This document shows, piece after piece, positions 1 through 64,000 of a DNA stretch of 64,000 nucleotides (its first letter is position 1; every line of letters starts with the position of its first letter). Source of the stretch: Basidiobolus meristosporus CBS 931.73 (Eukaryota > Fungi > Basidiobolomycota); contig MCFE01000177.1 in assembly GCA_002104905.1 (NCBI GenBank), positions 78,353 through 142,352 on the forward strand, in the 5' to 3' direction. Position numbers and translations under genes: made by a program. The notes beneath the pieces were generated by a model that was not told the origin of the DNA, did not search any database, and saw only the letters and a list, made by a program, of their open reading frames with translations.

Positions 1-1
1 G

Positions 2-1810
2 ATCAAGAGCAGGGATGTTGTATTTGAGGAGAATTCAGATCAGAAAGCCACAGAAATCATTGGCCAGCTGCCTGATGATGCAATCAACACAAATGAGGAA
101 GATACGTACCAAATCCAGCCAGAGATGGAAGATACTTCTACCAGTTCCAGATCAGATCAGATTATCCCAGTTAGGAGATCTACCAGAATAAGAAGTGCCC
201 CTGGATCCTGGTGGCAGACATCCAATGATCATGAAGAAGCTTATCTTGCCTTATGTGCCAAACCTCAGAATCTGGAACAGGCAATGCAAGGTCCAGATGC
301 TACTAAGTGGCAACAAGCCATGCAGGAGGAGTACCAATCACTGATCAAGGCAAAAACGTGGGAACTGGTAGATTTACCAAATGGGAGAAAGCCAATAGGA
401 TGTAGATGGGTCTACAAGATCAAGATAACCTCAAATGGTGCCGTTGATAAGTACAAGGCTAGATTGGTAGCTAAAGGCTATTCCCAGATCCAGGGACTAG
501 ACTTTAAGGAAACATTTGCTCCGGTTGCCAAGTTTAACTCTATTAGGACAGTTCTAGCCCTGGCAGCTGTACACAGTCTAGATCTACACCAAATGGACGT
601 CAAAACAGCCTTTCTAAATGGGGACTTGCAAGAAACTATATATATGGAGCAACCAGAAGGTTTTACCGATCCAAAAAGCCCCCATAAGGTGTGCAAACTT
701 AGAAAATCGTTGTATGGGCTTAGGCAGGCACCCAGAGCATGGTATAACAAGATTGACACATATCTAGAGGAAATTGGGTTCTCTTGTAGCACTGCAGATC
801 ACAGTATATATGTGAAACAGCTCAAAAAGGGTGTGATCATCCTAGTTCTTTATGTGGACGACCTAATTATAGCTACAAGTGATCAAGAGGCACTTAAACA
901 GACAAAATCAGATCTCTTCAGCAAGTTTGAGATGAAAGATCTTGGAAAATTGAGCTATTTTCTTGGAATTGAGGTCAAATTTGACATACCTACGCAGAAA
1001 ATTGTGCTGAATCAGTCTAAGTACATCAGGGACATTCTTAGACGCTTCAAAATGGAAAATTGCAAGCCTGCAACAACCCCTATGGACAATAACCTAAAAT
1101 TAAGCAAATCTCAGCCAGTTATGGATGAAAACGGCTCAAATATGGACCAAAACTTTCCCTATCAATCAATGGTCAGTAGCCTAATGTACTTGATGGTGTC
1201 TACACGTCCAGATATTGCAGTAGCAGTTGGAATAGTCAGTCAATTCATGCAGAATTATGGATCAGATCAAATTGCAGCAGTCAAGCGGATTTTCAGATAT
1301 CTACAAGGTACCATAAATATGGTACCGGAATACTCTGGAGCAGCTAATAGGCGAAAATTTGATGGTTATAGTGATTCAGATTGGGGTAGAGATCTGATTG
1401 ACAGACGCTCCACCACAGGCTATGTATTTCTTTATGCTGGTGCAGCTATTACTTGGAATTGCAAGAAACAACCAACTGTGGCACTATCTACAACTGAAGC
1501 CAAATATATGGCTGCATGTCAAGCAACTAAGGAGGCTATATGGCTACAAAAATTATTCAAAGACTTAGGTTTTAATTCAGGTGAACCAACATGTATTTAC
1601 AAGGATAATCAAAGTTGTATTTCATTAGCTAGAAATCCTACTAATCACGCCAGAACTAAGCACATTGATATACAGCATCACTTTGTGAGGGAAGCTGTAG
1701 AAAATAACTTAGTAGAGCTGGTTTACTGCCCAACTGACAAAATGGTGGCAGACATATTGACAAAACCACTAGCTAGGCCACAGTTTGAGATCCTTAGAGA
1801 GAAATTGTGA
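2..1810 (+). CDS. Copia pol, partial and open from the window start: RT (RVT_2) + RNase H
   Basis: Frame open from position 2 (IKSRDVVFEE). Motifs [51 protein letters not shown]. The usual TEAEY reads TEAKY, so RNase H may be inactive. Confidence 0.92.
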   Translation: MKSRDVVFEENSDQKATEIIGQLPDDAINTNEEDTYQIQPEMEDTSTSSRSDQIIPVRRSTRIRSAPGSWWQTSNDHEEAYLALCAKPQNLEQAMQGPDATKWQQAMQEEYQSLIKAKTWELVDLPNGRKPIGCRWVYKIKITSNGAVDKYKARLVAKGYSQIQGLDFKETFAPVAKFNSIRTVLALAAVHSLDLHQMDVKTAFLNGDLQETIYMEQPEGFTDPKSPHKVCKLRKSLYGLRQAPRAWYNKIDTYLEEIGFSCSTADHSIYVKQLKKGVIILVLYVDDLIIATSDQEALKQTKSDLFSKFEMKDLGKLSYFLGIEVKFDIPTQKIVLNQSKYIRDILRRFKMENCKPATTPMDNNLKLSKSQPVMDENGSNMDQNFPYQSMVSSLMYLMVSTRPDIAVAVGIVSQFMQNYGSDQIAAVKRIFRYLQGTINMVPEYSGAANRRKFDGYSDSDWGRDLIDRRSTTGYVFLYAGAAITWNCKKQPTVALSTTEAKYMAACQATKEAIWLQKLFKDLGFNSGEPTCIYKDNQSCISLARNPTNHARTKHIDIQHHFVREAVENNLVELVYCPTDKMVADILTKPLARPQFEILREKL

Positions 1811-1837
1811 TTAAGAAATTATTTAGTTGAGGGGGAG

Positions 1838-2149
1838 TGTTGAAATATTGGACTATTTGGTATCATTCAGCAGCTAAAAATTTACTTAACAATTCTAGGC
1901 TAGTCTTAGTCACTGTAGGACTCATTTACTGCCTTAACTTTGCCACTTTCTCCAGATATATGATCTTATGATTATTCCCCTATAGTCAGGATCAAATTAG
2001 CACTATTACCAAACATTATGTACTAACCCTGAAACTGTTACAGAATGCTCCTGAATATTGAGAAACCCTCCCTACTTAGTGTTGCAGCTGTATTACTTCT
2101 ACAAAGGTATAAATACTGAGCTTCTTTATGAATAAACAACAGTTCAACA
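1838..2149 (+). repeat. 3' LTR of copia family A (312 bp)
   Basis: Starts right after the PPT, 7-bp inverted termini TGTTGAA/TTCAACA, TATAAATA at 2108 and AATAAA at 2131. Confidence 0.88.
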
Positions 2150-2683
2150 ATTATCACTATTTCTTGATAAGTTCCTTATATCCAAATCACTTCTTAAATT
2201 GCAACAAATACAAGGTGTATGACTACTTTGAAAAGCACATACTGAAAGCAATTAGGCTGAGGTGATAGAAGTATGTCATATGCAGCAGGTAAGCACACTT
2301 GTAAGTGGTGGTGAGCAGGAGGCCATAATTTTTATTACTTAAGCAATATGCAGAATTACCACTCTTGTCAAGAGTTGCTCCTAAACTAGCATAATTCTTT
2401 AGTGGAAAATATGAGTGGCAAAAGGGGAGGTGACAAATTGAAATTACTTTTTGTAATTTGACATGGAAGTATCATATTGAACTATCTGAATGTTGCCATA
2501 TTGCTGTATCTATGTCAACCAAGGTCCACAAAAGGCTGCAAAATCACTATAACATTCTTTGCTATATAGGTACCAGTTGAGGTCTTCTCAAATGAATTCA
2601 GACCACATTGGAGCCACCCAAAGCCATGCCAACTTTGCAAAAAGACCAGTGTGTTTACTACTATGATTCCTTGTATGGACAGA

Positions 2684-3414
2684 GGACTTGTTTGGTTGGA
2701 GAGTGCCACCTTGATCTATGAGTGCCAAATAATGCCATAGTGTGCCAGAGAGGCGAAGTGAACATATACTTGGCCACAGAGTGTGAAACATAGCTCTGCA
2801 TCTACATGCAAAGCCACCCCTGTGTTTCACCATGATGTAGGAGAAAATCTATTTTTTGACATTTTTGTGTGAATCAATGTTGTGCAGGATGTGCAAGATC
2901 ACAGAAGAACTGAAGATATGCATCAGGCAATCAATACCCATGGCACTCTGAATCTAGCTTTTGTGGCTTGTAACATGTCAGAAAATGCATGGTGCCATCT
3001 TAGTCCACTGATACAATCTGGCACTATAAGTGCTTTGTATAGATCTTACTTTAGGGCTAATTATTAAATATAGTGCCAGATAGTACCAGTGGACCAAGAT
3101 AGTGCCATGCATTTTCAGACTTGTTACAAGCCACAGGAGCTAGATTCAGGGTGCCACGGATATTGAGTATTGGGTGTATATCTTCAATCCTGTTTTGCTT
3201 TCACACATCCTGCACAACTTTGACCTAAAAAAAAAGGTCAAAGAATGGATTTTCTCCAACACAATGGGTGAAACATAGGGGCAGCTTTGCATGAAGATGC
3301 AGCGCTATGTTTCAAATTCTGTGGTCAAGTATAGGTTCATTTGGCCTCCCTGGCAGACTATGACAGCATTTAGTACTCATGGCTCAATGTGGCACTATCC
3401 AATGGAACAAGTCT
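2684..3414. mobile_element. Foldback MITE copy A (~345-bp TIRs, ~43-bp spacer), TSD AGA
   Basis: Arms are reverse complements, termini (A/G)GAC...GTCT, AGA at 2681-2683 and 3415-3417. Confidence 0.85.
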
Positions 3415-3550
3415 AGAGCATTACTGTCATAAACCCATTATAAAACTGCTCTGAGGGTAGCAACTCTCAGGTGGCTGACATTGTAGGATCTTTTGAAGTA
3501 TTAGAGCAATACATTGGAAGTGAATTGGAGAATTAGAAGATTTTCATAAT

Positions 3551-4282
3551 AGACTTGCTCTGTTGGATAATGCTGCATAGAGCCATGAGTGCAAAATAGT
3601 GCCATTGCAGACAAGAGAGGCATAGCAGACCTGAACTTGGTCACCGAGTGTGAAACATAGCTCTGCATCTTCATGCAATGCTTCCCCTATGTGTCACCCA
3701 TTTTACTGAACAAAATTCATTTTTTGACCTTTTTTTTGGATCAATGTCGTGTAGGATGTGTAAGAGCACATAAGGACTGAAGACATGCATCTGGTACCCA
3801 ATACCCATGGCACCCTGAATCTAGCTCCTGTAGCTTGTATCATGTTACAAAAATGCATAGCAGGATCTTGGTCCACTGGTGCTATCAGGCACTATATTTA
3901 AATATTAGCTCTAAAGTATGACCTATACAAAGCACTTAGAATGCCAAATAGTACCAGTGGACCAAGATAGTACCATTCATTTTTGTGACACAAAACAAGC
4001 AACAGGAGCTAGATTCAGAGTGCCATGGGTATTGAGTACCATGTGCATGTCTTCAATCCTTCTGTGCTCTTATACATCATGCAGAACATTGATTCAAAAA
4101 AAAGGTCAAAAAATGAATTTTGTCCAGTACAATGGGTGAAACATAGAGGCTGCTTTGCATAAAGATGCAGAGCTATGTTTCACACTCTGTGGCCAAGTAT
4201 AGGCTTGCTTGGTCTCCCTGGCACACTGTGGCATCATTTGGCACTCAAGGCTCAATGTGGTATTATCCAATGGAACAAGTCT
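3551..4282. mobile_element. Foldback MITE copy B (spacer reversed relative to A), flanks AAT/ATT
   Basis: AGACTTGCTC...GGAACAAGTCT, long inverted arms homologous to A, C and D. TSD has one mismatch. Confidence 0.85.
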
Positions 4283-7256
4283 ATTCACTTGTTGATTTAT
4301 GAGTTGCAATACAACATTTATATTTATTGCAGAAATACATATGTATACCCATTTAGTCATTATTAGGGAGTTCTCAGGAGCATATGGGCCAAGTTTCAGC
4401 ACATTTGGACAAATTTCAGATTTTCCTCATATTTTGTACTTCATTAATTCCCAATTATAAGCAAATATCTTACAAACTAATTTCTAAGTTGATAATCTGA
4501 AATTCATCATCTCACTAAGACCTAGCTCATATATATTAATAGTCAGGTGGACTCCAATTATATCAATAGGTGCCTCATTGCTGTATCTTAACAGCTGACT
4601 TAGATTGGGCCTACCCATCATGACAAAGCTATCTTTCTTATGGCTTTCTGCATGCAATATCATCTGACAAAAGTTTTTAAGGAATACTTGGGTTCTATCT
4701 CTATCCAGATTTGAGCGGACTACAGTCTCAAGCTTTTCAATTGACCATTGTTTAGCTGCAATCCCCCAAGTAACCAGCTTCTTAACATACTAATATGCAG
4801 AGCTCATCATTCTCAGAAATGTCAGTGTACAAAAAGTGTTCATATTCTAATCAGCAAAAGTGTTACTATCTAAAACTTGACAGGAAATCAGCATTGTTCA
4901 CTAGCTACAGAGATGTATATTATCTTTGCCAGTATTTGAGCATACATAGGAAAGATTCAAAATTAGTAAACAATGCCTGCTATGAGTGTTATTTACAAGC
5001 AGTGTCACTAGGGTGGGATGGCAATTGGAATAGATTCATGCGCATACCAGCACTACCAGGTCCAGCACCTCATCTGTTAGTCTTTGCAATATTCCGGTGC
5101 ATATTCTTAAGCACTGCTCATTGAGAAGTGCAGCAACCTCTTAATGAGCCAATTGATATTACAAAATTCCACTGTAAGCATTGCTATAGTCTTTTGAGTT
5201 GTTACCATTGTTGCTTTGTCTCACAGTGGGATCTCAATGCTGTCTATAATGCAGGACATGGAGGCTGTGGTAGGCAGATTGAATTTCTCTGCAAACTCAT
5301 CCACCTTGCTGGATTGTAGCTCAACTAGCTGTACTTCCAACTCTTCAGAGAGCAGCTTTTGTCTTGCTGGTTATTCTTTTTGGCTATGATGGAACTCAGC
5401 CTGTCCTGGGCTAACAGCATTAAATGGTGAGAACTCCAGCTGTTTTCTCATGCTTCCCCATCTCTGGCTTGGGTAGACCATTTCCACTTTAGCCTTTTTT
5501 TATTACTGCCAAGTGCATATTGTATTGTACTCTGTATTTTCCTTGATGAATGTAGCACTGGTGCATCCAGTTTGGCCTGCTTGTCCATTGCCAGCTCTAT
5601 CCTGACAACAAAATGTTTCTTTCCACTTGATTGGAGCTTCCAGCCCTGCTTGTGATGGGCTCCTGAGAAAGCCATGAGTTTTTAGCTCCATCAAGTCCTT
5701 CACTGAGACTGTGTCTGAGTGTTTCTTTTACTAAATAATATTTTCTCCTTAAAAAATACTGCTCTGATGCATCTGTTACTGCCTGCCTGGCTCTTACTGA
5801 CCCTATTCTGGCTACCCAAGATTTCTTTACTACTTGTTTGGAGCATTCAGCCCTGCTTGTGGCAAGCTCTTGAGTAAGTCAGTAGTCTCAGCCATGGCAC
5901 ACTTATCCTTCTGCCTCTGATAGTCTCTGCTCTTCTTCAGATACTTGCTTAGCATATCAATGCAGACCAAAAATCTGTTTGCCGGCTTGAATCCTGGATA
6001 ATGCTCAGGGTACAAGTAAAGAATGTGAGTACTAAATGTAATACCCATTCTTTGCCCAAGAGCTCCTCCCAAGTTCTGCCCAAAGTCTCTCCAGTATCCT
6101 CCTTATGAGTCACTCATATATCCTTCCTCCTCTTCCTGTCCTCACCTAATGAGAATGCTTACCATAACATGAAGGTGCTCACACCCCTATTTTAAAACAC
6201 ATTGCTTATTGCATAAGCCCCTCTCAAAGACATAAATATATACCCAACTGAGACAAGTGGAAGGGGACAAACTTTTCAATGTAATAAACATAGTCTTTAT
6301 TACCTTGCTACCTTTTATCAGAAGCTATTCTGAATAGAGTGGTACTGACTTGATCTACAAGCTCTCCCAACTACCAAGTACAGTCAGTAATAGCCCACAA
6401 AGCACACTCTGCTTAGTCTTAAGTTCCTGGTGGTCCCATGGTACGCTGGCCTTAAGGTGTTGGCATACTAGACTTCTGACAGCCTAAACTAGATAGCTAA
6501 TGCTAATAACTAATCAGGGTAAACATCATATGGGGATAATGCTAATAATATGGGCAAAAGAAGAATGGATTATACTGATAAGGTAAAAAATTGATAAGTA
6601 CAACATAATAGCTATATGAGTAAACTTGTCTGTGGGAGGTATGTTTACACTACCACACCACAATTTTATTTATAAAGCTAAATATGGTGGGTCATCATTG
6701 AATCTTGTATTCATGTATGTGCAATATCTCAAATACAAGACTGTTTTAAATTCATATGAGTATTGCCCAGAAAAATGATACAATAGCATTACATTGTTGA
6801 GTGTCAAACTGCTTACCCCATGGACAAGAATACTGTTATTCAGCTCTATAAGAGAAGAGAAAAAGACCATGTGGCTGTTGTAGTAGCCTCTCAGCCATGA
6901 TGTATGCAGGCGGCACACAAATTATCACAAGGATCATGGTCAGTGTTTTGCCATGCCAGCCATATTTGACCATTCTTCAGTCACTATTGTACTAAAAATA
7001 TCCTGCTGGCCAGTTTATACTCCTACAATGACACCTGGCCATACTTGTCACCTTGGGCAAACTGAGTCAGGTGAGTTTGTGACACCTTTAAGCTCACCCA
7101 GCCTTCTTAATATGACACACAGAGTAATAGCTCTGAAGAAGCAGGCTGACTGATAGATTGTGAGCCTTTGTCACCTAACAACAATACCCTGCATGAGCCA
7201 GGCAAAGACCCAATATTCAATGAGACAACACCTGTGAAAAAATTGCTTAGGATACT

Positions 7257-7990
7257 AGACCTGTTCCGTTGGATAGTGCCACATTGAGCCATGGGTGCCA
7301 AAAGATGCCACAGTGTCCCAGGGAGGCCAAGTGAGCCTATATTTGGCCACAAAGTGTGAAACATAGCTCTGCATCTTCATGCAAAGCAGCCCCTGTGTTT
7401 CACCCATTGTACTGGAGAAAATCCATTTTTTGACCTTTTTTTTTGGATCAACATTACTCAGAATGTGTGAGAGCACAAAACAATTGAAGACATGCATCTG
7501 GTACTCAATACCCATGGCACTTTGAATCTAGCTCTTATGGCTTGTATTGTGTCATAAAAGTGCATAGCACTATCTTGGTCCACTGGAACTATCTGGCACT
7601 ATAAGTGCTATATATAGGTCTTACTTTAGGGCTAATATTTAAATATAGTGCCTGATAGTACCAGTGGACCAGGATAGTGCCATGCATTTTTGTGACATGA
7701 TACAAGCTACAGGAGCTAGATTCAGAGTGCCATGGGTATTGAGTACCAGATGCATGTCTTCAATTGTTTTGTGCTCTCACACATTCTGAGTAATGTTGAT
7801 CCAAAAAAAAAGGTCAAAAAATGGACTTTCTCCAGCACAATGAGTGAAACACAGGGGCTGCTTTGCATGCAGATGCAGAGCTGTGTTTCACACTCTGTGG
7901 CCAAATATAGGCTCACTTGGACTCCTTGGCACACTATGGCATCATTTGGCACTCATGGCTCAATGTGGCACTATCCAACAGAACAAGTCT
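7257..7990. mobile_element. Foldback MITE copy C, TSD ACT
   Basis: AGACCTGTTCC...GAACAAGTCT, ACT at 7254-7256 and 7991-7993. Confidence 0.9.
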
Positions 7991-8074
7991 ACTTTATGAA
8001 GTCAAGTGAGCTCAGTAACCCATCCACTGGTGAATGATGTGGTGTTGTGGCTAGAGTTGTGCCACTAATTACAG

Positions 8075-10430
8075 CAATGGGGGCTTTGATGATTTTCTAT
8101 TACTTCTTGCCAAAACCATTCCAGGATGCAACTTACCATGTACATGGTTTAAGTTGATAACCATCATGTGGCTGGCAACACATGACCCAGAGACTCTCCT
8201 GATTCCAGCATGTGATAACAGATACATGGCATTCACATCAGATTATGCCACCATTGCATGGTGTCCAACTTGTCAGGAATCCACCACCATTAGGGGAAAA
8301 CACTGTACACACTGAAGATATATTGCAGTAATATCGCATCTAAAGAAGCTTTTGCAGTCTGATAAATATTAGACTTGTTCCGTTAGATAGTGCCACATTG
8401 AGCAATGCATGCCAAATGATGCCATAGTGTGCCAAGGAGGCCAAGTGAGCCTATACTTGGCCACAGAGTGTGAAACACAGCTCTGTATCTTCAAGCAAAG
8501 CAGCCCCTGTGTTTCACCCATTGAGCTGGAGAAAATCCATTTTTTGACCTTTTTTTCTGGATCAACATTGTACAGGATGTGTGAGAGCACAGAGGGACTC
8601 AAGACAAGCATTGGGTACCCAATACCCATGGCACTCTGTATCTAGCTCTTGTAGCTTGTATCATGTCACAAAAATGAATGGCACTATCTTGGTCCACTGG
8701 TACTATCTGGCACTATATTTAATTATTAGCCCTAAAGTAAAGCCTATATAAAGCACTTATAGTGCCAGATAGTACCAGTGGACCAAGATAGTGCCATTCA
8801 TTTTTGTGACATGATACAAGCTACAGGAGCTAGATTCAGAGTGCCATGGGTATTGGGTACCCAATGCTTGTCTTGAATCTTTTTGTGCTCTTACACATCC
8901 TGCACAACATTGATCCAAAAAAAAAGGTCAAAAAATGGATTTTCTCCAGCTCAATGGGTGAAACACAGGGGCTGCTTTGCATGAAGATGCAGAGCTGTGT
9001 TTCACACTCTGTGGCCAAGTATAGGCTCACTTGGCCTCCCTGGCACACTATGGCATCATTTGGCACTCATGGCTCAATGTGGCACTATCCAACGGAACAA
9101 GTCTATTGCAAGGCTATAAAGTACTGCACTAGCCATCAATCAAGTGCAATCATATCCAATATATTTGATGGTTTACATTAGAAGCTGCTAAAAAGCAAAG
9201 GCTACTTTCAAGGTATTTGCTACCATGCCTTTGCCTTACACTGTGCCAGCTAATCCTGAGGGTCACTGATTCTCATCAGCTGGTATCTGCTACCTATCTT
9301 ACAGTATCAGAGCAGAAATCTTGCAGTAGTCTCACTGCTAACTGGTCCTAAACTACCATCAAATCTGGATAGCTCCCTGTATCCAATACTGGAGGAGCTT
9401 TGTATGCTTTCCAGTGTGACAACAGTAAATGGCCATCATGTCAAAGCACATATTAGTATTTGGACTGGAGATACCCCAGCCATTAGCAAGATATCTGGCA
9501 CTTCTAGGCATGATTAATGGTATTGCTGTCAAATGTGTGAGAACAAGGGCGTTACTTCATAACTCACACGCATTATTATTATCCAAATATCAACACTAAG
9601 AACATCATCTTGCTACAAAGAAAATGTACAGAAATCAGCATGCAATTTCAGTAAAGTTAGCAAGCTGTAAGCCATTGGCTGGAATATGGAATTAATTGCA
9701 AGCTTGAGATACTTAAGATAGAGGGTATATGTTGGAGTAAAAGCTTACCACTGAGAGCAATGCATTTGCATTTCACTATATTCCTATACTGATGGCCAAG
9801 TTGTACATGGGGCATTTCAAGCAATATGAGCCCTTTGAGATAATAGAGCAATTTGAAGGAATGGGCAAGATATTACAAAGTATCTGCTGCCCTAAGAGCT
9901 TCTCATAGGCTCCAAGTAGTGCTCATATGCATATGCAACAATACAAGTACAAGGACTGGATGAATTAAATATGTCCTTATTCAGGTGGCTGTCAGAATAC
10001 ACTTCTACTAAGAGTACATTGGAAGCATTGGGGGTCATATGTGGACATTGCAGGAATATTTATCCAGAAGCATATCACCAATGCCAACTTGACACATATA
10101 CAGTTTTTGTGGAGGGAGCTTGTCACAGGACTTGAGTGACTATACTACAAGCATTAAGCTGAGACACAGATCTCTGCTTCTACTGTATCCTTTCTCCACT
10201 CCATCTTGCTTGGTGTGTGGAGAATATTGGGCTGTGCTTCACCTTTTGGGAGCTTCCTATGGAGCACATGTGTGGGGCAGTAAGAAGATAAGTCAAGTGG
10301 CAGGTACTACCATATCCCAGTCTCATCAAGAATATTAGCTTCAGGTCTGTCATGGATGTGACGAGTTGGCGCATAGAGGACAGCCAAGAAGAGTTGGAAA
10401 ATATTGCAGACAGATGTGCATATGGAGACA
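8075..10430 (+). pseudogene. CACTA/EnSpm (Transposase_21/Tnp2-like) transposase relic, interrupted by MITE D; boundaries approximate
   Basis: Broken frames give TGPKLPSNLDSSLYPILEEL, DTPAISKISG..H..CCQMC, AMHL and FWELPMEHMCG, matching Tnp2 motifs GPKxP..DxFLxP, DxPA..K..G.GH...C..C, DxMH and WxFxMER. Confidence 0.7.
8371..9104. mobile_element. Foldback MITE copy D, TSD ATT, inserted in a CACTA transposase relic
   Basis: AGACTTGTTCC...GGAACAAGTCT, ATT on both sides. The homologous empty site at ~39700-39725 reads AATATTG, consistent with a 3-bp duplication. Confidence 0.92.
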
Positions 10431-13317
10431 CTAATACTTATGGTATTGAGAAGCTAAGCAGCCCCAACGTGTGGGCAATCAGTCAAATATTGCAAAGTTG
10501 GATTGAGTGCAACAAGCAACTAATTTGTATTGCAAAAACTCTACTAAAGTATGCTAAGAAAACCAAGTTCCTTCTAGAAAGTTCTACTACATTATAGCAA
10601 CCTCTTGGAAGCCTCAAGTCAATGTAACTTAATGAAACATTCTACAGAATCTTCCCATAGGATTTATATAGTCCCATACCTTATGTGGTGGTTACATGCC
10701 ATATGACCTGGTCACATGATCAGCCAACCCCTGACATATCCCCATTTCATAAGCTAATATGTTCTTTAGTATATTTCTGTCTTGGCACACTTATTATGCC
10801 TCACCCCTTGAACCCCATCAGTATTAGCCAATATCTCTTGGCATCCATATTACCAAAAAGTATTTATAGTCTTATCCCCCCTTATGTATTCCTCAGTCTG
10901 ATAAACACAGGTCTTGAATAAAAAGTCTAGCCTTGGAAATCTGCCTTGCCTTGTTGATCCACACCTAATTCCTTTCCTAGTATGGCCTTGCCTAGCCCTA
11001 GTCTCCTGCCTTGTGTCTATCCATAACAGCTTTATCAAATTACTCTTGACTTATCTGTGGATCTCTGCCTTTGACCCACAGTTCTTGAGAAGAACTTGTA
11101 AAGGAATAACCACCATAAGCATCACCCTGAATTTTTTTCTAGTCTAGTCCTCTAAAGGCAAAGTTACTTTTCTTTGTAAAATTTTTGGGCCAAGCTGCAT
11201 TTATTTTATTACCCTGCTGGTGTAGTTTACAGTTGTTACAGCGTTAGAAGCTTTAGTACAATACTCTATTAAAGGAAGTTAAAGCCAGTACCTTCTGAAG
11301 TGACACTAACTTATTCAAAGTTGGAGATTGTAGCTCAATAATTATATTCTTGACTAACTAGTGGCTTTATAACCCACATATTAGCCAGTAGTATTGGGTA
11401 TTCTTGAACAAGCTCAAGAAACCTTTCTACCTCCTGCAACCCCAACATGTCCAGTATAGAGTATAACTTTGCAAGTGTCATGGCTGCCATTGCCCAGTAG
11501 CAACAACACAATACATATCTCTGAAACACTGTTGCTCAGCTTTAGAGCCAAAATACTCAACAGTCTATCCATACTCCCTCCTACCATGACCCCAAGATCA
11601 CTTCCACTACCAAGTTCAGTGGCTCCTAAAATGAGTTCCAAGGTTTCATCAACATAGTCAAACACCACTTGTTGCTATAACCCAATTGGTTCCCAACAGA
11701 TCAAGCAGAAGTTGGATGCACCTCCAATTTACTCACTGAAACTGCCCAGAAATAGTTCTCCCCTCTACTCAGTGACTACCAGGCCTTCCTCACAGAAATG
11801 GAGCTAACATTTGGCAACATTGACCAAGCCAGGACTGCTGCCAACAAGATCAAGAACATGAAGCAAGGAAACAGACCTGCATCTGCCTTTGCTTCTGAAT
11901 TCTGCCTACTAACCAGTGACTTAAGCATTTGGGGTGATGCTGCCATAACTAGTCAGTTTCAAGATGGACTTAATGATGAAGTCAGTGACCTACTACTCAC
12001 ACTCCCTGACCCAACTACCTTGGGTGAAGCTATATATCAAGCAAACCAATATGACAAATGACTTTTCCAGAAGAAACAAAAGTTCTGGCATACTCACCAG
12101 CCAACCCCCTTCCCAGTAATCCAGTCACCCAGTACTAATCCTGATGATCCTATGCAGCTTGACAGTGCCAAATACAAGAAACATACAAAAGAAGAAAGGT
12201 CCAGGGGTCAACAGGCAAACCTCTGCCTTTACAGTGCCCAACCATGCCATTTTGTCAAGTCATGTCCCAACAAGAAGTCCAGCTTCAGACTCTTGCAATC
12301 ATCAAGTAGACAGCATTCTCCACAGTTTGTGGGAAACACCGGTATCCAGTTACAATAACAGGCTTGTAACTGGACCCTCCAATGAAAATTCAACACATTC
12401 AAGAAATATCCTACGCTACCAAGTCCATCCAGTCCTTAAGAATGCCTGTCAACATTCATATCCCTGAATCCAGTCCTGTCCATGACCTTGCCCTCATAGA
12501 TTCTGGTGCTTCCTCCAGTTTCATTGATCAGTTCTTTGTCCAGAAGCACAAAATCCCCACTATCCTGAAATCCTGTCCTGTCCAAGTAGCAGTATTTGAT
12601 GGAAGATCTCTCTCCTCTGGTGCTGTTACCCATGAGACATGTCTACTCCAGCTGTCCAGTACTGGTCACCAGAAGAAACTAGCCTTTAACATCATCAACC
12701 CTCTCAACTACTCCATAGTCCTTGGAAGCTCATGACTTGGTCACCATAACCTAGCTATCATCTGGAAGACCAAAACCCTGACATTTTCCAGAGTCCATTG
12801 GGTCAACTCCGTGAAAGCACCTGACTTCTCAGGTCAAGAAGTATCTTTCCCCAAGCTACACCGGATGCAAGAACCCAGCATTACTGAAGGAACCCCCTCC
12901 AATGGAATGCCCACCAAGTACCAAGAGTTTACCCATGTCTTTGATAAGAGAGCAGAACTATTCCTAGCACATAGACCCTATGACTGTCCCATTGACCTTG
13001 AAGATGGATAAACCCCACCTTTTGGCCTTACCTATAACCTCTTGCAACCTGAGTTGAACAAACTCCATGGCCATTTCCAAGAAAACCTCCATAAAGGTTT
13101 TATTCAGCACTCTAAGTCCCCAGGTGGTGCCCCAATCCTCTTTGTTGAACAAAAGGATGGTACCCTAAGAATGTGTGTAGACTACTGTGCACTGAATAAG
13201 ATCACAATCAAGAGCTGGTACCCTTTGCCCCTGATCAGCACCCTGTTGGATCAATTTTCTGCTGCCAAAGTGTTTACTAAAATTGGGCTCAGAGGAGCTT
13301 ATAATCTTGTCAGGATT

Positions 13318-14560
13318 TGTGGTAATGGAAAGTATTCCATTACTACAATATCTCTGAACCAATATTGCACTCATTTCTTTATTTTGCTTTTTGCTATCGT
13401 AACACACAAGTGAAAGATCAAGAATTTCCAACTTTGAAGAACAAATGCTCCAGACCCTGACAAGCAATCCACCCAAGAATATTATGCCATATAGAACACG
13501 TAGTAGCCAACACATGTTTCAAATTACAGCTCATTTGAAGCAGTACTTAAGGAGTTATGACCAAAAGAGTCTAACTATTATATATACCATGCCTTATTGC
13601 TAGGATTACTATGGTGACTTTGATCACGTGTAACTTTCAAACCAGCCAATCAAATCACGTAAAATTTTCACAGGTGCTGCGCCTATGTCCGATCTGGGCC
13701 ACTGCAAAATTTTAGCTTTGTATCACGTGTATTGCTTGCGCAATCACCCAAAAACTTTGATCCTTCAAAATTTTCATATATATGACTTCCCCAGCTGAAA
13801 AATAAGGAGAGAGCATCTCTTTCCAGAATCTCCACACTACAATTACAAGTTTAAAGGTTATAAGACTTCCCCTGCATCACTTGCACTGTTGAGTATTTTG
13901 ACTTTGATCAGTACTACATCAGTAAAGAGACTGCAAAGCTCACAAGAATCCAATCTAAGTTCTACAAGAAACTACCACTTTTCTGTCGGGAAAGTCCCCT
14001 CTAAGAAGCCCCTTTACTCTAAAGACACCCCTTTAGATACCCCTTTAGTCTAAAGACCCCTTTAGAGACCCCTTTAAGAAACCCCTTTACTCTAAAGAAG
14101 CCCCTTTAGGCACCCCTTTAGTGTAAAGTCCACTTTAGAGACCACTACAAGAAGCCCCTTTACTCTAAAGACACCCCTTTAGTCACCCCTTTAGGTCTAA
14201 AGACCCCTTTAGAGACTTCTACAACACACCCCTTTAGGTTAAAGGGGAGTTCAGAATTTCCATATTAGGAAATATTTTCTCAGAAAGGAAAGTGACTTCT
14301 AAATAAGGAAAAGTTACTATAAAAGTAAATAAGCCCATTAGTCAACAGAAGGTCAGAACACTGCTGTAGAAGTGATAAACACTGCCTACAGTATATTTTG
14401 AGCCCAAGATTGAGGAAATTAGTGAAAGTTATATCTTCTATTGGTATATTAAACTCCCAATTAACTATTTCAGTATTAGCATACTGGAAGTTGTTGTATA
14501 TTGTTGATTAGCCTCTACATTGTAGAACAAGCCCCAAACTAATCATAATACAACACAACA
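13318..14560. mobile_element. 1243-bp TGT...ACA insertion with 4-bp TSD (GATT) in the gypsy RT; probable solo LTR
   Basis: GATT at 13314-13317 and 14561-14564. Removing it restores [14 protein letters not shown]. No TIRs beyond TGT/ACA. Confidence 0.8.
13996..14247. repeat. Irregular array of CCCCTTTA-core units
   Basis: More than a dozen CCCCTTTA(G/C) cores separated by short AAAGAC/GAGAC/TCTAAAG spacers. Confidence 0.9.
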
Positions 14561-17399
14561 GATTGAGCCTGGCAATCAATGGAAAACTGCCTTCAGAACA
14601 AGATATGGTCACTTTGAATATAAAGTAATGCCAACTGGCCTCATCAATGCCCCAGCTGTCTGAGGGACTAGGTTATCTTATAAGCTTAAATAGAACAAGA
14701 ATGGACCCCAAGAAAGTAGAGTCATTCAATCCTGGCAAACTCCCTGCTCTGTAAAAGAAACCAATCCTTCTTTGTATTTGCCAACTTCAACCGCAGATTC
14801 ATTGCCTACTACTCCAAGATAGTCACTCCCTTTACAAAGCTCACCCAGAAAAATCTGCCCTTTGCCTGGCATAAGGAACAGTCTGAGTCCTTTGATTTTA
14901 TCAAGAAATCCTTCCTGTGTGCCCCACTGCTTGCCCACCCTGACCCTGAGAGACCTTTTATCATAGAAAACTGATGCCTCTGACTTTGCCCTTGGTGCCA
15001 TCCTTTCCCAGCATGATGACAAGAATGTGCTACACCATATTGCATTCACCTGCAAAAATTCACTCCAGCTGAAGTAAACTATGACATATATGACAAGGAC
15101 CTACTTGCAATCAGTGTTACCTTTGAACAATGGAGACACTATCTTGATGGTGCAGCTCAAAAGATAAAAATCTTTTGTGACCACAAGAACCTTGAGTACT
15201 TTACCACCTCAAAAGTACTGAACCAGACCTGTTCAGAATGATGGAGTATTCCCTTGAAGAAGGGGATGATGCCAGTTTGCAAATGAAAAACCCTGTACTT
15301 AACAAAAGACATTTTGAGCTCCTTGCAACCCAGTCCTCCAGTTTCATAGCTCCTCTTCTCCTTGAGAAAGTCAAGACCAGCCAAGCCACCAACTCCACAG
15401 CAGCAACAATCAAGAAATACCTCAAGTCTCCCACAGACCCACTACCCAAGTTCCCAAACCTCCAGCACCTACATCTAGTCAATGATATCATCTATCACTG
15501 GCACCAACTGTTTGTCCCAGACCTTGATACCCAGTTGGATATCATCCACTCTTGCCATGATAAAATGGCTGCAGAACATTTTGGTACTGCCAAAACTATG
15601 AATGAAATCAAGAGAGACTTCTGGTGACCCAAGATGATATCCCTTGTCAAGAAGTACCTCCAATCCTGTGACACATGTTATTGTGCAAAATCTGCCAGAC
15701 ACCAGCCATATGGACTTCTTCAACCCTTGCCAGTTCCTAACCAGCAATGGAAGTCAATTTCAATGGACTTCATAAGCAACCACCCAGAGTCCAACAAATT
15801 TACTTCAGTCCTGGTAGTGGCAGATAGACTCACAAAGATGGCTCACTTCATTCCCTGCTCCAAGAATATAGATGCCAAGGAGACTGCCCACCTAGTAATC
15901 AAGAACATTTTCTGGCTCCATGGTTTCTCAAGTGATACTGTGTTGGATAGAGGACCCAAGCTCATATCAAAATTCTGGAAATACTTTGTGCACTATCTTG
16001 GTGTGCAAGTCAAGCTCTCAACTGCTTCTCATCTGCAGTCAGATGGTCAGACAGAGAGAAATAACCAGATCCTTGAACAATACCTCTGGTGCTATATCAC
16101 TATCAGCAAGGCAACTGGACCCTGCTGCTACCACTTGCAGAATTTGCCTATAACAACTCATGTCATAGTGCAACTGGTCTCACACTATTCTTTGCAAATT
16201 ATGGTTTCATCTGCAATTTGATATTCAGATTTCAACACGCCCTATGAGCCCCTCAGCAGCTGAACATGTGTCAGCAATTCTAGAAATCTAAGAAACACTC
16301 TAGAGAGAACTCTCCTTATCCCATGAGGGGTACAAGAAGCTTGCAGACAACAAACAGTAGCCTAGCCCCAAGCTTAATGAAGGAGATTCAGTATGGCTCT
16401 TGAGAAGAAGCATTGTTACCAGCTACCCTTGTGACAATTTAGACTATGAGAAACTAGGGCCATTGAAGAAGAAGAAGAAGCTTGGTCCAATTTTATACCA
16501 ACTACAGTTGCCACCAAGTATGAAAATCCATGACACATTCCACGTCTCCCTACTAGAACCCTTCCATGAAAGTACTCTACCTAACTGGCACCCAGTAAAT
16601 CCCCTAGCCATCCAAGTAGACAAACACCAAGAGTTTGAAGTTCAGCAAGTGTTGGATTCAAAGTAAATCAGATCCCACCTTTACTATCTGGTGGACTGGG
16701 TGGGTTATGGCCCAAATGATCAAACTTGGAAACCAGCAGCTAACCTAACAAACTGCCAAGATCTAGTTGCGCTATTTCACCAGACATACCCTTACAAGCC
16801 AAAGCCAAAAGCTTGAGGAGAGCCCCTTAAAAGAGGAGAAGAGTGTCTCAATCACATGTCATCCCTGGCCTCCAATTTTCAAGCCAAATCAAGTCAGCAA
16901 AGAAATCCAAGTTCCTTTTAGAAAGTTCTACTACATTAGAGCAACTTTTTGAAAGCTCAAAGTCATCATCACACAATGAAACATTCTATGGAAGCTTTCC
17001 ATTGGAATTTATGTAGTCCAATACCCTATATTGTAATTACATATCATATGACCTGGTCATGTGATCAGCCAGCCCCTGACATATCCCCATGTGATATTCT
17101 AGCTTGTTTGTTAGTATATTTCTGTCTTGGCACTCTTACTGTGCATCACCCCAGAACCCCATTGGTATTAGCCAATATCTCTTGGCATCCATATTGCCAA
17201 AAAGTATTTATAGTCCTATCCCCCCTTATGTATTCCTCAGTCTGATAAACACAGGTCTTGAATAAACAGTCTTGCCTTGGAAATCCTCCTTGCCTTGAAA
17301 ACACAACTTGCCTTGTTGATCTACACCTAAGTCCTTTCCTGGTCCTGCCTTGCCTAACCCTACTCTCCTACCTTGTGTCTATTCATAATAAATACTGCA

Positions 17400-18560
17400 T
17401 CTTGAATATGGAACTTGATGATGACATAATGCTGATAAAGCTGCCTATTTCAAGCTAGGTAAAGTTAGTCCATTCTAGTTAGCCATTTACATGGATAATC
17501 TTTTTGCAGATTCCAATAACCAAGAAGTATCACAAGAAGCTAAATACAGCTTTTGTAAGGAGCTCAGCATCTCTGATACTCAAGGGCTTGGTTACTTCTT
17601 GGGGATACAGTTTTCCATACACTGAAACACCTAATCACACAGCTTAAGCCAGACCTGGTATTGTCAAGATATATTTCAGATGTACCAAATGATAATGTTT
17701 AGAAAGGCAGTCTCCATAGTGGAGACAAGCCTTAGACTGGTTGGTACTCAGCTAAATCCAGTAAGCTTGGTGCCATCTGTAAGCTTAGATTTCTCCAGCC
17801 ACCTCCAAGCTGGTAGCTTGCTATACATCAAACCTAGAACATGCTGAGATATTTCATATTCAATGGGAGTTGTCAACTGGTATATTCAGAGCCATGAATC
17901 AAATCATAGAGTAGTAGCTGAGTGAATCTGTAGGGAGAGTTTTAGAGAGAGAGGAAGTGATTGCAAGAACAAGTAGACTTTGTGGCTTTCACTTGATGGT
18001 TTTTAAATGTAAAAGTAGTATTTATACTTTTGCATGGTCTTGGCATAACTAACATGTGAATATGAGTATATAGGTCCCAGAAGTATATGCGTAAAGTTTG
18101 GGGCTGCTTGGACAACTTTGAGAATCTTCATGTTCTAGGTACCTAGTGTTATGATGAAAACTTTCTAAGTAAACTTCAACAAGGAATATGGTCAGTATTT
18201 TCTAAGATTTGTAGGTAATAATCCAACTAACTGAATTTGGTGAATAATCAGATGGAATTTTGAATTTTTATATCAGAATTTTCAGATATTTCAAATGAAC
18301 AGCTGATATATGCCAAGGATTAACCTAAAAGAATGTGGTGCACAATCTTTGGGAGTACACTTATGCTGATTGATTATGAGAACAGAAGACACACATTGCG
18401 CCACAGGATACACCTGACTCTACTACAAAGGAGCAGCTAATCATCATTCCATTTTGCAACCAGCTGTAGTATTATGCACCATGGTAGCATATCTTATGGC
18501 AGCCTGTGATGCTACAAGGCTCTATTGAAAATTTGCAGTTGGAGCTCACTGGATTTAGGC
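17400..18560 (+). pseudogene. Old copia RT/RNase H relic, split by an inverted copia-B LTR at ~17928-18276
   Basis: Visible nucleotide similarity to the 43300-44000 RT region. 17928-18276 is a diverged reverse complement of the 39975-40323 LTR. Confidence 0.6.
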
Positions 18561-18682
18561 AGCCATTCAGTAGAAATTAATGGTATTTTGCTGGTATTCA
18601 GCTTGTGTTTCTGCTTCAAACTTTAGTTAAAATATTTGGTGGGAGTATTGAGTAGCTGATAGCTTATATATATGCTAGTTAA

Positions 18683-21600
18683 TGTTGAAAAAGCTCATAA
18701 TTCTGCCTAAATACTATCCTAAATTAGTCACTTATATCATTACCTTCAAATCTTAGGGAATACTGATCAAATTTCTTGTCAGGATTTACTTAAATTATTT
18801 TTGCTAAAATAGCAGATACCCATAACAAGAAAATTCTCAAAGTTGTCCAAACAGCCCCAAGCTTTGCACACATGTTCTGGGAACCTTTCTGAATCTATTC
18901 TACTTGTTTGCAATGCCAAGCCATGTAAAAGTATAAATACTACTTTTACATTCAATATATCATTAAGTGAAACCACATAATCTACTTGTTCTTCTAATCA
19001 CTTCCAATATCTCCAAGACTCTTGCAACAGGTTATGAGCCCTGAGCTGTCACTCTCTGCAGTATCTACTACTGCTATTACTGGAATTTTCTCCTGTGCTG
19101 AAAACTTGGAAATTCTTCATTACAAAGTTACTGCCTGGAGAAGAACTGTAAAATCTAATTAGGAGAATTACCCTGCTGGTGAATAAGATGAAATTTATGG
19201 GCATACTAACTACTGATGAAAATGTGTTAGTAACCTTCCTCAATAGCCTGACAGACAGGCTTCAGGGCCTTACATCATCCCTAGAGTCCAGAACCAAAGA
19301 TTTGACCTTAAATCATGTATATGGAAGGTGCCTGGATGAAGAATTAAGAAAATTAAGTGCCAACAAGAAGGAAGAAGAAAATGCTTTAATAAGCAGCAAT
19401 AAAAAACAAAGGAGATACCCATGACCTTTTAAAGGCAATATCAACCTGTTTTGCCACTACTGCAAAAGGAATGGACACATGTCACACTGGTGCATCAAAA
19501 GAGAGATAGTCAGCAGAAAAAGCCTGAATATGGAAATGCTGTAACAACTGAAGATAGACTATTCATATCTGCACAGACTATGGTCACAAATAAGAATTCT
19601 TAGATGTGGTATATTGACTCTGGAGCATATCAACACTTTACACACAAAAAACAACTTTTTACCCAATACCTAAAAATTCCAATTAAGAAGGTTTTCATGG
19701 GTGACAGTAGAACACTTAATTCAGTGGGAGAAGGAACTATTGAAGTGAACCTTAGAAGCAGCAAAGAAAGCTGTACACTAACCTTTAAAGAAGTACTCTA
19801 TGTACCAGAAATAGTTAAGAACCTACTATCTGTAAGCAAGGCCACAGCAGAAGGACTCAGTTTCATCTTTGACATTGTGGATGCAGGATCACTGATCAAA
19901 ATGGTGCCCATATTGATTCAGGTATCAGAGATCAGAATTTATACAAGTTGACTTATATTCCATCATATGTGGAAGCCACTATGAGTAACTTAACTTAAGA
20001 AACACCAATGATATGACCCAGGACATTTGGGCACATCATTTTTGATCAATTATGCAAAATGATCAAAGATCAGCTAGTTTCTGGCGTAAAATTGAATCCC
20101 CATCTAGTTTGGATCACTGTGTAGCCTGCATAAATGGGAAACAAGCCAGACAACTGTTCAAGAGCTCTGGTGTAATCAAAACCAAGAAAAAACAAGATCT
20201 TATTAACTCAGATCTGTGTGGACATATAAAATTTATCCTTAGGCGGATTAAAGTATTCAATCACTGTTATTGATGATTATACAAGATGAATGTGGGTCTA
20301 CTTCATGGAGAGAGCAGAAGTTGCTCTCTCTAAGTTCAGGGAGTCTAAAGCCATGGTGGAGAGTGAAACTGGTGAAAAAATCAAGAAAATACACTCTGTC
20401 AATGGTAGAGAATATACATCAAAACTCTTCACCCACTTCTGAAAATTCATGGGATAAAGCCAGAGACTACTGTACCATACTCCCCACAGCAAAATGGAGT
20501 AGTAGATTATGTAAACAGAGCAACAATAGATACGGCAGGATCTGATATCCATATTCAAAAATTATCCCATGATTTTTGGGTGAATCAGTTGCCACTGTAG
20601 TATACCTTAAAAATAGGAGTTATAACAGAATACTTTGTGAATCTACTCCATCTGAAGCAAGGTATGTATACAGACTAATTGCAGAACATCTAAGAATATT
20701 TGGGTGTACAGCATATGCAAAGAAACTACCTGGAAATCAGTCATTATGTGAACCAAAAAGTGAAAAACACATATTTTTAGGTTACTGCAATGAGAGTAAA
20801 GCATACAGACTCTAAAATGGCAAAGTAAAGAAGCTAATCAAGTCCAGGGATGTACTGTTTGAGGAAAAATCAAAATTATCACAAAAAATGTTACCAGATG
20901 ATGATGAATATTTGATCTCAAGTCCACTAATAGTCAGAATTGAATCAGAGCAAAACAATGACAACTGTTTCACTGCAGAGGACTCTGCAGCCATGATTTA
21001 GCCTGAATCAGTGTCCAGGAATATTGCAGAAGTGATCACTCTAGTATCAAATGCCTGGAGATCCAACTGGACAAGAAAGTGCCCAAATTCCTATATTAAT
21101 GAGGGTACAAACATAGCCTGTGCATATTCAGTCCATAATGATGATCCCCAGACTGTAAAAGAGTCCCTTAGTAACCCTCAGACAGAGTTTTGGAGATCTG
21201 TAATGACTGAGGAATGCCAGGCCCTGATGAACAATCAAACTTGGGACTTAGTCAAATTACCAATCAACTAAAAATCATTTTGATGCAGATGGGTCTTCAA
21301 GACAAAAACAAGGCTTACGGTGTAGTGGGGTGACAGTGACACCCACTGACAGATGTGCTCATTCCCTTATTTTCTACTTCCCTATATCTCCACTACACTT
21401 ATTTTAGTTTTATCCCATTTGTCTTACCCAATCAGTACTGTCCCATAAGCCGGTTGACTATGACACCTGCTTACCTTATTGCATAAGTTAACCCTCTCTT
21501 TATGTAAGATTACTAGCTATAAGTACTTCTATATTAGGCAAGTACCCGTGCCAGTACCCGTGACACATGATCAGCCCGTGTCACCATCCCTGCCATTTCC

Positions 21601-24525
21601 ATACCATATATGGTATCCCCATGTTACACAGGTTTCAGAATACTGATTCCTGATTGGTTGGATGTGCTGTGCCTCTTAGAACCTTCTGGCACCTACTTAG
21701 AACATTCTTAGGTCATTCTGATGTCATTAAGATTTCTATTGATCTCCAGAACCTTCTGGAACACCATGATTAGTAATCACTTAGCCAGTGAGAAAAGTAT
21801 ATAAGGGAGGCTATCCCTCAACAATAAATCATCATCCCTTTTATCAATATACCGACTTGTTGATTAGTGTGATCACTGCTACCTGCTGCTACCTGAACTT
21901 CCAACCCTAGACCACAGGACACTCCCAGGAAACCACGCTGACAGCCAACTGACCTTGGAGGCACTACTTGTGAGGAATACTCAGAGTAGGTATCTTTTAT
22001 TATATTTGATTCTTTCCCAAGTTTGTTCTTGTACAGGCAAAGATACTTTTCTGTCTTTGTAACTATTGACCAAAGCTGCATTCTTATCAAGTCCCTGCTG
22101 GTGGAGTTTACAGTTGTTTTGACTTTGGAAGCTTTAGTACATTGTCATCTCAAAGGATGCTGAACCCAGCACATACTTTTGTTAAGACGCCAACTAAGTT
22201 GGGGATTGTAGCTCAATAGTTTTCCCTTGACAAGCTTGTGGCTTTATTCCCCTTCACATTAGATTAGAGACAGAACCCAAGTATTCCTAGCAAGCTTTTG
22301 CCAGAGGTTATCGCACCCAGTGAACACCCCACACACAAAACACTTGAGAAGTGTTGGACGTATCTCTCCCTTGGACTTATACACCACCACAACGGTACAA
22401 TTGAAAGATACAAAGCAAGACTTGTGGCCAAAGGATACTCTCAAACAAAAGGACTTGACTATACTGAGACCTTTGTACTAGTAGCCAAGTTTAATTCCAT
22501 CAGATTAATATTGGCTATTGCAGCCAAATATAAGTTTTTTATTCATCAAATGGATGTAAAAATTGCATTTTTGAGCTGAGAACTTGATGAGAATGTGTGT
22601 AATGATCAGCCTGATTGGTTTGCTGGTCTTTCCAACAAAGTATAAGGCTGGTGGTACAATTGAAAGATACATGGCAAGACTTGTGGCTGAAGGATATTCT
22701 TGCACCCAAGGACTTGACTATACTGAAAGCTTTGCACTGGTTGCCAAGTGTAATTCCATCAGATTGATATTGGCTATTACAGCCAAATGTAGGTTTTTTA
22801 TATATCAAATGGATGTAAAAACTCCATTTTTGAACTGAGAACTTGATGAGGATGTGTGTAATGACCAGCCTGATGGGTTCACTGATCAAGATAATTCCCA
22901 CTTGGTCTGCAAGCTCAAAAAGTCTTAATATGGTCTCAAACAATCACCAAGAGCCTGGAAATGCAAGGTAGATTCTTATTTGGAATCTTTGAGTTTCAAA
23001 CAGAGTAATGCTGACTATAGTATATACTATAAGCCAAATAGAGCAAATCCAAATCTATTTGCTCTATATGTGGATGATTCTATTATAGCCACTAACAACC
23101 TAACAATGTTGAAAGAGACTAAATCCAGCCCATCTAAAGAGCTCAAGATGTCTGATCTAGGAGAACTCAGTTACATCTTAGGATGGGTTAGGGATTGGCC
23201 AAGCCAATGGAGCAGGCCCAGCGCACTGTGAGCAGGGTGATGCCAACACCAGACAAGTGTTGAATGCGTGACTGGTACTGCTAGAACCATCACCACCAAG
23301 ACAAGACAAAGAGATAAAGTTCTCCATAGGCAGAAGTACCTAGACTATCACCCTGAGCCAATTCAAGTATATTCAAGATATACTAAAGAAGCACCAAATG
23401 GAAGACTGTAAACTGGCAGCTACCCCAATGGAGTCAAACCCTTGATTGGTCAAAACGCAACCAAATCAAGAGATCTTGATGCCATCTGAAAGCCCTGAAT
23501 TTCCTTGTTAATCAGTGATAAGCAGTTTGATGTATATAAGATGTCCAGATATCCGTTATTCAGTGGGAATTGTCAGCCAGCATAATCAGAACTATGGATC
23601 CAATCAAATTGCAGTTGTTAAGCAGATTTTTAGATATCTAAAAGGAACTGTTGATATCTGCTTAAGATATACTTATAAGTATTCAGAACAGGATCCTGTG
23701 GGATGCTCTGATGCGGATTGGGGACAAAATTTGGAAGACAGATGATCCACCACAGGATACACCTTTCTTTACTACTAAAGGAGCAATATCATGAAATTCA
23801 AGAAAGCAACCAACCATAGCACTTTCCACCACAGAGGCAGAGTATATGGTAGCCTGTGAAGCTAAAAAATAAGCAATGTAGTTAAGAAAGCTTTTTGCAG
23901 CTTTAGGCCTATGTCAAAAAATGCCTATTTCTTTATTTCAAGATAAACAAGGATGTATACAATTAGGTAGAAATCCAACTTCTTATGCTAAAACTGAGTA
24001 CATAAATATTAGACATCAGTTCATATGTGAAGCTACAGAGAATAACTTAGTTAGCTTAGCTTACTGTACTTCAGATGAGATGATTGCAGACATATTTACA
24101 AACCATTAGCTAGAGACAAGATTGGATGTCTTAGATCAAATTTAGGACTAGTCAGTGTGAATACTTAGCTGTGTAGGGGTGTTGTAAAATTTGTAATTCC
24201 ACCTAAATACTCACCCAGCTTAGTCACTTAGAGCATTACATCAATCCTAGGGAATACTGACCAAAGTCCTTGTTGGGATTTACTAAGAATATTTTCACCA
24301 AAATACCAGGTGCCTAGAACATGAAAATTCTCAAAGTTGTCCAAACATCCCCAAACTTTACACACATGCTCTCAGGATCTTTCTCAGCCTATTCTATGTG
24401 TTTGTAATGCCCACACTATGTAAAAGTATAAATACTACCTTTGCATTCAATAAATCATCAAGTGACAACCACATAAACTACTTGCTCTCCCAATCACTTC
24501 CAACATCTCCAAAACTCTTACAACA
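18683..24525 (+). mobile_element. Degenerate full-length copia family B element, TSD GTTAA
   Basis: LTRs at 18683-19029 and 24180-24525, PBS GGTTATGAGCCC at 19030, GTTAA on both flanks. Interior is colinear with 40355-44299 but riddled with stops and frameshifts. Confidence 0.92.
21321..22391 (+). mobile_element. 1071-bp solo LTR (gypsy-type, 4-bp TSD ACGG) nested in the copia-B RT
   Basis: Termini TGTAGTGGGG...CACCACCACA, ACGG at 21317-21320 and 22392-22395, TATATAAG at ~21810. Removal restores the RT frame [14 protein letters not shown]. Confidence 0.85.
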
Positions 24526-24679
24526 GTTAAAGTGGTGCGCCCCTGAAAAGAATGCCTGCTTGCTTCTTGTGAAGTTAGTTACTCCAATATTCTAGACTGT
24601 CACATTAGGTAGGTTAGAACCTGGCTGATAGTACAATTGTATTCAGCTGACCTTGCTTTAGCTTTTTCCTAGGAAAAAG

Positions 24680-27120
24680 TGTTGTAAGCTTTGTACTTAA
24701 GTCAGAGTACCCAGCTGATTTAGTCACTAAGGTTATTGCTTACAAGTTTCAAAGAGTTCTGCCTAAACTTCTTGTTGGAGTTTAGTTACAATATCTTCAC
24801 CAAAATATTAGGTAACTCAAACATTATATTGCTTAGCAATGCTAAACAACTCCAGACTCTGAGCATACATTCTTGGAATCTTCCTAGCCACATTTTACAT
24901 GCTGCTTTGCCAGTATCATTTACATGCATAAATACAACTCTCACATTGCATTAATTATTATGTAAAAACCATGCATGTGCCATATCCTCCCAATCACTTT
25001 CAATATTTGCAAGTCTCTTATTTTAGATGATGTGTCACAAGCTGTCACTCTCCGGAATATTCACTCAGTAATTATGAGTTGACCTACTGCTGGAAGGCTG
25101 GATAAATGTAGCTACTAGGTCTGCAGAGTGGAAATAAAGTTGTTGCAACAGGAAAGAGGCCATTGGATTATTGTTATTGAAGAATATTAACCTTGTGGTA
25201 GTGTAGGAAGAGAATTTGTTGAGTACTAGACAGCTTTGACAATTCTAGATGCAGATACAATGGTGAAAATGGCTCCTACAGGGCTTGTGTATTGTAGATC
25301 AGGGTCTAAACAAGTTATCTCATATTCCTCTACATCTGAAGTTAACCTTACAGGCTTAAGTGGAGAAACATTGATGCTTTGGTGCAGGGTATTTTGCCAA
25401 TTCAATTTGTTTATTCACACAAGGTGATTAAAAATCAGCCAATATGCAAATAAAAGCTTATCCCCTAGCAGGTCTAAAGCCCTGTGAAGCCGGCATATAT
25501 GGGATATAGGCCAGACTACTGCTCAGGAGCTCTGCACTAGTCAAAGCTGAGAAAAAACTGGATCTAATCAACTCAGCTCAATGTAGATGTATGTAACACT
25601 TATTCATAGGTGGAAAAGCTTATTTAAATGCATTTATTGAGCACCATGAGGGCATGCATAGGTTAACCCAATGGACAAAAAGGAAGAAGCTCTGCTCAAA
25701 AATGAGGGTGTGAAGACGTGATAGAGCAAAAACTGATATAAAAAATGGAGAGAACATGCTCTGGCTACATTAGCATATCTCTCTGAAAACTCTTTATTCA
25801 ATTGTGGAACATATATGAGTCAGAACATGAGACCATTATACTATGCTTGCCTCAAGAAAACAAAGTGCTATGATGTGCAAGCAGACTCATAACTACTATG
25901 ACATGGTTTATATTTCTATGATTAATAATTGCCTTGTGATTCTTTGGGGAGATCAGTTTCTATGGCTCTACATTTTAAAAGAGGAGTTAAACCAGAGTAC
26001 TCTGTGATTCTACTTCATATGAGAAAAGATACGGATGTTAACCAAGTGCAGAGTACCCCAGATAACTTGGCTGCACACCACATGCTGCCATTTGTGTAGT
26101 CAATACTCAGGCTAAAAGGTGTGAAATGTGTACTATTTGGCCACAACCACTTGGAGAATAAGAATCAACAGAAGGCCAGTGCAGTACTAATATAAGATCA
26201 GCTGAACTTCAATATTCACAGAAGTCACACCTCTTAGTATCTCAGATACTGGCTTTACAACAGAAAAGCAGATATTCTTTCAAGGGAAGACCCACTAGCA
26301 TTCATCCCAAACATGCTGAATAGCTGCTAATCTCTTCCACTAAAATTGTGAATAAGAGACACCTGCTGAATACCAGCTAAAAATCTAATGACAGGTAGCT
26401 AGGTTTAATTCTAACATACCAACTGTGCCCATTTCTACCAATTATGTGCTTTTAACTTATGAAATAAGTTTATCAGCTGCATATTTGAATAGGGAAATTG
26501 ATAAGGACCTTTACATAGACAGGCCTGATGGACACATTGACCAAGGCAGCCCCCATTTGGAGTGCAAGCTTAAAAAATCACCATGCAATCTCAAACAACC
26601 ATGAAGAACCTGGAATTACAAGAGAGATTCCTACTTGGAATCTCTGTATTTTTAATGAGTTACTGCTGATGATGATCTCTTCTATACACCAACATAACAG
26701 GTCTGGCACTATTAGTCCTATAAATGGCTTATCTTATCAAAACTACTGATAACCAAAAAATGCATGAAGAAATTGAATCCAGTTTTGTAATTACACTTAA
26801 ATATCCACCTAACTTAATAACTTGTTTCCTTGCCCATAAGTGTTAAAGAATGCTAACCAAGTTTCTTGTTGGGACTTATCTTGAATATTTCATCAAAATA
26901 TCAAGTACCCAAAACATTAGAAACTTCAAGGTTGTCCAAATAGCCCCACACTTTGCACATATATTCTTGGGACCTTTCTAAGCATATTCTACATGCTTTT
27001 CTTGCCAGGATTTGTAAAAGTATAAACACCACTTTTACTTTTCATTGATCATTGAGTGAAAACCACATAATCTACTTGTTCTCCCAATCACTTCCAATAT
27101 CTCCAAAAACCCTTACAACA
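24680..27120 (+). mobile_element. Very old copia remnants: LTR-like segments at ~24680-25020 and ~26772-27120 around integrase/RT debris
   Basis: 26772-27120 aligns to the family B LTR (ends CCTTACAACA). 26520-26640 resembles PDG..DQ..PHLVCKLKKS. Confidence 0.55.
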
Positions 27121-28849
27121 ATTAATTGGTGAAAACTGCGGCTTTTGTCACATGCTTCTCTGTCTCTGGCTTGGGTAGACTTTCTTTCCTTTTCTTTACC
27201 TCTAACACTGTCAGGTCCTTCACTGCTACTTTGCCAATTGTCAAGTACTTTTCAAGCACGGATTTTGGCTTGGAAAGATTGGCCATACAAATTCACAAGG
27301 GCAACTCTTAGACCATGGACCTGGCCTATCAAAGATTAGGGCCGAACCTGTAGGCTCTGGTCAGTCCGGAACAGGCTCGCCTATGGATATTTGGTGCACT
27401 TAACGCGCTCACTCAACGCCTGGGAGAGCTAGGAACCATCTGTGATGGTGCAAAAGGGATGGCGGGTCAAGGGCAAAGTCTGTTCAATGTTCCAGGCGGG
27501 CATTTCGGGGATGGCTTATGCCTATCAGTGGAGACGAGTCACTTCTGGTCGCAAAAAACCTCTCATAACTCACCAGTCTCGAATTGACCTTTCCGTCCGA
27601 TCGTTCCACTTGAGGTTTGGGTTAATCTTACAGTCAGAACTACCGTTCTGAGGAGCACTCGCCCGGTGCAACCACATCCACCATGCATGAGATGGGCATG
27701 TAACCCCCAAGAGTGTAGCTGATTCGCCTACTCAGATGTGGAGAATAGACGACTTACAAGAGACGAGGTGGCCGCTAAATTCAACCGCCCAAGGGGATTC
27801 GAGGTGACTGGAGTTTATCGACAATGTGCAAGCGCCCAATGAGCATTTCAGGCTGCCAATTTATCCTTTGGTCGGCGTCATGGTGAAAATGCACGCGAAA
27901 TCATCCTAGCATCTATAAACCACTCCCCAGCGTATATTTAGCATTTTCCTGGGTAACGATCAATCACTCACCATTGCCATATCTGGGGGGTAGGAGTGGA
28001 TTGGCTCCAGCGTAGATCTCAGGAAAGTTTTCTACGGCAGCAGCCCACCACCAATGACCTGGAGCAAACGGCGTGACGGGAACACGCGCTAAGAGGATTC
28101 CAGCCACAGTGGTGACCACCCCTGGAATCAACGGCTCAACTGCTGGATTCTACAAAGTCGACTAGACAAGTAATATCAATGTGAAGTGCACGATAGACTG
28201 ACCGGTTGAAAATGGTCAGCCAGTTGCTTGGTATGGCATCGGGACGGATCATCCACGGCCAATTGCCCGCCACACTGGAAATTATTTTTAGACTTCAGGA
28301 GCCAACCCCATTCCGTTGCATGTGGTGTCCAGATTAAATTTAGGTTTTGGCTTTTGTGCCACTGACGGCGCATTAGCTGCAGCAGACACCGCGGTCAGTT
28401 AGTTGGTGGAATCAACCGGTCGAAAGACCTTGCGCATGCCAAATTTCTGGGCGGCAGGAGCTCCAACAAGCCCACGGCATCTGGGTTACAAGCGTACCTT
28501 CGGGTGGCGCCTGGTTTCCTCCAAGGTGGATTCATCCGCCGTATACGGGATTTCCCAGCGTGCCTATCTACCGGCGCTCACCTCGAATTGGGGAAGGTGG
28601 AAACCTTCCGAGCTGGATGTGTGCCCCGTACGCAGAGTTGTCTACGTTAGCGCCAGCACGCCTCGTGTCACCCTCGCATTACTCGAACTGTCAGCAATTA
28701 CCAATTGATCAATCGCCACTCCGGCATTTCCATGATCTCATAGGCACTGGTTCCCTAAACTGGGTAATCCTCTTCTCTCCCCATAAGAGGTCATCTTCTT
28801 TATAAACCACGGCCCTCCCCATCATCTCTATGGTAATTCACATTTGACA

Positions 28850-30166
28850 ATGAAATCAGCCCTTGCTTTACTCATCACCATGTTGGCTGCAGCATCCATT
28901 GAAGCTGTCCCCGAGCATGGCCGCTGTGGCTCCGGCCTGGGCTCCTGCGCACCCGGCTATTGCTGTAGTAAATGGGGCTACTGTGGCACCAGCACGATCT
29001 ATTGCACTGTAGGCTGTCAAAGCAGTTTCGGCCGTTGCGATGACTCCCAGGCGACAACCACCACCCAGGCTACCTCAACATCGACCCCTTTGAAGCAGCG
29101 CAATGAGCAGTGTGGTTCCGGATTCGGCGCCTGCGCACCAGGCTTGTGTTGCAGCGAATGGGGCTGGTGTGGTTACTCACCCGACCATTGTACCGGTGGA
29201 TGTCAAGCCCGGTTTGGCCAGTGTAGTCCCGACAAGCCTACAACCACCTCCACCTCCACCGTTAACCCAACCCCAGGAACACTGAGATATCTTGATCAGA
29301 AGTGTGGCTCCGGCGTGGGCTCTTGTGCGCCAGGCTTGTGCTGCAGTCAATGGGGATACTGTGGCTACACATCCGATCACTGTGCCACGGGTTGCCAAAA
29401 GGAGTTCGGTGGTTGCGACAAGAACAAGGAGGCTAAGGTTATTACCAAATGCACTGCTCCGGGAACTTTCGCCATCACCTTTGACGATGGGCCCAGTGTG
29501 TTGACCTCAGGGTTACTCGACTACCTGGATAGAGTGAATGTCAAGGCCACCTTCTTCGTTAACGGACACAACGAAAAGAACGCAGACACCGGAAACCCTA
29601 TCTTAAGCATCTACGACTTGGCCGACGTCGTCAAGCGTGCCTACAAATCCGGACATCAAATCTGCTCGCACACCTGGGCTCACACCGATCTCATCACGGT
29701 CAGTGAGTCGAGGGTTGTCTACGAAATGACCAAGCTAAACCACGCCTTCGCGAAGATCCTCAACAAGGTCCCTACCTGTATGAGACCCCCGTACGGCGAC
29801 ACTGATGGCCCGTCTCGCAAGATCCTCCAAAAGATGGGCTACATCGTTGTGAATTGGAATGTCGACCCTGTCGACTGGAACCCTGTGAATTCCATCGATG
29901 AGATGTACCAGGAGTACATAGACCAGACCAGCTCTGCCAACCCACGCTTTGGGAAATTCATCTCCCTGAACCATGACGTCTGGAATACCACGGCTGACTT
30001 CCGACCCGAGAATTATCCCAAAACCATCCCCCTCGCTCAGCGCGCCATCGAATACCTCCTGAGCAGAGGATGGAAATTGGTCAACCTTGCTGACTGTTTG
30101 AGAAGCGGGCCTCTCTACCGCGAGCCCAATCCCTCCGATGACAGTTGTGGGAAGGCATGTATTTAG
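28850..30166 (+). CDS. Secreted chitin deacetylase (CE4/NodB) with three N-terminal CBM18 (hevein-like) chitin-binding domains; intronless
   Basis: Signal peptide, three CG...C..G.CCS.WG.CG....C..GCQ..FG.C repeats with Thr-rich linkers, all five CE4 motifs (TFDDGP, HTWAH, RPPYG, DPVDW, LNHD). First ATG at 28850. Confidence 0.96.
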   Translation: MKSALALLITMLAAASIEAVPEHGRCGSGLGSCAPGYCCSKWGYCGTSTIYCTVGCQSSFGRCDDSQATTTTQATSTSTPLKQRNEQCGSGFGACAPGLCCSEWGWCGYSPDHCTGGCQARFGQCSPDKPTTTSTSTVNPTPGTLRYLDQKCGSGVGSCAPGLCCSQWGYCGYTSDHCATGCQKEFGGCDKNKEAKVITKCTAPGTFAITFDDGPSVLTSGLLDYLDRVNVKATFFVNGHNEKNADTGNPILSIYDLADVVKRAYKSGHQICSHTWAHTDLITVSESRVVYEMTKLNHAFAKILNKVPTCMRPPYGDTDGPSRKILQKMGYIVVNWNVDPVDWNPVNSIDEMYQEYIDQTSSANPRFGKFISLNHDVWNTTADFRPENYPKTIPLAQRAIEYLLSRGWKLVNLADCLRSGPLYREPNPSDDSCGKACI

Positions 30167-32555
30167 AGGGCTTGATTGGCATTGATTAACTGGTTGAAAT
30201 AAACGGCCTATTCTTACGGTCCTGGACAGAAGACCTACACTTAGACCCAGGTATTTGATTGGCTGGTGGCTTGAATTGGGAATGGGCTACTATCGTCCGT
30301 CCCCTGTTTGGCGAACCTATGTATAGATGGTTGATGGGAATTGATCGAGCAGTCTGCCAATTCATCCTTGAAAAATAGCCGCGGTCGAAGCTTGGTAACC
30401 AATTGATTTCTTGCATCCGCGATGCTTCTTTGGGTTGGTGTGATATCGGTCGCGCAGCAAGATGATGAATCGTTGAGAACGCTCTATCCGGGTCGCAATA
30501 CCAAGGCCACTTGCACTTGGTAATCAAGGCACTTGTTTTCTTGAATGGAATGGAATCCCATATGATGAAATCCCGATCCAAGTGGCTTAGAAGCTAGTAC
30601 CAGCGGACTACGTGGACTGTACGTACTGACGGTGTAGATCAGTGAAAATCCCACGAAAGCAGCGGTCTCTGAGTATTCATCATGGCCACACCTATTGATG
30701 TATATTAGAAGTTATATGACCTAATCTCATACCTGGCCAGTAGGTTGGAAACTCATTTGGCAAGAGATTTTCCCTCAAGACGTCGCGAGTAGATGGAAAC
30801 CCCCCACGCTCTGCACGCATCTTTCCACCATAAATCCCGATTTCATCGGCCAGGGTTCGAACATCGTTCCTTTATGTTGGCTCAATAGCCCAGCGGGGGA
30901 AAATCCCCCCAATCGCTTCAGGTAAAAATCATGCTTTTTCGATGTTTCCCGATCACACCCAGGTTCCCACCATTTCCGTTTGGTTTACGTATTGTGTTGG
31001 TGAGTAGTAGCTACTACGCAATAGTATTCAAGGTGTATAGCCAGAATAGGTCGATCAAGCGGGTAGTGGTGGCTGCTTTCACTTGAGCATACTCTGGTTG
31101 GCTTTTTGTAGATCTTCGTGGAATGATTACATGGTTTATCACGTACCGACACCTTTCCCATACGGATGCTGCCGAATCGATTATAGGTCAACGGGGATTT
31201 TCATGAAGATACAGCTGTCAGATATGCTGGTCAGTTTGGTCTCTTGAATGGTGCCAGATAGAGTGGCTCTTAGATATCGGATACACATCTCGAGGTGGCC
31301 CAATCATGGATTGGTGTGTTCCAACTGTTACGGACCTACAACGATGAAAGCGAGCCTCTGAGTCTATTTGTGGAGGTCATGTCGTGCCGGTCATCAGAGG
31401 AGACTTTACTACTGGATTGAGCCATGCTGTGTTAGCCCTCATCTTCAATGGTTGTGCTGAGAAAGAGTAAACACTCAGTGCTATTTGGTGTGATGGTATC
31501 TGGGCCGATTTGAAACCTCTAGCATAACCACCCTATGCCTGGGAATCCACTGATTCCTCGACCTTCTTCTAGGTGGGGTGACAACTGTGGAAAGGAGAAT
31601 ACTTCTGTAGGAGCACACATTGCATACGCCCTGATCGCTCGTCACCACCGATATATGGAAGAGACCGACTGTCGTACTTCTGATGGCGGTCAGAATCTCC
31701 AAGCCTCGTCCACGTAATAAAGCTGGAATAGGCTGGCCTCAGTAGGGGGATGACCAGTATTATGTAGCTTTTGAATGATGGCCCGAGAGAAAATAGGCTA
31801 GACAACTTGGCGGCCATCGGCAATGCGTGTCCATAGCTCGAAATCGGCATGTCCATGTCACAGTTACCCTTCAGCAGCAATCCCTGCTGGGTTGAGTATA
31901 TATCATCCACGACAATCACCTGAGGAGATGGATGTCCTAATCCAGCGAGGCGGTCGGTCAGAGAGGCACCCCCGCCTCCCAAAAGGCGCACCCCAGACTG
32001 GTTCGGTTGGTATATTTCAAGCCCAGCGCATCTAAGTTAAAAATATCCCGTAGCCGGGGTTGGAGATACCCACCATTCGACAGCATTGGTCGCGAGGGAT
32101 GGGAGTTTCTCGAATATCGCGAGCTGATTGGTGTGCTCTAGCAGTCCGAAGTTGGTGTAAAGAGCCAATTGCATGAGGAGGAAGTCGCGCGGGCTCAATG
32201 GAATTGGGGATACACAAGAGCGATCAGTCGAATCGTCATCTCATCCGTAGAGGGGTACATTCCCATGCTCACAGTAACCTACGTGGAACAGACCCGTGAC
32301 GTCTGAACCCTCTGAATCGGCCGTCATTTTCTGATACCACGAATGTTCCTTTAGAGGTTCCCGGCAGGAGATTGGGGGCGGACGAGCTGACGAACGACCA
32401 GCTCGTGGAAACTGCCAGCGAAAGGGCTATTTTTAAGCGAGGTCGGCATGAAGGGGAGCGTTACCCGAAGATTGCGGCCTCGTACTGGGAGAGCTATAAA
32501 TGAAGCCAGGTGTCCACATTACTTCCGCCAACCAACCCCCCCCCCCCACTTTGAA

Positions 32556-33352
32556 ATGATCCTCCAATCCATTCTAGCCATCTTTTCGATCGGCCTGTAC
32601 CCGTTGTTCGCACACGCAGACCTCTATATCACCAGCCCGGTGAACTCCACCTGGTCGGTGAATTCCGAGCACTATATCTCCTGGTACGTCAAATAAATCA
32701 CCCCTCGCCATTCGACCCGGGCTAATCAAGTGTCTTAGGTTCGCCAGTGGGAATCAGTCCCATACCAACACATCGCTGACCCTGATGAACGGCCCACAGC
32801 TCAATCTTTTCCCCATCCTGGAGATTTCCCCGGCAGTCTCGGTCTCCACTGGCAAGTTCCTATGGAAGGTTCCCGGGGACTTGGCCATGAGCGACACGTA
32901 TGTCATCCGGGCGGGAAGCGGGGACCAGGCGTCCTACAGCACGTACTTCACCATTCAGTCCCAGCAAGCCCCCGACAACAGCTCACTCATTCTGACCAGC
33001 CCATCGGGCGGTGCATGGGCCCGAAATACCGATCGCAACATCACATGGTGGGGAATATCGCTGAACACATCTCCGATGTACGACTTACTAACCAGTGACT
33101 TCCTCTTCCTCGTTCCCACTCATTAGGAACACACGCGAAGGCGCGCAACTGCCGCCCGTGATCAAGCTGGATTTGATGTCAGGAGATCCGACCAACCTGA
33201 CCATCGCCAAACCCATCGCAGATCAGGTCAACACTACCGCTTTGTGGTTTCCATGGACGGTGCCTACCGACGTGGTGCCTGGGAACTATGTTGTCATGGC
33301 CACGGCCAATCAGACGGCCTCGTATAGTTCGTACTTCCAGATCACCGAGTAA
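32556..33352 (+). CDS. Small secreted protein with two tandem Kre9/KNH1-N-like (Ser-Thr-rich GPI-anchored family) domains; exons 32556-32683, 32739-33047, 33127-33352
   Basis: Signal peptide MILQSILAIFSIGLYPLFAHA. Repeated ITSP...W....ITW / L.LM.G / W.VP..YV / SYS.YF.I pattern. GT-AG introns 32684-32738 and 33048-33126 restore one frame. Confidence 0.8.
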
Positions 33353-33734
33353 AGACACCAACACCCCCTCTACCGATCAATCCATTCCAAATAAACAACC
33401 ATGATTCAACCCCACCATGTCCAAGTATCGACTGGTTGCATAGCCACCATCCCTCGAAATTGTCATGCAAACCCCATGATTACCTTGGGTGTCGATGCAT
33501 TCCGTACCCACCCTTTGTACCACTGTTGCAACCGTTGCACGAATGGTGAGTACACTCAGGGTCCGTGGGCCTCTGGCAATCAGGGCGCCACTTCGACCCC
33601 GTCATTTCACTTCAACTGGTCCCACCCAAACGTACAGCTTGGGGGAAAAGCACACCAACGCGCACATGACATCAAACTCATTATTTATTACATTTTGCAA
33701 GGTGAATCCGGCGAACCCTCTAATCGACTCCATC

Positions 33735-36004
33735 TTAGATCCCTCTTTCCACGAATGACTGCAGGATACCTTCGACAGTGGCTGGGTACTCTCTGAGCTC
33801 GACCGAGTCGCCGACTAGCACCGTGTTGGCCTGGACGAACAGCTTACGGGGCTGCTTGTGAGAGATGACGATGTCACGGAGGGACTTCCACTCGTCGGGG
33901 ACCCGGGTCATCTCAGCATACAACGCGGAGCCGGCCTCGAAGTCGGCCGTAGCCTTGTAGATCTGGAGCTTCTGGAGGAATGCGTGCATCGCCGGCATTC
34001 CCACCGAGTGAATCTTGCTGCGATCCAGGGTGATCACGGCGTCGGTATTGTCTGCGTTGCGCTCGATCTTCACGAAGTCCTCCCCAGCCTCGAGGAGCAC
34101 GCGCATGATGGCGTATCGGGCCATCATGTGGGCTTGGCCCCATTTCTTCGCGGTAGGATCGTAGAACTCCAAGCCGAGTAGACCGGCACGGGCCATGGAC
34201 AACCATCCGATGTACATGATGTCGTCGGCAAGTCCGACGTCGTGGCTAGAGTCGGTGTGGCCGAACACCTCAAGCGCCTCCTTGTCGGTGGAAAGGAAGA
34301 GGGCGACCGATTCGGCACGGCACTCCTCGTATGACGAGGAGATGTTTTTGAACACGGATCCCCATGTTTGGCCTGGCTTGTACCAACTGGTGATGGGCTT
34401 CTTGGTGACCGGGGACACAGGAGGATTGCTCTGATCGAAGTTGAATTTCCCAGGCTCCTGCTCGGCGAGCAACTTGCCGGAGCCGTGGCCGAGCAACTCG
34501 TGGAGACCCACTTGAACCTCGAACGCGGGGCCCTTAAGTTTCTCGAAGAGGGCACGGTCTTGTTCGTTCAAGAATGGGTACTTCTCGCTAGGGGCCTTGG
34601 CGTTCAGGATGTTACCAAGACTAACATTCTTGAAGCCATAGGTCTGTCGGATGTCGTCATAGTTGGGGATGTTGATGCCTAAATCACCCCGGAGACTATT
34701 AATATCTCCAAACATGCGAGGCGGATTAGTGGCCACTTACCGGCAGGAATGCCCCCGGTGGCAAAGGACATCACCTCCAAGGATGTGAAATCAGGCTTGT
34801 TGAACTTGTCCTTCTCGAACTCGACTCCCCTGGGAACAGAAACGGTACTCAGTCAGCGGAGAGGGGTTGGGGAGAGATGGACGGCAGACACTTACCAAGG
34901 CAACTTCGAGATGAATTTCTCGGCGTTGTCGACGAGGACACCGAATTTCTTGGTGCGATCCTTATTCACCATAGCAACGAAGCCTTCCCACTCGGCACGG
35001 ATACCAGCGGGGTCGCGATAGGTCTCGATGAAGCCAATGTTAGACTCCACGGTAGGCCCGATGTCCTTGATCCAGAACTTCTGGGACTCCTTGTGTGCCT
35101 CAATGGAGCCAGTGGTGAAGCTCTCTGCGTACTTCTCCAACATCTGGCGCTGGTTGTCGTTGGCAGCATACTTGATAGCGGCCTGGATTTCGTCGGCGAC
35201 CTTACGCATGGTCTCGTGGTAATCACCGTAGGTGATCTTCACGGACTTGCCCTCGGGAGTCTTGTGGACTTGGGGCTCCTTTTGCTGCGCGGAGGCGATC
35301 CTCACCTCAAACTCTGAGTCGGAAATCTTGAACAATCTACAAAGCCGCGGTTAGCACGGTATTCAGAATGCCCTCCTCCATCCCCAACCAAAGGCCTACC
35401 TGGTGTTGAGAGAGTCCACATCGATGGACTCAAGGTATCTCTGCACCTCCAGAATGTCCTTCTTCGCCACATTCTCCGAGTAGTAGTTCGACACGTGTCC
35501 GTCGTCCACGTATCCAAGTAAGTTCTTCGACTCGGGGGTGACGGAGTAGATGTTCTGTCGGACGGCCTCGAACAGCTCAGTCACCTTCTGGTTGGCCTTG
35601 GCTTTCACAATGGCCTCCAGGTCAGCTTCGGAGACGCGAGGGATAAATTTGGTGTCGCCAAAGGATTTGTAGTTGGCCAGGTTGGAGAGGAATTGGCCCG
35701 CGTACTGAAGCCAGTGCTGGAAGGCCTCCTCACCGACTCCACTGGCAGCACGCAACTTCTCCAAATCCACCAGCTTTCCAGTGCTCTCTTCCTTGAACAA
35801 GGACACGATGAAGTCGAAGATCGTCTCGCTCTCCTTGGTTGTCTGGTTAAGCAACGCACGAGCGCCGTACCAACTGGCTCTGCTGATGTGGTGGGCATAG
35901 TGCTTCTCTTGTTCGTTCAAAAGCTCAAAGTGAGGGCGAATCTCCAGCTGGCAGACTGGGGCGTTTAGGTCAGCGTAGTATTGAGATTCCTTACTTGTGG
36001 TCAT
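33735..36004 (-). CDS. DPP3: Dipeptidyl peptidase III (M49 zinc metallopeptidase); exons 36004-35400, 35336-34896, 34829-34741, 34678-33735 (692 aa)
   Basis: HELLGH and EECRAE zinc motifs, GFIETYRDP, GINIPNYDDIRQ..GFKNVSLGN. Three GT-AG introns join to a 2079-nt frame. Confidence 0.97.
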
Positions 36005-39000
36005 GTTGGGTGGAGACAAAGGGAGGTTGTAAGTGGCTCAGTTGCGAAGACACTCGCTTATATCCAGGCCCATGACGAAATCTCTTACGAATGATGAAAC
36101 CTAACTGTGCTACACTAATCAATGTTGGAAGACGAGGTTCTATTGGCCAAAAATGGCAAGCCTCGATTGTTCGCATCGCTTCGTAGGTTGGATTGAATGC
36201 TGAGGAGCCCGCAACCCAACCCTGGGGTTGGTGAAGATGGCTCCATTGATTCCAAATTCCCATGCATCCTTCGCATCCTACCAACATGGTAATACCATTG
36301 GCCAAAAATAGCGTTTTTTCGCGCTTGGTTTAGCTCCAATCATCGAGATCAGCTTCAGCAAAGGCCCGTTCTGGGATTAGCTTACGGAATTGTCTAATCA
36401 TTTCTCCCATGTTTTGATCGCAATACCTGTCAATTCGAGGGGCATTTGTGAGGACTATCCCCTGATTCCTGGCGACAGACATAGTCATCTGGAAAGTGCA
36501 ATTATCGTCGGTTTCACCTCATTTGATCTAGTTTATGCGTGCTACCGTGATGCTGAACCTAACAATACCAAACTTGACTTGATTCGCACTTTGACATTTG
36601 ATATTGACGCTGTAACAATTGCACCACCTTTGTCTCGCTAAATGAAGTCCAGTGGGTTGCTGATGATGGTGCACACTCGGTTGAATTGATTATCCTTGCG
36701 CCCAAGCAGCCTACTGATGTAAAGGGTATTATTCAGATGACCTTCTCCAGAAGAAGCAGAGGAAGCGTGAAAATGGGTGTCTTCATAATCATTGCTGTGA
36801 TACTACGCTGACTACGAAGCTCCTAGCCAAGAATGTGATTCTCATCGATCATCGGATGGCTCCACGCTAGCTGCCATAGGGTTGGATGCTGGTCGGGTTA
36901 GCAGTTCAACGCGCCCAGCTACATGGCACCTACTTGGGTCTAGTTGGTTGCTTATGACTGGGCAGGTGATCAACTACGCTTTCACTGGTATTTTGACTGG
37001 GAAGATTTCGACAACTGTATCCAAAGATGGAGTTTTTGGGATTCTTCGGGAAACCGTTTCAATGCTTATTCTTATTTCCGAAAAGTTATGCGGAGTATGG
37101 AATGTCACCAATTCTCCACCATTCTTTAGAGTAGCACAGGTGGAGACTGTTCAGTGCTGTGGAATATGGCATAAGAAGTAACGGCTGCGTGACACGGCGG
37201 CTAAATGATTTTCCGCTGAAGATAGGTCAAAGCGAAAAAGGTGTTCTTTGGTTGCTGAAATCAATTACATAATTAACAATATTAGTAATAGACTCTAGGT
37301 ATGTTATTAATGCTCTGTGCTTATATCTGGCCAATTAGCAAAAATCACCCGGATTTTAATCACGCTATATATTTTCTTACGTAATGGATTATCTGCAATA
37401 TACAATTGGTAATATCTCAAATATGCTCCAGGGTTTTCAAATATTGGATAGTTTCTTCACATTGCATGCCCTCTATATGTGCTACAGTTAGTTGATTCAA
37501 CTTCAGGATTCCTCATTTCATCCAAACTTCTACTTGGCCAAGTCATGGATATTACCAACTATAATACAAGAACTTATCCATAAAATGCTTACTTGTGCAG
37601 ATTATTTAATTATGTAGGTGTAATCCCAGAGAGGATATACTTCTACTACAACATGATAGGCATTTGAGGCTGCAACAGATGCTTGCATGGCATTGAGTTG
37701 TGGAAATCTAGTGATTGTACTTCTATACTATTATCACTTATGTTGGTTAGTTTGTAGCTCATGCACATACCATTTGCAGCTTATATTCATTGTTGGAAAT
37801 AGCTTAGATTAGCAGCAATGATGCTCAATAGGTGATGCATATCAGATATTTAGAAATTATCCAACAATTATTGCAAATTTCTCAAATATACTTGAATGCT
37901 CACCAAACACCATCATTAAGACTTTGTCTTACTAATCTTAGATACTTCATATGACATCTTTTGTTGGAATTAATTTTAGATATATCAGTAGTATAGTTAG
38001 CACCTTGATGTGGGCACTCTCAAAGTGGCCCATGAAGCCCTAAGCTATGTATATATATTCTTGTGGCCTTCTGGGTATATTCCGCATGCTTGTATTGCCA
38101 AGAGCAGTTATACCACATTTATTTTGAGTATATCATCAAATGAAAACCTCAGAGTGTACTTGTTCTCCATATCACACTTAATTCCTCCAAAATTTTGCCC
38201 CTAGCTATGAGCATTGAGCTGTGACTTCCTACATTGCCTATTACTGCTTCAACTGGTATACTTCCAACTACTCAAAAGCTGGCTATATATTCCTATGAGA
38301 AATTATTGTGATGGTCCCTTCAAGGGGACATCTCAAAGCTCAATTCCCATGACTCAGAGTTATTGATGGTGCAGGTCATTGTGCAAGAGCTGCTGAAACA
38401 AGAATTGCACCTCAGATTTCACTAAAAACATGGTATAAAATTTTCATCACAACAATTCCTAAGTTGCAATTAATTGGTTCTCTTTCATTTCTCTCACATA
38501 CTAATCCTGGACACTGATTCACCTACAATTGTGTACATTGAATGACTATTGCCTCTGTCTCACACTACTACTTTCCACATCAGCTGGTACTATTACTTTT
38601 CATGCAAAGAAATTAGTAAAATTCTGTGAATCTTCCATTTTAACTAAATTGTAAATTGTGCTGACCTTTTAAGTCCCTATACCCAACACTACTTTTAAGC
38701 CCAATCTCACACTCAATTATTGGCTCCATTGAAAGTTTCTGTTCAACATGTGTTTCTGCTGCAACATTGTTGCCCATGGCTTTGGCATGAACTCTGTATA
38801 TGTAAGCCATTATTTGTTCACTGGTTCCCATATATGATATGCTTTAGCTGGCACTGCAAGATCTATCACTTCATATGCTGGTTAGTGTAATAAATGCTTG
38901 CAATACTCAAGTGTGTTTTCTTTTGCACTGCTGTTGAAGAAGCACTGCAACCAATAGGTGATCCTATTGATGCTCCACAATTCCACTGTAGGAACTGTAA

Positions 39001-39048
39001 TTGTTCCCAATTTCTTGACATTATTGCTTTGCCAGTCAGTGAGATCTC

Positions 39049-39420
39049 TGTTGTAAAATAGATAATTCTACTTGAATATTTGCTTAACTTAGTCACTTAG
39101 ATCATTATGTGAAAATCTTAGTGAATACTGACAAAATTCCTTGTTAGGACTTACATGGAATATTTTCACCAAATATCAGGTACCCAGAACACAAAAATTT
39201 GATAAGTTGGCCAGTTAGCCCCAAGCTTTGCACACATGTTATTGGGATATTCCTCAATCTATTTTACATGTTTGTTGTGCCAAAATTATGAAAAAGTACA
39301 AGTACCACTTTTATATTCAATAAATCATCAAGTGAACACCACAAAATCTACTAGTTCTCCCAATCATTGCTAATATCTCCAAGACTCTTACAACAGGCTA
39401 TAATCCCCAAGCTGTCACTC
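39049..39420 (+). mobile_element. Copia-B 5' LTR (39049-39395) with decayed PBS, truncated before gag
   Basis: TGTTGTAAAA...CTTACAACA followed by GGCTATAATCCCC-AAGCTGTCACTC. Confidence 0.8.
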
Positions 39421-39974
39421 AATAATGGAGGCTTTGAGTACTTACTTCAACTTCCTGCCTACTTCATATTGGGATGCAATCTACCATGTGCATGGTACAT
39501 ATGGACAACCATCATGCAGCTGGCAACATATAACCCAGAGACTATCCTGATACCTGCATGTGTTAATAGTTGCCTGGCATGCATATCCAAAAGTGCTACA
39601 CATGGAAGGTATCCTACTTATTAGGAGCCCACTTCCTCAGAGGAAAAAATTTTTCACATTCTGGTTGGATTCCAAGGATACCCCATCTAAAGAAGCTGAT
39701 GCAGTCCAACTAATATTGTGAAGCTATAAAAAAATGTACTCATCATCAATCAGACCCAAACATTTTGCTCAACAATAAAGCAAGGGCTATTTTGAAGGTT
39801 TGTGTTGCCATGCCTTGCCTTGGTACTGATGGTATCTCATTTACCAAGTACTCTGCTGGCAAATCTTGTTGGCCACTGATCCTCATCAACCCAAATCTGC
39901 TGCCAGTCTCACAGTATCAGAGCAGAAGTGCAATAGTAGTCTCACTGATATCTGTTCCTAAGTCACCTTCTATG
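39421..39974 (+). pseudogene. Second CACTA/Tnp2 transposase fragment, homologous to 8075-9350
   Basis: LGTDGISF...KSCWPLILINPNLLP matches Transposase_21 L.TDG..F...S.WP..L.N.NLPP. Nucleotide similarity to 8080-8370 plus 9105-9350. Confidence 0.75.
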
Positions 39975-42900
39975 TGTTGTAAAAATTTGTATTTCCACCT
40001 AAATATTCACCTAACTTAGTCACTTAGATCATCACCTTCCAATCCTAGAGAATACTGACCAAATTCCTTGTCGGGATTTACTTAGAATATTTTCACCAAA
40101 ATACCAGGTACCCAGAACATGAAAATTCTCAAAGTTGTCCAAACAGCCCCAAACTTTGCACACATGTTCTTGGGACCTTCCTTAGCCTATTCTACGTGTT
40201 TGTTATGCCAAGACCAGGTAAAAGTATAAACACTACTTTTACATTCAATAAATCATTAAGTGAAAACCACATAATCTACTTGTCCTCCCAATCACTTCCA
40301 ATATCTCCAAGACTCTTACAACAGATTATGAGCCCCAAGCTGTCACTCTCTGCAATGTCTACTACTGCTATTACTGGAATTTTTCCCTCTGCTGAAAAGT
40401 TGGATGGCTCTAACTACCAAGTGTGGAAGGTGAAGATGAAGATGCTGCTACAAGAAAGAGGCCTTTGGGATATTGTCATGGGAGAAGAATGCCCTCCTAA
40501 AAACGTGGGAGAGGAAGCCTTAAAGTACCAGAAGAAAGAACAAAGTGCCTTTAACTGCATTTGCCTTAATGTCAAGGACAAATTGCTAATTCAATGCTCA
40601 AGAGCAAAAACGGCAAAGAATGCCTGGAAGGCATTAGAAGACACCTACCAGTCATGTTCAGCTGCCAAGAAAATGTATCTGAGAAGAAAATTCTTTACTA
40701 CAAAGATGCTGCCAGGAGAAGAAATGAAAAATCTAATTAACAGAATTACCCTGCTGGTAGATGAGATGGACTCTGTGGGCGTACCAACTACTGATGAGGA
40801 TGTGATAGTTACCATCCTGAATAGCCTGACAGACAAGTTTCAGGGCCTTGTATCAGCCCTAGAGTCCAGAACTGAAGATTTGACCTTAAATTACGTATAT
40901 GGAAGGCTCCTGGATGAAGAATTAAGAAAATCAAGCGCCAATAAGAAGGAAGAAGAAAATGCTTTAATAAGCAATGATAACCAACAAAGGAGGTACCCAA
41001 GACCCTACAAAGGCAACAACAACCTATTTTGCAACTACTGCAAAAGGAAAGGACACACATCGGACCGGTGTTTCAAAAAGAGAGATTATCAGCAAAAGAA
41101 GCCTGAATATGGAAATGCTGCAACAACTGAAGATAGACTATTCATATCTGCACTAAATATGACCACAAACAAGGATTCTCAGATGTGGTATATTGACTCT
41201 GGAGCTTCTCAACACTTTACACACCAAAAAGAACTTTTTACCCAATATCAAGAAATTCCAATTAAGAAGGTTTTCATGGGTGACAATGGAACACTTGATG
41301 CAGTTGGAGAAGGAACTATCTAAGTAAACCTTAGAAGCAGTGAAGGAAGCCATACACTGACCTTTAAAGAAGTACTCTATGTACCAGAAATAGCCAAGAA
41401 CCTACTCTCTGTAAGCAAGGCCACAGCAGAAGGACTCAGTTTCAGTTTTGACAATTCTGGATGCAGGATCACTGATCAAAATGGTGCCCATATTGCTTTG
41501 GGCATCAGAGATCAGAATCTATACAAGTTGACTTATATTCCATCATATCTGGAAGCCAATATAAGTAACTTAAATGAAGAAACACCAATGCTTTGGCACA
41601 GGAGATTTGGACACATCAATTTTGATTATTTGTGTAAAATGATCAAAGATCAGCTAATTTCTGGAGTGAAAATTGATCCCCCAGCTAATTTGGAGCACTG
41701 TGAAGCCTGCATATATGGGAAACAAGCCAGACAACCGTTCAAGAGCTCTGGGTTAATCAAAACTAAGAAAAAATTAGATCTAATTCACTCAGATCTGTGT
41801 GGACCTATGCAAAATTTATCCTTAGGCGGGATGAAGTATTTAATCACTTTTATTGATGATTATACAATATACACATGGGTCTACTTCATGGAGAGAAAGG
41901 AAGAAGCTCTGTCTAAGTTCAGGGAGTTTAAAGCCATGGTGGAGAGAGAAACTGGTGAAAAAATCAAGAAAATACGCTCTGACAATGGTGGAGAATATAC
42001 CTCAAAACTCTTCATCCACTTCTGCAAAATTCATGGGATAAAGCAAGAGACTACTGTACCATACTCCCCACAGCAAAATGGAGTAGCAGAACGAGCTAAC
42101 AGATCAATAATTGATATGGCAAGATCTATGATCCATGATCAAAAATTATCCTATGATTTTTGGGTGGAATCAGTTGCCACTGCTGTATACCTTAAAAATA
42201 GGAGTTATAACAGAATACTTTGTGATTCTACTCCATTTGAAGCATGGTATGGATACAGACCAAGTGCAGAACATCTAAGAATATTTGGGTGTACAGCATA
42301 TGCCAAAAAACTGGCCAGAAATCAGTCAAAATTTGAGCCAAAAAGTGTAAAATGCATATTTTTGGGCTACTGCAATGAGAGTAAGGCATACAGACTCTAC
42401 AATACCAAAGCAAAGAAGCTGATCAAGTCCAGGGATGTGTTGTTTGATGAAAATTTAAAATTTTCACAAAAAATGACATCAGATGATGACAAAAATTTGA
42501 TCTCAAGTCCACCAATTGTCAGGATTGAATCAGAGCAAAACAATGAAAATTTTTTCACTCCAGAGGACTCTACAACCGTGGTTCAGCCAGAATCAGTGCC
42601 CAGGAATATTCCAGAAGTGATCATTCCAGTATCAAATGCCCGGAGACCAAATTGGACAAGAAATAGCCCAAATTACTATATCAATGAGGGTACAAACTTA
42701 GCCTATGCCTATTCAGTCCATATTGATGAGCCCCAGACTGTAAAAGAGGCCCTAAATAGCCCTCAGACAAAGTTTTGGAGATCTGCAATGACTGAGGAAT
42801 ATCAGGCCCTGATGGAAAATTAAACTTGGGACTTAGTCAAATTACCAATCAACCGAAAATCAATTGGATGCAGATGGGTCTTCAAGACAAAATACAAGGC

Positions 42901-44659
42901 TGATGGTACAATTGAAAGATACAAAGCAAGACTTGTGGCCAAAGGATACTCTCAAACAAAAGGACTTGACTATACTGAGACCTTTGCACCGGTAGCCAAG
43001 TTTAATTCCATCAGATTAATATTGGCTATTGCAGCCAAATATAAGTTTTTTATTCATCAAATGGATGTAAAAACTGCATTTTTGAATGGAGAACTTGAAG
43101 AGGATGTGTATATGAACCAGCCTGATGGGTTTGTTGACCAAGATAACCCCCATTTGGTCTGCAAGCTTAAAAAGTCACTATATGGTCTCAAACAATCACC
43201 GAGAGCCTGGAATTGCAAGATAGATTCTTATTTGGAATCTTTGAGTTTCAAAAGGAGTAATGCTGACTATAGTATATACTATAAGCCAGATAGAGCAAAT
43301 CCAGTTCTATTAGCTCTATATGTGGATGATCTTATTATAGCCGCCAATAACCTAGAAACATTGGAAGAGACTAAATCCAGCCTATCTAAGGAGTTCAAGA
43401 TGTCCGATCTAGGAGAACTTAGTTACTACTTAGGGATTAAGTTCTCCATAGACAGAAGTACCCAGACTATTACCCTAAGCCAATTCAAGTATATTCAAGA
43501 TATACTAAAGAAGTACAAAATGGAAGACTGTAAGCCGGCAGCTACCCCAATGGAGACAAACCTTAACTTGGTCAAAACTCAACCAAATCAAGAGAGCTTG
43601 GTGCCATCTGAAAGCCCTGACTTTCCTTATCAATCTATGGTCGGCAGTCTGATGTATATCATGCTTGGAACACGTCCAGATATCTCATATTCAGTGGGAG
43701 TTGTCAGCCAACATAATCAGAATTATGGATCTGATCATATTGCAGCAGTTAAGCGGATTTTTAGATACCTACAAGGAACTGCTGATATCTGCTTAAGATA
43801 CACTTATAATGATTCAGAACAGGATCTTGTGGGATACTCTGATGCTGATTGGGGACGAAATTTGGAAGACAGAAGATCCACCACAGGATACACCTTTCTT
43901 TACTGTAAAGGAGCAATTTCATGGAATTCAAGAAAGCAACCAACCGTAGCACTTTCTACTACAGAGGCAGAGTATATGGCAGCCTGTGAAGCTACAAAAG
44001 AAGCAATGTGGTTAAGAAAACTCTTTACAGATTTAGGCCTATGTCAAAAAACGCCTATTACTTTATTTCAAGATAATCAAGGATGTATACAATTAGGTAG
44101 AAATCCAACTTTTCATGCTAGAACCAAGCACATAGATATTAGACATCATTTCATACGTGAAGCTATAGAGAGTACCTTAGTTAGCTTAGTTTACTGTCCT
44201 ACAGATGAAATGATTGCAGACATATTTACCAAACCATTAGCTAGAGACAAGTTTGAATATCTTAGGTCAAAATTAGGACTAGTCAGTATGAGCATTTAGC
44301 TGAGTGGGAGTGTTGTAAAAATTTGTATTTCCACCTAAATATTCACCTAACTTAGTCACTTAGATCATCACCTTCAAATCCTAGAGAATACTGACCAAAT
44401 TCCTTGTCGGGATTTACTTAGAATATTTTCACCAAAATACCAGGTACCCAGAACATGAAAATTCTCAAAGTTGTCCAAACAGCCCCAAACTTTGCACACA
44501 TGTTCTTGGGACCTTCCTTAACCTATTCTACGTGTTTGTAATGCCAAGACCAGGTAAAAGTATAAATACCACTTTTACATTCAATAAATCATTAAGTGAA
44601 AACCACATAATCTACTTGTTCTCCCAATCACTTCCAATATCTCCAAGACTCATACAACA
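39975..44659 (+). mobile_element. Near-intact copia family B element; 349-bp LTRs (39975-40323, 44311-44659), no matching TSD
   Basis: LTRs differ at 7 of 349 positions by manual comparison. PBS GATTATGAGCCC at 40324, PPT GAGTGGGAG at 44302-44310, flanks CTATG versus GAAAA. Confidence 0.97.
40355..44299 (+). pseudogene. Copia gag-pol single frame with two nonsense codons (TAA at 41321 and 42821)
   Basis: Track ORFs 40196, 41498 and 42935 share one frame. CCHC knuckle, WYIDSGAS protease, integrase (HSDLCGP, SDNGGEY, QNGVAER), RT YVDD, RNase H. The sister copy has GAA and CAA at the two stop positions. Confidence 0.95.
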
Positions 44660-44956
44660 GAAAATTCCAGTATTAGCAATTGTAGACATTGCAAAGAGTG
44701 ACAGTGTGGGGCTCATAACCTGATGTAAAAGCCTTGGAGATATAGGTTTAGGAAGGTCCCAAGAAAATGGGTGCAAAGTTTGGGGCTATTTGGACAACTT
44801 GGAGGATATTGTGATATGGGTACCTGGTATTTTGGTGAAAATATTCCAAGTAAATCCTAACAAGAAATTTGGTCAGTGTTCTCTAAGACTTTTAGATAAT
44901 GATCTAAGTGACCAAGTTAGATGAATAATTAGGCGGAATGACAATTATTTATAACA
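44660..44956 (-). mobile_element. Inverted copia-B 5' end (internally deleted LTR 44721-44956, PBS, first gag codons) abutting the 3' LTR of the intact copy
   Basis: Minus strand reads TGTTATAAA...CA-GGTTATGAGCCCC...ATGTCTACAATTGCTAATACTGGAATTTTC. Confidence 0.85.
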
Positions 44957-44999
44957 CAGGCCTCAGAAGTAATGAAGACCAATACAAACTTCCCCTTGA

Positions 45000-45600
45000 G
45001 GAAGTACTCCATATACCAGATGTAACCAAATACCTCCTATCTGTAAGCAAGGCCACAGGAGAAGAATTCTAACTCAGTTTTGACAATGTGAATGCATTAC
45101 CAACAATCAAAATGGTGCCCATACATGCTCTGGGTGCCAGTGATCAGAGTCTATACCAGCTAAATTATATTCCATTATATCTGGCAGTCAATATAAGCAG
45201 CTTAAATGAACAACTACCAATGCCTTGGCACAGGTGATTCTGACACCTCAATCTGATCTGTTTGAGCAAAATGGCCAGATATTGGCTAACTTCCAAAGCT
45301 GTATATCTTAAAGGTAGGAGTTATTGCAGAATACTTTATGATTCTACTCCATTGAGGCATGGTATGGATGTAAACCAAGTGCAGTGCACCCAAGAATATT
45401 TGGTTGCATGGCATATTCCAAGAAGCTGCCCAGAAATCAGTCTAAATTTGGGCCCGGGAGTGTAAGATGCTTTTTTTTTTAGGGCAACTGCAATGAGAGT
45501 AAAGCATGCAGACTCTACAATACCAAAGAAAAGAAGCTGATCAAGCTCAGGGATGTGTTGTTTGATGAATATTCAAAACTTCACAAAAAGTGACATAAGC
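45000..45600 (+). pseudogene. Deleted copia-B protease/integrase fragments
   Basis: Patches match 41360-41610 and 42180-42470. Confidence 0.7.
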
Positions 45601-45921
45601 CAGAAGATTCAAGTGTTTTATTTCGCTCACCACATACAACATCACCTATTGTGAGTACCACTCGTTGGGTGAGCCTACTTCAATTGCATTCACGTAAGTT
45701 GAGATCATTTGGATAAAATACTGCGGTTGGTAAAGCGGGGGAATTTCGATTTTGGGCTTGAGGCTTCCGTGTCAACTCATGTCATCAGTGTCTGCAGAGG
45801 TAGCCCCTGTTGTGGGTAGTCGTCGACTTGGGGTGGTTTTCTCATACGCGACCAGCAATTTGATTCAATGCTTAGGCAGATTGCATGTATGTACTTCAGG
45901 TGGTGTTGTCGATCATCTCAG

Positions 45922-46698
45922 TTACTCGGCCATTGTCGAATTATCAGTAGTATCTTTGGTGGGGACCAGCTTAAAATATGGGCAATTCTGGATGATATGA
46001 TCCGTTCTCCGGCATCCCAAGCAGCGGCGTGGTTGTCTGAAAGGGGGTTTCCAGGCTGTGTTCTCGTTTGGTAAAGTCTTCCGAAGTATCTCTGCCACCT
46101 CCACTTCCATTTTATTCACCCTCTTGGTCAGGGCCTCAATTTCCAAGTACCGGGGTTTCGGGGTAGTGGTGGCTAAGCTGAAATGCCTTCCATTTCTTAT
46201 CATGTCATATTGCTCTTCCTCCTCGGCATAAGCAATAGCTTCATCCATAGTTGCGGGTTTACATCTGCGCACCTCTAATCTAATCCTTGGATTAAGTACA
46301 CCCAAAAAGATCTGGACCCTCTCTTGCTCATCATTATATTCTAGTTGAGAGAGTAGCCGCACTACTTGTGTGGCAACCTCCGATACTGCTTTCTCATCCT
46401 GTCGTAGAGAGCGAAGAGTTTGTCTCCAAGTATCGATTCGGGCGGCGGTAACATATCTCTCCTTGAATCGTTCTTTAAAGGTCGGCCAGTCCGTTAGCTC
46501 CGATTCGCGGGCTTCAAACCAGATAGCTGCCGAGTCTCTCATATAGGCTCCGGCAATCATTGGTAGCTCCTCAAATCTCCAATGGTTGACACGTTGACCG
46601 ATCTCGCATTGTTTCAGCCAGCCTATAGGGTCCTCTTCGACATTCCCAGAGAAATTTCGAACTGTAAACAGACATATTCCATTGGTCGTTGTAGTCAT
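45922..46698 (-). CDS. Ty3/gypsy-type Gag (capsid + CCHC zinc knuckle), no pol or LTR detected
   Basis: FSG..EDP..WL, A..WF...WxxFKERF..RY, L.Q and CLGCRRTDHIIQNC motifs. Uninterrupted 258-aa frame. Confidence 0.8.
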   Translation of the reverse strand: MTTTTNGICLFTVRNFSGNVEEDPIGWLKQCEIGQRVNHWRFEELPMIAGAYMRDSAAIWFEARESELTDWPTFKERFKERYVTAARIDTWRQTLRSLRQDEKAVSEVATQVVRLLSQLEYNDEQERVQIFLGVLNPRIRLEVRRCKPATMDEAIAYAEEEEQYDMIRNGRHFSLATTTPKPRYLEIEALTKRVNKMEVEVAEILRKTLPNENTAWKPPFRQPRRCLGCRRTDHIIQNCPYFKLVPTKDTTDNSTMAE

Positions 46699-48155
46699 AG
46701 TAGGCAGAAATCCTTCGTTTTAGGTAGGCTTACTTGATAAAGGGCACCGGCTGCAGGCAGCAAATCTGCAATCACTAATAAGCAGATGTTCTCACTAGAA
46801 CGTCAGGGTACAGATCGTGAGGCTAGTGGTAGATTCGGGGAAGTAAGAAGGAATTATCTCTGGCACTACTTCCTGGGGGCTATATTCTGCCCTTCGTTCA
46901 TTCATCTTGTGGTTATTTATAGTTGCGCCGAGTTGTGGTTTCACTGATGCACTTCAGATCTGGTATTCGTTTCAGCAATTAGCAGCTCATTGCAGCAGCA
47001 ATAAGAAGCACAATTGAAGCATATCACTCCCTGACAAAGCAGATAACCGGGAAGCGCTTACGTAGATTTGAAGTGACGACAGAAAAGTGTTTCTCAAGAT
47101 GTTGTGACCGGTACTGCAGAAATACTCTCAAGTCAATATTCGACTCTGCTGACTCACCATTCGCTTTCCAGCCCAGAGGTACTCTTCCATGTTGTGCCGG
47201 CTATCTTGATGTGATTCAAAGTACATACAGTTTCATACAATCATTTGTGATTTCTCATCTCTTGATCCATGCCTGATTCCTGCCCACATACTATGGCTTT
47301 GGCTAAATCTTGCTTTCTTTTAGGTTTTAGACTGGAATGATTTCACGTGAAATAGCTGCTCTGATGAGATGCAGATATGTAGACTGACCATGATGACAGG
47401 CCAGGAAAGAAGGGAACAAGCGTCCTTTGTCCTAGATTGCCTGATAGCGGTAGGATTCGTGTATTGTTGTTTTCTCGGTGAGCATTTACCAGGGCGAGGG
47501 TTTCTGGCTTTACCGATATCCCCCGGAGTCACTTTCAGTGGATAGTTTAAGGGCTAGGCGAACTGTGGGGATTGTAACAGCAAAAAATGGTTACGCTTGT
47601 CAATTACGCCATTGGCTGAACGATGTTCTAGATAAATCGTTACGGTCGAACTAGGCTATAAGGGAGTAGGGAGCCTTATCTGTTTAGGCCATCTGCGATA
47701 TCTGGAAGCTGCTACGTACATTCGGGGTGGTAGTAGGAAGGTATCGCTAGTGATGTTGCGACCGTTTCCACAGAAACAATTCAAACTGATGTCCGCTTCT
47801 ACAGATTTTCTTGCTTTCAATAACTGTATAACCCTTGTTGTGCTGTTTGTCAGGAATCTAGACGTGGTTGTAAGCGTATGCCGTTTAGCCCCATTGTTTC
47901 TAATCTTATTTCTTTATAGAGGCGTAACTGAGTCTTGCATATATGCTATGGCTTTGATTAGCCTTGGTTTTCGACTGCTGCCGTGGCAAAATCATCAAGT
48001 GAAATGGCTGGGCGTCCACAGTCTTCGGAGTCTTGGGCATCCACTCTCATCAACGATAGCCCCCCCCCCTCCTCCCATATAGTGGCAAAAAGGCGTGAAT
48101 GGGTAAGTGTTACTTTATTAGCATGTTGTAGTCAGTATCTAACGTAGGGATTGAA

Positions 48156-49169
48156 TCACGCCCACTTCTCCATATCTAAAGTGATCTTTCCTATCACGGA
48201 GCCGGCCTCTATCTTCTTCAGGGCAGCAAGAAGCCCATCCAGCGAGAATTCAGTCGTTTCAGTAACCGTAGGCATCATGACTCCTGCATCCATCAAATCG
48301 GCCACCTGGTTCAAAATTGCCGATTGCGAGCTCATGTTGTGATTGAGAACGCTTTTGGTGAACATGTTTTCCCAGGAAAAGGACAGAGACCTGCTCATGT
48401 CAGTGAACGGTAGGGACTCTGAATCCTTCACGATACTCACTATCCGCCCAAATGGGTTGACGATGTTTTGGGCGATGGGTAGGTATTTTTGGGTAGAATG
48501 ACAGATGAACATATAATCCACCGTTAATCCAAGCGAGTCTAGTTGCGGTTTGAGATCATCTCGATGGTTGATAACGTGCGTGGCCCCCATCTTTCTACAC
48601 CATTCCCGGGTCTCAGGACGTGAGGCGGTGGTGATGATATTCTCCAGTTTCAAAACCTTGGATGCTATCTGTGTGGCAATTGAACCGACCCCGCCTGCTC
48701 CGTTGATAATCAAGAGAGATTTGGGGGTTCTGACTTCGGGATTAGTCGGGATAGGAATCAAAAGCTGCTCAACAAGTGCTTCCCAGGCGGTGATGGCTGT
48801 CAGCGGAAGCCCGGCGGCTTCAGTAAATGAAAGCGTTTTTGGCTTTCTACCAACAATCCTTTCATCAACCAATGTATACTCCGAGTTGGAGCCGGGGCGA
48901 AATATCGAACCAGCGTACATAACCTCATCGCCGACTTTGTACTGTTGCACTTTGTCTCCGACTGCTTCCACAATGCCAGCGCCATCCCAACCGAGTACCA
49001 AGGGGAATTGATGACTGAACCACCCAGAACGGGCCAGGTTGTCAACGGGGTTTACGGAGACTGCCCGGTTACGGACCAAGATGTCGGTACCGGTTGGGAC
49101 CGGCTTTGGAACATTTGCTTCTTCCAAGTCGGAGCCGGTTCCAGCGCTTATTTGTTGAATCACCTTCAT
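48156..49169 (-). CDS. Medium-chain dehydrogenase/reductase (zinc-binding ADH family, quinone-oxidoreductase-like, no Zn ligands); intronless
   Basis: AVSVNPVD, LGWDGAGIVEAVG, GSNSEYTLVDERIVGRKP, EAAGLPLTAITAWEAL, Rossmann GAGGVG, GKI near the C-terminus. Confidence 0.93.
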   Translation of the reverse strand: MKVIQQISAGTGSDLEEANVPKPVPTGTDILVRNRAVSVNPVDNLARSGWFSHQFPLVLGWDGAGIVEAVGDKVQQYKVGDEVMYAGSIFRPGSNSEYTLVDERIVGRKPKTLSFTEAAGLPLTAITAWEALVEQLLIPIPTNPEVRTPKSLLIINGAGGVGSIATQIASKVLKLENIITTASRPETREWCRKMGATHVINHRDDLKPQLDSLGLTVDYMFICHSTQKYLPIAQNIVNPFGRIVSIVKDSESLPFTDMSRSLSFSWENMFTKSVLNHNMSSQSAILNQVADLMDAGVMMPTVTETTEFSLDGLLAALKKIEAGSVIGKITLDMEKWA

Positions 49170-50199
49170 GTTTTAGATGATGAAAAAGTTTTGCTTGAAT
49201 CCCCTTTTTATATCAATGCAGCCACTTTGTAATCCGGTCGTTTGATCGGTGCTGGTAACGAAAATACTGGATTAGTAATTGATCGCCTAAATCACCCGAA
49301 AAAGATTTTGTTGGCTTGCTACAAGGACGCGACTGAATCCTGTCCATGCCAAACAGAATGGCGAGGATGCATTTGCTCTCCACCAATATCAGGAGATTTG
49401 TGGACTCTCTGCGTTGGAAATGGCCACTATCATTACTAAATTGGATGGCAACTACTTGCGTCATCGAATCACTCGATTATGCGACATGGCTAGTAATTGT
49501 ATGAAACATATCTGGCAAGGTGGGACTACCTTGATTGGTTGGGTCTAATGCAATGATGTTTTGGGAGGCCTATCGGAGAATTTCCAGTCATAACGGCTTC
49601 TTTTGGAAGCCGATCGGGGAATATTTGATTCGCTCAACAGCTGCAGTGGAATCAACATTCGAATTTCTGTAGAACATGCGAACACTAATAGACAGGCTTT
49701 CCATTATAGGCAGTCAGGTAAAACTTTGTACGAATGAATTTTTACATATTCCGGTGCCACAATTTCGCTTCTCAAAACAACCAGGCCAGGTTTGGTGGAA
49801 TCCAGATGATCGCAGGAAACAAAAAAGTGTTGAAGCGGCTATATACGATTGAGACTCTGCTCATCTAATTTCGACAGTGTAGATGCTGCGATACTCGTGA
49901 TATGGTACTACGTGTCCCTGATTTCAATTCGGTGCTGACTGCCGGTGCCCCGTTGCGTGCCACACTGCAAGCTCTTCGCAATCCTTTATCCTAACGTAGA
50001 GTGTCCTGTTATTGATTGAGGGGAACTAGGTGGAGGCAGAGTAACCTGGAACCTAAAGGTGTGTATATAGGCTGCAAGTAGGAACCGCCAAGTTACACCC
50101 TCCCAAGTGTGCATGATTGTTGTCCCATTTGGACATTTAGCTGGGGTAGGATACACTAGGGTTAGCGGCCAATTTGTATATCTTGTGGCAGGAAGATAG

Positions 50200-52030
50200 G
50201 GATTGGGTGTGATCGGGATGGGATGAGCAAGAAGTTCATTTTGAACATTGTAGCATGAAGGTGACCCCTAGAATAGCTTTGGTGCTCAAAACTGATAACA
50301 TTACAGTGCATCAACTGGAGTGAAAATGAAATGCTGTATGCCTATTGATCATCATACTTGATATTCTAGTACACCGTTAAGTAAAAATGGGCTTAGTGGA
50401 AAATGTGGATAGTTATTAGGATGTCACTGTATCAAGCCCTTCCTATCCCATGTTGCAAAATACTGAAATCAGTAATGTGGCCTCCAATAAAGGCTGTAAC
50501 CTAAGCCAATATGCTTTGTATTCCTCCAAGAACTATGCCATAGGTAAATGTATAACATCACTCTTATCCATATAGTGGATTCAAGACACCTTATCATTTT
50601 GGCATACATCAATACAATAAAATACAGGGACATTTATGCGAAATTTGAAAATTCGAGTGAATCTGTAATCTGTATTACTACTGCACAGGAAATACTATAT
50701 AGGCAGCATTTCATATATGTGAGTGATAACAAAGGATGAGTGTTGCTCTGTGAATCATACATGAGGCTTTTTATCTAGATATTGTTAGGAAATTGTTAAA
50801 TGATTAGAGAGTGTTTATTAATTAATGCTTTGTAGATGAATGTTATTGAAGCAGAGTTGAGTATTATATGATACTTATATGAGATCTAAAAGCTCTTCTA
50901 ACTCTTTAGATCTTGCATAAGGGAAAAAATATGTGTGTTCTAACCTTCTAAGTGGGAAAACAACATTCACCAAACATGATATCTTTACTTATAATGGAAA
51001 GTAGAGCAGCCAAGTTAGAGCTTAGGCTTGAGCAAGGGTGAGGGTGGACAAAAGTTACTAAGAAATGATAGCTTCATTTACCTAAGACAAGCATTTAGGC
51101 AAGCCAAGTATATCTGAGGTTATTCCTGGAGACTAGGTGTGAGGGTCATCTGCTGTTGAGTCTTGGACATATTGGAAGTGATTACAAAAACAGCAGATGA
51201 TGTGGCTTTTAGTGTAAGATCTTTGAATATACTGGCAGTAACTAGGAGAGTGAGTAGTTTTTGGAGACACTGAAAGTGATTGGAAGAATAAGTAGATCGT
51301 GTAAATCTCACTTATTCACTCTAGTTTGAAAAGGTAGTATTGATACTTTTATATAGTCTTGTACAGCATAGAGATTTCTCATGCTCTGAGTACTGAATGG
51401 TTTTGTTGAAAAAAATATTCTAAGCAAGTGATGATCAGGAATATAGACATAATACTACAAGATTTGTAGACTCTTATCCAGGTGTTTAAGTTAAGAAAAT
51501 ATTTAGGTGTAACTATAAATCTTACATGATTCTCACTTGATTAAGCATATGTATTAACTAGGCCTAGTTGTAAGTTTGTATGTACATACCTTATCAGTAC
51601 AAGTATTGTTTATTTCCCTAAAAACTTCTAACAATTGACAATAATGTAGACATGTTGTAAGTTCCATATATACACCTAATTATTCCCCTATCTTGGCCAT
51701 CCAGAGCCTTAGCATTTCTTGCCCAAACTCTTTGTTGGGATTACTTAAAATATTATCACTGATATGCCAAGTGCTCAGAATATGAGAATTTGACAAGTTG
51801 TCCAAATGCCTCAAACTTTGCACACATATGCTTGGAGTCCTCCTAAACACATTGAACATGTTTGCTTTGACCATCAGAAGCATATATATCACTTTGACAT
51901 TGAATAAATCTTTGAGTGAAAACCATGTATGTGCTAGTTCTCTTAACCATTTGCAATATCCCCAAGACTCTCTTAGCAAAATGAAGCAAGTCCATTCAAA
52001 GACAGTCACAAACATAGCAAAACTCCTACA
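50200..52030. mobile_element. AT-rich copia debris: minus-strand RNase H relic and two decayed copia-B-like LTR segments (~51240-51520 minus, ~51700-51980 plus)
   Basis: Patchy similarity to the family B LTR and RNase H region. CpG nearly absent. Confidence 0.5.
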
Positions 52031-52912
52031 ATAGGTGGCTAAGAAATATTAAATAATTGGTAAAGCACTCTAAGCTGGGCAGGAGGTAGTTCCAAAACTA
52101 TGATAGGAGAGTATAATCAGAGAGGAGTATATTGCTACGCAAGGTAAATCAGGGCGGAGTGATGGCAATAGTAGTGGTTCCAATAAGCTGGCAATTCTTG
52201 AAAACAGACATTAATAAAAAAAAGACTTGAAATACAAGCTGTCAAGACCGTGGTAAAAATACATCCTAAAAGTCTCCATCGGGGATAAACTGCTTGTTTT
52301 GAGAACTTTAGAGAAGTTGAAAGTATTTGCGGGAGCTGGTAGATTGTTTGGATTTCACTTATCCCTATGTTGCAAGTGGTAATCATATCTCCACTTGCAC
52401 CAGGTCTTGGAAACACTAACAATGTTCAGAAGGTAAGAAACATTTTTCCCATGGTTGCGTAGTGGCCAAAGTAACCTTTTAGTTACAAAAGGTCTTTGAA
52501 GACGTAGTTGCTCCGATTTTAGGCCATAGATTACCATGTTGTAGAGCCTCCCAAACCACCGTTGCAATATCCTTGTCATGGAGGGGCTCTGTGCCTCTCC
52601 AAAGTACTTTCCATACGGTCTTCAATCTATAGAAATGTGATATGAAAGACCGGACAAAAAAAGGTTACGAACAAAAGCAGTATACCTGTGTTGGCACAGG
52701 TGTAATTCGATCAAGAAAAGATGAATCATGAGGTCATTCTTCTGATTTCCATACTACCACGGAGGGGACTATTTTATTGTGATTTATACGCCTGGACATC
52801 GTTCCCTTTTGCCACAACTCTATTCCTTTCCTCCAACCTTCCCACCTCTATACTTTGTCAATATTCTCACGTACTCCGCGCTTTGTCAGTAATAACATTT
52901 CTTCACAATACC

Positions 52913-55778
52913 ATGACTAATAATCGCCTGAAGCTGTTCTGTGTTGTTGATGGGGAGACTACAGCCAATATCTTTTCAGTCACCGTCTCTACTACCTCAA
53001 ACGTTTCAGAGCTCAAGCAACTCATTAGAGCAGCAAAGGCTCCTCGACTTGATAATGTCTCAGCCGATGAACTCATCCTCTGGCGTGTCTTGATTCCCGT
53101 TGGCCCGAGCGACAAACACAAACCGATATTCCTGAACGAGTTCGAGTCAGCAACAGAACTTCAACCAATTGATGAGATTTCTGAAGTCTTCGAGGATCAA
53201 CCACCCAAAAAAGCGATTCATATCATCATTCAACTAGGTAACGCAAACTCGCTTTGTTCTTGGTGACAATTAGTGATTGACCTTATCCATTCGTTTAATT
53301 GTGTTAACAGGACCCCACACTTTCTCTGGCTACATTTCGGCTGAATCTCGCCCTGGCGCACCGCTGAATGGTAAATGCCACTCCATTTTTGCTTAAATTA
53401 CGGTGCTCGTTCCCATTCCCAATATACGGACTCTTTTTGCGTATTCAGGAGACCTAAGTGTTGAAATCAAGAATATTACACGGAAGTTTTTTGCTCCCGG
53501 CTCAAAGACGTCTGAATTTCTCGAGCGATTTGTGCGAGGCCATGAACGGCTTCCGCTCACAACTGGCAGACTTTCTGGCTTACCAAGAGTGCGGCTACGA
53601 AAACAGCGAGAGCGAGATAATGCACACCCTAGTCTCCTCTTCATAAACCTACCCGACCCCTCCACCTCTCTTGACCCATCAAAGAAACTCGCTTCTGACA
53701 ACATTTTGGATCTCATCCAAAGGTGTGGAGGAAGCGTACCAATTTTTGGGGTCTCAGGATGTGGGAAAACCCGTGGCATGATGGAGCTTCTTTCGCGCCA
53801 CTGAGGATTCTATTTCAATGCATCTGGGGAGGATCTAGGCTCAGATGACATGACCACTTTTCTTGCACAAGTTGGATCCCGTCTGGGGACATCCCGTGAT
53901 ATGAACAACCGCGTCGCGAGAACAATGACCTATTTGCTATTCCTCTCGCGACTCTTGGTTCTTCAGTTCTGCCTGCAAGTCGACAACAATGCCTTGTCTT
54001 TCACATCTGCGAGATGGATGCTCCTGCAGGTCTGCCCTCATATGTTCATGGACGTCTTCGAGCACCTGTTCCAGAAATTGCTCCCGCTGCACCAGAGATC
54101 AATTGCCGAGGAACCAGCCCTGATTGATATCGTCCGCAAGACATTTCAGAACACCCGCAGTTGCCTTATGGAGCATAGAGGCGCCCCCCAATTCTCTGCC
54201 GATTGTACACTCTTTGTTGTTCACGATGAGGCGCAGATTTTGGGGGAGGAGCACTTTGGTCGTTTTGAGTCGCTGAATGGAACAAGGGATGACCGGCCGC
54301 TCTTGTCCCCGATTCTCTATGGCTTTCGAAATATTGAGGGCGAGAATGAGCTCACAGTCTTGACGTCTGGTACGGGACTCAGCATTTATACTCTCAACTG
54401 GGCACGAAGCTCTGGATCTACGCTGAAGCATTTGCCGGGCGCGTTTACCTACATGGAGTTTCCAGGATGGACTAGTCGACAGTCAATTGATACGTACATC
54501 ACCAGCATACGGAACCAACTACCGACAGAGGACGCAAGAGTGGTGTTGGACAGCCTCCTACCATCAGAGGCAAGGGATATGCTTTTTGAGAAGCTGGCTG
54601 GCAGGTTTCGCCCAATTGTCACCGCCATTGAGGCTATAATTGCAAATGGAACACCTGGTTTCTGGAAAGTAGCTATAGAGAAGACGGAGGCCAGACTAGT
54701 TTCGTGGGATCATCAAAGAGAGCCAGGGAATCTTATTCATGAGATTATCCGTTTAGAAAACAAATACCGCAGGAATCTGGATGTGTTCCAGCACCTTCGC
54801 ACGGTGGAGGAGGGGCTTGGCCTCCTGCTATTCCAGCGATACATGTTTGGGGCTCGTACTCTAGTTCTTGAGGATGCGGTTCCGGAGATGGTGGAACGCG
54901 CATTTGGTCGTATTATGATCATTGACGGAGCCGCAAGAACCGTTCTTGATGAGCCTTTTGCCATGAAAGCGGCTGAAAATTACGTCAGGGTTCGGGACAT
55001 TGGTTTCGTGAAGACAATGGAACAATGGATGCAACAGTCGAACAATGCTTCAGTCCACGGATTTGCATGGGAGTACATGATGATGAGCGTCTTTGTAGAA
55101 ACCTTCAAAACACATCCCTTCTCCGACTGGTCGCACCAACCATCGATACCATCGATGTGTGCCTCGCTCGAGGGGAAGTCGGAGATTGTTGGTCTGATTG
55201 ATGATTGCTTTCAGCGAGGGGTTACACACCAGGAGATCACTATGCAGCAGTTCATGGAAGCCCACGTTAACAACAACTCAACACGAGGAGGCAAATCTGT
55301 TCCCCCGTTCTATTTTCCGAAAGCAAAACCCTCAGGTCCGGATATGGTATTCTACATTCGAGTCAACGGTAACCTCTTTCCAGTATTCGTACAGCTGAAG
55401 CTTCGTCCTGTGTTTTCACACCAGACTACGCATGCTGCTCTCAAGACGGTCTCGGAGGAATGTGTTCAAGAGCACGTAGAGAACCTTGGCGACTACTGCC
55501 CTACTAACAATACGTACATCAGTATGATCATTGCCTACCCGGGTAAAATGATTGTTTCGCAGATTGGCCGGCCAAATCCCGCTTTACCTAGTAGAAGTTT
55601 GAATCAGGTTGTTGTCAATATCACAGGAGATAACTTTGCCAAGATTTTCCCGCCAAGTCATGTTGATTTTCTTGACCGCATCAAAACACCTGTCAAGCGA
55701 CACGCAATGGACCAGGAATGGGATGAGGGAGATCAATTGAAAAAATCGCGAACATACACCTGTAACCTATCTCAATAG
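52913..55778 (+). pseudogene. CRN: Crinkler (CRN/CR) effector-like gene: ubiquitin-like CRN N-terminus + P-loop NTPase + REase-like C-terminus; exons 52913-53237, 53311-53370, 53449-55778; one TGA at 53802
   Basis: LKLFCVVDGE...F.V...VSELK.LI...L.LWRV...IHIIIQ, Walker A GVSGCGKT, VVHDEAQ, C-terminal GPDMVF...FVQLK. GT-AG introns keep the frame. SRH*GFYFNA implies TGG>TGA. Confidence 0.88.
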
Positions 55779-55959
55779 AGAATCTCCTGTCATTGTTGAT
55801 CTTTATTGCTTGGCTCACTTCCTCTGTTTGTTCTACTGGTCTGGTCCCTACTCTCATTTGCTACCACTACAATTTTGGGTATATTTGTGTAAATCTGCTT
55901 AGGGTTTGTTTGTTCAATAGAATACGGTTTGCTGGCATATTGAGTGAACCAACATTGTC

Positions 55960-56612
55960 AAAATCAAATAAAACAGTATTTATACTTACACATGGTCTTG
56001 GGAAAGCAAACACATAAAGTATTTTCAGCAAGATCCCAAGTACAAGTGGGCAAAGTTTGGGAATGTATTGTCAACTTTAGACATGTAGCCTTTGCTCTAA
56101 GTGACCAAACTAAGTGAATATGTGGGTGTAATAGCAAAACTACAACACTCCTACTTGTCTAAATATTGATATCTGTGGTGCTTGGCTTAAATTTTGCAGA
56201 TTCCCAGGCAATTTCTTAGCATATGCAGTGCAACCATATATTCCAGGGTGCTCTGCATTTGGTTTATATCTATACCATGCCTCAAATGGAGTGAAACCAC
56301 AAAGTACTCTGCTATCACTCCTATTTTTAAGATTAACAGCTGTAGCAACTGATTCCATCCATAAATTGTTGAATGTTTTTTGATCAAGGATCATGAATCT
56401 TGCTATATTAATTATCAATCTGTTTGCACATTCCAATTTGTCATTTTGCTGTAGGGAGTATAGTACAGTAATCTTCTGCTTTAACCCATGAATTTTGCTT
56501 AAGTGGATGCAGAGTTGTGAGGTATATTCCCCACCATTATCAGATCATACTTTCTTGATTACCACTCCAGTTTCTCTCTCCACCATGGCATTAAGCTCCC
56601 TGAACCTCAACA
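55960..56612 (-). mobile_element. Internally deleted copia remnant: integrase fragment, PPT-like tract and decayed LTR
   Basis: MESVATAVNLKNRS...TPFEAWY matches 42160-42300. AGTAGGAG|TGTTGTAG on the minus strand at ~56150. Confidence 0.7.
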
Positions 56613-57003
56613 TGTTGTAAAAATTTGTATTTCCACCTAAATACTCACCTAACTTAGTCACTTAGATCATCACCTTCATATCCTAGAGAATACTGACCAA
56701 ATTCCTTGTTGGGATTTACTTATTCTACGTGTTTGTTATGCCAAGACCATGAAAAAGTATAAATACTACTTTTACATTCAATAAATCATTAAGTGAAATC
56801 ACATAATCTACCTGTCCTCCCAATCACTTCCAATATCTCCAAGACTCTTACAACAGGTTATGCGCCCCAAGCTGTCACTCTCTGCAATGTCTACTACTGC
56901 TATTACTGGAACTTTTCCCTCTGCTGAAAAGCTAGATGGATCTAACTACCAAGTGTGGAAGGTGAAGATGAAGATGCTGCTACAGGAAAGAGGCCTTTGG
57001 GAT
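56613..57003 (+). mobile_element. Copia-B 5' LTR (56613-56855, internal deletion) + PBS + gag start, truncated at 57003
   Basis: Near-identical to 39975-40470. Match ends at ...GGCCTTTGGGAT and switches to TAGGGTAGGG. Confidence 0.92.
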
Positions 57004-57019
57004 TAGGGTAGGGTGTAGG
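57003..57019 (+). repeat. Degenerate telomere-like tract TTAGGG TAGGG TGTAGG at the copia breakpoint
   Basis: Read directly from sequence. First T is shared with the copia gag. Confidence 0.6.
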
Positions 57020-57639
57020 TGTTATAGTAAGGGCTAGGAAAAGGTTAGAAGAGCAGGGGGTCTGGGGGACGCAGTCCCCTAGAGAATAAAAAAGCAGGGG
57101 GTTTGGGGGATGCAATCCCCCATACTGCTCCTATACTCCTTAAATTCCCGTTGGATTACTTTTCTCTCATTCTTGGTTCTGGTCCCTTAGGGTTAAAATT
57201 CCTCCTCCTAACCCTTATCACCCTAACCATAAATATTTTTACCCTACAATTGGCACATTGTCTGCTCATATAGTGGGCATGTCTGGGCCAATATTTGTCT
57301 CCCTATACTGTCCATATGCTCTGTATAAGTCTTGATGGCTATTTAATTAATAAATTGTTACTTTTAATGTATATCTAATAATTAATGGGATTCATCCCAA
57401 TCTGGCCACAATCCCATATTTTGATAAGCTTTGGGCACCATAAATTGCGCGGCCCTAATATGATAAAAAATTCATGGCCAAGACAAATTTTCTATAACCC
57501 AATTGCTTTTACCAAATATAAAGTGTATCCCAAAGTTCAATATATATTATGGCTATAATAGAAACTTTATTTGACACCATCGCAACTACTACTTATGTTC
57601 TATGCGCACATGTATCCCGCGGGAATTGTAAAACTTAGC

Positions 57640-58420
57640 CACGTGGTACAAAAGTGCTTTTATTTTTCATCATGATAGTTTTACATGAGTTCTTAACGCA
57701 CTTTGAAAGTACGCAGTAGCCATACCCCAACAGGTTTTAAGGATGTCCACTAGCTACATCTACTTGTGTCTAGCAGGAGCCATCAATCATCAGCCACGCA
57801 ATACTGAAATGCTTTTATTTTTCATCATGCTAGTTTTGTATGAATCCCTAACGCACTTTCATAGTGCGTGGTAACCATACCCCAACAGGTTTTAAGGATA
57901 CCCACTTGCTACGTTTACTTGTGTCTAGCGGGAGTCATCAATCATCAGACGTGTGGTAATAAAGTGCTTTTATTTTTCATCATGATAGTTTTACATGAGT
58001 TCCTAACGCACTTTGAAAGTACGCAGTAGCCATACCCCAACAGGTTTTAAGGATGTCCACTTGCTACGTTTACTTGTGTCTAGCGGGAGTCATCAATCAT
58101 CAGACGCGTGGTAATAAAGTGCTTTTATTTTTCATCATGATAGTTTTACATGAGTCCCTAACGCACTTTTATAGTGCGCGGTAACCATACCCCAACAGGT
58201 TTTAAGGATACCCACTTGCTACGTTTACTTGTGTCTAGCGGGAGTTATCAATCATCAGCCGCGTGGTAATAAAGTGCTTTTATTTTTCATCATGATAGTT
58301 TTACATGAGTCCCTAACGCACTTTTATAGTGCGCGGTAACCATACCCCAACAGGTTTTAAGGATACCCACTTGCCACATTTACTTGTGTATTGTACGGAC
58401 TATCAACAAACAGCCACGTG
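57640..58420. repeat. Subtelomeric tandem repeat, five copies of a 155-bp unit
   Basis: GCTTTTATTTTTCATCATG recurs at 57656, 57811, 57966, 58121 and 58276, an exact 155-bp period. Confidence 0.97.
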
Positions 58421-58788
58421 GGAATGGAACATCATTGAAAAGCATTGCTTTGTTGTTAGCAAGTATTGATGCGCAAATAGTGGTACTATGTGAATTATTG
58501 AGTAACTATTTACTCTAGTTGGTTCCAAGATATTCCTAGACAATATGCTCAAAATCAATATTAGCATCAATAGCTTGCTCTTTGATCACTAAACCACCGC
58601 ACCCAATATGCGGTGGCCTTGGTTTTGTCTAGCCGTCAAGGAATGAAACCAGAGTACAGTCACAAGAGAGGCAAAAGTGAAATGTGATGAAGTAAGTGTA
58701 TATGAAAGTAATATAAATCTACAGGACAGAAGAGAACAACTAGTAGTTAAGCAGCACTCACTGACACTCCACTGAGTAGAGCACCAAC

Positions 58789-59268
58789 ATGGACAATAAA
58801 CAAGTCATGAGGGGAAAGCTTAAGGACCGCTACTTGGGGATCAAGACCAAAAGAGGAAGCTGCCTCTACCATAGCAGTCCTCACGCTCCAAAGGAAGACC
58901 AAGAGTCTATTATAGACAAAGATTGCGGCAAGAAGAGCAGTACAATTACCAGTTCTGGTAGTGGTACCTTTGGAAGTCCTGAATACCTGGAGAAAACTCA
59001 GAAAAATTGGCAGATGACTCAGTTGTCCTGAGGAGAAAACAAACCAATGCAATTGAGCAGTTCCAAAACAAACTTCAGCTTAGTTCTTCTTTGCCTCACT
59101 ATAAAGTACTCCAAGTGGCTTATTTGGATTATAAGCGTAATGAAGGAGAATCAGGCAGAGACTGATAAATTAAGTGATAGTCAATTGCATCACTTCTTAG
59201 ATCAGGTAGAGAAACAGTCGCACAGCCAAGAGACGGAACAAGAATTGACAATTACAGAAACCAAATAA
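58789..59268 (+). pseudogene. Unidentified charged, low-complexity reading frame with an internal TGA (59029)
   Basis: Track ORFs 58789 and 59047 share a frame and are followed by an AATAAA-rich tract. No family recognised. Confidence 0.3.
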
Positions 59269-59500
59269 TTTTGCCAATGTAGTTTTGCATTTTAATAAAA
59301 TAAAAGGGTGTTAATAAGAACAGAATAAAGTTAACTTATTTGTACATCAAATGATTCAAATACTGGCTAGATGGATGTTACGTAGGAGCAAGAAGCTCAG
59401 TAACCTCAAAGGAAAGATATGATGAATGGGCCACCCACATCATCCAAATGAGTATAAAAGTGGAGAAAGTAGACATAATCCTTCATAAAAAACAGGAAGC

Positions 59501-60286
59501 ATGGAAGCAGGCAGTAGCCGGGTAGATGCCAGGAGTGAAGGTAGAGTACAAAGAGAGCAAGGAAGGGGACAAGGACGTGGAAGAGGACACGGAACCAGGC
59601 GCGGAAGAGGAAGAGGGCAAGGAAGTGGCCAAATCCAAGAGGAGCGTCAAGGAGGTGTTGCAGCAAACGTGGATGATGCTGAGCAAGTTGCTGTAGTCAC
59701 TACCAGGCGGCCGGTCAACCAAGTTTCCCAAGCATTGTCAGAGGGTTGACAAGAGCTTCCGGAATATAGGACAACATTGCACCATGAGATATTGCGACAT
59801 ATGTGCCAGGAGATTAAACAGAGGAGGGGTGATATTGTAAAGCTAAATTGGGATATTGCTGGACTTCAAGCCCAGATTGGTTTCCGTTTCCACCATTCTA
59901 CTGAGGCATTAGTGGCACAAATGGTGGAAAAGTTTGCCCGCATCAGGGCAAGCAATGAGCAGGGTGCATCTTCCGGCCCAGGTGTACTTGCGAGCAACAG
60001 TATTGGAGGGGATACTACTTCCTCCCTCAAACCTACCACAAGCCAAGAGACAAGAGCAGAATCCTCCACAACAATGAGAATGGCCCCCACGCAGGTTGAT
60101 ATGGAAGTGTGCGAAGAAGATGTGGAGAAGCAGAGTGGGGATACTATAGGCCAACCAGAAACTGTAATGGAGGCGGAGAGACCAAGTCATATTGTCATCT
60201 TAAAAATACCACAGTTTGATTCATCGCTATCACTTCCCCCATCATCACTATCTGTGCCCCCATCACCACCGCCATCCTCTGGCTAA
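59501..60286 (+). pseudogene. RG/GR-repeat-rich protein with a predicted helical segment and Ser/Pro tail; internal TGA (59747)
   Basis: EQGRGQGRGRGHGTRRGRGRGQG. Track ORFs 59501 and 59777 share a frame. Confidence 0.4.
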
Positions 60287-60411
60287 CTTGAGTAAATAAA
60301 GAATTTCCACCATCCCAAATCAATGAATTGACAAGTAATAAGTTGAGCTGATAAGATTGACGATTTACAGACTAATATATGTAAAGTATGTAGTACTTAA
60401 GAGCTTTCAAG

Positions 60412-63069
60412 TTGTGGTGTATTATCAAGTATTCACCGTCACATAAATCACGCAGCAGTTGTTGTATCCCTATCCCAATGGCATTAGAAGCCAGCAGTTA
60501 CAAGGAGCATTGGAAAAATTTTGGCATTTACCTGGTGACGGTGGCAGGTGTAACAAAACGCAGCTATTGCTCAATGACCATTACCCCGTCTATGAGATAC
60601 TTGCTATTATATGGAGGGTATTCTGTTGAGCACTTTCAAGACAGCAAAATATCCCCGCCTTATGATGAGCGTATAGCTGAAGAAACATTCGGCCGTGGAA
60701 TACTCTATGAGCCCAGCTCAAAGGTTCAAATGATTCACCTTGCAGATCTACACGGTGATGAAGACATCACAGTGACAGTTCTCCCGACTCCAGACAACAT
60801 ATCAACTACAGAGGCAGCCAAAGGGGTGATTTTAATTGGCAACACCTGTGCTAGTGACCACGAGAATCTCTACATATATGGTGGTTTTGAGCTGAGCCAT
60901 AGAGAATACTCAGGGCAACATGAAAGTGCCAAAAAACAGGGGAAAAAAGCAATACAAAGCAAGAGTGGGGAGACAATCAATAGAAGACTGAGCAAGCTGG
61001 AGGTAATCACGTACAAAGATGGCAATGGATACTCCAGAGTATTGGAGACAAGGCCATTCTTGAATAATCTGGCAAATATGCCTTCAGCAAGAGGTTGGGC
61101 AGTTCTTACGTACGCATTTGATTGCTTATTCTTGCTGGGCGGCTATCCTACACCATTGGAACCACCTTATACCCAACCAAATGGGAGTTTTTTAAACAAG
61201 TTCTACTGTTTAAAATTGCAAACTGGTGATTGGGAAAGATGATATGTACACTGGGCAATACAGGAGCTTGGAGAAAACTTTATTGCTGTGGTAAACAAGT
61301 ATGGCAACCAAATCCAATACATCAACAATGCAAATGTTACATTCACCTACAATGTCATTAATCAGATCTGGATTTACCCTCCCAATCCAAGTCAGGAAGA
61401 AGTGAGTACAAAGCAGCTACTAGGGCGCATTCTTAATGAATTGGCAGCAATCTCTCAGCGGCACAAGAGGGAAGGCGAAGGAAGTGCTGAGACTGAAAAT
61501 ATCTTGCGGCATAGTGCCCATGGTCTTACTGTCCCACTTAAGAACCATCAAGCATTTGGCATACAATGGCTGATGTGTACAGAGGCCATCCATAAAGGAG
61601 CATTGCTTGCCGATTCCATGGGACTTGGAAAGACATTGCAGATATTAAGTCTCATATTGGAGACACCTGAGCAAAGGCCAAATCTTATTGTTGTCACGCT
61701 TGGAATACTTCTCAATTGGGTGATGGAGATAAAGACAAAAGCAAGGATATCCAATGAAGAGCTTCATGTATTTCATGGAAAATTCCGAGCTATCAAGAAG
61801 TCAGATATGGAGACTAAGAGGATCATGCTCACCACCTACCACACACTATGTGTTGAAGCAAGGAACCCTGATTTGCCTATATAGAATGTGAAATTTGGCC
61901 AAATAGGGGCCAATGAGGCAGATACACTTAAGAACTACAAAGGCGGTAGCTTAAACGCAGTGAGTAAAATTGATGGAGAATCCTTGATACTTGTCACTGC
62001 CACCCCATTCCAAAATGAGATTATGGATCTTTATTCATATTTCACATTATTCAATCTATGGGAAGGCATTCCAAAGGATTTCCATTGACTCCTACTTGTG
62101 GAGGCCAATGCAAACAGGCTAGTAGAATGGGTTGTAGAAAGATTTGGCCCATTAATATTGAGACGCGTTCCAGAGTTGCAAATATTTGGAGAACGCGCAG
62201 TATCCATGCCTAGTATTCAAGAGCAGATTGTCTTGTGCCAATTCTTGCCGTAGGAGCTGCAGGAGTACAAACAACTGCAGTCAAGTCTTCCAGAGGAAGT
62301 CGGTCAGATGGGTGCAAATACCTATCTGCGTCTGTACTCATGCCATCCATATATGTATACCTGGAGCAGGAAGAGGAATCAACTGAAAAAAGCGGCTGAC
62401 GCTAGCATTGTCCAAGATGTTGAGATGAGTGAGGATGATTTTCTACCTGAGATTGATGAGGATCTTGAGGTGGTCGCGGTTGAGGTTGAGGAGCAGCTTC
62501 AAGAGATTAATAGCAAAGATGTTGACAGCTCATCCAATGTTCCATCTACTTCTGCACCAACTGCCATACGCACCAAAGACACCCCTACAATTGCCCAAAG
62601 AGGGCTTGCGTTAGAGGACTCCAACAGGGTATTCATCCAAGATTTCCTCACTGGTGTAACCAACAACACTGTGAACAAGCATAGTGGCAAAACTCGGAAA
62701 ATCATGGAAATCCTGCTTGAAATCCAAGAAAATAAGGAGCACGCACGTGTTGTTATTTTTTCTGGGTTTAATCTGATGCTTGACATAGTGGCTTACCATT
62801 TGAGGGAGCAGAGCATTGAACATCTGAAGATTACCGGTTCCACCCCAGTTTGGATACAAAAGAGCAGTATAGATACATTTGCATTGCCAGTCCCGGAGGG
62901 CGAGATTTGTGTGCTACTGATCAATATCAAATGTGGCGCATTTGGATTAAATTTGCAGATGGCATCAGCGGTAATCATTGCCAACAATTGGTAGAATCCC
63001 TATGTAGAAATCCAAGCAAAGGCCAGAGTTTGGAGGATGAATCAACCAAATAATGTTTCTAGTTACCAG
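60412..63069 (+). pseudogene. Kelch-like repeats fused to a SNF2-family (SF2) ATPase/helicase; five in-frame stops; C-terminus truncated at telomeric repeats
   Basis: One frame. LLLYGG, LYIYGG and LFLLGG..FY.L.L.TG.W, then HQAFGIQWL, LADSMGLGKT, NLIVV...LLNW, NEAD (motif II), TATPFQN, VVIFSGF, GAFGLNLQ.A..VI, W*NP..E.QA.ARVWR. Stops at 61240, 61882, 62086, 62251, 62992. Confidence 0.88.
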
Positions 63070-63083
63070 TTAGGGTTAGGGGG
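63070..63083 (+). repeat. Interstitial telomeric repeats TTAGGG TTAGGG(GG) at the SNF2 breakpoint
   Basis: Two perfect units where helicase similarity ends (..QPNNVSSYQ|). Confidence 0.8.
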
Positions 63084-63169
63084 ATGATAATCACCACAGG
63101 GTGAAATCTTTATTTATATCATAAATAAAGAAGCCAAATTTGAATATGAATATTTGAGATGCAGTAAGC

Positions 63170-63766
63170 CTACAAGATAAACTTTGACTTTGCTGTATCC
63201 CAAATATCTTCAATACTAAAGTCTAGAGGAGAATGTAGCAAAACTGCCTGTTCACTGTAGTATTTCTTGAGGAAGTTTGTGACTTGAAGGGAAGGAGAGT
63301 TTTTCAGCAAGCTGGTAAACCTTTTGAGGAGTTCTTTTTCCAGAGAGAATGGAACAAAGAGTGGAATGTCTAAATGATGTCTGAATATATGCTCTGAGAG
63401 CTCCCAATCCAGCATATTTTTGACTTCCTCTGTAAAATCTTCAACAATATCTTTGTCAAGAATAACTTCCAAGAGATCCCTGGCAATGTACTGAAGGTTA
63501 ATAATCTTAGGCATATGAATACCCAGGTCCTTGAGGTAGGTTCTTTGTTCTGAAATTGGGAGATAGCCAGCATTTCTGAAATAGCAAACAGCCCAGTTGG
63601 CAGTGGGAGGAGTATCAGGGCTGACAGGGAATCTTCTTCTGGCTTTAGGGTGCACTGGCTTAGGTGACTGTCTTGTTGAAAGGGCAGCTGGCTTTGGATG
63701 AGCTTGAAGTGCTTGGGAGTATGTCTGAGTATGAATGGCAGGAGTTGCTGGTTGCTGACAGTTTTC
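63170..63766 (-). CDS. 5'-truncated ORF1/gag-like reading frame, open up to the first telomere repeat (no ATG)
   Basis: Manual translation extends the 161-aa track ORF to 63766 (ENCQQPATPAIHTQTYSQAL...). The upstream TAA comes from the CCCTAA repeat. Family assignment is tentative. Confidence 0.6.
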   Translation of the reverse strand, partial: ENCQQPATPAIHTQTYSQALQAHPKPAALSTRQSPKPVHPKARRRFPVSPDTPPTANWAVCYFRNAGYLPISEQRTYLKDLGIHMPKIINLQYIARDLLEVILDKDIVEDFTEEVKNMLDWELSEHIFRHHLDIPLFVPFSLEKELLKRFTSLLKNSPSLQVTNFLKKYYSEQAVLLHSPLDFSIEDIWDTAKSKFIL

Positions 63767-64000
63767 TTAGGGTTAGGGGTTAGGGTTAGGGTTAGGGTTA
63801 GGGTTAGGGTTAGGGTTAGGGTTAGGGTTAGGGTTAGGGTTAGGGTTAGGGTTAGGGTTAGGGTTAGGGTTAGGGTTAGGGTTAGGGTTAGGGTTAGGGT
63901 TAGGGTTAGGGTTAGGGTTAGGGTTAGGGTTAGGGTTAGGGTTAGGGTTAGGGTTAGGGTTAGGGTTAGGGTTAGGGTTAGGGTTAGGGTTAGGGTTAGG
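63767..64000 (+). repeat. Telomere (TTAGGG)n, ~39 units, second unit a TTAGGGG variant
   Basis: Perfect array to the end of the window, G-rich strand running outward. Confidence 0.99.

Follow-up and report, generated by a model that had tools for sequence, protein, structure and literature searches.

A decayed Kelch-like SNF2 gene in a repeated subtelomeric unit of Basidiobolus meristosporus

On several occasions, chromosome ends have recruited genes of the helicase type, namely the Y' helicase in budding yeast and RecQ-type telomere-linked helicases (TLH) in other fungi, and to our knowledge nobody knows the reason for this recruitment. The yeast Y' element is a multi-kb, multi-copy block that lies at chromosome ends, between or near telomere tracts and sometimes in series; it carries a long motor ORF, and many of its copies are degenerate. 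A contig end of Basidiobolus meristosporus CBS 931.73 (assembly GCA_002104905.1) raises the question whether a motor gene of another type occupies a similar place in this fungus. The window (the whole stretch of DNA that was analysed, 64 kb in length) carries a frame close to its distal end that an earlier note, made from the sequence alone, had read as a telomere-linked fusion of Kelch repeats and an SNF2 helicase. Here, we ask what this gene is, where its other copies lie and how they may have come there.

Region 60412-63069 on the forward strand translates into 886 codons with exactly five in-frame stops (TGA at 61240, TAG at 61882, TGA at 62086, TAG at 62251 and TAG at 62992), which agrees with the single frame of about 880 codons that had been claimed. 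The frame itself stands, and both of its claimed limits shift. Its first in-frame ATG is at 60478, where the gene models of other copies begin (MALEASSYKE...), and this ATG, not 60412, is likely the start of the ORF. At the distal side, the frame does not close at 63069 with its natural stop: it is cut at 63073 by a healed break at a native TTAG, and the window copy lacks about 78 further codons that are read in other copies. With five stops, a motif II that reads NEAD and these 78 or so codons gone, the window copy is dead. It is the only Kelch-SNF2 copy within the 64 kb, and the 255-aa product of the window itself had no exact match on record. The features of the unit and of the adjoining tip are the following.

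57004-57056, plus strand: left edge of the unit, a degenerate telomere-like tract (TAGGG TAGGG TGTAGG ... TAAGGG CTAGG) joined to a broken copia element
57050-57125, no strand: two short G5/C5 palindromes just inside the unit, conserved in other copies
57642-58389, no strand: 155-bp tandem repeat, 4.8 copies; also in other units, with varying copy number
58789-59268, plus strand: ORF-A, orphan, 153-159 aa in other copies, broken here by two 1-nt indels (near 59001 and 59139)
59489-60286, plus strand: ORF-B, orphan, about 261 aa, RGG-rich N-terminus; open in locus L010, split by a stop in the window
60478-63072, plus strand: pseudogene of Kelch-SNF2 with five stops, covering codons 1-865 of the 942-943-codon ORF
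60478-61400, plus strand: probable Kelch-like beta-propeller domain, GG motifs at 60601, 60868 and 61126; Kelch neighbours in the ESM Atlas, Pfam below threshold
61537-62349, plus strand: SNF2 ATPase lobe 1 (Pfam, hhalign), motif I at 61612, Ia at 61684, II (NEAD) at 61912, III at 61996, LRLYSCHP at 62332
62431-62650, plus strand: acidic low-complexity insertion at the position of the Cys-rich RING finger in the consensus of the relatives
62700-63072, plus strand: SNF2 lobe 2 (Helicase_C) with motifs IV (62752), V (62935) and VI (63013); the break lies 9 codons past motif VI
63070-63081, plus strand: healing point; native sequence stops at ...CAGTTAG and telomere repeat takes over, where L007 and L011 read CAGTTAGTCATG...
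63082-63766, minus strand: 5'-truncated ORF1-only telomeric retroelement, with its ORF at 63170-63655
63767-64000, plus strand: terminal TTAGGG array, 38.8 copies

For comparison, loci L001 to L011 were examined. L005 is the contig of L004 again, leaving ten distinct loci, and the comparison comprised 11 ORF copies, including the two units of L011 (L011a and L011b) and the window, besides a heavily deleted twelfth in L001. The broken window ORF was searched as separate stop-free pieces, and the window ORF joined to the L011 tail served as the coordinate scaffold for BLAST across copies. Both L011 units reach the natural stop, giving a family frame of 943 codons counting the stop (942 aa). The Kelch-like and SNF2 parts are predicted to form one intronless ORF and not two separate genes, because P0162 is an uninterrupted 634-aa product that runs from the Kelch part through SNF2 lobe 1 and because L008 is open over 725 codons save for one 1-nt gap; L010 is clean over the 395 codons that it keeps. 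None of the 11 examined copies is intact, and the suggestion that intact copies might exist at other ends thus found no support among them. The examined clipped copies carry 0-6 stops or 1-nt indels each in addition to their truncation, and L011b, the only full-length copy, is interrupted by a stop at codon 537 and by seven indels. Some of the 1-nt indels may be PacBio assembly errors. Word searches see only proteins of 0.55-1.75 times the query length, which places a 942-aa product out of their reach.

The N-terminal 320 residues are, with moderate confidence and on the strength of models, a Kelch-like propeller. Three or more Kelch-like GG repeats had been proposed; three hhhhGG motifs are indeed present (LLLYGG, LYIYGG and LFLLGG, each followed by W or Y) and the fold is that of a propeller in all structural neighbours found, whereas the Pfam thresholds for Kelch are missed. 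None of the Pfam Kelch families reaches its gathering score, the best being PF24681 with 22.5 bits against a cut-off of 50 (E 7.6e-5), and Kelch_3 scores 17.6 against a cut-off of 22. A profile of the N-terminal domain retrieved no Kelch chain among PDB sequences, and a self-comparison with hhalign for internal repeats (stops as X) gave one off-diagonal match only (E 0.19). In the ESM Atlas model of P0162 (pLDDT 0.64), 10 of the 10 structural neighbours of residues 1-320 are Kelch propellers, with TM scores of 0.53-0.60 over 206-231 residues. A language-model feature search returned Kelch/RAG2 with 0.93 on a window piece, and P0154 and P0164 bear the UniRef name 'Galactose oxidase'. An AlphaFold model of P0153 built on eight near-identical rows (pLDDT 28.9) was unusable. 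The propeller was accepted because fold similarity and language-model features agree, not because of Pfam. Residues 1-320 of the Atlas model superpose on Kelch proteins such as LZTR1, epithiospecifier protein and KLHL22, with RAG2 added by language-model features. Unlike in these proteins, blades 2 and 3 are unusually long here, with four to five blades recognisable by eye, and none of the listed Kelch neighbours carries a motor domain.

The remainder of the ORF encodes an SNF2 motor. Pfam SNF2-rel_dom matches 61243-61881 (E 1.1e-16) and 61888-62085 (E 1.2e-5), and Helicase_C matches 62257-62991 (E 9.4e-9). On window pieces they score 61.3 bits (cut-off 24.9) and 35.9 bits (cut-off 23.5), so that both pass the gathering score; P0004 reaches 94.4 bits. 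The reported series of motifs I to VI is complete in the window copy: motif I reads MGLGKT, II NEAD, III TATP and VI QAKARVWRMNQ, motifs Ia, IV and V were also located, and GLGKT of motif I is present together with both arginines of motif VI. Of 10 copies, 8 have NEAD (AAT, Asn) as motif II, the window copy among them; L011a and L011b have DEAD (GAT, Asp). The NEAD form is probably derived, because Asp (GAT) is kept in both L011 copies. The word 'helicase' does not fit this gene well, as SNF2 proteins translocate along DNA and are not strand-separating helicases.

When the full library (1.84 billion representatives) was searched with the piece 61243-61881, identity dropped from the 91% of the paralogue P0004 to 34% for a chytrid protein (E 9.3e-25), beneath which thousands of generic SNF2 proteins followed. 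In this search, the only products at least 50% identical to the piece were the fragments P0004 (417 aa), P0006 (106 aa) and P0001 (149 aa). Named best matches are fungal, and the best named match is annotated as Ris1. A RING finger occurs in 26 of the 44 nearest full-length relatives and a Kelch domain in none; residues 346-627 of P0162 align to the RING-SNF2 profile of these 44 with a probability of 99.95 (hhalign, E 3.5e-38). The Kelch-SNF2 protein itself shows no Cys-rich segment and no RING Pfam match. Judged by these comparisons, the motor is a predicted divergent, RING-less ATPase of the Rad5/16/Ris1-like group. Its lobe 1 aligns end to end with the profile of these 44 proteins of the Rad5/Rad16/Ris1(Uls1)/Lodestar grouping, whose LRLRQxCxHP-type motif corresponds to LRLYSCHP. 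It differs from them in the acidic insertion, which stands where 26 of the 44 relatives have the RING, in an identity of only 34-48% over about 115 residues, in the N-terminal Kelch part and in the NEAD of 8 of 10 copies. A PDB sequence search with the ATPase yielded weak generic matches (E ~1e-8) and assigned no subfamily. There was no sign of a viral or defence origin: PADLOC and PHROGs gave generic SNF2 matches only (ZorD, DpdE and phrog_62), and no relative emerged when metagenome and viral contigs were scanned with P0153.

The stretch 57004-63072 represents a single copy of a subtelomeric repeat unit of about 6.3 kb with three ORFs. Its order is telomere-like left edge, palindromes, 155-bp repeat, ORF-A, ORF-B and the intronless Kelch-SNF2 gene. 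No Pfam family was found in ORF-A or ORF-B, and the two indels of ORF-A recur in other copies (read comparison). Gene-model fragments of Kelch-SNF2 occur on at least 15 contigs of GCA_002104905.1, one of them the 142,352-bp contig of the window, a count based on the 90% clusters around P0153 and P0154 together with P0001, P0004 and P0006 (P0001, P0004, P0153, P0154 and P0162-P0172 are B. meristosporus CBS 931.73 proteins). When the copies were mapped relative to telomeres, all 11 examined ones were found at contig ends, pointing toward the telomere. L001, L002, L004, L006, L007 and L009 run out into TTAGGG arrays on the strand of the gene, and L003, L008, L010 and L011 stop at contig ends; in six fetched loci and the window, the array lies 0.7-9.3 kb distal. 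The family is multi-copy and confined to chromosome ends, and the gene is not a decayed housekeeping SNF2. Of the proposal of a new subtelomeric or mobile-element-borne family, the subtelomeric part holds, and nothing was seen of an autonomous mobile element.

The left edge, TTAGGG followed by TGTAGGTGTTATAG..., is common to L001, L003, L004, L006, L007, L008, L009, L010 and L011, where it adjoins differing upstream DNA. Proximal to it lie a broken copia element in the window, a 36-nt LINE 3' stub in L006, LINE bodies in L004 and L010, an ORF1-only element in L008 and L009, a Ty3-like element in L011 and other DNA in L003 and L007, so that one fixed edge adjoins at least six different upstream sequences. 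The three ORFs of the unit read toward the telomere in every locus, and the telomeric LINE and ORF1-only elements read the opposite way. In L004, L006 and L010, the units lie between telomeric LINE copies; being flanked by retroelements, they were therefore placed on ends where retroelements were already present. In L011, two units occur in series, with about 3.9 kb between them that includes a Ty3-like element, and L001 has a second left-edge fragment beyond the cut unit.

In contrast to the left edge, the distal side is not fixed. In window-equivalent positions, the cuts lie at 61660 (L010), 61764 (L001), 62313 (L004), 62530 (L009), 62596 (L006), 62652 (L008), 62685 (L002), 63073 (window) and about 63200 (L007). 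At the junctions of the window, L004, L006, L007 and L008, TTAGGGGG and a retroelement 3' end follow directly after the cut, whereas the cut of L002 runs into unrelated DNA, unlike the other junctions read. At the site of the window break, L007 and L011 read ...TACCAGTTAGTCATGCAAG... and continue into the expected SNF2 C-terminal helices. In the window, ...TACCAGTTAG gives way instead to GGTTAGGGGGATGATAATCACC..., a telomere seed that leads into the 3' end of the minus-strand ORF1-only retroelement. We can only infer the order in which telomerase acted and the retroelement was added at this break. The ORF1-only module of the window is also found in L004, L007, L008 and L009, and its ORF (63170-63655) is similar to an ORF at 9121-9843 of L002; minus-strand telomeric elements lie further distal at L001, L002, L010 and L011b. 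The window's end is a chromosome tip of B. meristosporus. Taken alone, the window copy has a modest yield, and it is valuable mainly as a dated layer in the history of an end that broke, was healed and was added to.

All copies examined are 95.4-98.3% identical to one another in a star-like pattern, with pairwise dN/dS of 0.47-0.67. The earlier note had explained all five window stops as C>T or G>A changes. Comparison across copies upholds this for four of them, those at codons 255 and 537 deriving from CGA and those at 469 and 839 from TGG; the fifth (62251, codon 592) is GAG>TAG, a G>T transversion. At codons 255, 537 and 635, the copies variously have CGA, TGA or CAA. As TGA and CAA are the two outcomes of CpG deamination of CGA on either strand, stops are shared without following the tree. 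In the read comparison, which used 4,661 nt of the window outside the TTAGGG array, contigs of runs X1 and X2 (same strain) have C at 62086 (CGA) and G at 61883 (TGG), that is, sense codons, and a homologue in runs X5 and X6 (about 82% identity) also has C at 62086. The private changes of the window copy comprise 11 C>T, 21 G>A, 12 T>C and 18 A>G and are enriched at CpG, not at CpA. RIP as the cause of the stops was rejected on these two observations, transitions in both directions and enrichment at CpG rather than CpA. The CpG observed/expected ratio is 0.37 for the ORF, 0.75-0.90 for four host genes of the window and 0.17 for a copia element. The decay fits CpG deamination and ordinary mutation.

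How, then, has the unit spread? With a probability of about 0.6, we regard it as a Y'-like subtelomeric repeat that spreads by recombination primed in the telomere-like tract, because its left edge is fixed and telomere-like, its polarity is constant, units occur in series and it is located at ends only. An eroded end with a short TTAGGG seed would invade the telomere-like tract at the left edge of a unit on another chromosome, and the invaded unit would be copied outward by break-induced replication. Copies would afterwards erode from the tip and heal at chance TTAG matches, and they may be silenced and decay through deamination of methylated CpG. One observation counts against this course of events: break-induced copying predicts that the donor's distal cut and cap are carried over, yet all cuts differ. 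Each end would therefore have eroded independently after copying. From the domains only, we infer that an intact Kelch-SNF2 protein would be a DNA-dependent translocase that the propeller aims at a partner. That intact copies exist elsewhere and encode a working, propeller-guided SNF2 translocase acting at chromosome ends, for example in recombinational end repair or telomeric chromatin remodelling, seems unlikely.

The precise left edge, which starts at a telomere repeat in at least nine junctions, and the position of units inserted between telomeric retroelements could also be read as traces of an autonomous DNA element. The unit would then be a deleted derivative, for instance of a 10-11 kb tyrosine-recombinase element that integrates site-specifically into telomere repeats, with Kelch-SNF2 as the element's own gene. 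This is doubtful: a recombinase or transposase ORF lies in or beside none of the 11 copies, neither terminal inverted repeats nor target duplications came to light, the right end varies instead of being fixed, and every ORF is decayed. An explanation without any end-specific spreading would take the copies as segmental duplications of whole ends in a large, possibly polyploid genome. Low and uniform divergence between copies would agree with it, as would the homologous copia fragments that the window and L004 share just proximal to their end structures. The DNA proximal to the left edge nevertheless differs in at least six loci and changes exactly at the telomere-like tract, which duplication of whole ends does not predict, and we consider this origin quite improbable. 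The very slightest probability falls to a retroelement that targets telomeres and joins them through target-primed reverse transcription, as the adjoining LINE and ORF1-only elements would. Units do lie inside one-way stacks of such elements, with a left edge that begins at a telomere repeat, but their three ORFs read toward the telomere, opposite to the minus-strand ORFs of all telomeric retroelements in these loci, and reverse transcriptase and gag are absent from the unit. On ORF orientation, this explanation is close to refuted.

The Y'-like reading invites comparison with the Y' element of S. cerevisiae (Y'-Help1). Both are several-kb, multi-copy units at many ends, lie beside telomere-repeat tracts, occur in series, carry a motor ORF directed toward the telomere and include degenerate copies. 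The Basidiobolus unit differs in that its motor is of the SNF2 type with an N-terminal Kelch-like propeller and not the Y' helicase, in that it holds two further orphan ORFs and the 155-bp tandem repeat, and in that it coexists with telomere-specific retroelements.

TLH genes are a helicase-superfamily family of the RecQ type that lies at many ends, a few kb at most from the telomere repeats (PMC1635262), and a further source likewise describes telomere-linked helicases as RecQ-type and near telomeres (bioRxiv 10.1101/2024.02.27.582403). The statement that described telomere-linked helicases are RecQ-type matches both. With the RecQ-type TLH of Magnaporthe, Ustilago, S. pombe (tlh) and Fusarium, the present family shares a helicase-superfamily gene near telomere repeats at many ends. 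It lacks their RecQ domain, Pfam and PDB searches with the Kelch-SNF2 protein returning SNF2-type matches only; it has SNF2-rel_dom and Helicase_C instead, and its nearest relatives are RING-type SNF2 proteins. A literature search found no publication that joins Kelch and SNF2 domains, which, together with the lack of Kelch among the 44 nearest relatives, agrees with the claim that no such architecture was known. The same kind of search gave no sign in titles and abstracts of a description of Basidiobolus chromosome ends. The motor type and the domain combination are new for end-linked genes.

Should intact copies encode such a working translocase, the Kelch-SNF2 family would add a third class to the telomere-linked motor genes, recruited independently of the RecQ-type TLH and of the Y' helicase of yeast; its host fungus relies on telomerase and telomeric retrotransposons as well. 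A third recruitment would sharpen the question why such genes come to lie at chromosome ends, as the motor here is of the SNF2 family and carries a putative substrate-recognition propeller. The host is an early-diverging fungus whose ends bear telomere-specific retrotransposons together with ordinary TTAGGG repeats, and it would offer a culturable system in which three routes of end maintenance can be compared.

At locus L011, which holds two Kelch-SNF2 units in series, the second unit is joined directly to the remains of a retrotransposon:

L011 3414-6615, Ty3-like gag-protease-RT open reading frame (ORF), 822 aa

This ORF is broken exactly where the left edge of the second unit begins, and the junction therefore shows that the unit was added onto a chromosome end previously eroded into the retrotransposon. 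Copies of the telomere-specific, ORF1-only retroelement include the following:

Window 63082-63766, ORF1-only retroelement
L008 2063-3069, ORF1-only retroelement
L009 4398-5366, ORF1-only retroelement

The window copy is 5'-truncated by the telomere, while those in loci L008 and L009 are ~300 bp longer and are directly followed by the left edge of a unit.

A further copy lies in locus L001:

L001 10262-10678, heavily deleted Kelch-SNF2 copy

Here, the entire Kelch part is deleted (window-equivalent 60062-61379), numerous 1-nt gaps occur and a 45-bp piece of the left edge of a second unit comes after the copy. This stretch is either a very decayed copy or a region in which the assembly is poorly polished.

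Comparison of the copies places ancestral CGA codons at the following positions:

Window codon 255 (61240), ancestral CGA
Window codon 537 (62086), ancestral CGA
Codon 635 (62380), ancestral CGA, in other copies

Depending on the copy, the CGA has turned into TGA or into CAA. This is a clean case of recurrent CpG deamination, and the stops that copies share as a result mimic common descent.

Transposons account for one half of the window and host genes for the other:

52721-53266 (+), 181-aa ORF, Crinkler effector N-terminal domain (Pfam E 2.3e-23)
53850-55778 (+), 642-aa ORF, no family in the Pfam search
28844-30166, chitin-binding deacetylase, host gene
33735-36019, M49 peptidase, host gene
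48156-49169, zinc ADH, host gene

The 181-aa ORF sits just upstream of the 642-aa ORF, and the two may be parts of one modular gene of Crinkler type, here in a fungus of zygomycete grade. Transposon-type features (45922-46698 (-), 125-1810 (+) and 40196-44299 (+)) are of two kinds: a Gag/Ty3-capsid ORF that stands on its own, and several elements of copia type, which have a CpG o/e of 0.17.

Contigs of sequencing runs X5/X6 (second sample, organism B, 2013) are ~82-85% identical to the Kelch-SNF2 ORF (window 61073-62884), with segments separating the matched parts that are too diverged to align, and carry C at 62086, where the window has a TGA stop. The Kelch-SNF2 family may therefore be older than the burst of copies within the assembly (roughly 3%).
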